A DNA stretch of 64,000 bases from Candidatus Omnitrophota bacterium (lineage in GTDB: Bacteria > Omnitrophota > Gorgyraeia > Zapsychrales > JANLHA01), in the NCBI GenBank assembly GCA_038222225.1, contig JBBRHV010000001.1, positions 13,864 to 77,863 of the forward strand, in the 5' to 3' direction. The position numbers and the translations under genes were made by a program. Each line of letters begins with the position of its first letter. The stretch's first letter is position 1. Under the pieces are notes generated by a model. That model was not told the DNA's origin, made no database searches, and saw nothing but the letters and a program-made list of their open reading frames with translations. Below are positions 1 to 64,000 of this stretch, piece by piece.

Positions 1-3000
1 GGGTCGGGATGACGTGAGTGATGCGTTTAAGGTGACAGTTGATGAGGCTACGCCGGCCTATCCGGTGAAGTGGAACACGCTAGAAACGCTGCCGGACGAC
101 CGGCAGGAGGTCGATCCTGTTTCTGGTGGAACCGTTGCCGCGGCCCTTACGGCGAATTTTGTGAATCCGCTTGAAGAGCGGTTCCGTCCCCAGGATGCCA
201 GTGGTTTTTACAATCAAGATGATCAAGCCGGCCAGTTTCCTTTGTTTTATAAAATCCGGGACCAGATTGAATTGCCAATGCTTGGTCTTGTCGCGCAGCC
301 CAATTCATTAAATTGTATGTGGTGGAACCGTACTGATAGTCCTTGTACGGAAGGAATTCTTCCGGATCCGGACGAACAGTTCGTGCTTCCTTATCTTCTG
401 GGAGCGAACGTGGAATATGGGGGCGTTGTTGTTTTGGCCGATACTTTAGCGCCGTTGCTTTATGAAGACTATGCCGGAGGGAACGTTTTTAGGGATATGG
501 GCTTTTATGGCGGTCCGGACAAGGTCGGGACGATTGGTTTAGAAAGGCTGTTTGCAGATGACACGATATGTGCCGAAGTGGCAGCCAGACCGGTTCTCGG
601 GCTTTTTGTCGGTGAAACGCCAGCACAAAGTATTCAGAGTAATGCGAATTTTCCCGGATTTAAGCCGGGAACAGATTTTTATTGCTCGGAAAATTATCCC
701 TATGATGCCCATTGCCGAAAAAATGATCCGGCTGGGGGATGTGTTGAAGTAAGAACCTTTCAGAGAATCGTCGATGGCGTGACCCCAATTCAGTGGGAAA
801 CGTATAGTCAAAGTTTTCCAGTTGATTGCTCTTGCGGGGAGACGGCCACCGCGCACCCCACCAAATGGCCAGACGACATTTTGGATTCTTTTTATCGTAA
901 AATCACAGAGCTAGTGGCGTTGACCAATGAATTGAACTCACTACAGGCGCGTAAGCTTTTGACTACGACATTTGCAGATTGGTACGATAACGTAGCGGAT
1001 TGGATTGAGCCTGCGTATAATAAAGCGGCTTGTGAAGCCGCGGCTAACCCGGCGACTGACCGGTCCTGTCTGGAAACGTACACGAAAAAAGAACGATGGG
1101 GACATCTTTGGGTTTTCCGGGAAGACTTTAGGGAAATTTTTCAGATATTAGAATCTTGGCTCAACAATGTGGAAGATATCACCGATGCTGTCCCGGTTCC
1201 AATCAGCTATCAGGGGGGCAGTTGCGGGGAGGCATGGTGTCTGCCCGATCCGGACTGTGTGATGCTGAAACATTCTAGCGGGGTGGGGCAAACCAAGGAA
1301 GCGCTTGGATATGATACGCCTGTTAAAGACGGAGTCTATGACGCCAATGATGATGGTTTGGATGCTGTTATCCAATGTATGGAATGGGCCGAGACGGCGC
1401 AAGTTGAAAGCTTGACGGTTCCAGGAACCTATTTGCCGGATGTGGGCGTCCAAGGGTACTATATCGCGTGCCTCAATCATTGCGGCACCGCGTATTGTGA
1501 TAATCTGCCGAGGCCGTTTGTTCCGGACTATAAGGTGATTACAACTCGACCGATCGATGCTGATTGGAGGATGCCTTTAGCGGCCGTTGATATGGGAGGT
1601 TACCAAAAATGTCTGAGCTCGATAACAGTGGATCAGTGCATGGCTGCTACCCCCGGAGATACGACGGAGTGCGCGGATACGCCGGGGTTTGCTAATTATG
1701 ATCCGCCAGACGTGGAATATACTGATATTATCGGTCAGTGGACGCCGTGTTTAGGCCTTCCAGTGGTAGCAACGGCGTGTGATGGCGGGACGCCTTGGGC
1801 GTCACTCCTTATTACCTGTGCGACCCCTCGGGAAGACATTGATTTGTGCATGAGAAACCGTTTGAATTCCTGTGGGTGGATTGTTCCCGGAGGAGACACG
1901 AGTTTTTATGACGCCATGATCTTATCGACGGATTGTTCTCCCGGGATTGCCGGGGTTGTGCCGGAGAGTCCTTATCGTAGGTGGCTGAAAGCGAACATTG
2001 CTGTTGCTGATCCTTTAGTGGTTGTGGCGAAGCTTGCGATGCGCAAAAAGTTTTTGATTGCTGTGCGCGATGAAATCGAAGAGGCCCGCAACGGATTTAG
2101 AGAGGCGTATAACCGGCTGACAGAATTTTTAGACAATGGGACAGTCTTTGGTACAGCCATGACATTTAATCAGCCTTCGAATCCTAATCCGTGTGAGGCC
2201 GATATGGAGGCTCAGATTGTCCTTCCGGGCACCCCTACGGGATATGCCGATACGGCTGCTCCAGCCGTTCCGTCCCCGTATCGCCGTCTGGACTCGTTAT
2301 GTGATACAGTACCCTGTAAGATAAGATTTCCATATTCTAACCGTACGGAGGTGCATGGAGGGACTTCATTTACTGGCACCAATCAAGATTCTCCGTCAGA
2401 AATGTTGATCAGGGTGCGGACAATGCAACAGCAGGCGGCCGATGTGGATTATCAAGACTCCGGGCTTCCGGCGTTTGCCATTTATGTTTGGCGGGGAGAC
2501 GCGGAGACGGATCCGGATTGGATGGCTAACGGCGTAATGCATGGGGAAGGGCTTTTGCACGCGGTTAAAGTAGACGCCAGGGTACCTCGTCGCTGTAGAG
2601 GCAGATGTGACTTTTATGGCCAGGGGCCCATGGAGTGGCCGAAAATTGAAACATTCACAACCGGCTTTTTAGGCTCTACGCGCTGTTATGAGCTCCGCAA
2701 TTATTTTGGGATGACCAAAGCGCGCGTCATTCGTTTTGACCAATCACCGAACATTTCAAAGCTTAAATTGTTTAATAAAATCCCTTTTGTTCTTCCGAAT
2801 CTTTCTCATCCGGATGTGGGGACTGGACAAAATATTACGGGAGGGAATGTATTTAGAGTTGGCGGCACGCCGGGGATCTGCGAACAGTATGTCGATCCGC
2901 TTATTATACAGCCGGGGATCTGCGAACAGTATGTCGATCCGCTTATTATACAGTTGATTGCAAACAATGTCCCTCCGACGGTAGATCCGGATTTTCAAAG

Positions 3001-3265
3001 CATACAACAAGCTTTTATGATCAATTGGCCGCCGACAGGCTTGGGCCAACCATGGGGCTCATTGACTGCGGCGCAGCAAGCTGATCTAACCTGCTGGAAT
3101 TTTGTGCATGAGAACATTCTAAGGTACGGCGTGGTCAGCCATAGCTGCGCAAATTATTATTGGGGGGGACCCGGAGGCGCTGGCTATGGCCAACAGGGGA
3201 TGAGGGTTAAATTTGCGCCTTGCAATCAGACATTTATTGAAAGCGGGGATCTGGATGTCCACTAA
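1..3265 (+). CDS. Cys-rich hypothetical protein, probably 5'-partial. The first in-window start is GTG at 14 and the frame is open back to base 2. There is no recognisable catalytic domain. It contains an in-frame 42-bp duplication.
   Basis: The ORF track gives 14..3265 (1083 aa). The frame has no stop upstream to the window edge. It shows coding-like composition and many Cys/Gly/Pro residues. It lies directly upstream of tad genes on the same strand. Confidence 0.65.
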   Translation, partial: GRDDVSDAFKVTVDEATPAYPVKWNTLETLPDDRQEVDPVSGGTVAAALTANFVNPLEERFRPQDASGFYNQDDQAGQFPLFYKIRDQIELPMLGLVAQPNSLNCMWWNRTDSPCTEGILPDPDEQFVLPYLLGANVEYGGVVVLADTLAPLLYEDYAGGNVFRDMGFYGGPDKVGTIGLERLFADDTICAEVAARPVLGLFVGETPAQSIQSNANFPGFKPGTDFYCSENYPYDAHCRKNDPAGGCVEVRTFQRIVDGVTPIQWETYSQSFPVDCSCGETATAHPTKWPDDILDSFYRKITELVALTNELNSLQARKLLTTTFADWYDNVADWIEPAYNKAACEAAANPATDRSCLETYTKKERWGHLWVFREDFREIFQILESWLNNVEDITDAVPVPISYQGGSCGEAWCLPDPDCVMLKHSSGVGQTKEALGYDTPVKDGVYDANDDGLDAVIQCMEWAETAQVESLTVPGTYLPDVGVQGYYIACLNHCGTAYCDNLPRPFVPDYKVITTRPIDADWRMPLAAVDMGGYQKCLSSITVDQCMAATPGDTTECADTPGFANYDPPDVEYTDIIGQWTPCLGLPVVATACDGGTPWASLLITCATPREDIDLCMRNRLNSCGWIVPGGDTSFYDAMILSTDCSPGIAGVVPESPYRRWLKANIAVADPLVVVAKLAMRKKFLIAVRDEIEEARNGFREAYNRLTEFLDNGTVFGTAMTFNQPSNPNPCEADMEAQIVLPGTPTGYADTAAPAVPSPYRRLDSLCDTVPCKIRFPYSNRTEVHGGTSFTGTNQDSPSEMLIRVRTMQQQAADVDYQDSGLPAFAIYVWRGDAETDPDWMANGVMHGEGLLHAVKVDARVPRRCRGRCDFYGQGPMEWPKIETFTTGFLGSTRCYELRNYFGMTKARVIRFDQSPNISKLKLFNKIPFVLPNLSHPDVGTGQNITGGNVFRVGGTPGICEQYVDPLIIQPGICEQYVDPLIIQLIANNVPPTVDPDFQSIQQAFMINWPPTGLGQPWGSLTAAQQADLTCWNFVHENILRYGVVSHSCANYYWGGPGGAGYGQQGMRVKFAPCNQTFIESGDLDVH
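2870..2953 (+). repeat. Perfect 42-bp tandem duplication (2 x ccggggatctgcgaacagtatgtcgatccgcttattatacag), in frame, duplicating the peptide PGICEQYVDPLIIQ.
   Basis: Direct reading gives copy 1 at 2870-2911 and copy 2 at 2912-2953. They are identical. Confidence 0.9.
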
Positions 3266-3307
3266 GAGTTTTCGAATAGCACTCTTGTTATTAGATCGAG
3301 AATTGAT

Positions 3308-3670
3308 ATGATACTATTACGGAATAAAAAAAATAAATCGCGAGGAGTAACAACCGTTGAATATTGCGCGCTGGTTGTCATGATTCTGTCTGCGTTTTGG
3401 TTTGGACTGCGCGGATACATTCAGCGCGGAATGCAGGGTCGCTGGAAGGCGGCCGGAGATGCCTTTGGGCAGGGAAGACAATTTGAGCCAAAGGGCGACG
3501 GCGCGGTTTCAAGAACAGAAGAGTGTTTTTATAGTGAAGAGGTCCACAAATGGGTTGATTTAGAATGTTTTGAAACGGATTGTGACTGCACGAAGGAAAA
3601 CGATGATGCTGATTATGCGACAACCTGTCTTGCATGTATGAACAAGCTCGCGTGTCTGTGCACTTTTTAG
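3308..3670 (+). CDS. tadE: TadE/TadG-like Flp-pilus minor pseudopilin (TadE-like N-terminal motif) with an unusual Cys-rich C-terminal half.
   Basis: The N-terminus is MILLRNKKNKSRGVTTVEYCALVVMILSAFWFGL. This matches the TadE-like signature, a basic leader followed by G-x-(T/A)-(T/A)-VE-(Y/F)-ALV and a hydrophobic helix. It is 120 aa and directly precedes tadB/tadC. Confidence 0.6.
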   Translation: MILLRNKKNKSRGVTTVEYCALVVMILSAFWFGLRGYIQRGMQGRWKAAGDAFGQGRQFEPKGDGAVSRTEECFYSEEVHKWVDLECFETDCDCTKENDDADYATTCLACMNKLACLCTF

Positions 3671-3700
3671 GATAAGGCTTATGGGGGGAGAAACCGATAG

Positions 3701-4558
3701 ATGTTTGTTTTGGCGTTATTTTTCTTTTTTACAACCTGCGTGATCGTCGGATATTGGATCTTACCTTCGGCATATCGTCAATCAATTGCTTTGAACCAAA
3801 AACGGGCGCATCAGCTGTCGTCGAAGCTCGAGAGGGTGATTCCCCGGGCGCAGATTAAGCAGGTTGTTCAGATGTATCTGCTGGCTCCGCTTTTTTTGGG
3901 GGGATTGTTTTATGCTTTTTTTCCTGAAAAAATGCAGGTTTATGGAGCGGTCATCGGAGTGGTCTTTGGTTTCATCTTCCCGTCGATCTACACACAGTTT
4001 TTAATTGCATCCAACAAACAAAAATTTGGCGACCAGTTGATCGATGTTTTGATGATCATGTCGAGCTCTTTCCGCGGGGGCTTAAGTTTAATGCAGTCCA
4101 TGGAAGCCGTTATTGACGAAATGGGAGATCCGTCCAATCAGGAGTTTTCCACCGTTTTAGGGGAAAACAAAATGGGGGTTTCTCTTGAAGAGTCCTTTGA
4201 GCATTTGTACAATCGTCAGCCGTCATCGTCGCTGCAGCAGATGGTCACGGCGATTCTTTTGGCGCGTGAAACGGGCGGGAACTTGCCGGCGATTTTTCAG
4301 CGGATTGTGGAGGTGATCCGTCAGCGCAAACGCATCCAGGGGCAGATTGAGACCTTGACGCTTCAGGGAAAGATTCAGGGCATTGTTATGGCGGCATTGC
4401 CGGTCGTGTTTTTCGCCTGGGTTTCAGGGATCAACCCGGACCATTTTAAGATCATGTATGATACGCCGGTTGGGCGCAATCTTTTGGTGGTGTCATTTCT
4501 GCTAGAAATTATCGGAGCGTTTATGATTTGGCAGATCAGCTCCTTAAAGGATTTTTAA
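3701..4558 (+). CDS. tadB: TadB-like Flp pilus assembly inner-membrane platform protein (T2SS-F / GspF-like domain).
   Basis: It is 285 aa with an N-terminal TM helix. The central segment DQLIDVLMIMSSSFRGGLSLMQSMEAVIDEMGDP...LARETGGNLPAIFQRIVEVIRQRKRIQGQIETLT is typical of the T2SSF domain. A C-terminal TM helix follows. A GGGGAG SD-like motif sits upstream. Confidence 0.75.
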   Translation: MFVLALFFFFTTCVIVGYWILPSAYRQSIALNQKRAHQLSSKLERVIPRAQIKQVVQMYLLAPLFLGGLFYAFFPEKMQVYGAVIGVVFGFIFPSIYTQFLIASNKQKFGDQLIDVLMIMSSSFRGGLSLMQSMEAVIDEMGDPSNQEFSTVLGENKMGVSLEESFEHLYNRQPSSSLQQMVTAILLARETGGNLPAIFQRIVEVIRQRKRIQGQIETLTLQGKIQGIVMAALPVVFFAWVSGINPDHFKIMYDTPVGRNLLVVSFLLEIIGAFMIWQISSLKDF

Positions 4559-4576
4559 TTTTATAAGAGGGGAACT

Positions 4577-5458
4577 ATGCTTTTTATTGCCGCGTTATTA
4601 TGGTTTTTGTGCGCCTTCAGTTTTGTCTTGGGGCTTTTTCCTCTGGAGATGGAGACCCGCCCGACATTGCAGGCCTTCGGCTATGAGTTGCGCCCGACGA
4701 AAAAAAGAAAAAATCCGTTAGCGATCATCCGCTTGATCGCGATGTTTAACCGGCCGTTTGTTGGGTCAGGCAAGCTGCGGGAAAAAATTCTTAAAGAACT
4801 TTCCATGGCCCATGTGAATTTAACGCCGGAGGAATTCTGGCTGTTTAAAGAAATTTCAATTGTGGCGATGCTGGTTTTTACATATCCTCTGATTGAGCCG
4901 GATTACCTGATCATGTGGCTGCTGTTATGTGTGTTTTTCGGATATATGCTGCCCGAGTATTGGCTGCGCGGAAAGATTAAAAAGGTGAAAGGCGTTATTT
5001 TGAAAGAACTTCCTGATGCCGTTGACCTTTTGGGATTGTGCGTGAACGCCGGGTTAGATTTTATGCTGGCTTTGAAGTGGGTTGTTGAAAAATCGCCGCC
5101 ATCGATCATGGTCAGTGAGATGAATATTCTGCTTCAGGAAATTAATGTTGGAAAAACCCGACGGGACGCCTTAAAAGCGCTGTCTTCCAAGTATGATTTG
5201 CCGGATCTCTCAACATTTACGCGTACTTTGATCCAGGCCGATAAAATGGGAACGTCGGTTTCCGAGGCGCTGATCATTCTTTCGGAAGACATGCGTCTGG
5301 CCCGTTACCGTCGGGGTGAACAAATGGCAATGAAGGCGCCGATGAAACTATTGGTTCCGTTGTTGTTTTTTATTTTTCCGGTGGTCGGTATTTTGGTCGG
5401 GGGTCCGATCTTCATTCAATTTATGACCGAGAATCCCATGAGTCGTATTGGTGGGTAA
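4577..5458 (+). CDS. tadC: TadC-like Flp pilus assembly inner-membrane platform protein (T2SS-F / GspF-like domain).
   Basis: It is 293 aa with an N-terminal TM. The segment LPDAVDLLGLCVNAGLDFMLALKWVV...LIQADKMGTSVSEALIILSEDMRLARYRRGEQMAMKAPMKLLVPLLFFIFPVV is T2SSF-like. An AGAGGGG sequence lies 5 nt upstream of the ATG. Only 18 bp separate it from tadB. Confidence 0.75.
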   Translation: MLFIAALLWFLCAFSFVLGLFPLEMETRPTLQAFGYELRPTKKRKNPLAIIRLIAMFNRPFVGSGKLREKILKELSMAHVNLTPEEFWLFKEISIVAMLVFTYPLIEPDYLIMWLLLCVFFGYMLPEYWLRGKIKKVKGVILKELPDAVDLLGLCVNAGLDFMLALKWVVEKSPPSIMVSEMNILLQEINVGKTRRDALKALSSKYDLPDLSTFTRTLIQADKMGTSVSEALIILSEDMRLARYRRGEQMAMKAPMKLLVPLLFFIFPVVGILVGGPIFIQFMTENPMSRIGG

Positions 5459-5586
5459 TCATCAAAAGGAGGGGCTTCTCCGGTCTGGTGCAGTCGATGT
5501 GGCAGTATTTGGTCTGATGAGTTCTTTGTTTTACCTCCAAAAAGAAAAAAGGGCCTGGCGGATTAGCGCACTTTTGTTTTGCGCGG

Positions 5587-5619
5587 AAGGATTCTTTTGT
5601 TTCAAAAGGAATCCTTTCG
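5587..5619 (+). terminator. Candidate hairpin downstream of tadC. The stem GGATTCTTTTG pairs with CAAAAGGAATCC with a one-base bulge and a TTT loop. It is followed only by TTTC.
   Basis: Near-perfect inverted repeat read directly. The weak U-tract lowers confidence that it is an intrinsic terminator. Confidence 0.35.
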
Positions 5620-5718
5620 GCAGAAGGCGCAATTTAAAGGTTTGCTGTTTGAGTAAAAAGGGGACCCTGTAATTAGAGAAGAGGGCTTGAGAAAAAACTG
5701 AAGTTTAAGCAAGATAAT

Positions 5719-5780
5719 TAATGTCCAAAAAATGAAAAATGTCCAATCAGAGAGATAAAAAAAGTTTTTAATGTCCAAAG
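5719..5780 (+). repeat. Three direct copies of (T)AATGTCCAA at 5719-5729, 5738-5747 and 5769-5780 in the leader of the giant gene. The reverse-complement TGGACA half-site recurs at 6011-6020, 6101-6107 and 6140-6146.
   Basis: Direct reading of the intergenic region. This is a candidate operator or iteron-like set of sites. Confidence 0.4.
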
Positions 5781-5920
5781 AATGTGTTAAATTCATGTGT
5801 TCCAGGGGGTTTTATTATATATAAGAAAACATTTATTTGTCCTCGAGAAAATAGTTTTCAAAAAGAACGCAACTCGCTAAAAACAAACAACTTGTTTCCA
5901 AAAAAAATCTTTGAAAAAAT

Positions 5921-5949
5921 TTGTTGCATATATTGACAGGTGGTATACT
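5921..5949 (+). promoter_or_regulatory. Sigma70-like promoter. The -35 is TTGTTG (5921-5926). A 17-bp spacer follows. The extended -10 is TGgTATACT (5941-5949).
   Basis: Sequence match to the TTGACA-17-TGnTATAAT consensus. It sits in an AT-rich intergenic region, 177 nt upstream of the giant-gene ATG. Confidence 0.45.
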
Positions 5950-6036
5950 TTAAACACCTAGCCCGGAGGAAAGTGAGTTAAATTTAAGAAACCGCTTTAC
6001 TTAAGTATTTTGGACAATTCAAAAAAATCTTCATAG

Positions 6037-6064
6037 ACCGCCTTTCCGGCGGTTTTCTTGTTTG
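6037..6064 (+). terminator. Intrinsic-terminator-like hairpin inside the 5' leader. Stem ACCGCC / GGCGGT, loop TTTCC, followed by TTTCTTGTTTG. It is a possible attenuator or the end of a roughly 100-nt leader or sRNA transcript.
   Basis: A GC-rich 6-bp stem plus a U-rich tract lie about 90 nt downstream of the predicted -10 and about 60 nt upstream of the ATG. Confidence 0.4.
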
Positions 6065-6125
6065 TAGAAATCCTTCCGGCTAAAAAACTAACGTACAATC
6101 TGGACATAAAAAAGTACCCACTTTT

Positions 6126-9100
6126 ATGAATGACAGAATGGACATAACTCCACAGGCCCTTCGTGCGGCTGCTTCTGAAGGTTCAGAGCAGGCGGAGATG
6201 CCTATGTCTGATAATGTCCAGAGTGATATATATATATCTAATCCTCAGCGGCCATTTAAAAGCCGTTTTAAGGGTTGGCTTCGTTTAGTTGCTGCTGTTG
6301 TGGTTTTTGTGTTCCTTCCTGAGCAAATCAGCTGGGCCATGAGTTACAATCCGGCGGTTTTATGGAGTGCGCAGCCGATTTCGCTGAGCGGGATGCCAAT
6401 TTCCGCACCAACCGGTCCGGCGTTAGAGCTTCAGCTTCCGCAGCAAGAAGCCTCCGAGATGCTGGCGACCAATATTCAGAGCCTTTTGAGCCGCGCGGCT
6501 CAGGAAGGTAATCGCAATTTGGAGATCCAAATTGCATCTCCCGACGAAAAAGAGTTCCGCAATATTGACGGGCTTCGTGTTTCAGCCAAAACGTCTTTAA
6601 GCCAGGAAAAGATTCAAGAGGCGGTCCGCTGGCTTCGTCAGCCGGAAATTCACCCGCTAAACTGCGGTGTTTTTGCCCTGTATGAATTCTTAAAATTAAA
6701 CAACACTCCGATCTCTCTGGAACAGGCCTCTTTATCGACGCTGTCCATTGACTTGCTTTCTGACATTGTCAAGCCGGGAGATGCGACGCTCAAGACGTCT
6801 TTGTACGCCATCGATAAAGTGGTTTCGCTTTATCAGCTGGAGTATGCGGTCATTAAGCTGGACCCCAAAGAGATCTTGAAACTGAACGCTCCTTTTATTG
6901 CGAATTTCGGAAAAGAACATTTTGTGACCGTCACGGCGCTTGATGAACAGGGCGTTCACATGCAGGACACGGGCGTCGCGCGAACGCTCTCTCAGCCGGA
7001 ATTTTTGGAAAATTTAAGCGGGTATGTTCTGATTTTAACAAAGAATATCCCGATTTCTGTTTCTTACCAAGATGTCAGTGACGTTGAAAAAGCCTTTGTT
7101 TGGGGCGACCGCTGGGTAGACCAATCCGACGAGTTGCCTGGATTATTAGGAGATGTCGGCGCAGCGTGGGCCCGCGCCGGTATGCAGGTTGCCATTTCGG
7201 TCGCTATTACGGTTGTGACCTTTGGTCTGGGATGCGCCATGGCCGTAGCGAGAGACGGCGTTCTCCTGGCCACCGAGCTTGCCAAACTCTTAATGCAGGT
7301 CATTGTTTCTGTGGCCCTGATCGGTATTTCGGAGCTGGTCAACACCATCAATCAGATTGCTGTTTTGAACGGCTGGTGGGATGAAGATGTCGGCTTCGTC
7401 ATAGGAATCGTTATCTCCACGGCCTTGTCGGTGGGGGCGGGCATGTTTGCCGGCGGCGCGGCGGGTTCCCTTGGGGCATCCGGCGCTACAGGAGCGGCGT
7501 CACAGACAGGGTCAGCCATCGGCGGCGCGGCGTTTGCCGGATTAGGCACGGGTATCTCAAATGTCCCTTTGACTTTTGCCAGAAGCTTTGCCCAAGCGCT
7601 CGTCGTTGCGATTCCCAAGGCATATCTTGCCAGGGAGCTGTATGAAATCATTGATATTGACGATCCTATTTTAAAATCAGCCGTGGTGGGGGTCTTGTCA
7701 TCCGTCGGAACCACCATTGGGTTGGTGGGGCTGAGTTTTGGCCTTGACCAAATTGGTTTAAATTCTGTTAATGGGTTTATGGGCATAAATGTCGCCGATT
7801 CTTTTACAGAATTTCTGAAAGATCTCGGTAAAAACGTGGGGCGCACCGTTGCGGCTAATGCGCTGGCGGTCGGGTTAAGATATCTCGCTTTGGAGATTGA
7901 TGATGAAACGTTTGCCGCCGACACCTTGGCGTCGCAGGCCATCGGACAAGTGGGGCAGGCCTTCGGCGGATGGATTTTTGATATGGCGGTGAGCGGATCA
8001 TTGCCGCAGCTTTTTGCCGGGGAGGTCCAGAAGGGGCAGATGTTTCAAGACCCTGGCTCTGAAAAGATGGAGGTGCAGGCGCAGGAGCTTTTTGTGACCA
8101 GGTCAGACGGAACGCCTGCTCGTCTTACCATGGAAGATCCGGGTCGATATACCTATACAGATACTGCAGGGGAGACGGTTTTTCTTAAGCCGGGGGAGGT
8201 GGTCGAGACAGTGCCATTGGAAAGAAACGACGCCGGTCAGTGGGTCCCGCAAGGGACTGCGGATAATAAGAAGGACGACAGCTCCTCTTCAAGCATGAGA
8301 ACTCCCACACAGTTTATGAATGTAAGGACCCATCAGCCGGTCCAAATCGCCGATTTCACAAAAGTTACGACACAGTATTATATAGCCGATAAAAAGGGGA
8401 TGCCGGCCTTTGTCGAGTATGATAAGGCAAGCGGGAAAATTACCATTCCCCAGAAAAGCGTTGACCAGTTGAAAGCCGATAATTTCCTGAATTTAGATGC
8501 TAACACCAAGTATTCTTTGCTCGAAGGAAAAGACAAGAATGGGAACCTGCAGCTGGGTTTAGGAAAAAGCTGGTTTTGGGGGACGCTGACGACAAAAACT
8601 TTGACGTCATTGGTGGGGGTTGCGTTGGCGTTCGGCATGGATCGTCTGGAAGATAAATTTATTGGTAAAGATGATCAGGGGCAGAAAGACAAGTTCCAAA
8701 CGCTCGGGTTTCGGCTGATGGCTTTTCTTGGAACGGCCTTATCAGCGGAAGCCACTGGAGCGCTTTCGCGTTCCATGTTTTCTGCTCCGAGTGGGACAGG
8801 TCTTAAGCCGGGTACGGATACGATCAGTCCATTTGGCGGTATTTTCATGAGGAGCGTAGAGAAGCTTGCATTAGGGATCAACGACAGCATGTTCAGAGCT
8901 AACGGCGCGATGCCGAAAGATTGGGATTGGAGTAATGGTGAAACGTTTAAGTTTGGGGGCGACGGAGTATCACGATATCGATATCAAGCAATAGATCAAA
9001 TGGTGCGTTTTTACGAAGGGGCCGGGGAAAGCGCCGGTTGGGGCTTGGATTCCTATTTTAAGATCAAAGACCTTCGTAAGCAGCTGGAAGGGGAGCAAGA

Positions 9101-12100
9101 GAAAGTAGACGGAAAGAAAAAAACCACGCAAAAATCCGGCGGGTTGTTGAACAGTATCAAAGGTCAGAACCTGTTCGGCGAAGGCGTGTGGAACGGCGGG
9201 AAGGTCGTTAAGGAAGAGAGCACAAAACTCACGGACGCACAATTCCGTTATTTTTTTGTTATGGGTGTGATTAACATTACAACGCAAGCTAAAAATGATT
9301 GGGCCATTGATCAGGTGAACACCAATCTGGCCGGAGGATTTGTCAACAGCGCGAGCGATCTTTATGTGGACGGAGGCATTGCCAAAAACATCAGATTATC
9401 GCTGGGATTTTTATTATCTGGTTTTAATAAACCGGAGATCACGCGGGATATTCTGGGGTTTGCTTATTGTGACTGGAAGGCCGTGCAGACCGGGCAGGTC
9501 GCGGTCAGTAAAGAGGTCTCCAAAAAATTAGTAGATCTGGGAGCAGACAAAGAGAACGCCAAAACAGCCCAAAAGGAAGCGCAGATAGTGGATCGGGCGG
9601 TTTGGGTTCTGTCGATTTCTGAGATGGTAGATTTGGGGAATAATCAGTACTCAGCTATGACCGGCTATAGCATGGTCGGCGTTGGGTGGACGGGATGGGA
9701 CATAGGAGAGAAGGATTTCGGGCGAGGGTTCAGTCATTTAAATTTAAAGATCAACCCTAAAATGGCAGAAAAATTAGGAATTTCAGAAAAGGATATTGAA
9801 AACGGCTTAAAACCAATTAAGGACGGAGAGCTTGCCGGGGAATTTGATAATGCTGCCTCAATCGAAGGGCTTGGGCCGAAGACGGTTTTAGGTATAAAAA
9901 ATGGATTAACAGCGCTGTTTGTTGAGCCGGGGTTAGATACGAACATTAATACATCTATTCGGTTGGCCGGATGGGATCAAGCCGAAGAGATTAATTTTTC
10001 GCGTGGTGCAGGCAGTGAAAGTTGGATGGGAGATGTTAAAAATCCGCATAATATTTCTCTTAAGGAAATGGGTGATCCCGCCAACCGCTTTGTGACCGAC
10101 AGAAAATATACGATAAGCTATCAAAAGGACTATCTTTTCCCGACGGTAAAGAACGCGACATGGTTGATCGGGCGGGTGAGTATAGGCCGGGAGACCTGGG
10201 GATATGAGCTCGACGCAGCAGACAAAACAAAACATCATCTGATGGAGCTGAAGAGCTTCTCAGGGATTAAACGAGCTTACGCAGGGGAAGGCGATCAAAA
10301 GATCTGGAAGCTGGAACAGCTGGATAAACCAAGGCTGAGTGTTTTCGGAATTAAGGGAAAAGTTTTTGGGGAAAAGTTGGCAGAAGCGTTCGCAAGTATG
10401 GGCATTTTTGATGCCGACAGCATTAATAAAGTTTTAAACGGCATCAATCCAGAAGATCTGAAAAGTCTGTACGACGCCGCCAGTGGCAAACTCAGCCCGC
10501 AGCAGAAAAAAGCTGGTTTGACGGCGCTCATTCAGAAGGCCATGGTGGATATTTTGGCTAAGGAAAGTTTTGAGTATAAGTCTCTGAAGGGAGCCATGGC
10601 AGAAGAGGGCGTTAGGATTGCCTTATTTGAAAAGTGGGGAGAAGACAAAAAGGTTGCGGAAAGCGGCCTGGCGCTTTTGGATTTGGGAGATAAACGCGAG
10701 GCTAAGAAAGGCGTGGACCGCTTTGTGTTCAGCCTTAATGCAGACAACCGGCTTTTGATGAATCCGCAGACATTGGATCTTCAAAAAAAGGAAGGCAAGA
10801 ATTCGGCGATAGACGGACTGGGAGTTTTTGAGATTGAAACTTTGGGGATTTCCAACGAAGATATTTTGCAGGGCCGGATAGCGATCGCTAAGGAAGGCGT
10901 CGGGGAAGCACAAATACAGGCCTATCAAGTGGCATTTCAGGCTTTGGATAAATCCGCCCGTCAGATCGCCGGGGTTCAGAATGCCCTGGAGACCATGAGC
11001 GCGCAAGAAGAGAGGGTCGCCAGCTTAACACAGCAGTTGCAGAATCCGGATCTTGACGCTGCGAAGAAAGAGGAACTGAAAAAAGAGATCGCGATCTTAG
11101 ATAGGGAAATAGGTTTGATGAAGGGCAATCTTCTGGTGGGGCATCAGGATATCGTGCAGAAGATTCGCAGCAAAGAAAAGGAAGTCGCTGATCTCATGCA
11201 GCAATGGAACAGTTCGGAATTCGGTTCCAAAAAGAAAGTGGCGCTGGAAGAAAAGATGGCTGCTCTGAATGTGGACATCGTTTCAATGAAAAAGAGCCTT
11301 CCGGAATATGTGCAGATTCTTGCGTCCAAAGACGGGGGTACGAAGGCAGCGTTAGGTAAAATAAAAGAAGAAGGCGCTAAGCTGGCTGCAAATTTGGCAG
11401 AGGTACAGAAGCTCAATCCGCTTACCGCCGGCGAAAAACGATTTGCCCTTGCCAGAATGTTCTTACCGACAAAAGAAGGAACGCATGCCACCTCTTGGGC
11501 AACCTCGTTTTTCCAGGAACGCCCGATCGCGAATTTAAGCTGGGAGTCTTTAAAGAAATATTATACCTATGAGAAAAAGGATGGGGTAACGCCTACTCCC
11601 GAAAAGGTCGCCTTAGGACTGGCGACTGTGGCAAGGGGTGAAAGCGCCAGTTCTCCTTGGGGAAACCTTGGCCAGACAGAAAGCCTTTCGGAATATGTTA
11701 TTAAAGGGAAGTGGACCAATATAAGAGAAACCGGCCTGGTTCATGTTCTGGACTATGAGCTTGGGGATATTCAAATGGGAGCCAATGGAGCCTTGGTGTA
11801 TGAAACCATCGGCACCGACGGAGCTATTTTAAATTTTGACCCGGCCACCGGGCGCGTGATGAAGTACGCTGCTGCTCAGGACGAAACGATTGAAGTTCCA
11901 ACAACGCTGAATAGTGATTTTAAGGAGAATTATGCGGGGACGTATCAAACGCATATTGTTTCGAATCAGAACGGCGTGCAGGTTGGAGGCGGCTCGATCA
12001 TCAGCCACGGGGACAAGTTCGGATGGTCTATCGGCCGCTTAGCGGATGTAGAAATTAAAAATAAGATCGCTGTTTATGATGGCATTAATTCTTATTATTT

Positions 12101-15100
12101 TGACCAGGAGGGCGGCAAGCCGGGGCAGTTCCGTGTCGCTAAAGAATATGAGCTGAAATACGACATGCTGAAATCCGGCTATACCAAAGAAGGCGTTAAG
12201 GACGGCGAAATCGCCCATCGGATGACCGCGGATGTTTTTGAAATGGCTTCGTTTGAAGTCGGCGGAGAAATCGGATATTCTTCGAGCGGAAAAATCTTCG
12301 GTTTCGACGATGCGTCGATCCAGCCGCTGTACCGTTTTGCTGAGGGAAAAAACGCCAAGCTGTTTGCCAAAGTCAAGAACGATCCGGCTGAGCGAGAATA
12401 CAAAGCTGAAAAGATCAATTTTAGTTTTTCAAACGATGGCGACGGGACGTTTGTATCTTTATCCAACTTTACGCTTGTCAAAGGTCAGCAAGACGCCAAA
12501 GCGGAAGGATCCGGCACGAGCGATATGAGTGTTGTGATGAAGGAAATTTTAGTCCCGATTCCGACCTTGTTTAACCGAAACACCGTGACTGCCCGTAAAA
12601 TGAGCAATGAAAATGAAGCGGCCGTTAAGCTCGCGGCCAAAAAACAATTTTCAAATATGAACGAGAAGATCGAGGCCATTGACGGAAACAATATTTTTGT
12701 TGTAACGGCGGCAGAAATGAAAGGCAGCGGAGCTTCTGAAACCGACACGGTTGTGCTGGTGACCGTTCCTGCTCATTCTGAGACGGACAAGCATGGGAAG
12801 ATCATAGAATATCCGGAAGCCTTGCGCCTTTATGTGCGCGAAGAGATTGCCAAAGATGTTTCTAAACTTTCCGATATCAAGATGATGACACACGAGGCAT
12901 TTTTGCAACAGAAGCAAATTGAGGTTGCGGCGGCGGACAATAAAACGAGAAAGGTTGCTTATTCAACAGCGGTTCGGCTGGACAACGAAGGGAACCCTCT
13001 TAAGGGATTGGATGACAGCGGCGCAGTAACGATGTTAGGAGATCTTTCACGTGAGGATTCCCCTTGGGGAAAAGAGATTGCAGCGCAGGCATCTCTGGTG
13101 ACCCGCATCATGGTGGTTGATCCAGCGGATATGCCGACCGGAGAAGGGATGGAGGGGGTCAACGCGGTTTTAAAAGGCAACATTTTGATTGTCACGCAAG
13201 CCGTGATCGACGATCCAAAAGAAATCAATGTGACCGCATTGTCGCATTTCGCTAAAGGAGAAATTATAACGGTGGTTAAAGCCGACGGCACCACCCGTAA
13301 AGTTCTTTTGAGCACGGAACTTTCTTCTGATGAGGGCAAGAAAGTTATCGAACTGGCCCAGCCGGCTTTAGATGCGCGAGCAGAGGCGCGGTTTGCTAAA
13401 ACTCATAAAAAAGGCGATGACCTGTTTGGGCGTAGTGTTTCTGAAGTCCGGGTGGTCGATGACGCGCTGATCGCCAACGGCCAGATGGCGCTGTCTTTTG
13501 AAGGAGATGTTTTGTATGTGGCAGAAGGGGCGCTGGCAAAAATGCAAGAAGCTCTACTGGGCACGCAGGAAACCGGAGAATTTTCGATGGGAGGACCGTT
13601 AGCGCTGGGAAACATCCGTGCTTCTCAAGCTGATCCTAACGGGGTTTATGCCAGCATTGCTTCAGGGCCTTTAGGCCGGATGATCTTAAATGAAAATAAA
13701 TTCACTCTTTATGAGGCTAATCTCAGCGAAGGGGATGTGCCGGGCGAGCTTAGAGCCAGGGACGCAAACGGAGTTCTGATGGGAGAGGCTTTGGTTGAAG
13801 ATGCCGGACCCAAGCGTTTGGCGTATATGTTTAGTCCGTTGCAGCAAGGATATCAGCCGGAGATCAGCGCAGATTTTAATATGAACGGGCGTCTTTTTGT
13901 TCCGGAGTCGAAGAAATTTTCAGTTAATATTTTTGAAGAAAAACAGGAATTAGCCAAGCCCCTGGGAGTTCCGGAAGGAATGCCGAATACGTTTTTGCCT
14001 CAGGCAAGCCGTTCCTTAACAAAATTTAGCGGGATTGCGGATTTTAAAGGCGGAGAGATCCAGATCCATGCCGGGTCAAGAGGCCAGAATGAAGCTTCGC
14101 AGACAATGGCCATAAAGGGAATCATTGACGGTAAAAATGAATGGGTTGCCACAACTCTCAAACAGACCAGTATGGATTTCTTTGATGACTTCGGTCGTAA
14201 ATCATTAAGCCAAGGCTTCTCGCAAGAATTAACGCGAGCCTTATCAAGTGAAAATTGGAAAGTAGCGGTCGATGAGGCGAAAGTGACGCCGGAGGCCGGT
14301 TTGCTGCGCTGGCATGGAGAGGATTTAAATCTGAACGGTTCTTCTGGTACGTTGTTCGCCAAGGTGACTTTGGCTGACGGAACAACGAAGGAATCAAAAG
14401 AGGTTCAGTACCGTCACACGTTTCTTGATCGGCGGTTGATGACCGATGCTGAATATGAAGTATATAAACAGGTTAATGCCGCTTCCCAGAATCAAGGGGG
14501 GGCGTTTGTCCCGCTGAGCGGCCGCGTTGCCGAAGCCTTTGTCAAATCGACGAAGGAAGGAGACCTTCCGATTGATCTGAAAGGTACTCAGATTTATAAG
14601 CGGCCCTTGAGTCAGGCCACGCGCGCGGCCTTGGCGATTTTGCGAAGCATTCTGCAGGATTACCAAGCCAATGGGACGGTTCACGCGAAGAAGGACATGT
14701 TCTTGCCAGGCATGGACAGCCTTGCTGCGGCTTTATCCGGCGCTTCTAAGGGAGAGCTGGACGCAATCATCAAAGAGGCGGAGCAGCTTTATGGGAGAGC
14801 GACACCGGATACGATTGTCAAGACCATGATTTATAAGAATTCTGACTTAGTAGCTATGATGTTGGATGTGGCTTTGGCTCAAGACGGCGCTGGGATGGCA
14901 TTTAAAAGCACTGCCGATGCCGACGGGCTTAAAAGCATGATTGAGACAGATGTTCATTTAGCAGTCTTAGGTAACGGCATGACCGGGATCAACGCTCTAA
15001 AGAATCTTGCTTTGAAGGCCGCGAACGGTGACATGGCAAAAGCCCAAGTAATGTTAAATGAGGTCTCGGCTGTTTTGAGCGGAACGTTCAGAGGGGCGGG

Positions 15101-18100
15101 AATGCTGAATGTTTTAAAACGCACGGAGTATAAGGATGCGGGCATATTAAATGAAATGATCCAGCTGGTTAAGCAAGGGAAAGATGGAAATAGCGGCTTT
15201 GGAGAGATGGAGGATTCCGCCAAATTAGCTGTGCTGGTTTTAGTTGCCGCGATGACTACGGGAAAGACAGACTTGATAAGCAATTTGGATAAGGATAATG
15301 CAGCTGTGAAGTTTTTAAAGCAGATGGGTTATCAACCCGGCATAGAGCTGACAAAAGTTGCCGAAGAATTTGCTAAGGCTTTTGATCTTTCAGATCCGGC
15401 GTTGACTGATAAGCAGAAAATGGAAAGGGCTTCGGGCCTTGCCCTTCTCACCAGTATCGGCAACACGATGAAAGGCGAAGATGATGCCGAGAATGCTTTT
15501 GAATTTATTATTCGAAATTCTGACGCGCTTAAAAACAGTAATTTGTTTTCTCCCAAGCAGGCAGTTTTGAATGAGTTATCTGAAAAAATAAATGTTCTTC
15601 AAAATTCAAGAACGAAAGACGCAAAAACAGGAGAGTTTAAACGTATAGGTTTGACTGTGTTTTCGGCAGATGCTTTGCAGGCTTTAGCGGATTTTGGCAG
15701 GGACCTTAGGGCATCAGTTGAATTGAACAACAAATTGACCGATGCCGGGATTTCTTTCGCGGATCGGGTTTCATTATTAGGAGAAGTCGACAAGCTGCAG
15801 ACGGAAAAAGGCGCAGATGGAAAAGCACTAAGCCCGATAGAGATCGTTGTGAGCTTGCTTGGCGGCGGGCAGAGGGCGCAAATTGCTAAAGTGTTCGGTA
15901 ATCAAGGACTGAATGAAACATTTTTGGATCAAGCGGTGCAGACCTATCAAACAACACAGCGCCAGGCGAAAGAAATAGAATTTATGAAGTTGGCGGGATT
16001 GATGATTTCAGAGGGACCGATCAATAAAGCAAATATTTCTGCGGATAAAGAAGGAGATCCTACTAAGGCGATCTTAAACGTTGACGCAACCAAAGGGCAG
16101 GGATTGTGGATCGCGTTTGGCGCTCCGCAGCAGAATCGTTTAGAAGCCTTTATGGCATCGCTTGCCGGCGGTAATGAATATGAGCTTTCAAAGGCTTTAG
16201 ATGCGAGCGGGATTTCAGTTAAGCAAAAGGAAGAGATTCAGCAGGCGGCTTCTGCGTTCAGTGAAGTGATGGCAGGAGCTGAATATACAGGTGTCAATCC
16301 GCAAGAGGCCTTTGCAAAACTTTTTGTCTCGAAACTTTCTGACGGTACCCTGCAGGCTTTGACCAGTGCAGGTGTGATTGATAAAATTGCACGGATTTCT
16401 AATCCAATCTATGACCAAAAGCAGCTGAATGTGAATTTCAATCCGCTCTTGGAAGGATCTGTGTTTACCAAAGGCGAGCCGGCAGGAACGCCTGGGATCA
16501 TGATTGCGCGCGATGATTTTTCGGGGATCAGTTCAGTTCTAAACAGCGGAGCAGTAACCATTAAGAACGGCATGTTCTTTATTCAAGAGGCAGGGCTTCG
16601 AACCACATCACCGATTTACGCGCCCGGCGTGATCGGACAGATGAAGAATGTGATCAATTATAAAGAAGGCGCGCCTGTCAGCGCTTCTTCGGTCGGCGTT
16701 CAGTATTCAGACATGATGACATCACAGGGCACAGAATGGAATGTTAATTACGGGCTGATCGCCATGCTTAAAGACGGTACTGCTTTCGGTACGTTTGATT
16801 TAGTAGGCGCAGATAAATATCAGCAGGATTATCTTTTTGTTCCGCAGGATTTTAAAGTGTCAGAAGGCTCGATGGCGTCTTTGGCGCAGGGTGAGAACGG
16901 TTGGACTCAGACCCGTTTTGCTGACGGCGCAACACTGAAAGGGGAATTTTTCGGCGGATATATGTCAAAGGATGGGCTTTTAAGCAGCGCAGTTTTGTAT
17001 GGAAAAGGCCCGTTCTGGGAACGGGTGAAAGAAACGCCGACTGGTTATACCCCACGCCAAACGAAAGATATGAATCTGGCAACTCTCGCCATGGTCGAAG
17101 GCGATAACATTATGGGCAATAGCAAGACTGATGTTAAAGAAGCGTATACCCGTTTTACGACGCCGGATAAAGACACGATAGTATCTGCCGTTCCGATGGA
17201 TATCGGACCGGATGGAAATAAAGCATATACGGCCATGGCTGAAAACGGCACGCGTTTGGTGTTTGCTCTTGGCTCCAAGGGCCCTGACGGTGAAGGCTAT
17301 TTTACCGGCATGCTTCGCCCGGATTTCAGACGGCCGGGAAGCTTGCATTTGTTTTCTAAGGATACAGTTCTTTACGATAAAAAAGGCAAGCTTGACCTGT
17401 CCAAGGCGATTATTCAATTTGTTAAAGGCCGCGGAAAATATCAAACCGATATTGGTAATTTCTTAAACGCAGCAGTGGATGAAATATTTTTATCAACAGG
17501 AGTTAAGCCGGGCGTGTCTGTTCGTGAGGGCATGTATGCTTACGGGCGGCTGCCTAGTTCAGAAGCAGTTATACCTAAAGGAAGAGAGGCGCCGGAACAT
17601 TTCGATACAACCGGTACACCTGCCGATGTGCTGGTTGGTCAAGTCTTTACGGAAGACGGCGGAAAATATTTCGGAAAAGGCTTTTTAGGGCGGTTTACGG
17701 ATAATGCGTTTGTTGGTCTTGCGAAGCAGCGGTCATTTCATGGCGATCTGGCGCAGAACGATATTCCTAATTGGCTTGGTTTTGAAGAAAAAGGGCTACA
17801 GGTTTTGGGTGAAGGAGGACAATGGCTTGGCGTAAGCAAGGATACATATAAGGCAAGAGTCTATCAGATATCGCTTGCCAAAAAAGAAGGCAAAGAAGAT
17901 GTCTATGTTCCTATTCTTATGAAGGCAATGACGTTTGCAAATGGCTCAGTAAGGCGGGAATTTAGACTGCAGGGCAAGGAGAAAAAAACAGATGCAGAGT
18001 ATGGGAGTCTTGTATTCAAGAAATTTGAATTGAATTCTCTTGTCGCAAAACTTGAGGCGATAATGCCTAAAGAGAATGTGGAGAAAAAAGACAACAGCAT

Positions 18101-21100
18101 TATCGTTGATGGCAAGAAAATCAGCTTAGATATGAATAGCATGTATCAATTCAGCATGAGGACGGCAAGTTGTCATGCTAACGGAATAGGCGGCTCTGTT
18201 GATCCACAGATGCAACAGCGCCTTGAACTGGCGATGTTAAAGGGTCGAATTCAAGGAACGAAGGAGGAAATTGCGTTTCTTGAGAGCGATGATTACCATG
18301 CGATCGGAGCCTATGGAACCAATTGGGGATATGTGATGGATGAGAACGGAAACGCGGTCCGCATGGAATATTATTTAGATCAGGGGCAGTTTATCGGCCA
18401 GCATGGTAGTGGTGAGGTTGTTCGGACCTTGGGATTACCGGTCATTGAATATCAAAAAGCCATCAAAGAGATCGCTGCTAATGCTGAAAAAAATAAGGCC
18501 GCGAAAGATACAAAGGGCACATTTAACCCCAATGACGTGAAAGTCGGAAGCGATGTCAAGGTACCAACCAGCGTTGACCTTAAAGAGACAGGATTTGTGC
18601 ATGTTGTTGATCTTAAGCAGAGGCTAACCAAGGAACAGGTCGGGATGGATCGTACCGCGCTGTATGATGTACAGGCAGGAGAACGGTCCGCTGGTTTTGT
18701 GATCGATGGAATTGATTTCGAGAAAGGGGAGATCCGTACCCGTTCAACAATGGATCTTGCCGGTACGCAAATTCTTTTGCCAAAGACGGATCTTATTGAT
18801 AAACGGGCAAGCGTGTTTAATCCTTTGAATACGAACGGCAACACGTTTGCGGTTCGCGAGGGAGGCAACAAGAATTCATTTAATCTTTACGCCTGGCAGG
18901 CTTCGCAAAAAGAATACAACAAACAGTTGAAAAAAGCTATCAACGAAACCGGAGGGAAGGCGGTTTTCGATTCGAAGTTTATCGCAAAGCTATTAAACGA
19001 ACCGGTTCCTGCTGGTGGCATGTTTGGTCTTAGCAGAAATCAGAAGGAAAGCGTGAAAATCGTTATTGCGAATCTTGCGACGGCGGAATTTAATAAAAAA
19101 TGGTTTGAGGACGCGAATAATGAAGGCTTCTCGCTGAACTTCCGGGGCATGGATGGTTCCGATGAAATGGCATATATCACCGAAAACCGCAAAGATGGCG
19201 GGTTGGGGATGCTGTTATTTAGTTATAGAGGCGATGCGGCGCTGTTGAATTTTATGAATAATCCAGATCCTATGGCGTATACGAAACCGGAAGAGCGTGC
19301 AGCGCTCCGGATGAGAGAAATTCTTTTTGGTGAAAATGCCGGCCTTGAAAAAGAGATGGTCGATTTTACGGTGAGCCAGCATTATAAAAGTCTCATGCGC
19401 AAAGAAGAAGACTCAAAGATCAATGAATTTCAGACAAATAAGGATGCCGGAATACTTTTAAGCGAGGATGAAAACTATAATAAGCTTACAAGCATTACTG
19501 TTTCTAAAGCAGCTAAAGAGGATAATTCTAAACCGGGATTTATTGCCCGGCTCTTTTCTGACGGTGAGACATTCACCAAGGAAGAGCTGGAGGCTACCAG
19601 AGCTCAAAGAGCCATTGAGTGGCAGAAAAGAAGTTTGAAATATAAAGGAGCGGAATGGTTTGATTTGGCTGCTGATGACGTGACGTTCAAATTTTTATCG
19701 AGCGGGCGCAGAATTGAATATGCCGAGGATGAAGAGTTTGCCAAACGCGCCTTCTATGATTTGGCCTATCATGGATATGATGGATTAAATGTTCACGCTC
19801 ATGCTTTAGGAACATTGGGCAATATGGTCACAACAATGGCCGTTATTGACACGGTGAATTATGCGTGGATGGCAGTAGAGGCAGGCGTGCTGGTTGTTGG
19901 TACGGTGACGACGGGTGTTGGGGGCGCTGCTGGTGCAGGTTTGATGGAAAGCATCAGGCAGGCGGGGATCAGAGCGACCACGAAGTTATTAATGGCCGCA
20001 GCGAAAAGATCTGTTATAGAAATGATAGCAAAAGGCGCCGTGAAGAGGATGGTTATCGGAGCCGGTGTCAACATTGCCGCAACGGCGGTTTTTTCCGGCG
20101 GAGAAGCCAGTTTTGGTGATTATGCTCAGGCGGGTGTTTGGGGAGCTTTGTATTCCCGTCCGTGGAAAAAGGCGTCAACGTATTTGGCAGGACGCATGGC
20201 CATTGCCGGCAGTATTAAAACAGCCGGTCGCGGGATTGCTGCTGTAGGCGGAGGCATCGGCAGGGGCGTTGTCCAATTTGGAGGTAGGATTGGTACGGGG
20301 ATTTCTGATGCTGGATCAGCTTTGGCTGGAAGTATAAGCAGCAACCGTTATGGCGCACAAGCTTTAAGGGCTGCGGAGGTCGCGGGATTTGAAATGAAAC
20401 AAGCTGGAGTGTATATCGGGAAACCCCTTGTCCGGTTCGCGCAAACAGTTAATAAATATCAAACGCCTATAAAAAATGCTGCGATCGGGCTCGGGGCCGC
20501 ATCTGTCGTTGGAGTCGGCGGATACTATGCCATGAATTCTCAGCAAGGGCTTCCTTCTTTTGTAAGAGACAACAAGCTGAGCCTTGCTGTGACCGGAGGA
20601 TTGGTGACAGGAGGACTTTATTTTGGCAAAAAGTATGGGGCATCGGCGCTGCTGGGAATCGATAAATTTGTACAAAATACCATATTCTCAACAGCACCGG
20701 GAAGAATTGCTTTCGGAACCGCGCTTGGCCTTTCGGTAGGATATGGCATCAACAATCTTGCAGGAAAGGACAGCTATGATTCCAGCGGATTTTTCTATTC
20801 TGCCGGGGCTTTAGCTGCTGTAGGCGGGGCAGCTCTTTTAACTAAAAGAATGCCGGCTTCAAGTTTGTTAAGTATAAAAACAGGCTTGGGTAAATATATT
20901 ACTACTCCCATAGGCGGGTTCGCAAAAGCGCATCCTTATTGGACAACCGCTGCTGTTGGAACCATTGGGTTGGAGATCGCGAATGGGTATGGAACAAAAG
21001 AGAGCAATAGCGGGTCATCTTATTTTGGAAGGCCAACGATCGGTCTTTTGGCGGCGATGGCTGCGGTTCGCGCAGGGAAACCGATGGCACGGCTTTTGAA

Positions 21101-24100
21101 AGCCAATCCCGAAGCATTGTTATTCAGCTTTTATCAGACAGGCACTGACGTTCGATATAATCAGGATCCGTCACAAAATACTCTTGCGGGGAATGTGCTT
21201 AGAAGTGTTCTTTTGGCGCCCGGCCGTGCCGTTGTCGGTGGAGTGGCAGGACTCGGAAATCAAGTGGGACTTAAAAATCAAGGCCGTGAATTTTTGGCGC
21301 GCAAAACGTATGCGGAACAAGAGGCGATTTTTACATCTGCCGAAAAGAATTTGGGCAGCGTCGGGGCGGCTGGGCTTTCTTTTGCAACTGCTTATACCCG
21401 TTCCGTATTTGCATGGGGGACCGGCGCTTATCAGACGGCAGCGTTGCTGTCGCCGCTCGATACGATCGCAGAACTCGCTGACATGACACGCAAACCCAAA
21501 AATATTCCGCAGGATACCCCGGAAGATTTCAAATTCTCTCATTTGGCTTGGATGGCCGGAAGCATCATGGGTGTGAAACCCGGGGTGAGCAATTTTATAA
21601 AGCAAAAACCAACATCGTATTTAGAAAAGTTATTGAGCGAAACACACGCATCCATGCCAAGTTTTGTCTTGGTTAATTCAGCTATTAATATTTTTGCGCC
21701 AAGCATTTTTGGTGAAGGCGCCGATCAAATTGACAAACGCATTCAAGCAACGGCGTATCAATCCGACAATATTGCCCGGGGGGCGTTTGGCATGGGCTTG
21801 CTCTGGCAGGCAGCTTCGCCGTTGATCAAGGGGATTTCCGGACGGTTCTCCAGTCGGGTTGAGGGATGGAAGCCGCTTACGCAGACGACAATGGGTGGAG
21901 GATTAGCTGTAGCTGGGACCGCTATGCATGTGTATGGGACCAACTGGAAAGCAGAACTAGAAGAGACAGGCTCTTCTGATGGGGTCTGGGCGAATATCAT
22001 CGCAAACTCCGGGTTGATTGTGCAAGGGGTCGGAACAGCCATTTTGTTGAAACGGACAAGAGCCAATACCTGGAGTGAGAGATTTTTGGAATCCACAAAG
22101 GTTGCTGAAGCGAAAAATGCTGGTTTGTTTAGAGGAGGACCGGGCACTTTAACAGCAGGCGTGACCGACCGCTTTATCCGTGCAGCAGCGTTTGGGACTG
22201 AAGCATCTTTGGGTATTTTGTCAGCTGCGAGTGTGGTTTATGGCAGCAAGAAGCTTGTATTCGACCCGGCCTTGAGCGCGTTTGAGGCCCGTCAAAGCAA
22301 TGAGGCTAAAGGAGGTTTCTGGAGCCATTTTGCCGCGAATTATGTTGAAAAAAGCACCCCGTATCTTTTAAGGGGGCGGGCATATTCAATGGAGAAGCCC
22401 ACCGATCTTTTATCCTTGGCAAAGGCTTTGAATGATAAAGAGCGTGGCATTGAAATTATTGAAAATGAGGCCACGTTTGACGAAAATCGAAAAATTATAA
22501 ACAGTAAGAAATATTCAAAGATGTCTAATGATGAACTTAAGAAAGAGGCGAAAGCGTTAGGTTTAGGAGAAGCGGGAGTTGAGCAATTACTTAAGGATAA
22601 GCAACGGGATACTGTCGTGTGGGCCATCATTTCCGAAAAAGTCAAGAGCGCGATGGAGGCACGTAAGGAAGTGGTTGTTACCAAAGATGGAGAGAAGATC
22701 GAAAGATATAGTCTAGATGGAATGGAGCTGAGGAAAAACAAAGACGGCGAATACGATCGCAAGGTTGGAGGCTATGGAACAGATTTACCAATCTATATAC
22801 TCGAAGGCTTGATGGTGGCTGCCACCGTGAAGGGGGCAAGAGAATATAGTTCCAAACTTAAAACATTGAGAAACAAGCCTGACGCAGCTGAAGGCGTACT
22901 CAGGGGCGGATTGAAAGAGTATTGGGTGGAGGCTGGTCCAAAAACAAAAACAGCTTATGAATTCGGGCAAAAGAATCCATTTGGTACTGCGGCAGCATGG
23001 GCCGGCGCTGGAGGAGTCTTGTACGGCGGCGGGTATTTATTGGAAAGTTATGGAAAGACAGAACAAAGCAAAGCGGCTCAGGACTGGGGCAAGGCATTAA
23101 AATTTGTCGGTACAGTTTCTGTGGGAATCGGCGGGGCGGTTGCAATCGGCGGCATGGGGGACATGCTTTTAAAAGGATCTGGATCCAAGGTGAGTTTTGC
23201 CGGAGGGGCTCACGTTGCAGGGCGGATGGCCGGAAATATGGTTTTGGAAACAGCGAATAATTTATTGACTGTTATGGCTCCGTTATCCGGCGTGTTGGAA
23301 GGCGTTTCCTGGATGGCGAATAAGGCTGTTCCGTTGGCTGGGTCTGAAATGGAGAAGAATTTCTTGAAATACACGGTTGCCGGGTTCTGGGATGATACTC
23401 AGGTTTTGACTAAAGATGGCAAGTGGATGGACAGAGCTGCGGTTAAATATGACGGCGCCACGTCCTTATTGGGAATAGCTGGTCGGGCATATTCATCCGG
23501 ACTGTTTGGTTATGATGCCGCGACAGGAGAATTGAAAGTTGCTTCATTGGGCAAGATTCCCACGACGCCTCAAACATTGCTTCCTCTTCCTGAAAGTATG
23601 GGCGGCCTTCCCGGCGATCAATATAAAGGCGTTCAAGGGCAGATGATCGGTTTTTCTGCCGCCTTGACGGCGTTACGGGCGGCGACTCCGATGCTTAAAC
23701 ATGTTCAGGCCGGAGATTTTGGGCGACGGTTCCAGGCGATGAATCATGCGTTTGATAAGACATTCCAGATTGATTTTTTTGAAATGAATAAAAATTCGGC
23801 GGTCGGCAGGATGGTCAACAACTTCCCGCTTCATCCGGCGCGCATGATTGGCGGAAGCATTGAGGAGATCGGCGAACAGTTTGCCCAGATCGGCCTGCAG
23901 ATGACGCCGGTGGGATATGTGGGGCCGATCTTAAAAGCGTTTGGAGTTTCTCCGGCGGCAGCGCGCAGTTTTTCAGAACAATTCAATGAGGTCGCTCAGG
24001 AAATTGTGTTAAGCGGGCACACGATTGGTGTGAATAATTTCCGTTACGCCAATCGGGAAATCCTGCAATTTTTAACCGGGAACGCCAGCCAATATTCCGG

Positions 24101-27100
24101 CAGCCAAGGGCTTGAAAATTTAAAAACAGACCTAAGGACGGCCGCGAAGGCAGGCTCATTAGGGGATGTCAGGGTAGACGAGATCGATGATGTGGTGAAG
24201 AATTACCGTGAGATCGGAGCTCTCAACGCTTATGGATTGACCTTACCGGGTGTCACAGCGCTTACGGCTGCCGTGGGTATGGCCCAACTTGGAAGAACTT
24301 CGCAAGAACTCTTGGCCGGGTTGAAGAGGGAAGTCGTTCAGGATGTTGCTACCAGAATTGCTTTAAATAATGCCGTGATCGAGCAGCGTGCCGCGGAACA
24401 GGAACGGTATTTTAACGAACATGAACAAGCTCCGACAACACCAGCGTCGGGAGCAGGGGCAGCACCAGGGGCAGCACCAGGGGCAGCACCAGGAGCAGCG
24501 GCAGTGCCAGGAACACCGGCTGCGAATCCAGCAACTCTTTCAGGATCCAATGCAGCAATTCTTCCAGGATCCAGTAAAAAGTTTAATAAAGAGAAGTATT
24601 TGAAGGAACAGGGCTTTATCGATGCGGACAAGCAAGCGGAGATCGTCAGAAGTTATGAACGGTCCTTTGAAGCGCTTGAAGCTAGAACGAATTTGACTGC
24701 TTTGGATATCGCCCAGGCAGCACAAAGTCTTGTGGGTTCTTCGCAGGCAGCGCGTCAGGCATTTAGGCTTGCGATGGATCGTGGCGGATTGCAAGGCGCC
24801 TTACAAGGAGTTACGTATGGTGAGGTGGCAGCATTTTTGCAGGATAGACGATTTGCCGGGACAGAATTCGCGCAATTGGATCAAGACTCCCTCGGGAAGT
24901 TTTTTGGCGACGAAAATCTTTTTGTGGAAGCGGTCCCTGGGCAGCGCGCAGACCGATTGAATCAGGCCGGACAACAGAGGCTGTATGAGGCGATCCTTGG
25001 TTTAGATCAGGGATCTTCACCGGCGCCATCTATGCCGGCTCCCGCAGCAGGCGCCGTTGCTGCACCGGCGGCTGTGACTCCGGAAATGGCTGGCGCACAA
25101 TTACTGCATAGAACGCCTGAGCAAAACGCGCGTATCCAGAAAATCCGTGAGCGGTTAGCAGGCGGAGAGCTCACAGTATACGGAAGCGTTGTCTATGATA
25201 AGGGAACAGGAGGAGCTCTTAGTCCGGAATTTTCCGATGCGGATGGAGCGTATGCTGTATTGATCGATCGTTATGACGGAAAAATTGCTATTGTTGAACA
25301 AAAGGGCGGAACATATCAGATCGATGCTCAGACCAAGATTCTTTTACAGCAGTCACATTATAATCCGAACCAAGAAATTGCCCCTTCTGTTTCAGCGGCC
25401 AAGATGAACACAATATTAGGCCAGAATAAAGTTCATCATCAGCTGGCTGAAGCAAACGCGCTTATCGGCAATATCATACACACACGGATCAGCAAAAAGA
25501 AAACCATTAATCAGGCTGCCGTAGACAAAAACACTGAAGAACTGACAGCCTTATTGGACCAGTTGTTGGAAGCGCAATATGGAGTAGGTCCGGCGAGCGT
25601 TGCGCTTGCCCCATCCGGTCCAGCCCGAACACATGTATTATCAAAATCAAAAGATCCGGCTAAAGATATTGGTGTTAAGTCACAGCCTTTTTCACTGCAA
25701 CTGTCAGGCGTGAGGGTGGGGGTAGCGGGCCAAACAGGGGCGGTCTTCCTTGATCCTTTGATCGAATTGGTCGGCAAGCCCGCTGAGCACGAAAGAGGGT
25801 CGAACACTATTTTTGCCGGGGCCCGCACATTGGGTACAGCTCTCACAGATTTTAAGGATCCGCAGGTTGCCGGCGTTCTCGAGCATGAGGGTGATCATCA
25901 GGACCAGAGATTTGCTTTGAAGCAAGGACAGGCAAGGGGTACTTCGACGGCGTCTCTTGCTAAAGGGATATCTTTGTCGACTAGTTTCTCTTCGAAAATC
26001 ACAAGTCTTGTCGCCCGGATGGGCGGCCGGAGTATTGGAATAGGAGCCCAGCGCTTCGGAAGGCAGATAGGAAGCGCGTATACACATATTTATAATGACC
26101 CGAACGGAAAGCTCCACGCGCAAGGCAGGACAGAAAGCGGTGAAGGCGAGGCTTGGGAAAGGGAAATATCCGGGAAAGTAGATTTGCTGAGGAAAGCAGT
26201 AGACAGTAAAGATTGGCGCAGCGCTCAACGTATGGTGAGAAGCTTGTTGGATGCGAACAGTGTACCGCTGATCCGCAATTTGATGTTGAAACATTCCTAT
26301 CAATGGCGAGAATTGTTGGCAAAAACGCAAGCGGGCACTCTTGGCACAGATTTCGGAATTGTCCAGGTTCCTGGTATGAAGACCGCGGTGGTGGTCTGGC
26401 AGTTTACAGATGGGGAGATAGATGCAGAAACAGGGCGCATAAAAATACAACATCATGCCTTGCCGATCGATGCTTCGGTTATGCAGTTAGCAACACCGGA
26501 AGAAAAGAAGGTAGCGGTCGAGGCGGCCTTGAAACAGATGATTAATGAAAGGGAGCAGCTGGCCGCACGATATAATATGGTGCTGACTGTTTTGGATAAG
26601 GCCCAAAGACAAGGCGTTGAGCTGAGTATGAATCCGGAAACCGGTTTTGCGCTGGGCGCTTTAGCTATGGCGCTCGAAGAGAGTTCAACGACATTGGGGA
26701 ATGCCTTTACGAGCGCCCAAGCAGCCAGCTCAAGCAATAATTTTAACAGTATCAGACAGGAAGAAGGATTGTCTCCTGAGACGCAAGCCCTGCGGGTTGC
26801 GACTGAGATCATGTCCAATTCCCGCCGGATCAATGGCGCCAGTGCCGAATTTACACAACTGGTAGGGCGGGTGGGAGCGCCAGATGAGGTCTTAGAATAT
26901 AATCAGAAGACTGGACGCGGTATTGTTACGAGTAGGTCAGGGGGATTTGAGCTTGTTTCCATCGGCTCAAGCCGTTCATCGGGCCAGATCCGCGATGAAC
27001 GCAGTGCGGTTGATTTTACTGCGCCCTCTGCGACTAAGTATCAGCCTTATGATGAGAGCCGTGCCCGTATTTTTGCTGTTAAGGCTATTCTTTTGGGTGG

Positions 27101-30100
27101 AAATTCCGCGGTTTCGGCAACTCAAGCTGCTCCGGCGCAAGGCGCTCGGGGAGTTCTTATCGGGATTTCAAAAGCTGCCGGAACGGTAATGTCAGCTCTT
27201 TCTTCGGTTGTTTCTTTTTCCTCCACACCGGAGGAATTTGCAAAATATACATTAGGCCGCCAGGCTAATGAAGGAAGCACAACAGCACAAAAGATTTTAG
27301 CAGGTGAGATGCCGCTTCAGTTAAGCGGCACAGCAGCGATTGTTCCGGCCGGATCAGATGCGGCAGTAACCCAGCCGACACCGCGAGCCGCGATCAATGG
27401 AGCATTTAGAGATAGCCAGCCGGTGAATGCGGAACTTTTGGCCGCGTATAATTCAACGGCAGACCGCCCGATCGCGATTCCGCAAAATTATGTTAAGCAG
27501 GGCGAATTTTTAGTTCCTGTAGTAGCAGTTGCAACAACAGGTGCAGCAACATCATTAACCGGCACAGCGGCTGTGTCTACGCCTGTAGCGACATTGCCGG
27601 AAGCAGCGTTACCGCAAGATTTAGGCACGTCGACATCAGTGCAGACATTGCCGGTGCTACCAGTTCTTCAGACGGTTACAACAGGGATGCCGTTAGCCGT
27701 CAATCTGGATGCAATGAAGGTGGAAGACCAGCTGGCGCGCGCACGAATTGAGAATATCACCCAGAGCGGTGATTTAGGGGCAGCTAAGGCCGTGGGCACA
27801 GCTGCATCAAATAAAGAACAACCAACAAGCGTGTCTCAGTCAGCACAAAAACCTTCCGGGCATGGCGGGGTTGAGACACGCACCGTAAATTCAGCGGTGA
27901 TCCTGGATGCGGCGATGAGCGCGAGACCTGATTCCAATCAGGTGCTCGCCACACGCCGTGCAGACGGGACCGTCGTTTCAGTTATAAATCCGAACACGAA
28001 AGCCGTTGAGATCGCCGGAGTGAGCTTGCAGCCTGGCCAGGAAGCGTTGATGGCGCAGGAGCCGGCGACACAAGAGTATAAGGCGATCAAGGTAGAGAGA
28101 AAAGAAGCAGCCGGCCAAACACAGACAGTTGTGAGTGAAGCGGTGACGATCGGAAATATTCAATTAGCCAAGGGAGATCTGGTTGAGTATGCGGATAACG
28201 GAGCGATCAGGATCTTAGATCAGGTAACGCCGCAGATCGTTAAGGCCGAGGTAGCCGGAAGCCTGCGCGGCGATATTCAGCCGAATGCGACCAAGCAGGT
28301 TGCTGTTGAGAAAATCTTTGGTGATTTGAAAGTTATGAAAGCCGATGTGGCTGTTGCGACCGGAGAGACCAAGACGTTGTATGTAGAGCCGACGGCAACA
28401 GTGCAGAAAGCCTTCCCGGGACGTAAGGCAGATTCAAATGGCATGATCCAGCTAAAGGCTGAAGAAGTGGAGGCCGCGTTTAGTTTGGCAAAGACCGGCA
28501 TCATTAATATAGAGAAGACACGCAGAGATCTGAATCAGGCGGTTGTTGTTCAGGCAGAAAATCGCGGAGAGATTAAGGTTTTAGCACAGGCCCCGAAGGT
28601 TTATCAGCAGGCAGTTGAAGCAGCGCGTGAGGATTTACGAAGCCAGTTGCGGATCGCGCAGGCCAAGGCACAGGACAGCAAGGGCGAAGAAGAGAAAGCA
28701 CAATTTGAAACACAGGTCAGTCAGATTGCCAGTGAATTAACTTTGTTACGCGATGAGAATGTTGTTGTCTTAGATGCCCCGCAAGCACAAGTTCAAGCAT
28801 ACCGCAGTGAAGCCAAAGCCACACAATTAAAACCCGAACAAGCCGTTGCTGTTGATCTTGCGTTAAATGAACGCGTGGAAGGCGGTTTTGTGGATAACAC
28901 AGGCCGTGTTGTTGTGTTTGCTGACACAGCAGAGCGGAATTTTGATTTTGCGGTCAAAACAGAGCAGGTGAATTTGATCCAGCAGAGTGTCGCGAAACGG
29001 GTGGCGGAGACAGTTAAACATGAAGTGGCAGCGGCAGCAAATCAATATGAAACAGATGCGGCCAATATTGAAGGAACGCGGACACGGATCGCGACATTAG
29101 CTCTTCCGACGCAGGCGAGCCTGACAGGGCGCGAAGGCGATAAGACCGAGGTGGCAGACGCTTCCAGCATCACCGCTCTGTTAAGCGGACAGACACATGA
29201 GATCAGTACGCCGGTTCAAGCAACAGCGCAAGCGATTGGGACTGCCGGCGCTCCGGCGGTTCAGAACAGAACTGTGAAAGCCATGAAAGATTTAGGCGAA
29301 GCAGAAGCCGGAAAAGTTTTTGCGCAGATCAAAACGCTTAATGAAAATCTGACGGCTGAGGGCGTCTCTGGCTTTGAAAATATGGCCCAGAATATTGAGG
29401 GCTGGGATTGGATGGATAGGGTTAAAAACCAAGGGTTTAATTTTGTTTCCAGAGATCAGCAAGGGAATCTGCGCGGCTACATGGTGGCTGCGCCGGTTCA
29501 GGATATCAGTGCGGAAAAAGGGATTGAAGATTATGTTTGGATTAACTTGTTTGCTGTGGATAAAGATGTCCGCGGACAAGGCGATGCCAATCAATTGATG
29601 ATGGAAGTGGCCCAGCGTGCCGCAAACCAAGGCATTCCTGAGATCCGCTTGGGTGTCTTCAATGATAATCCTGCCGCACGAAAAGTATATGAACAGCGTT
29701 ATGGTTTTTCGCCTTTGAGGGAAAATGAAAATAATGGATGGGATCTTAAGGTTCAGACCAAAGATTTGTTGGCCACAACACAAAGCCTAGTTGCTCAGCA
29801 GAGCGTTGCAAACCAGACAGCGGTATCGGTTCAAGTGGCAACAATGGCAGCAGCGCCAGCCACGAATGCGGCAACACTGAGCGCACCGGAAATGTCACGG
29901 CTGCCGTTTCAGACGGTTGATGCGTATCGTGTTGATCGCGGCATTGTTGTTGTGGATGGAACGCCCTGGGAGAGTGTTTTAGGGGGCGCTTCAACGATTC
30001 AAACGAATGCCGCGGTTCTTCAAGCAGCAAAAGTTGCAGAGGAGTTCGAAGGAAAAGCGATTGAGTTTGCCGATTCTCAGGGGCTTGTCAGGAGGTTTGT

Positions 30101-33100
30101 TGTTCGGGCGCAAACACAGAGCATGACCAGTCCGGATCAAAAGGGTCTTGTGAATATTCGTTTGGAAGATGAATCCGGACGAAACACAGAAAGCCCGGTC
30201 ATGACTGTCTATGTGGAGCCCAACGGAAGGCTTCAGGTCAGCTCTGATTTGATCAATGCCAATGAAGACACGCTTGATGATTTAGGAACGCGCTTAGCAG
30301 TTGTTGGTGAAGGCGCAGGCCGCCAGGTTCAGTTTATGACTTCAACCGGCGAAGTGAAGACTGTTGTTGAAAAGGCAGATCAGGAGTTGGCGGACAACGA
30401 AATCAATGTTTCGGGTGTTATTGGAGAAACAAAAATAGGGCGTCTTAATAATGCCATGGGATTTGACCGGTTTGAGATTGTGAGCAGCGACGGCACACAA
30501 AGCGGAATTGGCGCGTTTGAGAGGATTGTTTCAGAAAATAATCAGAGCGCAGTTACGGCAAGCTCAAAGGCCACATTTAAATTAAGAGCGGAAAAAACGG
30601 ATTCGTCAGATTCCCGTATGGTTCCGCAAGTGGTTGCGCCGGCAGAAACACAACAAACAGATAATGCCAGGATCAATTACCGTTATCCGAAATCAGTGTC
30701 CGCAGGATTCGGTCGCGTTCAAACTTTTGCAGCGAAAGAAAAAATTTCTTTGGCAGCTCATCAAGCCAATAGCGGTGAGGGCGATTTTAAACAAGTGCAT
30801 GTTATTGCATCTGATGCGGCAGATCCGAGAATGCAGGCAGAAATGATGGCGCGTGCAGCACAGGCGGCAACGACCAATTCCGCTGTTTTGGTGTTTGACG
30901 CTACAGATACCGAATCTCCGTTCAAGGCTGTCGAGATTCAAAACGGAGAAGTTCGTTACCGCAATGTTCAGCCAAACGAGATTGAGAGCGGGACAGTGGT
31001 CGTCGCTAATCCTCGTTTGAACGTCGCTGCAGCATTCAAGCCTTCTCTTGAGGCAACGCGCCGCTTGGTGAAGCAGGGGAATGTCATTATTGATCCGGAT
31101 GTCTTTTCAGTTGAATATGATGCGGCTGGTGGAACGCAGCTAACAACAGGATCTGTGGTTGAAATTTCCGCGCTCGAATCATCCAAAATGCATGCGGCAA
31201 GCATTCCTCCGGCACAGGCCCGTTTGATGAAGCGCGTCCGTATTGTTTTAAATGTTGAGAATGGGACCATCTTTTCACGCGAGGCTTTTGTTGATTCTCG
31301 CATTAGCCAATATCAACCGCAGGAACAGCAGAATTTTAAAGATGTGATCTTTGTTTTAGCGCAGGAAAATGCGTTCGATTATGTTCAGATTGATGATTCC
31401 AGCGCCAGCAGCATGCGGACTGAAATCATCCACACTTCTGACGGGTTCAATGTCCTTGTGATCGGCGCTGGTTATGCAAGAACGGACATGAATTTGATTC
31501 AGGATATTGGTAAGGAAGCTGATAAAGATCAAGGGTTTGTTGCACGGGCCGTAAGCGGCGCGTCCGATTGGCTGACACGCATCAAACCGTCCACGGTCCG
31601 GAGTGAAAGAACCGCGGCGGATATTATGGCACGCCGTCAAAATTTAACGATGAATCAAGCTCCGCTCATATCAAAGAAGGAAGCAGCGGCTATGGTTGGG
31701 TCAGGGCAAATTCCCAGTTGGAAACAGGCCGTTGCGAATTTAGACGCGGAAAGGCCAACGACAGGGACCGGCCGAATCACGAATATTGCATCAGATCTCA
31801 AGGCGGCGACGCAAGCTAATTCTGCGGCTTTGAAGTCTTCTCAGAATGATATGCCGGCGGCAATCTCCACGAATGCGGCATCATTAAACACAGGCGCTGA
31901 TCAAGCGGAACGTTCAAGCAATCCAGAAATAGGCACCAATGCCGCTATAACGAGGGATCAGACGCCTCAATTCAGTTATACTCCGGGCGCGGCATTAGAA
32001 GATGAGACGCTCAGCGGGACACTGGATTCCGGCATATTGAGGTTTGATTCAGGCAAAGCCATATTGCCTGTTAATGGCGGTGACCAGAATGACATTTTCG
32101 AGGTCGCTCCAAATGAGATTGTCCGGGTAGCGCATGTTGCCAATCGCGAATATTCTGAAGCTCAGATCAAAACATTAGAGCGGGCACAGGAAGCAGGCAT
32201 TGTCCCCGCTATTACTGAGATCGGACGGGTTTCCGGACGGCAAGGCACATGGCATCAATATGCCCGTTTGGCTAAAGTCTCTGGGGATAATCTCATGATC
32301 TCGGTTTTAGATGAAAACCGCCAGCTGACAGATGAGGAAGCGGATAAGGTGATCCGTTTTGTAGATAAAGGCATCGATGCAGGATATATTTTTGAATTTA
32401 AACCGTCTTCTCTTATGACAGCGGCCAATGGCGAATATGTGACGGTTGATGTTGATCCGATTGAGGTTTCTGCGCAGACACCGCAACGAGAAGCAGCCGA
32501 AATATATTTAGATCTTTACCGCCAGAAGTCATCCTGGAGAGTGATGGATCCGCAGGGTCGCATCGGTGCGCATTTAGAAAAACGCGTACAGCTGCAGCAG
32601 GCCAATGCGGGTAGCGGCGATTCTTCGAGCGGCGTTAATTCAGCTGTGTTAAGTGATCAAAAGCGGCCGTCTATTGAGGCTATCCCAACGCGCGGTCAGA
32701 ATGTCCTGGATTTGATCAAGAGAGCAGCAGATCAAGTGAATTGGCTGAAGGTTAGATTAACGGCTTCTGACAGATCAGACCGGGCTGTTGAGCGTGCTCA
32801 GGATAGAAGAGAGCAAGGCGTTAAACGGGCAGCGACAAGGACAGCTGTTCCATCCACAAATGCAGCAGGAAAGACAATACAGCGTCCGTCTAAAGTTGGT
32901 TCAGTTGTTGTCGGGATCGCCACCAGCACAAAGAATCCGATGGATGCAGAGGCATGGCGACCATTTATGGAAGGGAAGATTAAAGCCGGAGATCAGGCCG
33001 CGATTGCTGAATATGTCGGGTTGTTTTTATCTGGGGATGCCAATTGGGTAGAGTTCCGTCGACTTGTTGAAGAAAGTGAAGCCGCGATAGCAAGAGGAGA

Positions 33101-36100
33101 TACAAACGGAGCTGTTCTGTCTCAGGAGACTGTAGATATTTGGGCTCCGGTTTTAGCGCAAGTCCGTGTTAAAGAAGCGGAGTTGGCTCAGCAGGGGGGA
33201 ACCAGCGCGACCGTTTTGGGCAGCTCAGCATTGGCCCGTAGTGTCCAGTCATTGTTAACGGTCGGCATGCTCGTTCAGGGTATCTCCGGGTTTAATGTTG
33301 GCGCCGCAGAGGCCATTTCTGATTCAGTGAAAGTAGAAATGGCCGCAGATGCCCGTTTAAGAGACGAACTCCAGCGCGCGATGCAGGAGTTTGACAAAAT
33401 TGAACAAAAATATTCGCTTAAACGTGAATTTAAGCCAGGCCTACATATTATTGGTGATTACGATGATGCAAGGCCAACGCTAATCTTGATTCATGGTGGA
33501 TTCTCGAAACCGGATGCGTTCGAGAGATTTGCACCATACTTTAGAGAACAATTCAACATTGTTGTCTTTTCGTATAGCTCCGCGGATCGATTGGAACGTA
33601 CTGGAGAGATCTTCCGGGCAGATTATGAGAGAATGTTTAAAGGAAGTCGTTCGAAGAAGATTATTGTTACGCATTCATTCGGTAGTACGGCCTTTATGAG
33701 AACAATGCTCGATGCAAGCCCTGAATTTAAAGCCCAATTAAAGAAGACCGCTAAGGTGTTTATGTTGTCTCCGGCGTTCTTCGGATCTGCCCGTGTAGGA
33801 ATTGGCGGCAACTGGGTTGTTCAAGGCCAATTATGGCTGGGTTCGCTTGGTGGAGCGTTCGACTTTATGGAAGCGACGCGCAGACAGGCGCGATATAACG
33901 ATCCAAAGGGCAAGACTACGGCAGAATTATATAAACGATATCAAGAATTTAAGGATCTGTTTGATCAAGAAGTGGAAGTGATCGCTTTAACGAACGATTC
34001 TCATGCTCCGAAACGTCAGGAAAGTATTTTAGGTCAACGGTATCAGGAGATTATTGTTGAGGGCGGAACACTGTTACCGGCTGAAACAGATGTTGGACAT
34101 TCTGAGATCCTGCGTCGTAGAGATGTAGCAGAGACGATTATTAAGAAGGCTTTAGAAGATGATGCGAAGGGCGCCACCAATCCAGCTGTTTTGTCTGCTG
34201 ATACAAGGGCTCAGGAAGAAGGAGAACGCGGAATTGAAGTAGAGTTGCCTAATCTTCCGCAGCCGGATATAAATCCAACAATTCTGCCTGACACATCAAG
34301 TCAGCCGTTGCCGATTCAGCTTAATCCGGGCATGTTGCCGATCTATATATTAGGGAAAGCAGACACGTCAAGGCCGGTTCCGTTTGGACGGGATAGTGAA
34401 AGAGACTCTAAACAAACGCCTGTCATTCCTGCTACCGGAAGCCAGTTGCCGCTTCCTCTTATACCGGCAGATGGCGGAACTCCGGGTTCTGGTCCTTCGG
34501 GTACAGGATCAAGGGCCAATTCAACAGCATTTGTGGTCTTAGCGCGCAATATTTTGCCTTCTTCTAAGGACGAAGTGCGTATTGCACCCAATAATTTGAG
34601 TCAAACTCAAGGAGATTTTGAGATAACAGATATTCGAATGGCCAGTCGCAAGAATTGGACTGGTACCGGACTTAGTCCAACGGCAAGGGCATCTGCCGAC
34701 CACTCCACAGTGGTTCAGGCAGACGGAGTAGTAGAGTGGATCAGACTTACAGTTGGGACTGTTGTAGAAGTAGTGGTATTTGACAATGTGGCTAACTTGT
34801 TGAGCAACACTAGCTTAAGTGAAGTGGCGCTTGACGAGGGAGAAGCAGGTGTGTGGACTGTGCGCCTCGGCGCGAACCGCACGCGAGCAGTAGAAGGATA
34901 CGTTGTAGACGTAGAAGTAGTGGTAGCTGTAGAAGCAGAAGCACAAAGTGTGACTGACGGATTGAACTCGGCTATCTTAGGTGGCGTAACGACAGATAAG
35001 GGAGAAACAGAAGCACAGTCTGTACGCGCGAGCGTAGAAAATGTGCAACGTACTGGAATAGTTGTAAGCAACAGAAGCAGCAGTAGTATTAGAGGGAATC
35101 GTTCTTTGAGGGGTCATGATATCGCAGGTCGCGGCATTCTGGTTGTTGCTATTCAGTCTCGGGCTCTGCTTGAGGCCGGAGAAGGCATCTTGAATGTAGT
35201 AAGCGGCTTAGGTACCAAGATCCTGGTTAGTGCAGCTAAGATGGGCAGCAATGTTGTAACAGGTGTCAAACAGGGTTCTAGGAGTGTGGGTTCTGGTAAC
35301 AGAGCAGAGCATTCTAGTCCAGTTGTGATACCTAGAGTTCTTGGAGTACGTACTGGTAGCTCACGCAGTGTCAGTCGTAGATCCGGGAATCGAAATGCCG
35401 AACGTCATAACAGCAAGGTCTTTGGCCGCGCTGTCAGCCGTTTGGTGCGAAGCAGAAGTATTAGAAACATTATTGGAACAGCTGTAAGAAGTAGACGTAT
35501 TCGCTCTGTAGTAAGCCATAGTCGTGAGTCAGGCAGTTCTGCTGAGGGTGAATCCGCTGGATCTGATGCGGATGCTGATGCAGATGGTTCGCGAAGTGTG
35601 GATCAAATTAGTGGAAGTCATGTTGTAGAAGGAAATCGTTCTGTCATCAGTTTAGTAAGTGCGAGCCAAGAAGGAGAAGTGGCTCAAAATGAAGGTTATA
35701 GAGTGCGAAGCCTTCAGAGTATAACCGCCGAATCGAATGCTGCAACACTGGCAAGAGATCAAGCGGCTTCTAGCATTGATGAGAATAGTGTACGAAGAGA
35801 AGTTGTAGAAGGAAATCGCTCTGTCATCAGTTCAGTAAGTGCGGGCCAAGAAGGAGAATTGGCCCAAAATGCAGTTTATGAGGTGCGAAAACTGCGAAAT
35901 GTAACCGCCGAATCGAATGCTGTAACACTGGCAAAAGATCAAGCGGCTTCTGCTGTTACTGGTGATCACAATGTAGACGTCAATCGCTTGCAAGGTGTAG
36001 AAGGTGTAGGCGCTGTATATAGTGAAGTAGGAAGCTCACAGCTCGCAAGAGCTGATTCTGATAATCTTGGGTTGCGCAAAGAAGGAAGAGCGACTCAGGC

Positions 36101-39100
36101 TCGAGCCGTTTCTACCACAAGTAGTCCGGTTGCAACGACAGCTGGAACAGACTTCGGAGGAAGTGTAAAGAGAAGTCAGTTCTGGGTTTCTGACCGTGCG
36201 GCCGGATCCAATGTTAAAGCACGCATCATCCTGACCAGGATGACAGGTGCCTTGAGTACGTTTATCCTCACAATACTCAAAGGCGCTCAATCTATTCGTG
36301 CGCCGAACTTCGTTAATCCAACAGCATATATTAACTTTATGAAGAGCCTGATCGAGGGCGGTCTTTCTGCTGTCCAGACTGCCTATGATCAGGCTTCTTC
36401 ATTAATCAAAGGAGGGTCGCTATGGTTCTCGTTAACACACAACCAGATGTTGAATTCAAGTATTTCCTTGAAGTCCCAAAATCGCGCTGTACCTTCTGTT
36501 CAGGCCGCGAACGTACCAGTGGCAAGACAAAGCTTTATCTTGTCTTCCATGAACACCAACGCGTCTACACTCGCAACGGGCTCAGAGGAACCTGGGAAGA
36601 GCTCGAATCAGGAACCGGCAGACAGCTCAGAAACATCCTCAATGAAGCCTACACAGACGTCAGCATCCCGCGCTACAGTTCAGACAGGTATCAATCGCTC
36701 GTTAATTAAAGGAAAGCTGCTGGCCGTGGCGGCGTTATTTGTCTTTGCTCCAGCCACGGCCGTGGCTGGACCTGTTGTAGCAGCTGGGGCTGGAACAGCC
36801 GCAGTCGTAGCCGTTTCTTTGAGCACGCTTATTATTTTTGATGTCATTATTATAATTGGCATTGGCACTGGGTTCTTCCTGCTGTATCAGCTTGCGAAAA
36901 AGAATAATACTTCGTTTAGGGCGTATCTCAACACACCTCAAGTGAAAAAGGCTTTAGGGACTATTGCGGTAGGCGCTTTATTAAGTATTGTGCTCGCGCC
37001 TAAGCTGGTACTGCTTGTTGCCCCGGCATTAGGCGCAATGATCATCGGAGTTATCGGTTCATATTGGTTTGCGGCCGTTAACGGTATCTTGGCCGCGGTC
37101 TTCATGGCCATGAGCTTGAAGAGCGGAAAGCATCAAACTCAGTTCAAGGCCGCGGCTGCCTTCTTTGCCTTGATCGGATTAGCTAGCGCCTTGGCTGTTC
37201 TGCATGCGGCAGGCCTGGTGACGGGTGTGATCGTGGTGCTCTTTGGGTTTACTTTTGTAACCCTAGCGGTTTACCTCAAGGCAAACTTGTTTGGCGGCAT
37301 GCCGAAATTACCCGAGGCCGTTCAATTCCTGGAATCTTTGATTAGTCAGCTGGGAGAAACCGATAGATTGGCCATCAAAATTCGAACGGTACTCGACAGC
37401 AATGACCGCAAACAAATTCAGCGTCTGGCCAAGAGATTGCGCACCAGCCATTATAAAGCCTCGCAAAGCGATATCTATGCAAATCAGGAGAAGGGCGTTC
37501 ATGCGAAATTGAATGATTTCTTCAGCAAAATTCAGCAGATCGGTACGGCCCGCGAAATTTTAGAAGCATTCAACGATGTCTACAAAGTCATCAGCCAGAT
37601 CCATCCGTTGTTACCGCGAAATATGTTGCTTAAGGTCCTGGTCGCCGGACCGGTGTATCTGGTAGCAGCAGTCGTAGCCGTGATGTATTTCTTCGGCAAG
37701 GCGTTATATCTTTTCGTGGTTCGCATTGAGAATCTGATTAAGTTTATGCGCGATATGCAGGAAAGCAAAGTTACTCCTATCCCGGTCCTGGTTGAGTCGG
37801 CATTACTCCAGATTGAGAATAAAGGATTCTGGCATAAACAGAACGAAGATTTGAATGATTATAAATTCCAGCATCCGTTTATTTACAATATTATCTCCTT
37901 TGCACGAGGCCGTTTGTGGTTGCGTATTTTGTCAGGCACGGTGGTTGTCGTTGGCGTGAAGTTCTTATTTGGCGCGGTCAGCGCGCCGTTATTTGTGGTC
38001 GTGCTGGTCCTCATTGGCCATTCCTTACTCTTGAATATGGCCATGCAGTTGCCGCGTCAGGCACGAAAAATTGTTAACCGGGTGTTCGTTGATTACTTCG
38101 AAGCCAACAGCGAGTTGCGTGACAAACGAGGCGTTCCGACCATGTCGTTGGAGCGTATTTTAGCCGCAGCTGCCGATAACCATATTGATTTGGACCACTG
38201 GAAAGAGGATGAACGTATTATTGCGGCTTATAAGTCCGGCTATCTGTACGCCGAGACTGCGGGATCTCTTCTCAAGGATTTGGAAGCAGTATATGGCAGA
38301 GCCAGTCTGGGTAACCGTGCGATCCGCTTGCTTCTCCTGTATCCGGCGGCCATTGGGTTGTTCTTTATCAATTTGATCGTGCCGTTTGGTCTGATCGCTA
38401 AAGGGCTGAAAATTAATGCTAAAAATAAACGGCTGTTGGCGGTGGCGCAACAACTCGGGTCATTAAAGATGACCTTCTACTCCGGCTTGGTCGGCCTGCT
38501 TGCCATCAACTGGGAAATCAAGTGGGCGGTTGACCTATCCGAAATGATTGGCGGACCGACCGAAACGATCGTCACCACTTTTGAAGGACGCAATGACGAC
38601 CGCAGCGGAAGCCTTTTGAATTTAGGCGATTCGATGGTGAAGGGCGCGGAAGATTGGGCTAATAGCGAGCGTACTGAAAATCAGCGAATCGGGCTTGATT
38701 CCGTTGAGAAAGCCTTTGACAGATTTATGGGGCTCGAGTCAAAAACAGCAGCAGCTCCTGCGGATGCAGCAAAGACAGCTTCCGAGCCGGCTAAAACAGC
38801 AGCAGCTCCTGCAGATGCAGCAAAGACAGCTTCCGAGCCGGTCAAAACAGCAGCAGCTCCTGCAGATGCGGCCAAGAAAGCGAATGCTCAGGGCACAATA
38901 AAAGAAGAGGAGATTGTCAAAATTGATGAAGAGAGATTAACAAAGGCCTTATTGCGGGGGTCTCCGATAGGCACGGCTGAGATCTGGAAGAATTTCACAC
39001 ATCCAGATGAGGTTGCTTTAGTCATTGTGGCTTTGGCGGATGAGCAAAGCAGTTTAAATGTTCGTAAAGTCAGCATGGCAGCGGATAACGGCAGCGGCTT

Positions 39101-42100
39101 GTTTAAAATGAACGAGAAAGACTGGTTTGAAACAGTTGAAAAGATGGTGAATGAGGGCGCCCTGGAAGAACGGTTGTCGTATACTCACGTTTTAGATCCG
39201 AAGATGGCCACCAAAGTTGCGATGGCAAAATTAAATGATCAGTTTGAACTCCTTAAGAAAAACAATCTGATGAACGGTAGATCGCAGGAAGAGGTCCAGA
39301 AATTGGCCTTAGCGGCTTACCGCGTTGGAATGGATGCGGTTGTTAAGGAAGGAAAAGTTCCGGCTGAGGCGCAAAAATTTGTTGAGCAGGTCATGGCCAA
39401 GTATCGCCAGTCTCTTAAAAAGTTCCGCGCCGCAGACGGTTTGGAAGTTATCTATGGGCTGTCTAAACCCACGCCGGAGATTCCGGTCTTTACGCCATAC
39501 ACCAACGGCCTTGAACTCATCGGCATTCATGCTGGGTTGCAAGTTGCTGTTTCGGCTGATGCGAAAACCGTTGTCCTGGAAAAAGTTGAACAGCGGGATC
39601 AGGATGGAAAGAGCCGCAAGAATATGAGCTTTGCGACGCAGCTCACAGCAGATTTAAAAGTTGAGACGGCAGCGGACGGCACACGGACATTGATCCTTGA
39701 CCGCAGCCATTATGAGCTCAACGAGAATCAATTGCCTAACGCCTTCGTGCCGTTGATGGAGCAGTTTGGCGTCACGAGAATCATCATCCGCGGCAAACAG
39801 CCTCTTGAATATTTCAAAGAAAAAGACGGAACGATCAATTTCAAGCGGTTCCTGCAGACAGGGGCGACTGGTCAAACATACCGTGAAGCCGGCTATTATG
39901 GCACAAGCGTTGATATGAGCGACTGGACAGTCACAGTTCAGGTTCCGTTTGCATCTCCGGTCCGTACACCGGTTGCAGGAACCGTTGCGGAAGAACCGGT
40001 GCTGACAGCTAACGGCTGGAGAATTATGATCAAGGCCGAGAACAATATTGAAACAATTTTCTCGGACTTAGGTGAAGTTTCCGTCAAGGCCGGACAGGAA
40101 CTCAAGACCGGAGATATTTTAGGTCTGGCCGGGCAGTTCAAGACAGCCGTTAAAACAGAATATCATTTCCGCGCTCAAGTTGTGGAGGATGCTAAACCTG
40201 AACATAAGCATGTAAATCTTTTGAAAGAAAATGATACAGACTCTACAATCGAAAAGATCCGCCTGGCCTTTGTGAAGAATTTCAACCTCGATCAGGCGGA
40301 AGTTGATTTCTATACAGGCAAAACTGAAACCGCTGCCGAACGCCAAGCTAAAGCAGAACGTGCCATTGAAGAGAATAACGCGAACATTGAAAAGGGTCAG
40401 GCTGAAATTGAGAAACAAAAAATCGCTGTTAAGCAAGCCAACGATCCTGAACAGATCAGACGCAGAGAACAGAATGCGGTTGGGTTCTATTTATTCGGTA
40501 AACGAGATTGGGATTCCGCTAATCCGTTCGGAGGCGCAACCGCCAGCCGTACGATGTCTGATGCTTTATACGGCGCACCAGTCAACAAAGGTAATCTGTG
40601 GGTCGGGGTTGGGTTTAATTCCATTTACTCAACCGCAGTCGGCGGCCCGTCGATTAGCTTGGGAGATAGAACACTTTCGTTTGATTCTTCCTTCGGAATC
40701 AGCAACAACGCTTTAGGTCAGTGGGGTCAGATAGCCGGCCAGGCATTTGGGTTTGAAGATGTTTTGAGCAAGGGAGTGACCTCAACAGCTTTATGGGGTG
40801 TAACAGCCGCAGACATAACATTGTCGCTTCGTGACACATATTTCGATCAAAGAAATCGTTTACCGCAGTTCGGTGGCACAGAACTCTTTGATCAGGGATG
40901 GATCTTTAACAAGCCGTGGAAGCTGGCTTTGGATACATCAGAAGTTGTGCCGAACGCCCGCGCTATCAACGGTGAATGGGTCAGCAATCCATATCATCAT
41001 ACAGATTTACCGGCGGCACGCATCTTGGAGTACCCGAACAAACTCTTCAAGGGATTATTAACGTTTGATATTTTCACGTCTGATTTCTGGAAAGATAATC
41101 CGCTGCACAAACCGTATGAAGCTATCTGGCATGAAGGCTGGATGCAGCGTGAATGGAGCAAGAGCGCGTTTGAAAATCTTGACCAAAGCAGAATTTCGGC
41201 CTTCAGCCGTCTGTCGGGAAGTCCGGAAGAATTGATTTACGGCCGGGTGAGCTTGGACGGCAGAGAGCTTTCTTACACAGAAAACATGAAGGAATTCCCA
41301 TACCTCAGATATGATTCAGCTACAGGCGATTATGCGGTTCGTGAATTCTTTGAAAAGTCGCAGAACTGGAGACGCAATGTTGAGCCAGGCACATTGAACA
41401 TTGCCCTATCACGCGCGGCGATGTTGAATCTTCCGGACCTCAGACAACAGTTCATTTTAGGTCAGGCTATTGACGGATATACAGTGAATCCGCTCACCGG
41501 AAAAGTTTATGATCCGACGTTTGGATCCTTAGGCCGACCGATGCTGTTTGATTACTTCGGTGTTCCGAGTTTCGGAACAACACATTATCTTGACCGGGAA
41601 ACGGAAAAAATTCCCGGCGATCCGCGCTATGCATGGAATTACACCGATGACCAAGGCAACGTTAAGCAGGCTTACTCTTCATATTTGAGAACGCCTCTCG
41701 CCGGAGGAATCGATCTTGGTTTTGATGTTAAGCAAAACCCGGGTGAAACAGGATTGTTAGTTGTCTTTAATGCGGATGGGTCATTGAAAGAGACAAAGCG
41801 TTTGACCGAGGATCTAAGCAGCTTCTCTTATACAGCACTCACCACGGAGAATAAGAGCAAAACGACAATGAACATCCATAAGAAATTGACCTTAGATACT
41901 TACGAAAAGGCAAAAGACGGAACTTTCTCAGATCAGGCTAAACATACTGAAATTCCGTTTGCCGGATTGCAGGTGGTTGTTAAACATAAGGGCCTGACCA
42001 ACACTGTTTTTGAAGCTGAAAAAGGCCAGAAGACAACCGATACGGTTTGGGCCCTGGCAGACGGGAAATTTGTGAAAGGTGAGATCGCGGTCGTGGTTCC

Positions 42101-45100
42101 GTTCCCGGCTAAAGAGAGAATTCCTTACGGACGCATGTTCTCCGAAGGCAGAATGTATTATCTGTATACCTCCAAAGATTATAATGTTCATCCGAAGGTT
42201 GAGAACGAAGATGTCTACGGCTTAAGCATTCAGGTCGTGGATGCCACGGGCAAAGTGGTCCGTGATGAGCCGATCAGAAACCAGGGCCAGCTTAAGACTA
42301 TGCTCGGCGTTGGCGTTGAAGGGGTATTTAAGCTTTTTGAATTAGGGGCCAATGCCGATAACATTTATGTGACGATGGATGATAAACAGGTCTACGCGGT
42401 GGAATTAGGCGACACCAATGAAGCGATCAAGAAAGACAATCTTCCGCCGATACGGGAAGTTTCGGTCCGTCTCCAGCAGGATCCGAAGCCCGAACGCGTT
42501 GAGCAATTCGGCGACACGTTGATGAAGGCCGGCACGGAATATAAGATCTCCGTTGAAGACTTAAATAAATGGGTCCAATCTTTAAAAATCGAAGGATTGA
42601 ATTCAAAAGAGACAGCGGAATTGCTGGCCAATGTTAAGAAATTCGACGGCATTTCAAAGCACCGCACAGCAAAATCAGAGGCTGCCAATAAAGCGTATGA
42701 GATCTTAAAGAAGATGCAGGAGAACGCAGGCAAAGCAGCGTTCAATGCTCATGCCAAAGCTTTCAACCAGGTCATGCGCTCTCTGGCAGACCAGGACGAG
42801 AAGATGGTCTCGATGAACTCCTTAGAGCGCGTTCTGATCCTGGTTGCCCGCGACAGAGCCGCGGTCAACAACGAGACCGATGATGACGGCAGCAAGTTTA
42901 TGGCGTATCTCAAAGCGGAAGCCAAAAAGTACGGGTTCGGTAATGTGATCAAACGTGAGATCGCCGCCTACTTCGGACGCGCGACCGCTTCGATCTTAGG
43001 TAAGCCGGAGTGGCATAACAAAGAGATCGCTCAATTAGGCCAGGCCATCGATCGCAATATCAATCTGCAGGATCCGAATTTTATCTCCGCTGCTGACGCC
43101 TATGCATTAGACACAGAAGAAAAGCCGATCGGAGAGCGCATTCAATACATTGACAATCAATTAAACGGTTATACGGACGCAAATGGTGTCGAGCATGTCG
43201 GATTAAGTACGCGCAGAACACAGTTGGAAACGATCCGTGATACACGCGCTTGGGAGAATCCGGATGAAGAAGTGGATCTGCTGTTTGATTACGCAACAGA
43301 AGTTGTTCCGGGGATCGAAAGAAACCGCGCGCAGCTGCGGGAACTGCAAAACAACTCCTTGGGTTACTGGACGAGAGAAAATCAAAGAGCCCAAGCGATG
43401 CTGACAGACAGAAATTATGGAGGCGAATCGTATCGTGCGTATGTGACCTATACCCAGTCGATGATTGATATGGTAAATCGGGAGATCGCGCTAACACGGC
43501 AGGCATTAAGGATCCTCGAGCGGCACCAGAATGTTTATGTCGCGTTAGGTCAGAACGGCTATCAAGCAGCTGGATGGCAGAGCGCAGGCCGCTTGGTTCA
43601 GGATCAGATCGATATGGTTAATACGCAAATTAGCATTTTCAACGAACAGCGCACCATGCTGGTTGACGCACAAGAGGCCGGCACCATTCCTAATTTCAAG
43701 AAACTGAGATTGATTCCGTACAACCGCACAGATGACCTTCCGAAAGATGTCAAAACAATTCCTGAGACGTTTACCTGGTTAAGAGGCGAGCGCGATGAGT
43801 TCGGCAACCAGACTTCAAATGGACGCATAGACAATATCGCTAGAGATTACCAATACTTTACGGATGGTATTTTGCACACGTCAGGTCCGGACGGCATTTA
43901 CAGTCAAGACGTCGTCAATCTGGCCCGCGACTTCCAGAGAACATTGAGAGATCCGGATTATCAATACAGCAGAGGCGCCTGGCTGGATAATACAACCGTG
44001 ATTTCCGAATACGCATTATATAACGATCCGGAATTCGGGCTGCTTACTCAATTAAGCAGAGATACCGCTCTTCAGAACGGCACCTCAACGGAGACGCCGT
44101 TACAGGTTTTGGAACGCCAGCTTGCTTATCAGAGAAAATTGCAGCTCCTCTATCAGACCCGCGCCGACCTCCAGAATGATATGGCAGCCTTGATCGAAAG
44201 CGGCAATTACTACAGGACGCCGGAGATCGCCAATCGCATCAACAAGATCATTGATAATGAGCGTACATTTGCTTTAAATTCATTATCAACGGTTGAGAAA
44301 TTCAGCGGCGCCGGTAATTCGTTGCGCGAAATGAATGAGGCCTTAAGCAGCTTAAATGACGCCTTGGTCATGGAGCTGAATGAGAAGGCAGAGCTCAGCC
44401 AATACGCTCAGGCCGTGGAGGTGCTGGTCAAACAGGTTGGCAGCAACTTAGAGGATTACAGCAAGGCTTGGACGCAATTCAACGATCAGTTGCTTGCTAT
44501 ACGCGCTCAATTGGTTGCCAAGGTTCGGGCCAGCAACCTGGCCGAAACCGTGAAGCTTGAAAAGATCAAGAACATTGATCTGTTCCTGGCTAATCTTTCC
44601 GCGAAACACGCGCCGCAAAAAGATGTGTATGTGGCCGGTCGATATTTTGTTTACGGTGAGTCAGCTGGAAAAGACGCCATGCGCACCTCCGGCACCAACG
44701 AATCCGGAGACGTGGGTGCAGTGAAAGTGGCGCAGACAGGCGATTTCGCCACATACCGTCAGTTCAATTTAAGAGATGTGGCCAGCGGCAACATGATCCA
44801 TGTCGGCCAGGTTCAGTCAGCTGCTCCCGGCGCTGCTCAGAATTCTTATGCTGTCGGAATCATCAACCTGACGCCGGAAACTCAAAACAGCTTGTTCAAT
44901 ATTGGAGTTGGCCCGTCAAAGAGCTATCGTTATCTGCAGAGCGCTGACCCGGATAAAAAGGGTAAAGGCATGACCGAACACGCTGGATTGGTTTTCAGCG
45001 ATGTTGCTATCAGAGATGGAAAATTGACACTGACAGCCAGCGGCATCCTGAAGGCCAATGTCAACGGCGACAATGGAATGACCGGAGGCGTGACGGCCGG

Positions 45101-48100
45101 CGCATATTATCAGTTCAACGATCGCACCCAGGTCAAGCTTGAAATGGGTGTTAGCGGTTCCGGCCGCACAACAGATGCAGAGCTTACGGCGATCGACACA
45201 TTCACCGGAAAGCAAATTTTCAAGGATACCGTTAAGATCAATAACACCGACTGGTTTGATTATCAGAAGATGACCTTTACGCATGCCTTGAATAAAAATT
45301 TGTCGCTCCGCTTCTCCGGAAGCCGTGAATTTGAACAGGGCGCCATGGGCATTGCCGAAGATGTGACATCCTATTTTGGCACAATCGGGGCTGATTGGAA
45401 ATTCGGCGATCTTCTCATGAAGGACGACAAACTTCTGATTTCAGCGGATTATGGGTTTAACGCCAACCGTGAAGCCGGCGATCGCACTCGTCTCATGCTG
45501 CAGTATCAGCAATTCTATACCTCTGTTGGCATGTTCGGCGAGGCACTGTATTACAATGCCGGCATCAAGTTAACGGATTCCTTAGTCGCTGAATTCGGCC
45601 AGCAGAAGACCGGCGATCTTTACGGACGTTTAGGATATGATCACAGCGGTTTGCGTTGGGATGCCGGTCTTACTGGTCAGGGCCAGGTCAGCAGCGGATT
45701 AAAAGTAGACCTTTTGAATATGCCTGGATTCCTGACCAAGCTCTTTAAGATCGAAACACCGGAAAACTTCAAGATGCCGGAACTGCATACCCGCAAACTT
45801 CAGACATTACAGGAGAAGATCATCTTCGCTCCGTTGGCAGAGGCACAGCATCAGACGGTCCAGATGAACGTTAATAAGACGGAAGCCACCAAAGACATCG
45901 CTAAATATACAACGCTTGTCAACGCAGTGAATGGACATGATGTGATTCCCGGCCAGCATGCCATTGCCGCTGACATCAAGATTTTAACGGATCCGAATAT
46001 TTCAGCCGAGGCGATGCCGCTGTACGGTCCGTCACCATTTGGATTAACACAGGCGGATAAGACGTATACAATGCGCTTTGTTGATCTGACACCAGAACAG
46101 CTGACCAAATACGGCATCGGCAAATATCCGAAAGAAGAAAGATTCTACATCCGCAGCACTTGGATCGATGCGCAAGGCCGTACGCAATCATTCAGTCAGG
46201 AATTTGCCGCGCAAGGCCTGGTGATCTTAACCGAGAACATTGACAAGTTAAGCGTTGAGACTCAGAAGGCGCTGGGCACATACCGCAACATTATTCCGGT
46301 CAAGCTCACCAACGCCGGTTATGAAGCGACCAAGGACGCACGCTTCGGAATGGTCGCCGGGCAGACGATCACAGCTGAAGATTTCGCTCTTTGGCTAGAT
46401 AACACTGTTGATAATGGAACGATCTCAAGCCGCGTGATGAGCCAGGTTGATCCGAAGACCGGCGAACCGGCACGTCAGCTGTTCCTGGCCAAAGACGGCA
46501 AAGTCACATCCTTAGACCTTACGAAGGAAGGGTATGATGCGATCGATAAATACACTGAGAACAAAATTTTGGTTCCTGTGGAAAGCGGATTAACAGTATA
46601 TTTGACCGGTGCAGAAGCACTTCAGTGGATCTTGGATGGCAAGTTGATTTATATGAAAAATATAGATCCTAAGATTGACGCTACACATGTTTTAGCAACG
46701 GCTGATGGGAAATTAGTCGGTTACGGTGATGCCATTGTGAAAGGAAAGTATTTGGTTCCGGAAATCGAAGCGTTTATGAAGGACAAGGTCTTGGTTCCGT
46801 TAAAGGGCGTCCGGTCTTCAACAGCTTATTTAACCGGAGCAGAAGCACTTCAGTGGATCTTGGACGGCAAACTAATCTACATTGAAAATACAGATCCTAA
46901 TATTGATGCTACACATGTCTTGGCAACAGCTGATGGAGAGCTGGTCGGTTACGGAAATGCTTTGATTGACGCCGGTTATATGATTCCGGAAGTTGAAGAA
47001 TTCATGAAAGACAAGGTTGGAGTTTTGACCTCCGAAGGAAGCCGTTACTTGACAGTTGACCAGTTTGAAGCGCAGAAAGAGGCTTTGGATGCTGCTTATC
47101 GTCCGAATGCAGAAGGCAAGATGATCCTTTCAGTCCCGGCTCCGAAGCAGACAAAGTTTAGAGTAACCACTTTCGAATCTGAAGGAGAAAAATATGTCGG
47201 CGTCAAGCTTCCTACAGAGATCGAAAAGAGAAATAAGGCGATGGATGACGGGCGGGCATATTTTGAGAACGGCCAGTTCATTATCCAGGATGCCGGCAAT
47301 GAGGCCAATCGTATCGTCGGCACCATAGCCGGAGAAAAATTGCTTGAACCGGCAGCTTATGTCACAAAGGCGACCGTGCCGCAGATGAAGTATAAAGAGG
47401 GAGAACAGGTTTTTGTTAAGGGTAAGGGTTATGCATATTATGAGAAAACATTGACCGGGAAATATGAGCCGACCGCAAAAGTGATCTACAACGCCGAGAA
47501 AGACGCAAAGGTTCCGGGTTATCTACCGCTCAAGAGAGTTGTCGTGATCTTACCGAACAGAGCAGCGCAGATTGAAGGGGAACTCCTCTTGAACAAATTC
47601 GGAGCAGTGGAAATTAGCTCGATCCAAAAGAGATATTATTTTGTTATCGGTGAAGACAAAGTAGGCGCCTATGTTCCAGTTGATGAATTGGTCAACCGAC
47701 GCTCAGAATTTATAAGTAAAGTTCAAGAGATCGTTCGATATGGCGACACCTTAGAGCGAATCTATTTGGATGCCAGCGCAGCTGACGGTCAGGTGGATGA
47801 AAACGATAAAGTCACGATTGTACGCAGCAACAGCCGTACTGACATTTACCGATTAGGACAATATACTATCGACGCCAGTGGAAAACTCACCTTAACAGGT
47901 GATCCGATCGGCGAAGACCTTCTTCTTGCTCCTGAGGCGGATGGTTCGATTAAGGCTCAATTGATATATGGAATTCAGCCGTTCGTGATCCCGGCTGCGG
48001 AAGTTAAAAACAACACATATCATTTGAACAGAGATTTCTATTATCAGAGAGAAACCATCAATGTCTATAATGCTGAAGACAAGCAAATCCGACAGATCAT

Positions 48101-51100
48101 GCCGTTAAGCGATACGATTATTTATTTATCGCCAAAGGATGGTTATGCAACGCATGTGACAGATTTGAGCGGCAATCTCAGAATTGTTTCTCAGACAGTC
48201 GAACGAGTGGAGAATGGCGAAAAGGTCGTTGAGACAACAGATGTTCAGGTGGATGGGAAGAACAATGGATTCGCAATGGTCAAGAGGACCACCTATAAGA
48301 ACGGCGCATTGCGCGAGATTTTGGTCGGGGTTATGAAGCTTGCCAATAAATATGATCTGAGCCAGCCGTTCCCGACAGTTAAGCCGGAGATCTTCACGCT
48401 TAGAGATTCTTATTCTCAATCTGAGCGCAGAGTTGATATTCGAACCAACGGCGAATGGCATGAAGGATGGAGAATTTATGGAAAGATCAACAAGCATATT
48501 CAGCGGTTAGAGGCTCAGCAAACCCGGACAGTTGAAGAGGATCGACAGCTTGCAGCATTGCGACAGGCGCAGACATTTGTGGATAAATTCACTCCGTCGA
48601 CTAAAGAGGCCTTAGATGCGCTGGCTGGAAGAGGAATTCAGCTGAATGTTCAGTTAAGCCCGAAAAACAGCGTTGCTGTAAACAAAGACACAGTTCTTAC
48701 GCCTACGGTTGTGGTGTTCCCGAATCAGGTTATATCCATTGATTGGCGCTTAGATAACGATATTTTAAATCGCAAGCTTATCACTGTACGCGCAGCTCAG
48801 GGCCGTATTGTAGAGATGATTGTCGGAACCGAATTTGATCAGCGAAGCGGAGAGGTTACAAAGACGTATACATTGACATCCGACGCCCAGATCAAGAGCC
48901 GGTTTGAAACAGCTCCTGCTCCGGAAAGAGCTGACAATATCTTTACTGGGCTCATTGTTAAGAGCTTTGCAGAGGTTGCGCATAAGCGATTCTCGGATGA
49001 GACCGCTAACCTGTGGAAGTTCTTAGAATATCATGGCGTGTCTCAAGCAACGCCGCTGACAGTCTTAAAAGAAACACCATATTTACCGGATGAAACCGGA
49101 AGATATACAGAAAAAGAAGGCGCAGCAACAACGCATTATCTGATCCCGGATGACAGCCGCGGCCGAAGCTTGACTGTGGTTTATCCGACTGAAGATCAGA
49201 GTTTGAACTTATGGCAATTTGAAGGCCGGGAGGTTCGCATAACCAATGGTAAAGAGCGAAAAGTGACCTTCGGCGTCGGCGTCACTCCAGGAAACATCAC
49301 ATTTAAGAAGGACGGAAGCTTGCGCGGTATTGAAATCTATCACACAACCGTGCGCGAACAGCAGATCAATATTTCCTATACTCAAAAGGTCGTGGAAAAC
49401 GGCACGACTCATGAACGCGAATATACTGTTACGAAAGAAAAAGACGGGGCGCTTAAATTAGTGGTTAAGCAGGATGGAAACACGATCGCTTTAGCGGTTG
49501 GAAATGAATATGAGGTCCTGGACTCAGGCTTAAAGAAGAATGTTTTCTTTACACAGGGCGGTCAATTATTAGCAGAGAGCCATCAAAAGGTCGTTGGCCA
49601 GATCCTCAAAGAGATTTTGGGTGTTCAGGTTCTCGGCGAAAAGATCACGATCTATGATGTTCTTTCACCGTATAGACGTCCAGTGTTCTCGTTCGATCTG
49701 GAAGGCAATCTTGTAGACGAATATCTGGAGCAGGAGTTCAGCATCGGCGAAGAAGTGAAGCTTGATGGAACAAAGACATATGTTCAGAAAACAAAACTCC
49801 GCGTTATAGAGCCGGAAGGATACGCGCCGGATAAGAGGTATGAACAGGAATATCATTATACCGGCGACAAGATTGATTCCAAGGCGCGCCCGGGTCTGTG
49901 GCAAAAGTGGGCGGAAGATTCGTCTTCCTGGATGAATATTTCTAAATTGTGTGGCTTGTTTGTCTTCCTTGCTTTCGGTGTCGGCAGGCTTTGGTCCTGG
50001 ATCGGAAACATTGTCCGCTGGATCAAAGGTGTTAGAAAAGGTAAGACTCAGCCGGATTCAATTACACTGCAGTATACGCCTGAAGAGATCGAAGCGGTTC
50101 TTGAAGCGATCAAGAATCTGCCGGATTACGGATGGCAGTCTGGCATTGCGGATCAGGCCCGGGAAGCCGTTGGGGCAGAATTCAAACGAAGATTGTATGC
50201 CGGTGAGCGTGTGGAAGATATCGTGAAAGACCATTTCAGTTATTACAGAAAGAACTGGTTTATACCGGTCATGGGTAATACGAAGGATAAGGATGCGATC
50301 CTAACTGCGGATGAATTTAAAGCTCAGCTGGCTGAGATCGATGCCTATGGCGTTAAAGAAATGTACATCAATTCTATGACAAAGATCGGAGCAGATAAGC
50401 TGTCTTATGTATCTCTCTCCACGGGCGCTGCATTGTTCTGGATCGCTATGCAGAGATATAAAAAGGCGAGAGCTGATGGAGATAAGGTTGACGCGCCTGA
50501 CGCGCCGAGCGCTACCAATGCGAGCGTCAATCTCGGACATGAGATTGAATTTAAACATGTTGGAATATTCTCTAAGTTATTGACTCTTCATAATGGAAAG
50601 TCAAAAAGTGAGGCCATTCATCATGATGATATTGATTTGTATTTCAGGACACCAGGGTGGTTGAAGCGCTACATTACGCAAGACGATGATGGAGAGACGG
50701 GTAGAGATATCATTGCAAAAGAGGTTGCAGATCAGCTCTCTGGGGCTAAAAAGGTTGGAATCAATGAGATTCTATTGAAAGCCTATCCGGATGTCAAGAC
50801 CGGGTGGCGTGGTATTAAAGGACGGGCCCGTATGCTTACGACCATCTTGAAATATCTCAATGTCATCGTAGGGATAACCGCTATAGGGAGTTACGGGTTG
50901 GTTTGGAGCGGAACATTTTCATTGTCTGTGGCGATTTCTGCCAGCACTTTGGCCTGGTTGGGCGGACTTGTCATCTTCATTGCATTGTTGGTCGCGATCA
51001 ATTTCGGCATAAGATTTGCCGATAAAAAATGGCAAGAAAAGCTGACGTTAAAGGAACAGAAAACTTGGGATACAGTGCCTTTGGATGCAGGAATTAAGCC

Positions 51101-54100
51101 AGAAGATTATCCGAAAGGAACCAATGGACGCAACTGGCGGGCAAGGATGATTTTTGCCATTATTATAGGTATGAAGCTCATTGCGGGTCTTTATATGTTC
51201 AAGTGGTTATCTGTACCAGTTGGCATTGCCTGGAAAGGCACTGTGCTCTTGCCGGCAGTTCTGGGCGGAGGCACGTTGATCGGCGGAAACTTATTGATTG
51301 TGGGTCTGTTTGGAGTCGTTTTTGCTGGGATATTCCTGCTGGATATTTTTGCCTATTTCTATCTGGTCGAGACGGTGCTTGGGACTTGGATCGCCCGTTA
51401 TCAAGGGATCAATCGCGTGCATAGCTGGAGACGCAACTCGCTGAGCGAAGGCGCTTGGATGCTCTCTCTGTTTGGATTGCTCAAATGGGTCTTGCCGGTC
51501 AACGCCGCTCTTATTCAGCAGTATCTTTTGCTTGGTATTGGATATGTTGTTAAGAGCAGCACTGTCATTGCCTTCTTCAGTACACCGGTAGGCGGGGTCG
51601 TTATGGTTGTTGGTGTGGTCATCTTGCTATTGGCTTTAAGGGCTATTGTAAACGCAATTTTAAGTTCAATGGGATTTGAACGCATTGGGGGCGATACGTT
51701 TGTAGAAATGTTTGGTAAAGCGCAGAAACAATTTGCTAATAAAATTCTTCCGTCTTCGGTGGTCCGGCCGGATGGCACCAGGGCGGCATTGACAGCGCGT
51801 GAAAAGTTTGTGGCCTGGGTCAAGGCGTGGAACATGATCGTTCATCAGATGAGAGAAGATGATATTATCGGCGATGAAGAGGAGAAGAGATTAAGCTATA
51901 AGTTCACAGGAGAGTCTGAAGAGGATTTCTTGGAGATCACAGGTAAGATCACAGGGCCGGATCTGACGGTTACACCTAAAGACGGACGCGCACGCAAGCG
52001 CCTGCAGCATTTCATCTCTACCTTATTTATGGATATGGAGCAGACCCCGATTTGGGAGAGAATGTATTTGTTCTCTGCTGTGTGTCCAATCTTTGAAGAG
52101 CCGAATATGTATCCGTTTAAAGATAAGTCGGTTGGGGTTTACGATGCTATTAATGAAGTATACAAGACAGGAAAGACGTTCTTGACGCATATTATTTCAA
52201 AGGTTCCGCATCAGTGGCAGTATTTTATTCAGCGCATGGAAGACAAATTGCAGATTTTTACAGAAGAAATGACTGAAAAAGCAAAGACGAATCCGAAGAT
52301 CACTCAAGACATGATCGATGAGGCTGTCAGTCGTAAGCGGGATGATATTGCGGCCATGAAGGCGCTTGGTATGGGTCAGAGGCTGGTGCTTAAGGATACC
52401 GAGATGATCAATGAGGTCCGGGCCTGGGTCAGCTACCGCTTCCAGCCGTTCTCCCGTACAGCGCGCGGGATCATGACGTATCATCAAATGTATGAGTTCC
52501 AGGCTAAGGTCAATTATCCGACCGCAGAAGCTCTGAATGCCACACAGAAGATCCGGGGTGAGAAGCCGGAAGAAAAGAAGAAGAGTTACGTGCAGCGCAT
52601 TATAGACATTGTTAATGAGAAATTTGAATTTGTGGTTGGGGATTTTGTTTACGGGGGTCATCGGAATGGTACAGACGGATCTCCTGAAGCCATGCTCAGA
52701 GATGATATGCATGCGCTTATGGCCAAGTTCCCGGGAGGCATTAAGCTTGTGTATTGTGCAGCTCCAGATAAAAAGAACCCTAATTATGCACCAGTAAAAG
52801 TTGAGTATTTTGCAGGTGTTCCGACACAGGAAGATCGGGATGCCGGTGTGATTATGCATGAGTATGAGGATGAATATACTCATCAAATCACCGGATACTT
52901 GAAACAGGTCCGCGCCTTTAATATTCATAGTTATTTCTTTGCCGGCCAAGGAAAACCGGTCAACCAGAATAACATGTTCCGTTTCACCAAAGGTGAGATC
53001 ACGCAGATGATGGATATGAACCAGGATATGTATCTGGAGGAGACGTTTAAGGCGCCAAGCATGATGGAAGAGTTCCGTAAAGATCCTAAGATCGCGATCA
53101 TAGGGTTCCCTGAAGATATCTTTACAGATTACTTCAGCCCTGCCGGTGCTGTCCACGCCTTCGGAGATCGGACATTTGTCACCATGGTTCAGAGGGTCTT
53201 AGAGTTTATGGGGATCCGCTTCCATTACGGGCATCCGGACTTTGTCCGTACCAATGCCTTTAGACAGCTGGGCTTATTGAGCGCGCCGTGGGTGAACGAA
53301 GACATTTTTGGCGCGTATAAAGCCATGCTTTATGGGCAGAAAGTGATCAATCGCGAAACCATGCAGGCGGGTAAAGCGCGGGAAGCTATGTATATTGCTT
53401 TGATCGGTATTTCAGAAAAATTCGGCGCCGGCGGATCTGAACAGCCGTTGACATATATTGTTCAGCTCCTTAACCGTTCAGGCATTTTCGGATTTGCGCA
53501 AGGATTTATGCATGTGGTCGCGTCCATGGGTTATTTCTTGCGCAAGGAAGTCATCGTTCTGACAAATAACAACTATATTTTGATCCTCCTGTTCTTAGGG
53601 GTGAGCGCGTTTGCGGCCTTCCCGAACGAGTTGACATGGGGTCTGATTGGTTTATTGATGTCACAGGCCATTACCTCTACCGGATGGGCTCAGGTCTGTA
53701 TCGAAGATGGGTTGATTTTAGGAACTATTCGATTTATAAAATTGTTCCCGTCTTTGGCCATGACATACATGTCTTTGATTTATAACGCTTTTGCTCCGGG
53801 AAGCAGAAAAGCGTATGTGAATCAAGCCGGCTATGTGGCAACAGGTCGGCCTCCGGGGCTTCAGCACATGTATCCGTTCAGGCCGACGAACCATATTCTT
53901 GTTAAGTTAAGGGTCATTGCCGGCGATCTTTATGGACATGTAAACTTGAGCGGATATGCCTGGGTGGTTCCGATGGTCGCGATCTTAGTGAGCGGCCTTA
54001 TCTTGTGGCTGAATCCTGGTCAGGTGTATTCATTATTCTTTATTATGTTAATCCTGTCCAGTATGTTTGCTCCGTTTATCCTGAGCCCTGGTTCTACACC

Positions 54101-57100
54101 GATCACCATGGGTATCCGCCGTTGGTATAAACAGCATTTCACGGATGATGTTCCGAGATTCTTTGAGAAGATCGATAGTTTTGGGAAGGAGGACACCATT
54201 AAAGATGTCCTATTTTCTGGGAAAACCAAACCTGAGCCAGCTGGTTTTGAAATGAACAAAGAGTTCAAGAAAAACGGAGTACAGCATGTAACAATTAATG
54301 GCCAGGATCTTACAGTCGGAAAAGAGGTTTTAACGGTAATGGATGTAAACGGAGTTTCTGAACCGACCGGCTATAAGGTTAAGGAAATATTCAAGAATAA
54401 GGTGGTTCTCGAAAAAGGAAAAGAAGATTTTATTGTACACAGAATGAATGCTTATTATGGAGCCGCCAGAATAGTAATAGTGGCAGTTGTAATAGGAGCG
54501 GTGTGGCTTATTCCGGGCAATTACCTTTATATAGGAATTATTCTCTTCAGCATTTTCTACCTGGGGTTAGGCTTTGTTTCAGATGCCAAGAATCTTTGGG
54601 CTAAGATCTTAAAACTCAAAAATATTCAGAAGATTCTGAACCATCCAAAAGTTAAAAAGATCCGGGATGATCAAGCAAAGAAAGCCAAAGAGCGTAAGGA
54701 TGAGCTAGCAAACGGCAAAGAGCGCTCAACAGCTGAAAAGGTTCGGGATTTTCTGACATTACCGAAAGGTAAAACTTTACGGGATATTATTAATCTTTAT
54801 ATGACAGGCATCATTGTCATGTTGATGTTGACCGCGTTGGGGGTTGTTACATCGGTTATTGTTGCCGCTCCATATACGGCCGGGTTGTTTATTCGTGCTC
54901 AGATCAAGTTCTTACGTCTGCCGTCTTTGGCGAAGTTTGTCGGCTGGTCTTCTCTTGTTATTTGGCTAAGTAAGCTGGCTGTTCCGGCAATCTTATTATA
55001 CACAGGCGGGTTTGCGGCATTTTTGGCCGTGGTTGGGTTTGAGGTTATCATCGGATCCTTCGCATCAGGGCTGTTCACCGGAGAGGCCGAGGATGCACAA
55101 TTGGCCTTAGATATTCGTTCGCTCCATGAGGAAAAATCTCAGAGTGTAAAGGGTACAAACAGCGCGGTCTTGGCTAATCAGAAGAATGACGGCAAGAAAG
55201 ACCTCGCCCGCACTGAAGACGGCGAGGCATTGAATGACGGACAAGAAGCTTTCTTAAGAACATTGATCGATCAATATCAGGATCAGATCGCCGCGGGTGA
55301 GCCGGTCGATGCTGCGGTCATTGAGAAAATTGCCGCTCTCCTCAGAGAGCAAGGGTATGTTCATGTTGCCAATGCTCTTCTGAGTAAAACCGTTGTCCGC
55401 GGGCCTCCGTCATTGTTTACTGATTTTGAAGAAAGCATCCATAGAGTCCTTCTGGGTACTATCACAGGGACTCACATCATCATCAATCCGATGATCCTTT
55501 CTCATCCGGTGGAATTAGCCCGCACGATCATTCATGAAGCGGGTGCTTCTGCCGGGTTGTCCCATAACGAAAATAAAGAACTCGAAAAATTAGCGCATCC
55601 GCTTTTGGTGGCGATCGACGGCCTCTCAGCAACAGGGAAGTCCGCCGTTAGCGGTTATTTAAGCAAAGACCTCAAATTTGTCAATATCTCCATCGGGTTG
55701 ATCTACCGTTTCTTCGCCGCATTTATCAAACAATCCAATTTTGCGGTGCTCAGCGATCTCGAATTTGAGCAGCTCCGCGAGATGGCTGAAAAGATCAGCT
55801 ATGTGAAGAATGAAAACGGCGAGTGGAATTTTGTGGTTAACGGTCAGGTGATCAACAGCAATGATCCGGCGTACTTTAATCCGGAAATTGAGAAAGCACT
55901 CAGCGAGCATCTCTCCAAAAAACTCCATCCGTTAGTCCTTCCGGTGGCCAGAAGAGTTATCCGTCAGGTTTTGGCCAGCGGTGAGAACGTTGTTGTTGAG
56001 GGTAGGATTGCCTGTGATTATATCGCTCCATTTGCTGATGTGAAATTGAATATTGTTGCAGAATATTCTGTACGCGCGCAGAGACGGATGGAGCAGCGCA
56101 TCGCGCAGCATGGCATAGAGAAAGCCTATATGGATGCCATAGGCACCAAGAACGCGGCAGAATACCAGCAACGGGTGAGAATGGTCGCCCATGAAATTTA
56201 TGAAAAAAGTGGGCATAAGCCCGGGAATGACCTGGCCAATTGGGCGGAGGCGGAAAAGAGGGTCAGAGCTGAAATGGCTTCTAAGATCGAAGAGGGAGCA
56301 AGGACAGTGGAGGCGGAAAAGAGGGTCAAAGCTGAATTGGCTGCCAAGATTGAAGAAGGATTGCGGAGACGCGATAGAAAAGATCAGGAACATTTACCGA
56401 AAGCGCCAGTTCAGCCCGGTAATGTTGTTGAGATCGACACAACGCATGCCCATGGTTTGGATGAGACCATTAGCAAGGTTCAGAAAGTTATTTCTCAGGC
56501 CTATCTCAGCGGACGAACAGGCCTCAGCCCGCAAGTCGCAGAGGTGACGCAGCAATTAGCATCTTTGAAGGCAGGCGAAGCTATTCCAGAAAGCTTGAAA
56601 CAGGCCATTTTGAAGGTCTTGCCGGTGATCGGTGAATTGAGCGAAGCCAAGATCGTTCACACGTTCCGCAATCTTGAATATCTGCACAGATTAGCAGCGC
56701 AGGATTTTGATTATTTCTACGATCACTTAAGCGAGCAAGAACGCGCCACGGTTGAACGGGCAGAATATGTGGCAGCGTTACAGAGCATCTATAAAGCGTA
56801 TGCAGCGTTAAGCGCACAGGAAAAAGAAGCGTTATGGCTGACTGTCGCGCTTCATGACATCGGATATATCCGTGTTAAGGACCATACCCACATGAGAGTC
56901 GGGGCTGAGATGGCTCGCCCGATTTTGGAAAACATCGGATTGAACCATGAGCTGATCGACCTTGTGGTCTTTACAATCAGCCAGCATGGTTCTATCGGAA
57001 ATTTGGCCCTGGGTGAAACAACTCCGAAGACAATGTTAAAGGCTTTAAGCGCCGTCAGCCCGGCTCTTCGGGCTGGACGTGCCCGGTTTGTCCGCCTCAT

Positions 57101-60100
57101 GAACAGCATGGATCTTTGCGGGTGGCATGTTGAAGAAAGCCGCTTGACGCTTTATTGGCAGAAGATTTTTGAACAATTCAGCTCAATCGCTCAATTAGAA
57201 GCCGCGGCACAGGCTGGAAATTATCATACACATCGTTTAGAGAAGTTCGCCCGCACAGAATTCGAAAAACAAGCCACACCGGAAGATCTTGAGAGATTAA
57301 ATCAGACTATCGAAAAATTAGTTTCTGAAGATGAGCGAGAACAATTCTATGCATGGCTCAATTCAGATATGTACATGGATTATTATGAGCCTATTTTCTG
57401 GGGCTTAAATCAAGGTGATCCGTCATATGTATCGCTGGTTAAGTTATTAAGGACATATTTCCACATTACAACTTCATTGAACGGGAAAATGCCAGAGCTT
57501 CGTCTCTGTGAGATCACGACAACCTTCCGGGAAATTTCTTCAAGTATGAAACGGCAGTATATTATTAAAGAACTGAAGGCGATTTTGGCGCTGATGCCCG
57601 AGCAGTTCACATTGAGTGATGCTACGGTCCATTTGTCAGGCAATAACTGGGTCCGGTTCTTTGGAATTCCGCTGATTCTGAGGGGCCAGTGTCTTGTGAT
57701 CGACTTCCAGTATCTTCACTTCCGTGTTTTATTGTTCAAGCTGCGCGAAAGAGTTGGTCTCAAGCGCGGGTTCTCCCGTAAAACCGGATGGCAGGTTGAA
57801 GAAGCGGCCATGGATTTCACAGGCCAGCAGCCGCTTGTTGAATCAACATCGGAAACAGCGATGGAACGCGCGCAAAAAGCGCATACGGTTATCAGCTGGA
57901 TCTACAGCAGCCATGAAGCCTGCAAGGCATTTGTGCAGTATCTTCGCGGATATGCTGTTGGGCACACATACCGCAATCGATTGATGCCGTTGTATTTTAC
58001 TGTTTATAATTTCTTGGCAGGCCGGGCATTGAACGACCGGAGGGTCTTGTCTGCGGTCGAAGCAGATTTGTTAAAAGGCAATGTCACAGTTCATCATCAC
58101 GCATGGTTCGGAAGCGATGATGTGGCGGTATCCAGAAGTAAACATGGTTCAGCGGTCAATGTGGCTCAGCCAGCTAAACGCACATTCCGTATTTTGGTTA
58201 TGGGTTGTGCCGAGAAACCGAATGGGCGCGGATCGTTGGATGTCCTGAAAGAGATCCTGGACAGGCTGCCGAACCGGTCTGAATATAATATTGAGATCGT
58301 CGGAAATGACATCGCCTTCCAGGAAGAGTTTTACGCATTCAATGACAAAGGGACATGTTTAGGAAAGCGCCATACGCGTTTTGAATTTGATGAAAACGGC
58401 GTTTTTGTTGACCCGAATTCCGGGATCAGGTATGTCCGTATTGATATTACGAAACCGGAAAACAATCTGTTAAGTGGAGAATTTACGCCGGACAGCGGGT
58501 ATGATGTTGTCATCAACTCAAGAATTGCAGTTCAATATGGGGATTACCCGGATAAAGTCGAGAGCATCAGAAAGAATTCATTGAAGATTATTAATGAAGG
58601 CGGGCTGCTCCTGTTTGATACGCAGGATACTGACCATGCCGAAGTTTGGACAAAGGGAAACAACGGCGAAGCAATTCAAATTGGGTTTGCTGTTCCGTAT
58701 ATTGATATTTGGTCAGAGAGCAAGCGCGTTGAGAAGATCCTGGCTCGTATCTATGATGTCAATGGGGAAGATGCCGAACTTGTTCGCCAGGCATTCCACA
58801 TGAGGCTCGCATTTGCCGGGACACAAGGTTTAGTATTCGCGAGGAGCATCCTGGCTCAATTCTTGGGGATCTTTGGGGAGCAGCCGATTGCAATTGCGGC
58901 ATTCCTGTTGCGCGGGATCAGTATGGAAGCTGTTCAAGAGGTTTTTGGAGAGCAAACAGCGGCACAGATCGCGGCGATCAATGGGCTTATTCCTGCAGCC
59001 GATGAAGTCGTGATCTCAAGGCAAGCGTTGTGGGCATTTGAGAATTTCAACAGCCTTGAGCATGTGGAGATCCTTCCGGCCAACGTCGGCGTATTGGAGA
59101 ACCGTCAGATGTTGTATCGTGACGGGTTGTATCAGATTGAAGCTGCTACCGTCGGTGAAAAAATGGTTTTGATTATAAGCAAAGTTACGCCGGAGCAAAT
59201 CACATCCAAGATCATTGCGTTGCATGGTGAATATGCGGTTAAATATCAGAAAATGATCGGTGCGACAAACAGCGCGGTTCTGTCAAGCCAGAATGATGAG
59301 AGCAGCGCCAAGGTCATGGATGCCGATGCATGGGCACTTGATGCTAAGAACGTGTTTGAAGATGCTATCCGTAGTCTGATCGCTAAAGCCAGCCAGATCA
59401 TTCGCTGGTTAAAGATCAGACTCTATGTGACAGACCGTAGCGACAAAGTAGTGGCTAAAGAACAGCAAAGAGTTGAAGAGATGCCGTTAGCCGCAGCCGA
59501 ACCTCAGAGACCGAATCGCGTGGGTTCAGTGGTTCATACGTCAAGTTCGCATGAACAGAATCCGAACATGGCTGTTTGGAGACAGTATTTCGAAGGCAAA
59601 CTTGCGGCAGGTACAAACGCAGCTGTTTCCGCGCCTGACCGCATGGGCAAAACAACTGCCGATTATGAAGCTGAATTTGCTGCACGGTTCAATGATGCAA
59701 CCGACGCTGCATGGCAACAATTCCGCGCCGCGGTTGAAGCCAGCCCGGCTGATTATGCTCCTGTCTGGGTGAAGATTTTAGAGAAGGCAAAAGCAGGTAA
59801 GTCGGTGGAAACCGGTAAAGTGGTTGAGTTTGGAAAAACAGTTGAGTTGGTTGAGTTGGGCAAAGCAGTTGAGTGGGCTGGATCAAATGCAGCGGTTAAT
59901 TTGGTAAAGGCAGAAGATGTAATCGTTCGGTTTGACCGGTTCGCATTCTGGGTTTATGGCGCTACTCAATGGCTGAAGATCGCGCTTCATGTGACCGATT
60001 ACAGCGATCGGGCCGTGGCTAAAGAACAGGTTCGCGTGGAAGAGTCCCAGCTTCAACCGACCGGTCCGCCGGTTGGCTCCATGAATGTTAATCGTTTGAG

Positions 60101-63100
60101 TCGTAAAGGTTCAGTGGTTCATACATCAAGCTCTGATGTGCAGAACCCGAACCTGCCGGTTTGGAGAGGTTATTTCGAAGGCAAACTCTCCGCAAGCACT
60201 AACGCCGCCGTTCTTTCATCTGACCGCATGGGCAAAACCTCCGTTGATTATGAAGCTGAATTTGTTGCACGGTTCAATGATACAACCAACGCTGCATGGC
60301 AGGAATTCCGCGCCGCGGTTGAAGCTCATCCGGCAGAATATTCTTCTGTCTGGACAAAGATCGCAGAAAAAGCAAAAGCAGCCAAGGCGCAGGCAGAAAA
60401 GCCGGTTGAGTCGAAAGGAACAGTTCAAACGGTTGAGTTGGGAACGGCAAAAACTCTAAACGCTGCGGTATTATCCCGCCGTAATTTCATTCAGAGCATC
60501 GCGGTTGCAGGTGCTGCGATTTTAGCCGGCGGATGCGCTTCGCCTACGGAAAAAATGCTTCGCGGATGGTCCAATCTTTCCATTGAAGAGCAGCGCAAAC
60601 AGATCGAGGGTATGAAGGCGATCGCCAGTGAATTTAAGGCCAAGGATACCCGTGAATTTCTAACAGAACCAGCTTTGAGGTTCCTGGAGACTCAAGCCAA
60701 GATTTCACGTAAAGACGCACTGTCTATTCGCATTCTATTCACGTCTGATGAGATGTCATCGGTAATCGGGGTGTCGACTGACGCAGGAACGATGACGCGC
60801 GCGAAATTGGGAGAATTAAGGAATCGTTTCTTAAGACATGTTCCGTCAATGAGGGCTGAGTGGCAGGAAGCCTTTGATCTGATGGAACAAAATATTTTTG
60901 ACGGTCGGGATGTGGTGGTTGTTCTCAGGGAAAGTTTATTTGATACAGAGGCCTTGGATGACTTTAGAATTGCTCAGGTTGTTCACGAAGCTGTGCATTG
61001 GGCGCAATTCACGTTCCGCAGTAAAAAGATGGGCCTGTCCTTCGGGAGGGGTGCTGAAGAATATCTCGAGCTTGAAATTGAGAAGGAAGCCTACGCGCTG
61101 CAGATGCTGTATTTGGCAGGGCGCGGAAAAACCTGGGCAACAATAGCCGTATTTTTCGCCGGAGATGCTCCGAGCGGAAAGGCGGAGGTTGACGGGCCTT
61201 TGGCCGCGGAATTTGAACAGACCCGGTTTGGGCACGGATTGAAACAAATTTGGGATACGCGCGTTGCGCCGAAACTTTCGTCGGGTAAAGCGGTTGAGTC
61301 GGAACCGACCAATTCCGCGGTAAGCACATTTGTAGTACAAACCAAAAGTCCGGTGCTAGGTACACAGGGACGAAACCAAACCGTCAAAGACGGTCAGTTG
61401 TTCAATGTCACGCAGCGTTGGCTAGAGCCGCTTGTTGATGAAGGGGCGACAACAGGCGATTCGCTTGAAGCCAACGCTGCGGTGACGAACTATTTTGAGC
61501 GTTCTTCTGACAGCATGACCTTCTCAGGAAAAGGGCGAGTTGTTCCGGCAAGAACGCGACAGCTTCCGCAGACAATTGAAGAAGATATGCTGCCGGCCTT
61601 GCCGGCCTCAAGTTTACCGGAAAATACGCCGGTGCGCGAGCTTCCGGCAATCCCGAGCTTACCAATAAACATTCAGTTGATCGTGCCGGTGTTTGGCGGC
61701 GCTAACGGAAATGGAAATGGAAAAAGAAGAGGTGGTCCGTATTCGATGATCGCCTTTGCCAGGACATTGGGCGGTTCACGCGCGAATTTAAGAGCTCCGC
61801 GCAGCTTGAATGCTGATAATTTTGGAAAACGACATTTGGTCAATTCGGCTCTAAGAGCCTCAGGCCGTAATTTTGCTTCAACAGGTTTGAGTGACGTGGC
61901 GCATGGCTCAAATGGCGACGATGCTAATAGCGCTGTTACAAATAGCGACGAAGATTCGGATGCAGACGCTGCCACGGGTGCGTCCAACGTCGAAGGTGTG
62001 CGCGCGGTAAGAGAGCGGCGGTTCAATGTGGCTTGGTTGAGTTCACGTTCATTTGTCGCTGAACATAAGGATGGAACATGGGCTATTGTTTTTGAGGACG
62101 ATCTATTTTATGGCGTGGTCGGCAACACGATGCTCGACACTGTTAAATTCCTCCAGAGTGCCGGATTCAAGAACGCGATGGTGGTGGATGCGGGCAGCCG
62201 CGGAGCGTTTACCGCCAAAGGAAAAGAAGGGGCTCTCTTTAGTGAATCGCGCGTTCCGGGCAAGGGGCCGTACACATATTTGAATGTCCTGTCGAACCAT
62301 GATTTCCCGAAGACTCCCGCACCGTCACAGAAACCGGTCGGGAAAAATCATGCCGTACTCCATGGCGGTCAAAACGAGAAGCGAAAATCAGCTGCTGCAT
62401 TCAGCAAGGGCGCAGCAGTCATATCCGGGACCAACGCTGCTTCACACAATCATCACCGGAATAAAGGGTCAAAGGATAAAAAGGGGATTCAGGCTAGGGC
62501 AGTTTCAGATAAGAGATCATCAGCGAATAATCCTCGAAACATGGGTCGCCGCAACTTTATCCGAAATGCACTGTTGGCGGGCGGGGCCGCGGGACTTGGG
62601 TTTGGCGCCTGGTTCTCCTTGCGAGGACGCGCGTTTGATCCTCTGTTCTGGAAGGCCTTTGGTTTGAAGAAGGATCTCGCGCTGTTAATAAAGTATTTGG
62701 AACAGGTCGGCGAATGGTTGCGTTATAACGGTTATGCGCACATGGATGTTGTTGAAGCGTATCTTCAGGCCGTCCGTGAAAAAGCCGAAGTCATTGATCT
62801 CAATATCGGAAGTCAGGTTTTTGGAAAGGCCGAGGATCCTGTTAGCGGAGACATTCATATTGAATTGAATATCGGGTCATTGTTCCGTATGGCCGAAGCG
62901 GTTCAGACCATTTCTAAAATCGCCCAGCGTGAGCAGGGGGCTGGCGCCGCAAACGATACGACCATGTTTGTGCAGGTGATTGTTGAATCGTTGGTCCGTG
63001 AAGCCTGGGGTTATGACCTGATGGTGCGCAACCGTCCCGGACGCAAGCAGTTCGTGAACGTCTTTAATGATCTCCGGCTAAAGATTCAGGAAGCGGACCG

Positions 63101-64000: not shown

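Follow-up and report, generated by a model that had tools for sequence, protein, structure and literature searches.

A Cytidylate-Kinase-Like, HD and CheR-Like Module Cassette within a Giant Protein of a Candidatus Omnitrophota Bacterium

Results

Layout of the Giant ORF

The window, that is, the whole stretch of 64,000 nucleotides analysed here, contains a stop-free frame that runs from 6084 to beyond 63998 on the (+) strand (19,305 codons) and is cut by the window end. The following features were located in the window.

6126..63998 (+), giant ORF; candidate starts ATG 6126, 6138 and 6204; protein of at least about 19,270 aa
about 6795-7046 (+), Peptidase_C39 in the N-terminal part of the giant ORF (Pfam, 37.4 bits)
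about 29350-29730 (+), GNAT domain (48.5 bits)
39934-40180 (+), Peptidase_M23, a peptidoglycan peptidase (Pfam)
51975..53604 (+), GT48 catalytic domain (FKS1-type 1,3-beta-glucan synthase; Glucan_synthase, PF02364, 172.6 bits, E 1.7e-50)
53550..55079 (+), transmembrane cluster, aa 15823-16332, about 7-9 helices in hydropathy scans
55605..56138 (+), N-terminal part of a cytidylate-kinase-family P-loop domain, with Walker A GLSATGKS, IGLIYR, EGR and LID VRAQRR
56139..56360 (+), kinase insert of 74 aa, a DUF2934 mini-domain and two 18-aa repeats
56361..56504 (+), C-terminal part of the kinase domain, RRDRKDQEH ... VEIDTT ... helix
56586..57713 (+), putative HD phosphohydrolase module ("module B", about 390 aa), HD core about 56650-57115
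56658 (H), 56853-56858 (HD), 56889 (H), 56985 (H) and 57111 (D) (+), HD metal ligands, from the family alignment
57714..58739 (+), CheR-like two-domain methyltransferase-fold module ("module C", ~320 aa)
about 57705-58150 and 58182-58640 (+), helical and Rossmann subdomains of module C
58203 (G), 58212 (E, in the G-C-A-E-K loop), 58308 (D, beta2 end) and 58503 (D, beta4 start) (+), residues of module C

The 57.9-kb frame spans every domain named in an earlier note on this DNA, including the region 55600-58740, and the enzyme folds proposed there do share one polypeptide. The GNAT domain is among them; the proposed alpha/beta-hydrolase domain (33440-34110) scored only 18.5 bits, below the cutoff of 26.3. 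Upstream of the giant ORF lie two T2SSF genes (3701-4558 and 4577-5458), which are the portion of a T2SS-like locus that falls within the window. A hydropathy scan placed transmembrane helices in the N-terminus at aa 64-82 and 370-552, and along the protein transmembrane clusters alternate with enzyme strings. The GT48 domain, which matches yeast FKS1 (7yuy_F) with E 2e-21, is situated immediately upstream of the enzyme cassette. The transmembrane cluster that follows it is the last membrane segment ahead of the cassette, its helix count coming from a crude hydropathy map that does not fix the number. A Tat-signal/lipobox-like internal stretch at aa ~18,128 resembles a former gene start.

The Cytidylate-Kinase-Like Domain and Its Insert

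The earlier note had read the cassette as five domains strung together, a cytidylate-kinase-like domain, two DUF2934 motifs, an HD motif and a methyltransferase-like region; phmmer against 1.84e9 proteins separated three modules by homology. The first is indeed a cytidylate-kinase-like P-loop domain, as shown by the match of Cytidylate_kin (PF02224) at 55608-56120 (76.5 bits vs. a cutoff of 26) and by Cmk chains of the PDB, which match it down to E 6e-9. The complete domain occupies 55605-56504 and is interrupted by the 74-aa insert. When the insert was removed, the PF02224 score was 90.5 bits and the match extended over profile positions 1-209 of 211, so that the DUF2934 stretch sits inside the kinase domain and does not form units following it. 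One of the two DUF2934 motifs stood up as a Pfam copy (PF11154, a single match of 32.7 bits vs. a cutoff of 22, at 56166-56267), whereas the second is an 18-aa duplicate of the motif's tail. The two 18-aa repeats (56244-56297 and 56307-56360) are identical at 47 of 54 nt and double the C-terminal helix of the motif; the insert is composed of one DUF2934 mini-domain and a 63-nt tandem duplication. A stand-alone DUF2934 protein (P0106) matches the insert at 48% identity, and in the alignment the insert is found neither in P0001, a relative described below, nor in any canonical Cmk sequence.

The kinase resembles the E. coli and Yersinia Cmk structures in its full-length domain, P-loop, Y40, R41, R110-like Arg, R131, LID RAxRR, R181, D182 and D185. 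In comparison with eight canonical Cmk sequences, the equivalents of D7, G8, G13, K14 (the Walker A lysine), R41, R131, the LID arginines, R181 and D185 are invariant. It differs from Cmk in that the insert separates the LID from the RDxxD motif, and in being part of a giant protein, whereas the known fusions of Cmk (with Der, PanC or AroA) have two domains. It further differs at S36, D132 and R188: the window has I, I and H at the corresponding positions, and P0001 has L, I and Y. The changed sites read ISIGLIYR, EGRIACD and RDRKDQEH in the window, R181, D182 and D185 being retained beside the His at the position of R188. S36, D132 and R188 are cytosine/CDP contacts in Cmk, and an R188A mutant is inactive (PMC3603445). 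The kinase also falls below the cutoff of the NCBIfam equivalog for (d)CMP kinase (TIGR00017), with 76 bits vs. 135.55. In related giant proteins, Cmk-like domains show patterned changes at these positions (FSYGKxYR, EGR[VT]TG). Since the ATP/phosphoryl-transfer residues are kept and the three cytosine-contacting residues are lost, CMP is probably not the substrate, and the kinase may phosphorylate another nucleotide or another phosphate acceptor.

The HD Module

The HD-type motif of the second module was borne out by an HD (PF01966) match at 56814-56987 (23.5-24.8 bits vs. a cutoff of 22), and the assignment is much firmer by family alignment and fold search, which agree on an HD fold. All six metal ligands, H54, H119, D120, H131, H163 and D205 (H...HD...H...H...D), are invariant in 17 sequences that are 21-29% identical to the window, and the module is predicted to be a metal-dependent phosphohydrolase. 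About 180 of 410 residues superpose on the HD domains of class II A-/CCA-adding enzymes (A. aeolicus 3WFO/3WFR), on the C-terminal domain of PPX/GppA and on 2PQ7. None of the top matches aligns over more than 184 of the 410 residues, and none reaches the C-terminal ~190 aa, a helical/beta extension ending in the conserved FFGIP strand. In contrast to the A-/CCA-adding enzymes, the module has no nucleotidyltransferase head domain. By its alignments, it is a family of its own, which occurs free-standing (about 430 aa) and within many giant proteins.

The CheR-Like Methyltransferase-Fold Module

Module C showed no match in Pfam or NCBIfam, so that of the folds put forward earlier Pfam supports Cytidylate_kin, one DUF2934 and HD but not the methyltransferase region. 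Its AlphaFold model (pLDDT 83.5), by contrast, finds its matches almost exclusively among class I methyltransferases, CheR being the best of them, in agreement with the methyltransferase-like Rossmann region proposed earlier. The sole PDB profile match was a weak one to NodS (E 0.008 over 49 residues). The CheR chains (1BC5, 1AF7, 5Y4R, 5XLY) share 9-16% sequence identity with module C, at TM-scores of only 0.40-0.45. Unlike CheR, module C has no Pfam CheR or CheR_N match, no chemotaxis context and a glycine loop with the family consensus G-[SCV]-[AG]-E-K.

This loop reads V-M-G-C-A-E-K in the window; its first Gly is the only one conserved in the family, and the remaining pattern of methyltransferase motif I, (E/D)xGxGxG, is absent from module C. 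Among 17 sequences, G174, E177 and D209 are conserved in at least 90% and D274 is invariant. D209 (nt 58308) is the acidic residue that closes strand beta2, the ribose-contacting position of class I methyltransferases, and the relatives that retain it at this level are 24-40% identical to the window. SAM binding by module C is uncertain, because its motif I reads G-C-A-E-K in place of GxGxG and a Pfam methyltransferase match is lacking.

Relatives of the Cassette and Gene Fusion

The three modules are independently folding units with relatives elsewhere. Complete free-standing genes exist for canonical Cmk and for the HD module (P0013, 435 aa); the methyltransferase-fold module makes up the N-terminal half of P0005, a free-standing gene of 613 aa. 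The nearest relative of the cassette, P0001, comes from a MAG labelled Planctomycetia. There, the same trio in the same order stands at the beginning of a separate ORF of 3,827 aa, which has a Shine-Dalgarno sequence and a start codon of its own, and the trio is colinear with the window cassette at 32% identity over 834 aligned positions. No further BLAST similarity was detected between P0001 with its upstream ORF and the megaprotein, or between the megaprotein tail and L001. P0001 is without a GT48 domain, and its upstream region gave no BLAST similarity. The kinase-HD-MTase order is therein preserved within a giant protein that is otherwise unrelated. A Cmk-like domain also adjoins the HD module in P0010 and P0060, a PRK/Udk kinase adjoins it in P0002, and other independent contigs carry the same modules within ORFs of 4,000-7,700 aa.

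A gene fusion origin of the cassette, one of two explanations offered by the earlier note, is supported by these comparisons, because the modules are free-standing elsewhere and the trio recurs in the separate Planctomycetia ORF. The other explanation, that captured domains were repurposed as binding modules, is not supported, since the residues for phosphoryl transfer and metal binding are kept; the Walker A lysine and the phosphate-binding and LID arginines of the kinase, together with the HD ligands, are conserved in relatives of 21-29% identity, and the MTase beta2 acid is conserved as well. As seen in the family alignments, the catalytic machinery of the modules is under conservation. Taken together, these comparisons suggest that the region consists of three fused enzymes that look catalytically intact: a cytidylate-kinase-like kinase, an HD phosphohydrolase and a CheR-like methyltransferase-fold domain.

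Discussion

Giant proteins of PVC bacteria with strings of methyltransferase, GNAT, HD, NUDIX, kinase and glycolytic enzyme domains have been described, and many were read as cytoplasm-facing (10.1101/2023.11.21.568195; 10.64898/2026.06.07.730766). The window protein resembles the Archaeovorin-type and "multi-enzyme metabolic cluster" giant proteins of these two preprints in its N-terminal TM/signal region with a C39 peptidase, the T2SS-like genes (GspF family) directly upstream of the giant ORF, the repeated TM clusters between long soluble stretches, and the strings of divergent housekeeping-type domains (glycosyltransferase, methyltransferase, GNAT, HD, peptidases, kinases). The Archaeovorin-type domain set consists of glycosyltransferases, methyltransferases, peptidases, NUDIX, HEAT and SecA-like domains, in Omnitrophota proteins of at least 30,000 aa; the window protein shows GT48, M23, C39, GNAT and an MTase fold. 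HEAT, NUDIX, GT5/GT1 and SecA-like domains were not found in the 19,305 aa visible, the C-terminus lying beyond the window, and cytidylate kinase, DUF2934 and GT48 glucan synthase are unmentioned in the text of both preprints. The architecture matches published Archaeovorin-type and multi-enzyme giant proteins of Omnitrophota and related bacteria; it is therefore unusual, as the earlier note held, outside the giant-protein class but not within it, where such strings are already described.

We consider it likely that three fused enzymes form a cassette here, and that the giant protein around them carries many enzymes, is anchored by multiple membrane passes and belongs to this Archaeovorin-like class. 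The modules would be active enzymes rather than scaffolds and most likely lie on the cytoplasmic side of the membrane, with access to ATP and SAM. Kinase, phosphohydrolase and methyltransferase may share one substrate, nucleotide-like or phosphorylated, which would be handled beside the membrane-embedded GT48 synthase. The proposed functional coupling of GT48 and cassette rests on their adjacency in this one protein.

An alternative, which we regard as unlikely, is that the cassette is exported and has its site of action in the periplasm, at the cell surface, or in a prey or host cell that supplies ATP and SAM; it would then be comparable to effector domains in large multifunctional toxins. 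The P0001 N-terminus (MSFQRAVAGCVAFLFTITTALPSGLSSSFA/EEG) is Sec signal-peptide-like with an N-in/C-out charge bias, and this single N-terminal helix is the only hydrophobic or TM segment in the 3,827 aa, so that the P0001 cassette would lie outside the cytoplasm. The window protein itself carries an M23 peptidase and an N-terminal C39 peptidase and has T2SS-F genes upstream; moreover, predation is the role suggested by West-Roberts et al., whose TMHMM analysis put several housekeeping enzyme domains outside the cell (10.1101/2023.11.21.568195). The same authors note, however, that such outside calls may stem from missed TM helices (10.1101/2023.11.21.568195), and giants with TM segments only (46% of 916 long proteins) were read as inner-membrane anchored with their bulk on the cytoplasmic side (10.64898/2026.06.07.730766). 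Outside the cell there is also no cofactor supply for ATP- and SAM-dependent folds, and in the window protein a K/R-rich loop (aa 16167-16241) precedes the last two TM helices, which suggests that the cassette faces the cytoplasm. In a related reading, drawn from the signal-peptide-led orthologue P0001, the trio would be a portable set of three enzymes, conserved and directed at a substrate other than CMP, that works outside the producer cytoplasm (periplasm, cell surface, or prey). A variant has the cassette phosphorylate, dephosphorylate and methylate the polymer of the adjacent GT48 synthase, as a single-polypeptide assembly line. We judge this reading, with its variant, to be unlikely.

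It is also doubtful, to a similar degree, that the modules are pseudoenzymes or scaffolds whose folds were kept for binding or structure after the loss of catalysis. Three base-contacting kinase residues are lost, and R188A alone abolishes the CMP kinase activity of Yersinia Cmk (PMC3603445); in addition, the glycine loop of the MTase is non-canonical and the kinase domain contains the 74-aa insert. However, the lost kinase residues are base-specific, not catalytic, and their change is patterned in related giants, while the Walker A lysine, R41, R131, the LID arginines and D185 are retained. The invariance of the six HD metal ligands among relatives only 21-29% identical, and the MTase beta2 acidic residue in at least 90% of relatives, likewise argue for catalysis. 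An assembly or annotation artefact, in which separate genes were joined by a chimeric contig or by stop-removing sequencing errors, is highly improbable: a 2.8-kb Logan contig is the only public assembly carrying the window's T2SSF gene, giving no independent check of the join, and the Tat-signal/lipobox-like stretch recalls a former gene start, but a few errors cannot yield a 57.9-kb stop-free frame, and independent assemblies show both the kinase-HD-MTase order in a single ORF (P0001) and the same modules in the ORFs of 4,000-7,700 aa.

The reading that we prefer, a fused and probably cytoplasm-facing enzyme cassette, does not overturn the current understanding of giant multi-enzyme proteins of PVC bacteria, which are documented yet functionally opaque. 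It sharpens the main question for these proteins, namely which side of the membrane their ATP- and SAM-dependent domains face. The analysis defines two families of domains that are recurrent and unmodelled, the 390-aa HD module and the CheR-like module, and it shows the HD module of several giant proteins to be accompanied by a Cmk-like kinase whose base-recognition residues are altered. These modules are small expressible units (220-400 aa) for substrate screening.

The giant ORF and its domain layout

We found that a single stop-free frame on the + strand extends from position 6084 past the end of the window (19,305 codons), the runner-up frame having 1,087 codons. Candidate start codons of the encoded megaprotein are located at 6126, 6138 and 6204. 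A Pfam scan of the megaprotein in 1,000-aa pieces returned the following domains.

Table. Pfam matches in the megaprotein
~6795-7046, +, Peptidase_C39, 37.4 bits
~29350-29730, +, GNAT, 48.5 bits
~33480-34065, +, Abhydrolase_6, 18.5 bits (sub-threshold)
39934-40180, +, Peptidase_M23, 38.8 bits
51975-53604, +, GT48 / FKS-type Glucan_synthase, 172.6 bits
55608-56120, +, Cytidylate_kin, 76.5 bits
56166-56267, +, DUF2934, 32.7 bits
56814-56987, +, HD, 23.5 bits

A hydropathy scan placed transmembrane (TM) clusters at aa 64-552, 10207-10767, 14622-15189 and 15823-16332, with further hydrophobic segments after aa 16332 only at aa 18135 and 19236. Combined with the domain positions, this map locates the kinase-HD-methyltransferase (MTase)-fold cassette (55605-58739) within a soluble stretch of ~1,800 aa right behind the membrane-embedded GT48 domain.

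Two adjacent genes for T2SS protein F (GspF/TadB-C-like) lie directly 5' of the giant gene, at 3701-4558 and 4577-5458, matching the conserved secretion locus reported 5' of Omnitrophota giant genes. One public contig only, the 2,772-bp L003 (Logan SRR19962012), carries an exact copy of any gene of the window, namely of T2SSF. The 1,083-aa ORF at 14-3265 had no Pfam match.

Several other features of the megaprotein were observed. The domain directly 5' of the cassette, flanked by TM clusters at 49947-51650 and 53550-55079, is a eukaryote-type GT48 / FKS1 1,3-beta-glucan synthase catalytic domain inside a bacterial megaprotein (E 2e-21 to yeast FKS1); a search of this region against genome contigs found no related loci. 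Peptidase_M23, a peptidoglycan endopeptidase family, shares the polypeptide with the cassette and lies just past the TM cluster at aa 10207-10767. Some 18,000 residues into the ORF, at ~60465-60545 (aa ~18128-18153), there is a Tat-type signal with a lipobox-like end, LSRRNFIQSIAVAGAAILAGGCAS, which looks like either the remnant of an earlier gene start or a sorting/processing signal inside the protein; upstream of it, no start codon or Shine-Dalgarno sequence was convincing. The first TM helix of the megaprotein (~6270-6340) ends in FLPEQISWAMS, and the first helix of P0060, an unrelated 2,833-aa protein, ends in STQISWGAP (within residues 1-30), so that QISW[AG] may be a leader motif common to both. 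Self-BLAST detected no further copy of the cassette elsewhere in the megaprotein, the lone match being aa 4397-4433 (~19272-19382), which weakly resembles the HD-motif region of the cassette (E 0.25) and could represent another, strongly diverged HD-like stretch.

Three homology modules with free-standing relatives

An exhaustive phmmer search against 1.84 billion representative proteins yielded 1,037 matches, and local mapping of these matches resolved the cassette into three modules.

Table. Modules of the cassette (+ strand)
55605-56504, module A (kinase), region residues 1-200 plus a C-terminal piece; aligns at about 30% identity with ordinary Cmk proteins of ~220 aa
56586-57713, module B (HD), region residues ~320-705; family free-standing at ~430 aa and also within 2,000-7,700-aa proteins
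57714-58739, module C (MTase-fold), region residues ~705-1014; family in 300-7,800-aa proteins

Module B constitutes P0013 (435 aa), whose complete gene lies on an NCBI contig, and module C forms the N-terminus of P0005 (613 aa), whose gene has ordinary surroundings on a contig of 159 kb. The modules thus occur as separate genes, the point that the earlier note wished to see checked by synteny. Gene fusion, one of the two origins offered by that note, is supported. A search of the cassette region against metagenome contigs found no related loci, and the sole return of a second, alignment-based scan was an ordinary stand-alone cmk gene (contig L008).

The kinase domain carries a DUF2934 insert

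All the folds named in the earlier note (CMP-kinase-like, DUF2934, HD and MTase-like) are present; however, DUF2934 gave just one match and is not a unit following the kinase. It is instead part of a 74-aa block inside the kinase (56139-56360), between the LID VRAQRR and RDxxD. Aligned against P0001, the closest relative, and eight canonical Cmk sequences, this block was unique to the window. Its deletion widened the Pfam match, which had spanned profile positions 1-157, to 1-209 of 211 and raised the score from 76.5 to 90.5 bits. What had been taken as a second DUF2934 copy repeats, over 18 aa, the last helix of the motif: AEAEKRVRAEMASKIEEG and VEAEKRVKAELAAKIEEG. Direct comparison showed 47 of 54 nucleotides of the two units to be identical at an offset of 63 nt, indicating a recent, small tandem duplication; Tandem Repeats Finder called no repeat in 55500-58800.

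The kinase retains the residues invariant in canonical Cmk in its Walker A motif (GLSATGKS), Y40 and R41 (IGLIYR), R131 (EGR), the LID arginines and the equivalents of R181, D182 and D185. Three positions are changed: S36, before a conserved Gly, to Ile; D132 to Ile; and R188 to His. In Cmk, the phosphate is bound by R41 and R131, the cytosine is hydrogen-bonded by S36, R110 and D132, and R188 and D185 contact CDP; the mutants R188A, R131A and R110A are inactive (PMC3603445). The equivalents of S36, D132 and R188 are altered in P0001 as well (L, I and Y), and FSYGKxYR and EGR[VT]TG are common to the Cmk-like domains of five other large proteins. The kinase scores 76 bits, below the NCBIfam (d)CMP kinase equivalog cutoff of 135.55. 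This residue pattern reads as that of a kinase with phosphotransfer kept and the acceptor changed, and does not look like that of a decayed domain. The proposal that the folds are captured domains repurposed as binding modules is not supported.

The HD and methyltransferase-fold modules

Across 17 aligned sequences that are 21-29% identical to the window, module B keeps H54, H119-D120, G122, H131, H163 and D205 without exception, and with them all the metal ligands of the HD motif noted earlier. The module B profile matched the HD domain of the Aquifex A-adding enzyme (E 3e-6). Superposition on HD folds is limited to the first half of the module; the C-terminal ~190 aa, closing with a conserved FFGIP strand, fall outside every top match.

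Searches of Pfam and NCBIfam with the MTase-like part gave no matches, and module C was therefore assessed through structure. Its model (pLDDT 83.5, pTM 0.83) divides into a helical subdomain at the N-terminus and a Rossmann subdomain into which a beta-hairpin is inserted. Independently, Foldseek returned CheR1 as the top match, covering both subdomains (E 8e-5, probability 1.0, TM 0.40-0.45), and the module C profile matched NodS alone among PDB sequences (E 0.008). Conservation reaches at least 90% at D209, the acidic residue of beta2, and is complete at D274, N298 and G307. The motif I loop reads G-[SCV]-[AG]-E-K, not GxGxG. Assignment of module C to the class I methyltransferase-type fold is sound, whereas SAM binding is putative.

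The cassette in relatives

P0001 (3,827 aa; contig L001, 10001-21484) is encoded in a MAG labelled uncultured Planctomycetia. It is colinear with the window across the kinase, HD and MTase-fold modules (32% identity over 834 aligned positions) and is missing the DUF2934 insert. P0001 is a gene of its own, with an AGGAGG-ATG start 95 nt past another ORF of >3,300 codons (L001 1-9906), and beyond the cassette it carries ARMT1-like (phosphatase) and CofD domains. BLAST comparisons of the megaprotein with P0001 and the ORF preceding it, and of L001 with the tail of the megaprotein, revealed no other similarity between the loci. Since the trio is the sole shared similarity, it behaves as a conserved block. 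CBM30/CBM9 genes are found downstream of the P0001 gene.

Pairing of a P-loop kinase with the HD module recurs in other proteins: a Cmk-like domain lies ~100 aa ahead of module B in P0010 and ~150 aa behind it in P0060, and in P0002 the domain behind module B is a PRK/uridine-kinase. P0002, a giant-protein fragment of 7,252 aa occupying all of the 21.7-kb contig L007, has the order MTase-fold, HD, PRK/uridine-kinase, the same modules being reshuffled into another order; further along are a Radical_SAM and a PrmA-like methyltransferase domain. In P0002 and P0007, Pfam DNMK matches lie just ahead of the MTase-fold module; they were rejected as kinases because only the profile tail was covered. 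An analogy with RNA end-healing (kinase, 2',3'-phosphoesterase-type HD and MTase, as in Pnkp/Hen1) was likewise dismissed as unsupported, since a ligase is missing and the kinase belongs to the NMP-kinase, not the polynucleotide-kinase, type.

Membrane side and relation to known giant proteins

In the megaprotein, the last two hydrophobic segments come after a 75-aa loop that is very rich in K/R (aa 16167-16241). Under the positive-inside rule, the window cassette would be cytoplasmic, provided that the last hydrophobic stretch, of 44 aa, is a single helix. In P0001, the cassette lies behind a single N-terminal signal-peptide-like helix, the only hydrophobic segment in the protein, which predicts export. 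West-Roberts et al. (bioRxiv 10.1101/2023.11.21.568195) describe the same membrane-side ambiguity for other housekeeping domains, and TM-only giants have been read as cytoplasm-facing (bioRxiv 10.64898/2026.06.07.730766).

Giant proteins of Omnitrophota have been described with an N-terminal C39 peptidase, a conserved upstream T2SS-like locus including GspF, many TM segments, and domains that range from glycosyltransferase, methyltransferase, GNAT, NUDIX and peptidase to glycolytic enzymes; Planctomycetota and other PVC phyla are also noted to have proteins of 10,000 aa or more (10.1101/2023.11.21.568195). A 'multi-enzyme metabolic cluster' class has been defined, with methyltransferase, GNAT, HAD and HD as a co-occurring module (10.64898/2026.06.07.730766). 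The window protein fits this class, among whose members its architecture, earlier called unusual, is not so. Cytidylate kinase, DUF2934 and GT48 are mentioned in the text of neither study; the cassette and its two unmodelled families of domains thus add new detail. The chief worth of the finding lies in its testable sub-domains and in the question of the membrane side.

What the first reader, a model, noticed from the sequence alone, without database searches (positions are those of the whole stretch)
60466..62615. Two twin-arginine signal-peptide-like segments buried in the middle of the giant ORF
LSRRNFIQSIAVAGAAILAGGCASP (Tat motif plus a lipobox-like LAGGC) lies at 60466-60530. MGRRNFIRNALLAGGAAGLGFGAWFS lies at 62541-62615 and begins with an in-frame ATG. 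Both look like bona fide N-terminal Tat signal peptides, yet they sit more than 18,000 residues into the polypeptide with no stop codon before them. There are three explanations. They could be formerly independent secreted genes, including an HExxH protein, fused into the megagene. They could be internal translation-initiation products. Or they could be cleavage-liberated N-termini that are then Tat-exported. All three would be unusual.
Basis: partly seen in the sequence, partly recalled or inferred. Interest (0 to 1): 0.8.

Follow-up and report, generated by a model that had tools for sequence, protein, structure and literature searches.

The report
Export signals inside a bacterial polyprotein
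Two export-signal-like segments deep inside a giant Omnitrophota gene each sit downstream of a short motif (T-N-x-A/S-V-L) that recurs between gene-sized protein modules, which suggests the giant protein is cut into many separate proteins, some of them then exported.

Summary
Both segments are real and in frame. They lie at 60471-60545 and 62541-62618 in a stop-free frame of 19,305 codons (6084-63998).

The gene is an Omnitrophota giant gene. It has an N-terminal C39 cysteine-peptidase head and lies next to Tad/T2SS-F genes.

The most over-represented short pattern in the ORF is T-N-x-A-V-L (8 observed, 0.03 expected). It is conserved as protein, not as DNA. It recurs in two other Omnitrophota giant-gene fragments and brackets gene-sized modules such as CoaE, GNAT and methyltransferase.

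The first Tat segment starts 2 residues after such a junction. It passes TIGR01409 and ends in a lipobox using one of only 16 cysteines. Against a 58%-identical orthologue it shows 11 synonymous and 2 non-synonymous codon changes.

The second segment's whole module is absent from that orthologue, with the indel ending at junctions on both sides.

Best reading: a processed polyprotein in which cleavage exposes N-terminal Tat, lipoprotein or anchor signals. Cleavage, the protease and the organism's Tat genes are all unproven. Internal initiation is not supported.

The parts
6126..63998 (+). Giant ORF. The frame is stop-free from 6084. The likely start is ATG 6126 (MNDRMDI...), which aligns with the N-termini of homologues. 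It runs off the window's 3' end and encodes more than 19,290 aa.
   Evidence: Homologues are named Candidatus Omnitrophota.
6639..7073 (+). C39-type cysteine peptidase domain. Gln186, Cys194 (6663-6665), His279 (6918-6920) and Asp295 (6966-6968) are invariant in 9 sequences. One TM segment precedes it and 4-5 follow.
   Evidence: Pfam PF03412 scores 35 bits against a cutoff of 22. Alignment A2. AF2 core pLDDT is about 90. Foldseek top hits are the LahT150 double-glycine protease 6mpz and the PCAT1 and ComA peptidase domains, TM about 0.7.
27102..34190 (+). Cluster of eight strong junction motifs (N-[SAGP]-A-V, mostly T-N-x-A-V-L) at 27102, 27888, 30006, 30876, 32637, 33105 and 34179, plus a weak one at 28533. 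They delimit modules of about 150-700 aa, including GNAT and alpha/beta-hydrolase modules.
55158..60212 (+). Junction motifs at 55158, 59268, 59616, 59886 and 60201. Those at 59616 and 60201 arise from 6-aa insertions in both tandem copies of a conserved VTDxSD...GSVVHTSSSHEQ module.
60459..60470 (+). Junction motif N-A-A-V (context TL-NAAV-LS) immediately upstream of the first Tat segment.
   Evidence: The orthologue has TNSAVL-VSRRNF at the same place.
60471..60545 (+). Tat1: a twin-arginine and lipoprotein-type signal, LSRRNFIQSIAVAGAAILAGG|C. RR is at 60477-60482 and the lipobox Cys18151 at 60534-60536.
   Evidence: TIGR01409 scores 19.7, above the 16.7 cutoff. 25/26 residues are identical in L002, with 11 synonymous and 2 non-synonymous changes.
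60537..61310 (+). Predicted mature part of the Tat1 module, about 258 aa. It carries HEAVH at 60984-60998 and a downstream EKEAY. Function is unknown; a putative metallo-enzyme.
   Evidence: There is no Pfam or PDB match. The AF2 model is unusable at pLDDT 44.5.
61311..61322 (+). Junction N-S-A-V (PT-NSAV-ST). It is conserved as ST-NAAV-MA in the orthologue while the flanks differ.
61473..61484 (+). Junction N-A-A-V (EA-NAAV-TN), conserved in the orthologue.
61926..61937 (+). Junction N-S-A-V (DA-NSAV-TN), conserved as GT-NSAV-TN in the orthologue.
62346..62357 (+). Junction N-H-A-V-L, which opens the Tat2 module. It aligns with AT-NPAV-L in the orthologue.
62358..63737 (+). Tat2 module, 460 aa. 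It is bounded by junctions on both sides and is absent as a block from the orthologue L002. A 28%-identical homologue of it sits in the unrelated long protein P0010, bounded there by RSELR motifs.
62541..62618 (+). Tat2: MGRRNFIRNALLAGGAAGLGFGAWFS, followed by the basic stretch LRGRAF. It has the twin-arginine consensus and an 18-residue uncharged h-region, but no AxA or lipobox. It is more likely an uncleaved signal-anchor.
   Evidence: TIGR01409 scores 14.5, below the 16.7 cutoff. RR plus a hydrophobic segment is retained in P0010 (TRRAVIKWAVAGG...).
63738..63749 (+). Junction T-N-P-A-V-L, which closes the Tat2 module.
63795..63860 (+). Third signal-anchor-like segment, GRSFVRTVFALIIAGVLLVVGT, starting 15 aa after the junction. 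The orthologue has GRRYSVRTVFGAAIIGMLLVAGG, which contains RR.

Best explanation
The window carries an Omnitrophota giant gene that behaves like a polyprotein. It is a string of gene-sized modules: enzymes, membrane proteins and small peptides. The modules are separated by a short junction motif conserved at the protein level, consensus G-T-N-[S/A/P]-[A/S]-V-L-S.

I infer that these junctions are endoproteolytic processing sites. The leading candidate protease is the conserved C39 (double-glycine-type) peptidase at the head of the same protein. If so, it would most plausibly cut after the small-small pair, N-[S/A]-[A/S] | V-L.

After cleavage, each module would carry its own N-terminus.

The first segment (60471-60545) would then be a genuine N-terminal twin-arginine lipoprotein signal. 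The 280-aa HExxH module would fold in the cytoplasm, be exported by Tat, and be lipidated and trimmed at Cys18151.

The second segment (62541-62618) would be the N-proximal twin-arginine signal-anchor of a 460-aa cassette. The third segment (63795-63860) would be the anchor of the next module.

Shown: the motif, its enrichment, its conservation at orthologous positions, module-sized spacing, cassette indels that end at junctions, constraint on the Tat/lipobox block, and the C39 fold and catalytic residues.

Inferred: that cleavage happens, which bond is cut, which protease cuts it, and that Tat export follows.
For: 1. An unbiased gapped k-mer scan ranks TN.AVL first in the ORF: 8 observed, 0.03 expected, Poisson 5e-17. 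N.AV occurs 28 times against 7 expected.

2. All synonymous codons are used at the invariant N, A and V positions, so selection acts on the peptide, not on the DNA.

3. The same motif is enriched in two independent Omnitrophota assemblies. In L002, TN.[AS]V occurs 11 times against 0.15 expected over 4,599 stop-free codons. In L004, N.[AS]VL occurs 13 times against 0.15.

4. All five junctions in the 60.4-62.4 kb region are conserved at orthologous positions in L002/P0001, while their flanks diverge.

5. Junction-bounded modules are gene-like. A 210-aa module covers positions 2-178 of the 180-position CoaE profile. Modules of about 200-300 aa carry single GNAT or methyltransferase domains. One 354-aa module holds an Abhydrolase_6-like match, though at 21.4 bits it is below the 26.3 cutoff.

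6. Modules behave as cassettes. The Tat2 module (aa 18771-19216) is missing in L002, and the Tat1 module is missing in L004. For Tat2 the indel is bounded by junction motifs on both sides.

7. The Tat2 module's homologue in P0010 is bounded by a different recurrent 5-mer, RSELR, which occurs 8 times in 2,686 aa.

8. Tat1 begins 2 aa after a junction, passes TIGR01409 and uses a rare Cys as its lipobox. It is the most constrained block of its module, with 11 synonymous and 2 non-synonymous changes.

9. Other RR-plus-hydrophobic segments lie 15-20 aa after junctions in L002 and L004/P0011.

10. The three hydrophobic segments in the window tail all have the more positive flank on the N-side. No credible helix lies between them, so they cannot all keep that orientation in one uncut chain.

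11. The C39 head has an invariant Q/C/H/D set and a PCAT/LahT-like fold.

12. West-Roberts et al. (bioRxiv 10.1101/2023.11.21.568195) proposed C39/S8 processing but stated that cleavage points were unknown.

13. tatA and tatC KOs are listed for at least two Omnitrophota genomes in the Seymour et al. source data.
Against: - There is no direct evidence of cleavage.
- By the positive-inside rule, applied by eye to the head sequence printed, the first TM (basic N-flank RPFKSRFK) would place the C39 domain on the outer face of the membrane. There it could not reach cytoplasmic junctions. The identity of the protease is therefore weak.
- C39 enzymes classically cut after Gly-Gly following a helical leader. 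This motif is different.
- Hydrophobic segments are not significantly enriched within 60 aa downstream of junctions in a crude test: 7 of 53 against 4.9 expected, p = 0.22. Most modules look cytoplasmic.
- Some signal-like segments, such as L002 LRTIMVAAFAVFGMPLTAAGQA, have no nearby junction.
- Long stretches have almost no junctions (aa 90-3071, and 10134-16358 with only one). Some junctions were inserted inside a conserved module.
- Tat2 is below both curated HMM cutoffs and lies 63 aa from its junction.
- The Tat-like pattern alone is only marginally non-random, P = 0.064.
- Tat, Lgt and LspA genes were not checked in this genome.
Confidence: 0.55

Rival explanations
1. The giant protein is never cut. 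The segments are ordinary internal transmembrane or start-transfer helices of a huge polytopic membrane protein. The arginines simply follow the positive-inside rule, and T-N-x-A-V-L is a structural inter-domain linker. A variant of this reading has an internal twin-arginine motif directing Tat-dependent insertion of a downstream helix in an uncleaved chain, as in actinobacterial Rieske proteins (from my own knowledge).
For: The ORF has many clustered TM helices (38 hydrophobic segments). The 2026 Omnitrophota preprint treats internal signal-peptide calls as chunking artefacts and models these proteins as single membrane proteins. Tat2 has no cleavage site and is flanked by basic residues on both sides. 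The enrichment of hydrophobic segments after junctions is not significant.
Against: - The Tat1 h-region is short (about 14-17 residues), rich in Ala and Gly, and weakly hydrophobic (KD 1.65, against 1.8-2.8 for the clear TM helices).
- It ends in a conserved lipobox Cys within a protein that is 0.08% Cys.
- Three successive segments with the same N-in charge bias cannot all be satisfied in one chain.
- A pure linker does not explain an invariant N/A/V core across unrelated module pairs, or the lineage-specific alternative motif RSELR around the same module.
Confidence: 0.2
2. The segments are evolutionary fossils. They were signal peptides of once-independent secreted genes that were fused into the megagene, and they no longer function.
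For: Modules are gene-sized and move as cassettes between lineages. A Met is retained two to four residues before the RR in both the window and the P0010 homologue (NPRNMGRRNF against KNRNMEPTRRAV). This could be a relic start codon.
Against: The Tat1 signal block is the most constrained part of its module: 11 synonymous and 2 non-synonymous changes, against 8-15 non-synonymous elsewhere. A dead signal should decay faster than the mature domain. RR plus an h-region is retained at 28% identity in P0010.
Confidence: 0.08
3. Internal translation initiation produces separate proteins starting at or near the signals, for example at ATG 62541.
For: The second segment begins with an in-frame ATG. The homologous position in P0010 also has Met.
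Against: - There is no start codon at or just upstream of Tat1 in the window (GTA TTA TCC CGC CGT).
- There is no Shine-Dalgarno-like sequence within 30 nt upstream of 62541, whereas the two upstream genes have one.
- Initiation does not explain the protein-level junction motif.
- It would not free the C-terminal ends of modules, because there are no stop codons.
Confidence: 0.05
4. The junctions do separate the modules, but not through a dedicated protease. Either the invariant Asn cleaves its own peptide bond by succinimide formation, as asparagine peptide lyases do, or the nascent chain is released co-translationally by a 2A/StopGo-like skipping event.
For: Asn is the only strictly invariant polar residue of the motif. 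Some junctions read N-P-A-V, which superficially recalls NPG|P and N|PTH. P0010 has a junction-like motif but no recognisable peptidase domain.
Against: Known Asn lyases need a surrounding fold that positions the Asn, whereas here the flanks are unrelated and look disordered. 2A needs about 18 conserved upstream residues and is known only on eukaryotic ribosomes (my knowledge). A conserved, catalytically intact C39 domain is present at the head of this protein class.
Confidence: 0.1

Closest known systems
Omnitrophota giant genes with an N-terminal C39 peptidase (West-Roberts et al. 2023, bioRxiv 10.1101/2023.11.21.568195; Seymour et al. 2023, PMC10066038; 2026 preprint 10.64898/2026.06.07.730766)
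   Same: - The ORF exceeds 19,000 codons.
- All named homologues of the head and tail are Omnitrophota.
- It has a C39 head next to TM segments.
- It carries GNAT and other enzyme domains and many TM helices.
- Type II/Tad secretion genes (two T2SS-F genes) lie immediately upstream.
- Post-translational cleavage has already been hypothesised for this class.
   Different: Those papers state that cleavage points are unknown. They do not mention any recurrent junction motif, twin-arginine signals or lipoboxes. One of them explicitly discards internal signal-peptide calls as artefacts.
Viral polyproteins (picornavirus, potyvirus, nidovirus) processed by an encoded cysteine protease at a short recurrent site
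   Same: One ORF carries many unrelated functional units. It encodes its own papain-like or cysteine protease. A short, lineage-specific motif sits at unit boundaries, and units are gained and lost as cassettes.
   Different: This is a cellular bacterial gene of more than 58 kb. Its modules include membrane proteins and proteins with their own export signals. Cleavage is not demonstrated.
PCAT / AMS ABC transporters and LahT-type C39 double-glycine proteases
   Same: The fold and the Gln/Cys/His/Asp catalytic set match. The domain is membrane-tethered. If the cut follows [S/A]-[A/S], the small-small P2-P1 pair resembles GG/GA/GS.
   Different: No ABC transporter domains follow the peptidase. 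The substrate motif lacks Gly-Gly and the amphipathic leader helix. The predicted topology may put the domain outside the cytoplasm.
Tat-dependent lipoproteins and uncleaved twin-arginine signal-anchors (for example Rieske proteins)
   Same: The S-R-R-x-F-I-[Q/R] motif, an Ala/Gly-rich h-region of low hydrophobicity, a lipobox Cys in Tat1, and a basic 'Sec-avoidance'-like c-region in Tat2.
   Different: The signals are encoded more than 18,000 codons from the start codon. They would become N-terminal only after proteolysis.

Membership tests
Twin-arginine (Tat) signal peptide | S/T-R-R-x-F-L-K-type motif followed by an uncharged h-region of at least 13 residues | tested here: met
   SRRNFIQ with a 22-residue uncharged run, and GRRNFIR with a 19-residue run.
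Twin-arginine (Tat) signal peptide | Score above the curated HMM cutoff (TIGR01409 16.7 bits; PF10518 22.7 bits) | tested here: inconclusive
   Tat1 scores 19.7 on TIGR01409 (passes). PF10518 gives 18.5 (fails) for a query spanning both segments, matching residues 1-20 = Tat1. Tat2 scores 14.5 on TIGR01409 (fails). L002 Tat1 scores 16.6, which is borderline.
Twin-arginine (Tat) signal peptide | Located at the N-terminus of the exported polypeptide | tested here: not met
   As encoded, both lie more than 18,000 residues inside the ORF. The feature would be met only after the inferred cleavage. Tat1 would then have RR at positions 3-4, and Tat2 at positions 64-65 from its junction.
Twin-arginine (Tat) signal peptide | Tat translocase (tatA/tatC) present in the genome | not tested
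   The window holds no tat genes. K03116 and K03118 are listed for two Omnitrophota genomes in the Seymour et al. source data, but not for this organism.
Bacterial lipoprotein signal (lipobox) | [LVI][ASTVI][GAS]-C directly after the h-region, with an invariant Cys | tested here: inconclusive
   The window has L-A-G-G-C and L002 has L-A-S-G-C. The -1 Gly, the small -2 residue and the Cys are conserved, but -3 is Ala rather than Leu (relaxed pattern only). The Cys is 1 of 16 in 19,305 aa. Lgt and LspA were not checked.
Peptidase C39 (double-glycine leader peptidase) | Pfam PF03412 above cutoff, a papain-like fold, and the conserved Gln/Cys/His/Asp set | tested here: met
   35 bits against a cutoff of 22. 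The residues are invariant in 9 sequences. Foldseek top hits are 6mpz, 7n87, 4ry2 and 5xe9.
Peptidase C39 (double-glycine leader peptidase) | Fused to an ABC-transporter TMD and NBD, and cleaves after Gly-Gly in a helical leader | tested here: not met
   No ABC domains appear in the Pfam scans of the ORF. The candidate substrate motif is T-N-x-A/S-V-L, with no GG.
Omnitrophota giant gene | ORF over 20 kb in an Omnitrophota genome, with multiple TM helices and a secretion or pilus locus nearby | tested here: met
   The stop-free frame is 57.9 kb. Homologues are named Candidatus Omnitrophota. There are 38 hydrophobic segments. Two T2SS-F genes lie upstream.
Proteolytically processed polyprotein | Several unrelated gene-sized units in one ORF, an encoded protease, and a recurrent short motif at unit boundaries | tested here: met
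   (domains). (protease). (motif). (cassette indels).
Proteolytically processed polyprotein | Demonstrated cleavage products | not testable with these tools
   This needs proteomics or biochemistry.

The most novel reading that the evidence does not exclude
Omnitrophota giant genes are true cellular polyproteins. One >58-kb ORF replaces an operon-like set of dozens of genes. A protein-level junction motif (T-N-x-A/S-V-L) is cut to release cytosolic enzymes, membrane proteins and small peptides. It also releases proteins whose Tat, Sec or lipoprotein signals become active only after cleavage. Other bacteria use the same design with a different junction (RSELR in P0010). If so, junction motifs allow giant proteins to be cut computationally into their real products.
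Probability: 0.45. Interest if true: 0.9.

Novelty: new variant of a known kind. Interest (0 to 1): 0.8.

Why it matters
Whether bacterial giant proteins of 20,000 to 147,000 aa act as single molecules or are processed is an explicit open question in the two giant-gene papers. Both say no cleavage sites are known.

A concrete, conserved junction motif makes the question testable. One can search metaproteomes for neo-N-termini at the motif, or assay the C39 domain on junction peptides. The motif also gives a rule for splitting these proteins into units for structure and function prediction.

Export signals that work only after proteolysis would be a mode of protein targeting not described for bacteria. 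They would also overturn topology models that treat internal signal-peptide calls as artefacts.

Tried and rejected
The frame was corrected.
- The homologue search for the Tat2 module in the 5.8-billion-protein index found nothing. The exhaustive HMMER search found only distant P0010 and P0014.
- The AF2 model of the Tat1 module from a 2-sequence alignment was unusable (pLDDT 44.5), so no fold search was run on it.
- PDB sequence searches of both mature modules gave nothing meaningful. Pfam and NCBIfam gave no family for either module.
- A crude hydropathy test for enrichment of hydrophobic segments after junctions was not significant (p = 0.22).
- A DNA-level recombination-site explanation for the motif was rejected, because every synonymous codon is used at the invariant residues.
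- An N-glycosylation sequon was rejected, because the +2 position is mostly Ala.
- Resemblances to prepilin-peptidase, signal-peptidase I and rhomboid sites were considered from memory and do not fit the motif.
- Literature searches for polyprotein, twin-arginine or TatC together with Omnitrophota found nothing relevant.
- The genome and metagenome scans each returned only one related locus. Generality therefore rests on three Omnitrophota lineages plus P0010.
Full report
**1. Checking the observation**

The window holds one stop-free frame from 6084 to 63998. It spans 19,305 codons and runs off the 3' end. In that frame both quoted peptides are present:
- LSRRNFIQSIAVAGAAILAGGCASP at 60471-60545 (aa 18130-18154, counted from 6084).
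- MGRRNFIRNALLAGGAAGLGFGAWFS at 62541-62618 (aa 18820-18845).
- HEAVH at 60984-60998.

On pattern alone it is only marginally beyond chance. A TatP-like regex plus an uncharged hydrophobic run gives 2 hits, against a mean of 0.39 in residue shuffles (P = 0.064).

NCBIfam TIGR01409 scores the first segment at 19.7 bits (cutoff 16.7) and the second at 14.5. Pfam PF10518 stays below its cutoff.

**2. What the gene is**

Pfam finds a Peptidase_C39 domain near the N-terminus. Further along it finds GNAT, M23, a 1,3-beta-glucan-synthase-like region, cytidylate kinase, DUF2934 and HD, plus a sub-threshold Abhydrolase_6 match. Two T2SS-F (TadB/C-like) genes lie just upstream.

All named homologues of the head and tail are from Candidatus Omnitrophota. 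This is therefore one of the Omnitrophota giant genes described by Seymour et al. (PMC10066038) and West-Roberts et al. (bioRxiv 10.1101/2023.11.21.568195).

The latter note C39 or S8 domains and propose cleavage. [quoted passage not shown] A 2026 preprint suppresses internal signal-peptide calls as artefacts. Neither paper mentions a junction motif, Tat signals or lipoproteins.

The head domain has invariant Gln186, Cys194, His279 and Asp295 across nine sequences. Its AF2 core has pLDDT of about 90. Its best PDB matches are the LahT150 double-glycine protease and the PCAT1 and ComA peptidase domains.

**3. The junction motif**

While reading the tail I noticed that N-x-A-V recurs. N.AV occurs 28 times against 7 expected, and TN.AVL 8 times against 0.03.

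An unbiased scan of all gapped 3- to 6-mers ranks TN.AVL first, with Poisson 5e-17. The consensus is G-T-N-[S/A/P]-[A/S]-V-L-S. All synonymous codons are used at N, A and V, so the constraint is on the peptide.

The first Tat-like segment starts two residues after such a motif (TL-NAAV-LSRRNF). The second lies inside a 460-aa stretch bounded by NHAV-L and TNPAV-L. A third signal-anchor-like segment (GRSFVRTVFALIIAGVLLVVG) follows the latter junction by 15 residues.

**4. Comparative evidence**

*L002, the orthologous tail.* The genome scan returned L002, from Omnitrophota MAG RA.bin146. It is 13.8 kb of stop-free frame.
- TN.[AS]V occurs 11 times against 0.15 expected.
- All five junctions between 60.4 and 62.4 kb are conserved at orthologous positions, while their flanks diverge.
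- The Tat1 block is 25/26 identical, with 13 identical codons, 11 synonymous and 2 non-synonymous changes. Every other 26-codon block of the module has 8-15 non-synonymous changes.
- The lipobox Cys is conserved. It is one of only 16 Cys in the window's 19,305 residues.

*L004, a third lineage.* The metagenome scan returned L004, which contains P0011. It is 4,289 stop-free codons, with N.[AS]VL 13 times against 0.15 expected.

*Modules look like genes.*
- A 210-aa module in L002 covers CoaE profile positions 2-178 of 180.
- L004 modules of 197-300 aa each carry one GNAT or methyltransferase domain.

*Modules behave as cassettes.*
- The Tat2 module (aa 18771-19216) is absent from L002, and a single TNPAV-L there aligns with both flanking window junctions.
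- The Tat1 module is absent from L004.

*Other signals after junctions.*
- L004/P0011 has RTNASVL-KDPEKHEKRGSFRNKRRFISAVLAVLGVASVLF.
- L002 has TNPAVL-...GRRYSVRTVFGAAIIGMLLVAGG.
- L002 also has a Sec-like KRISIIAAAFFISSFSAMA|QV about 40 aa after a junction.

*A different motif around the same module.* The exhaustive HMMER search found a 28%-identical homologue of the Tat2 module inside P0010. P0010 is a complete 2,686-aa protein of unknown taxon.
- The module retains RR plus a hydrophobic segment (TRRAVIKWAVAGG...).
- It is bounded there by a different recurrent 5-mer, RSELR, which occurs 8 times at spacings of 200-430 aa.
- The same module flanked by two different lineage-specific motifs argues that both motifs mark unit boundaries.

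**5. Mechanism**

I read the giant ORF as a polyprotein whose junctions are processing sites. Cleavage would make Tat1 an N-terminal twin-arginine lipoprotein signal for a 280-aa HExxH module. It would leave Tat2 and the third segment as N-proximal signal-anchors.

Topology gives some support. The three hydrophobic segments in the tail all carry the more positive flank on the N-side, and no credible helix lies between them. One uncut chain could not satisfy all three.

The candidate protease is the C39 head. A cut after the small-small pair (N-[S/A]-[A/S] | V-L) would resemble the GG/GA/GS specificity of that family. This is inference, not a result.

**6. Caveats**

- No cleavage is shown.
- The positive-inside rule, applied by eye to the head sequence, would put the C39 domain outside the cytoplasm. 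That conflicts with cytoplasmic processing before Tat export.
- The motif is not Gly-Gly.
- Hydrophobic segments are not significantly enriched after junctions overall (p = 0.22).
- Long regions have few junctions.
- In the window, junctions were created by 6-aa insertions inside a conserved module.
- Tat2 is a sub-threshold residues from its junction.
- Tat genes were not checked in this genome. tatA and tatC KOs are listed for two Omnitrophota genomes.

**7. Rival explanations**

- *Uncut polytopic protein with ordinary internal helices.* This is the main rival, at about 0.2.
- *Fossil signals.* Disfavoured by the strong constraint on the Tat1 block.
- *Internal initiation.* Disfavoured: Tat1 has no start codon, and there is no Shine-Dalgarno sequence before ATG 62541, although the two upstream genes have one.
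- *Asn self-cleavage or StopGo-like release.* These are alternative ways to separate modules and cannot be excluded.

**8. Verdict**

The giant gene class and the idea of processing are already known. The junction motif, its cassette behaviour, and the Tat/lipoprotein signals placed directly behind junctions are not in the searchable literature.

I rate this a new variant of a known kind, with high interest. It turns an open question into specific, cheap tests.

Noticed in passing
L003:10001-18061 (protein P0010, Logan SRR33452767 contig, 68 kb): A complete 2,686-aa protein of unknown taxon carries the 5-mer RSELR eight times at spacings of 200-430 aa. Three copies are followed by RR or hydrophobic signal-like segments. 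One of those segments heads a homologue of the window's Tat2 module. This looks like a second polyprotein-like design with a different junction motif and no recognisable peptidase domain.
   Followed up: partly
window 6084-63998, compared with 2-3262: The giant ORF is extremely poor in cysteine (16 of 19,305 residues, 0.08%). The upstream ORF, which runs in from the 5' edge (2-3262), is conspicuously Cys-rich and lacks the junction motif.
   Followed up: no
window 6345-6365: Right after the first TM helix, all nine head homologues conserve Y-N-P-x-V-L-W, which resembles the junction motif T-N-P-A-V-L. It could be a first self-processing site or a pseudo-substrate of the adjacent C39 domain.
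   Followed up: partly
window 59400-60450 (aa about 17780-18125); L002:400-1340: A tandemly duplicated conserved module (W-L-K-x-x-L-x-V-T-D-x-S-D ... GSVVHTSSSHEQ-PN ... YFEGKL ... DRMGK) is shared by three Omnitrophota lineages. A diverged third copy lies at aa 8815-9033. In the window only, both tandem copies carry a 6-aa insertion that creates a TNAAV junction inside the module.
   Followed up: partly
window 61938-62345, compared with L002:2795-3784: The phosphodiester glycosidase (NAGPA, PF09992) module is truncated in the window. About 200 aa, including its N-terminal TM anchor, are present in L002 and missing here. Only the C-terminal ~110 aa remain.
   Followed up: no
window 36708-36773: A Sec-type signal-like segment, KGKLLAVAALFVFAPATAVA|GP, has a basic n-region, an h-region and A-V-A. 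It sits about 75 aa after a weak junction (NRAV at 36480) and opens a cluster of TM helices.
   Followed up: no
window 5720-5778: Three direct copies of AATGTCCAA lie at 5720, 5738 and 5770, in the AT-rich intergenic region upstream of the giant gene. The window has 4 copies in total, against 0.67 expected. They may be regulator-binding sites.
   Followed up: partly
window 55737-55748: A junction-like N-F-A-V-L-S lies inside the Pfam cytidylate-kinase match (aa 16509-16679). Either it is a chance match, or the kinase-like region is split there. The 1,366-aa stretch from 55170 to 59267 holds several domains (CMK, DUF2934, HD) with no strong junction between them.
   Followed up: no
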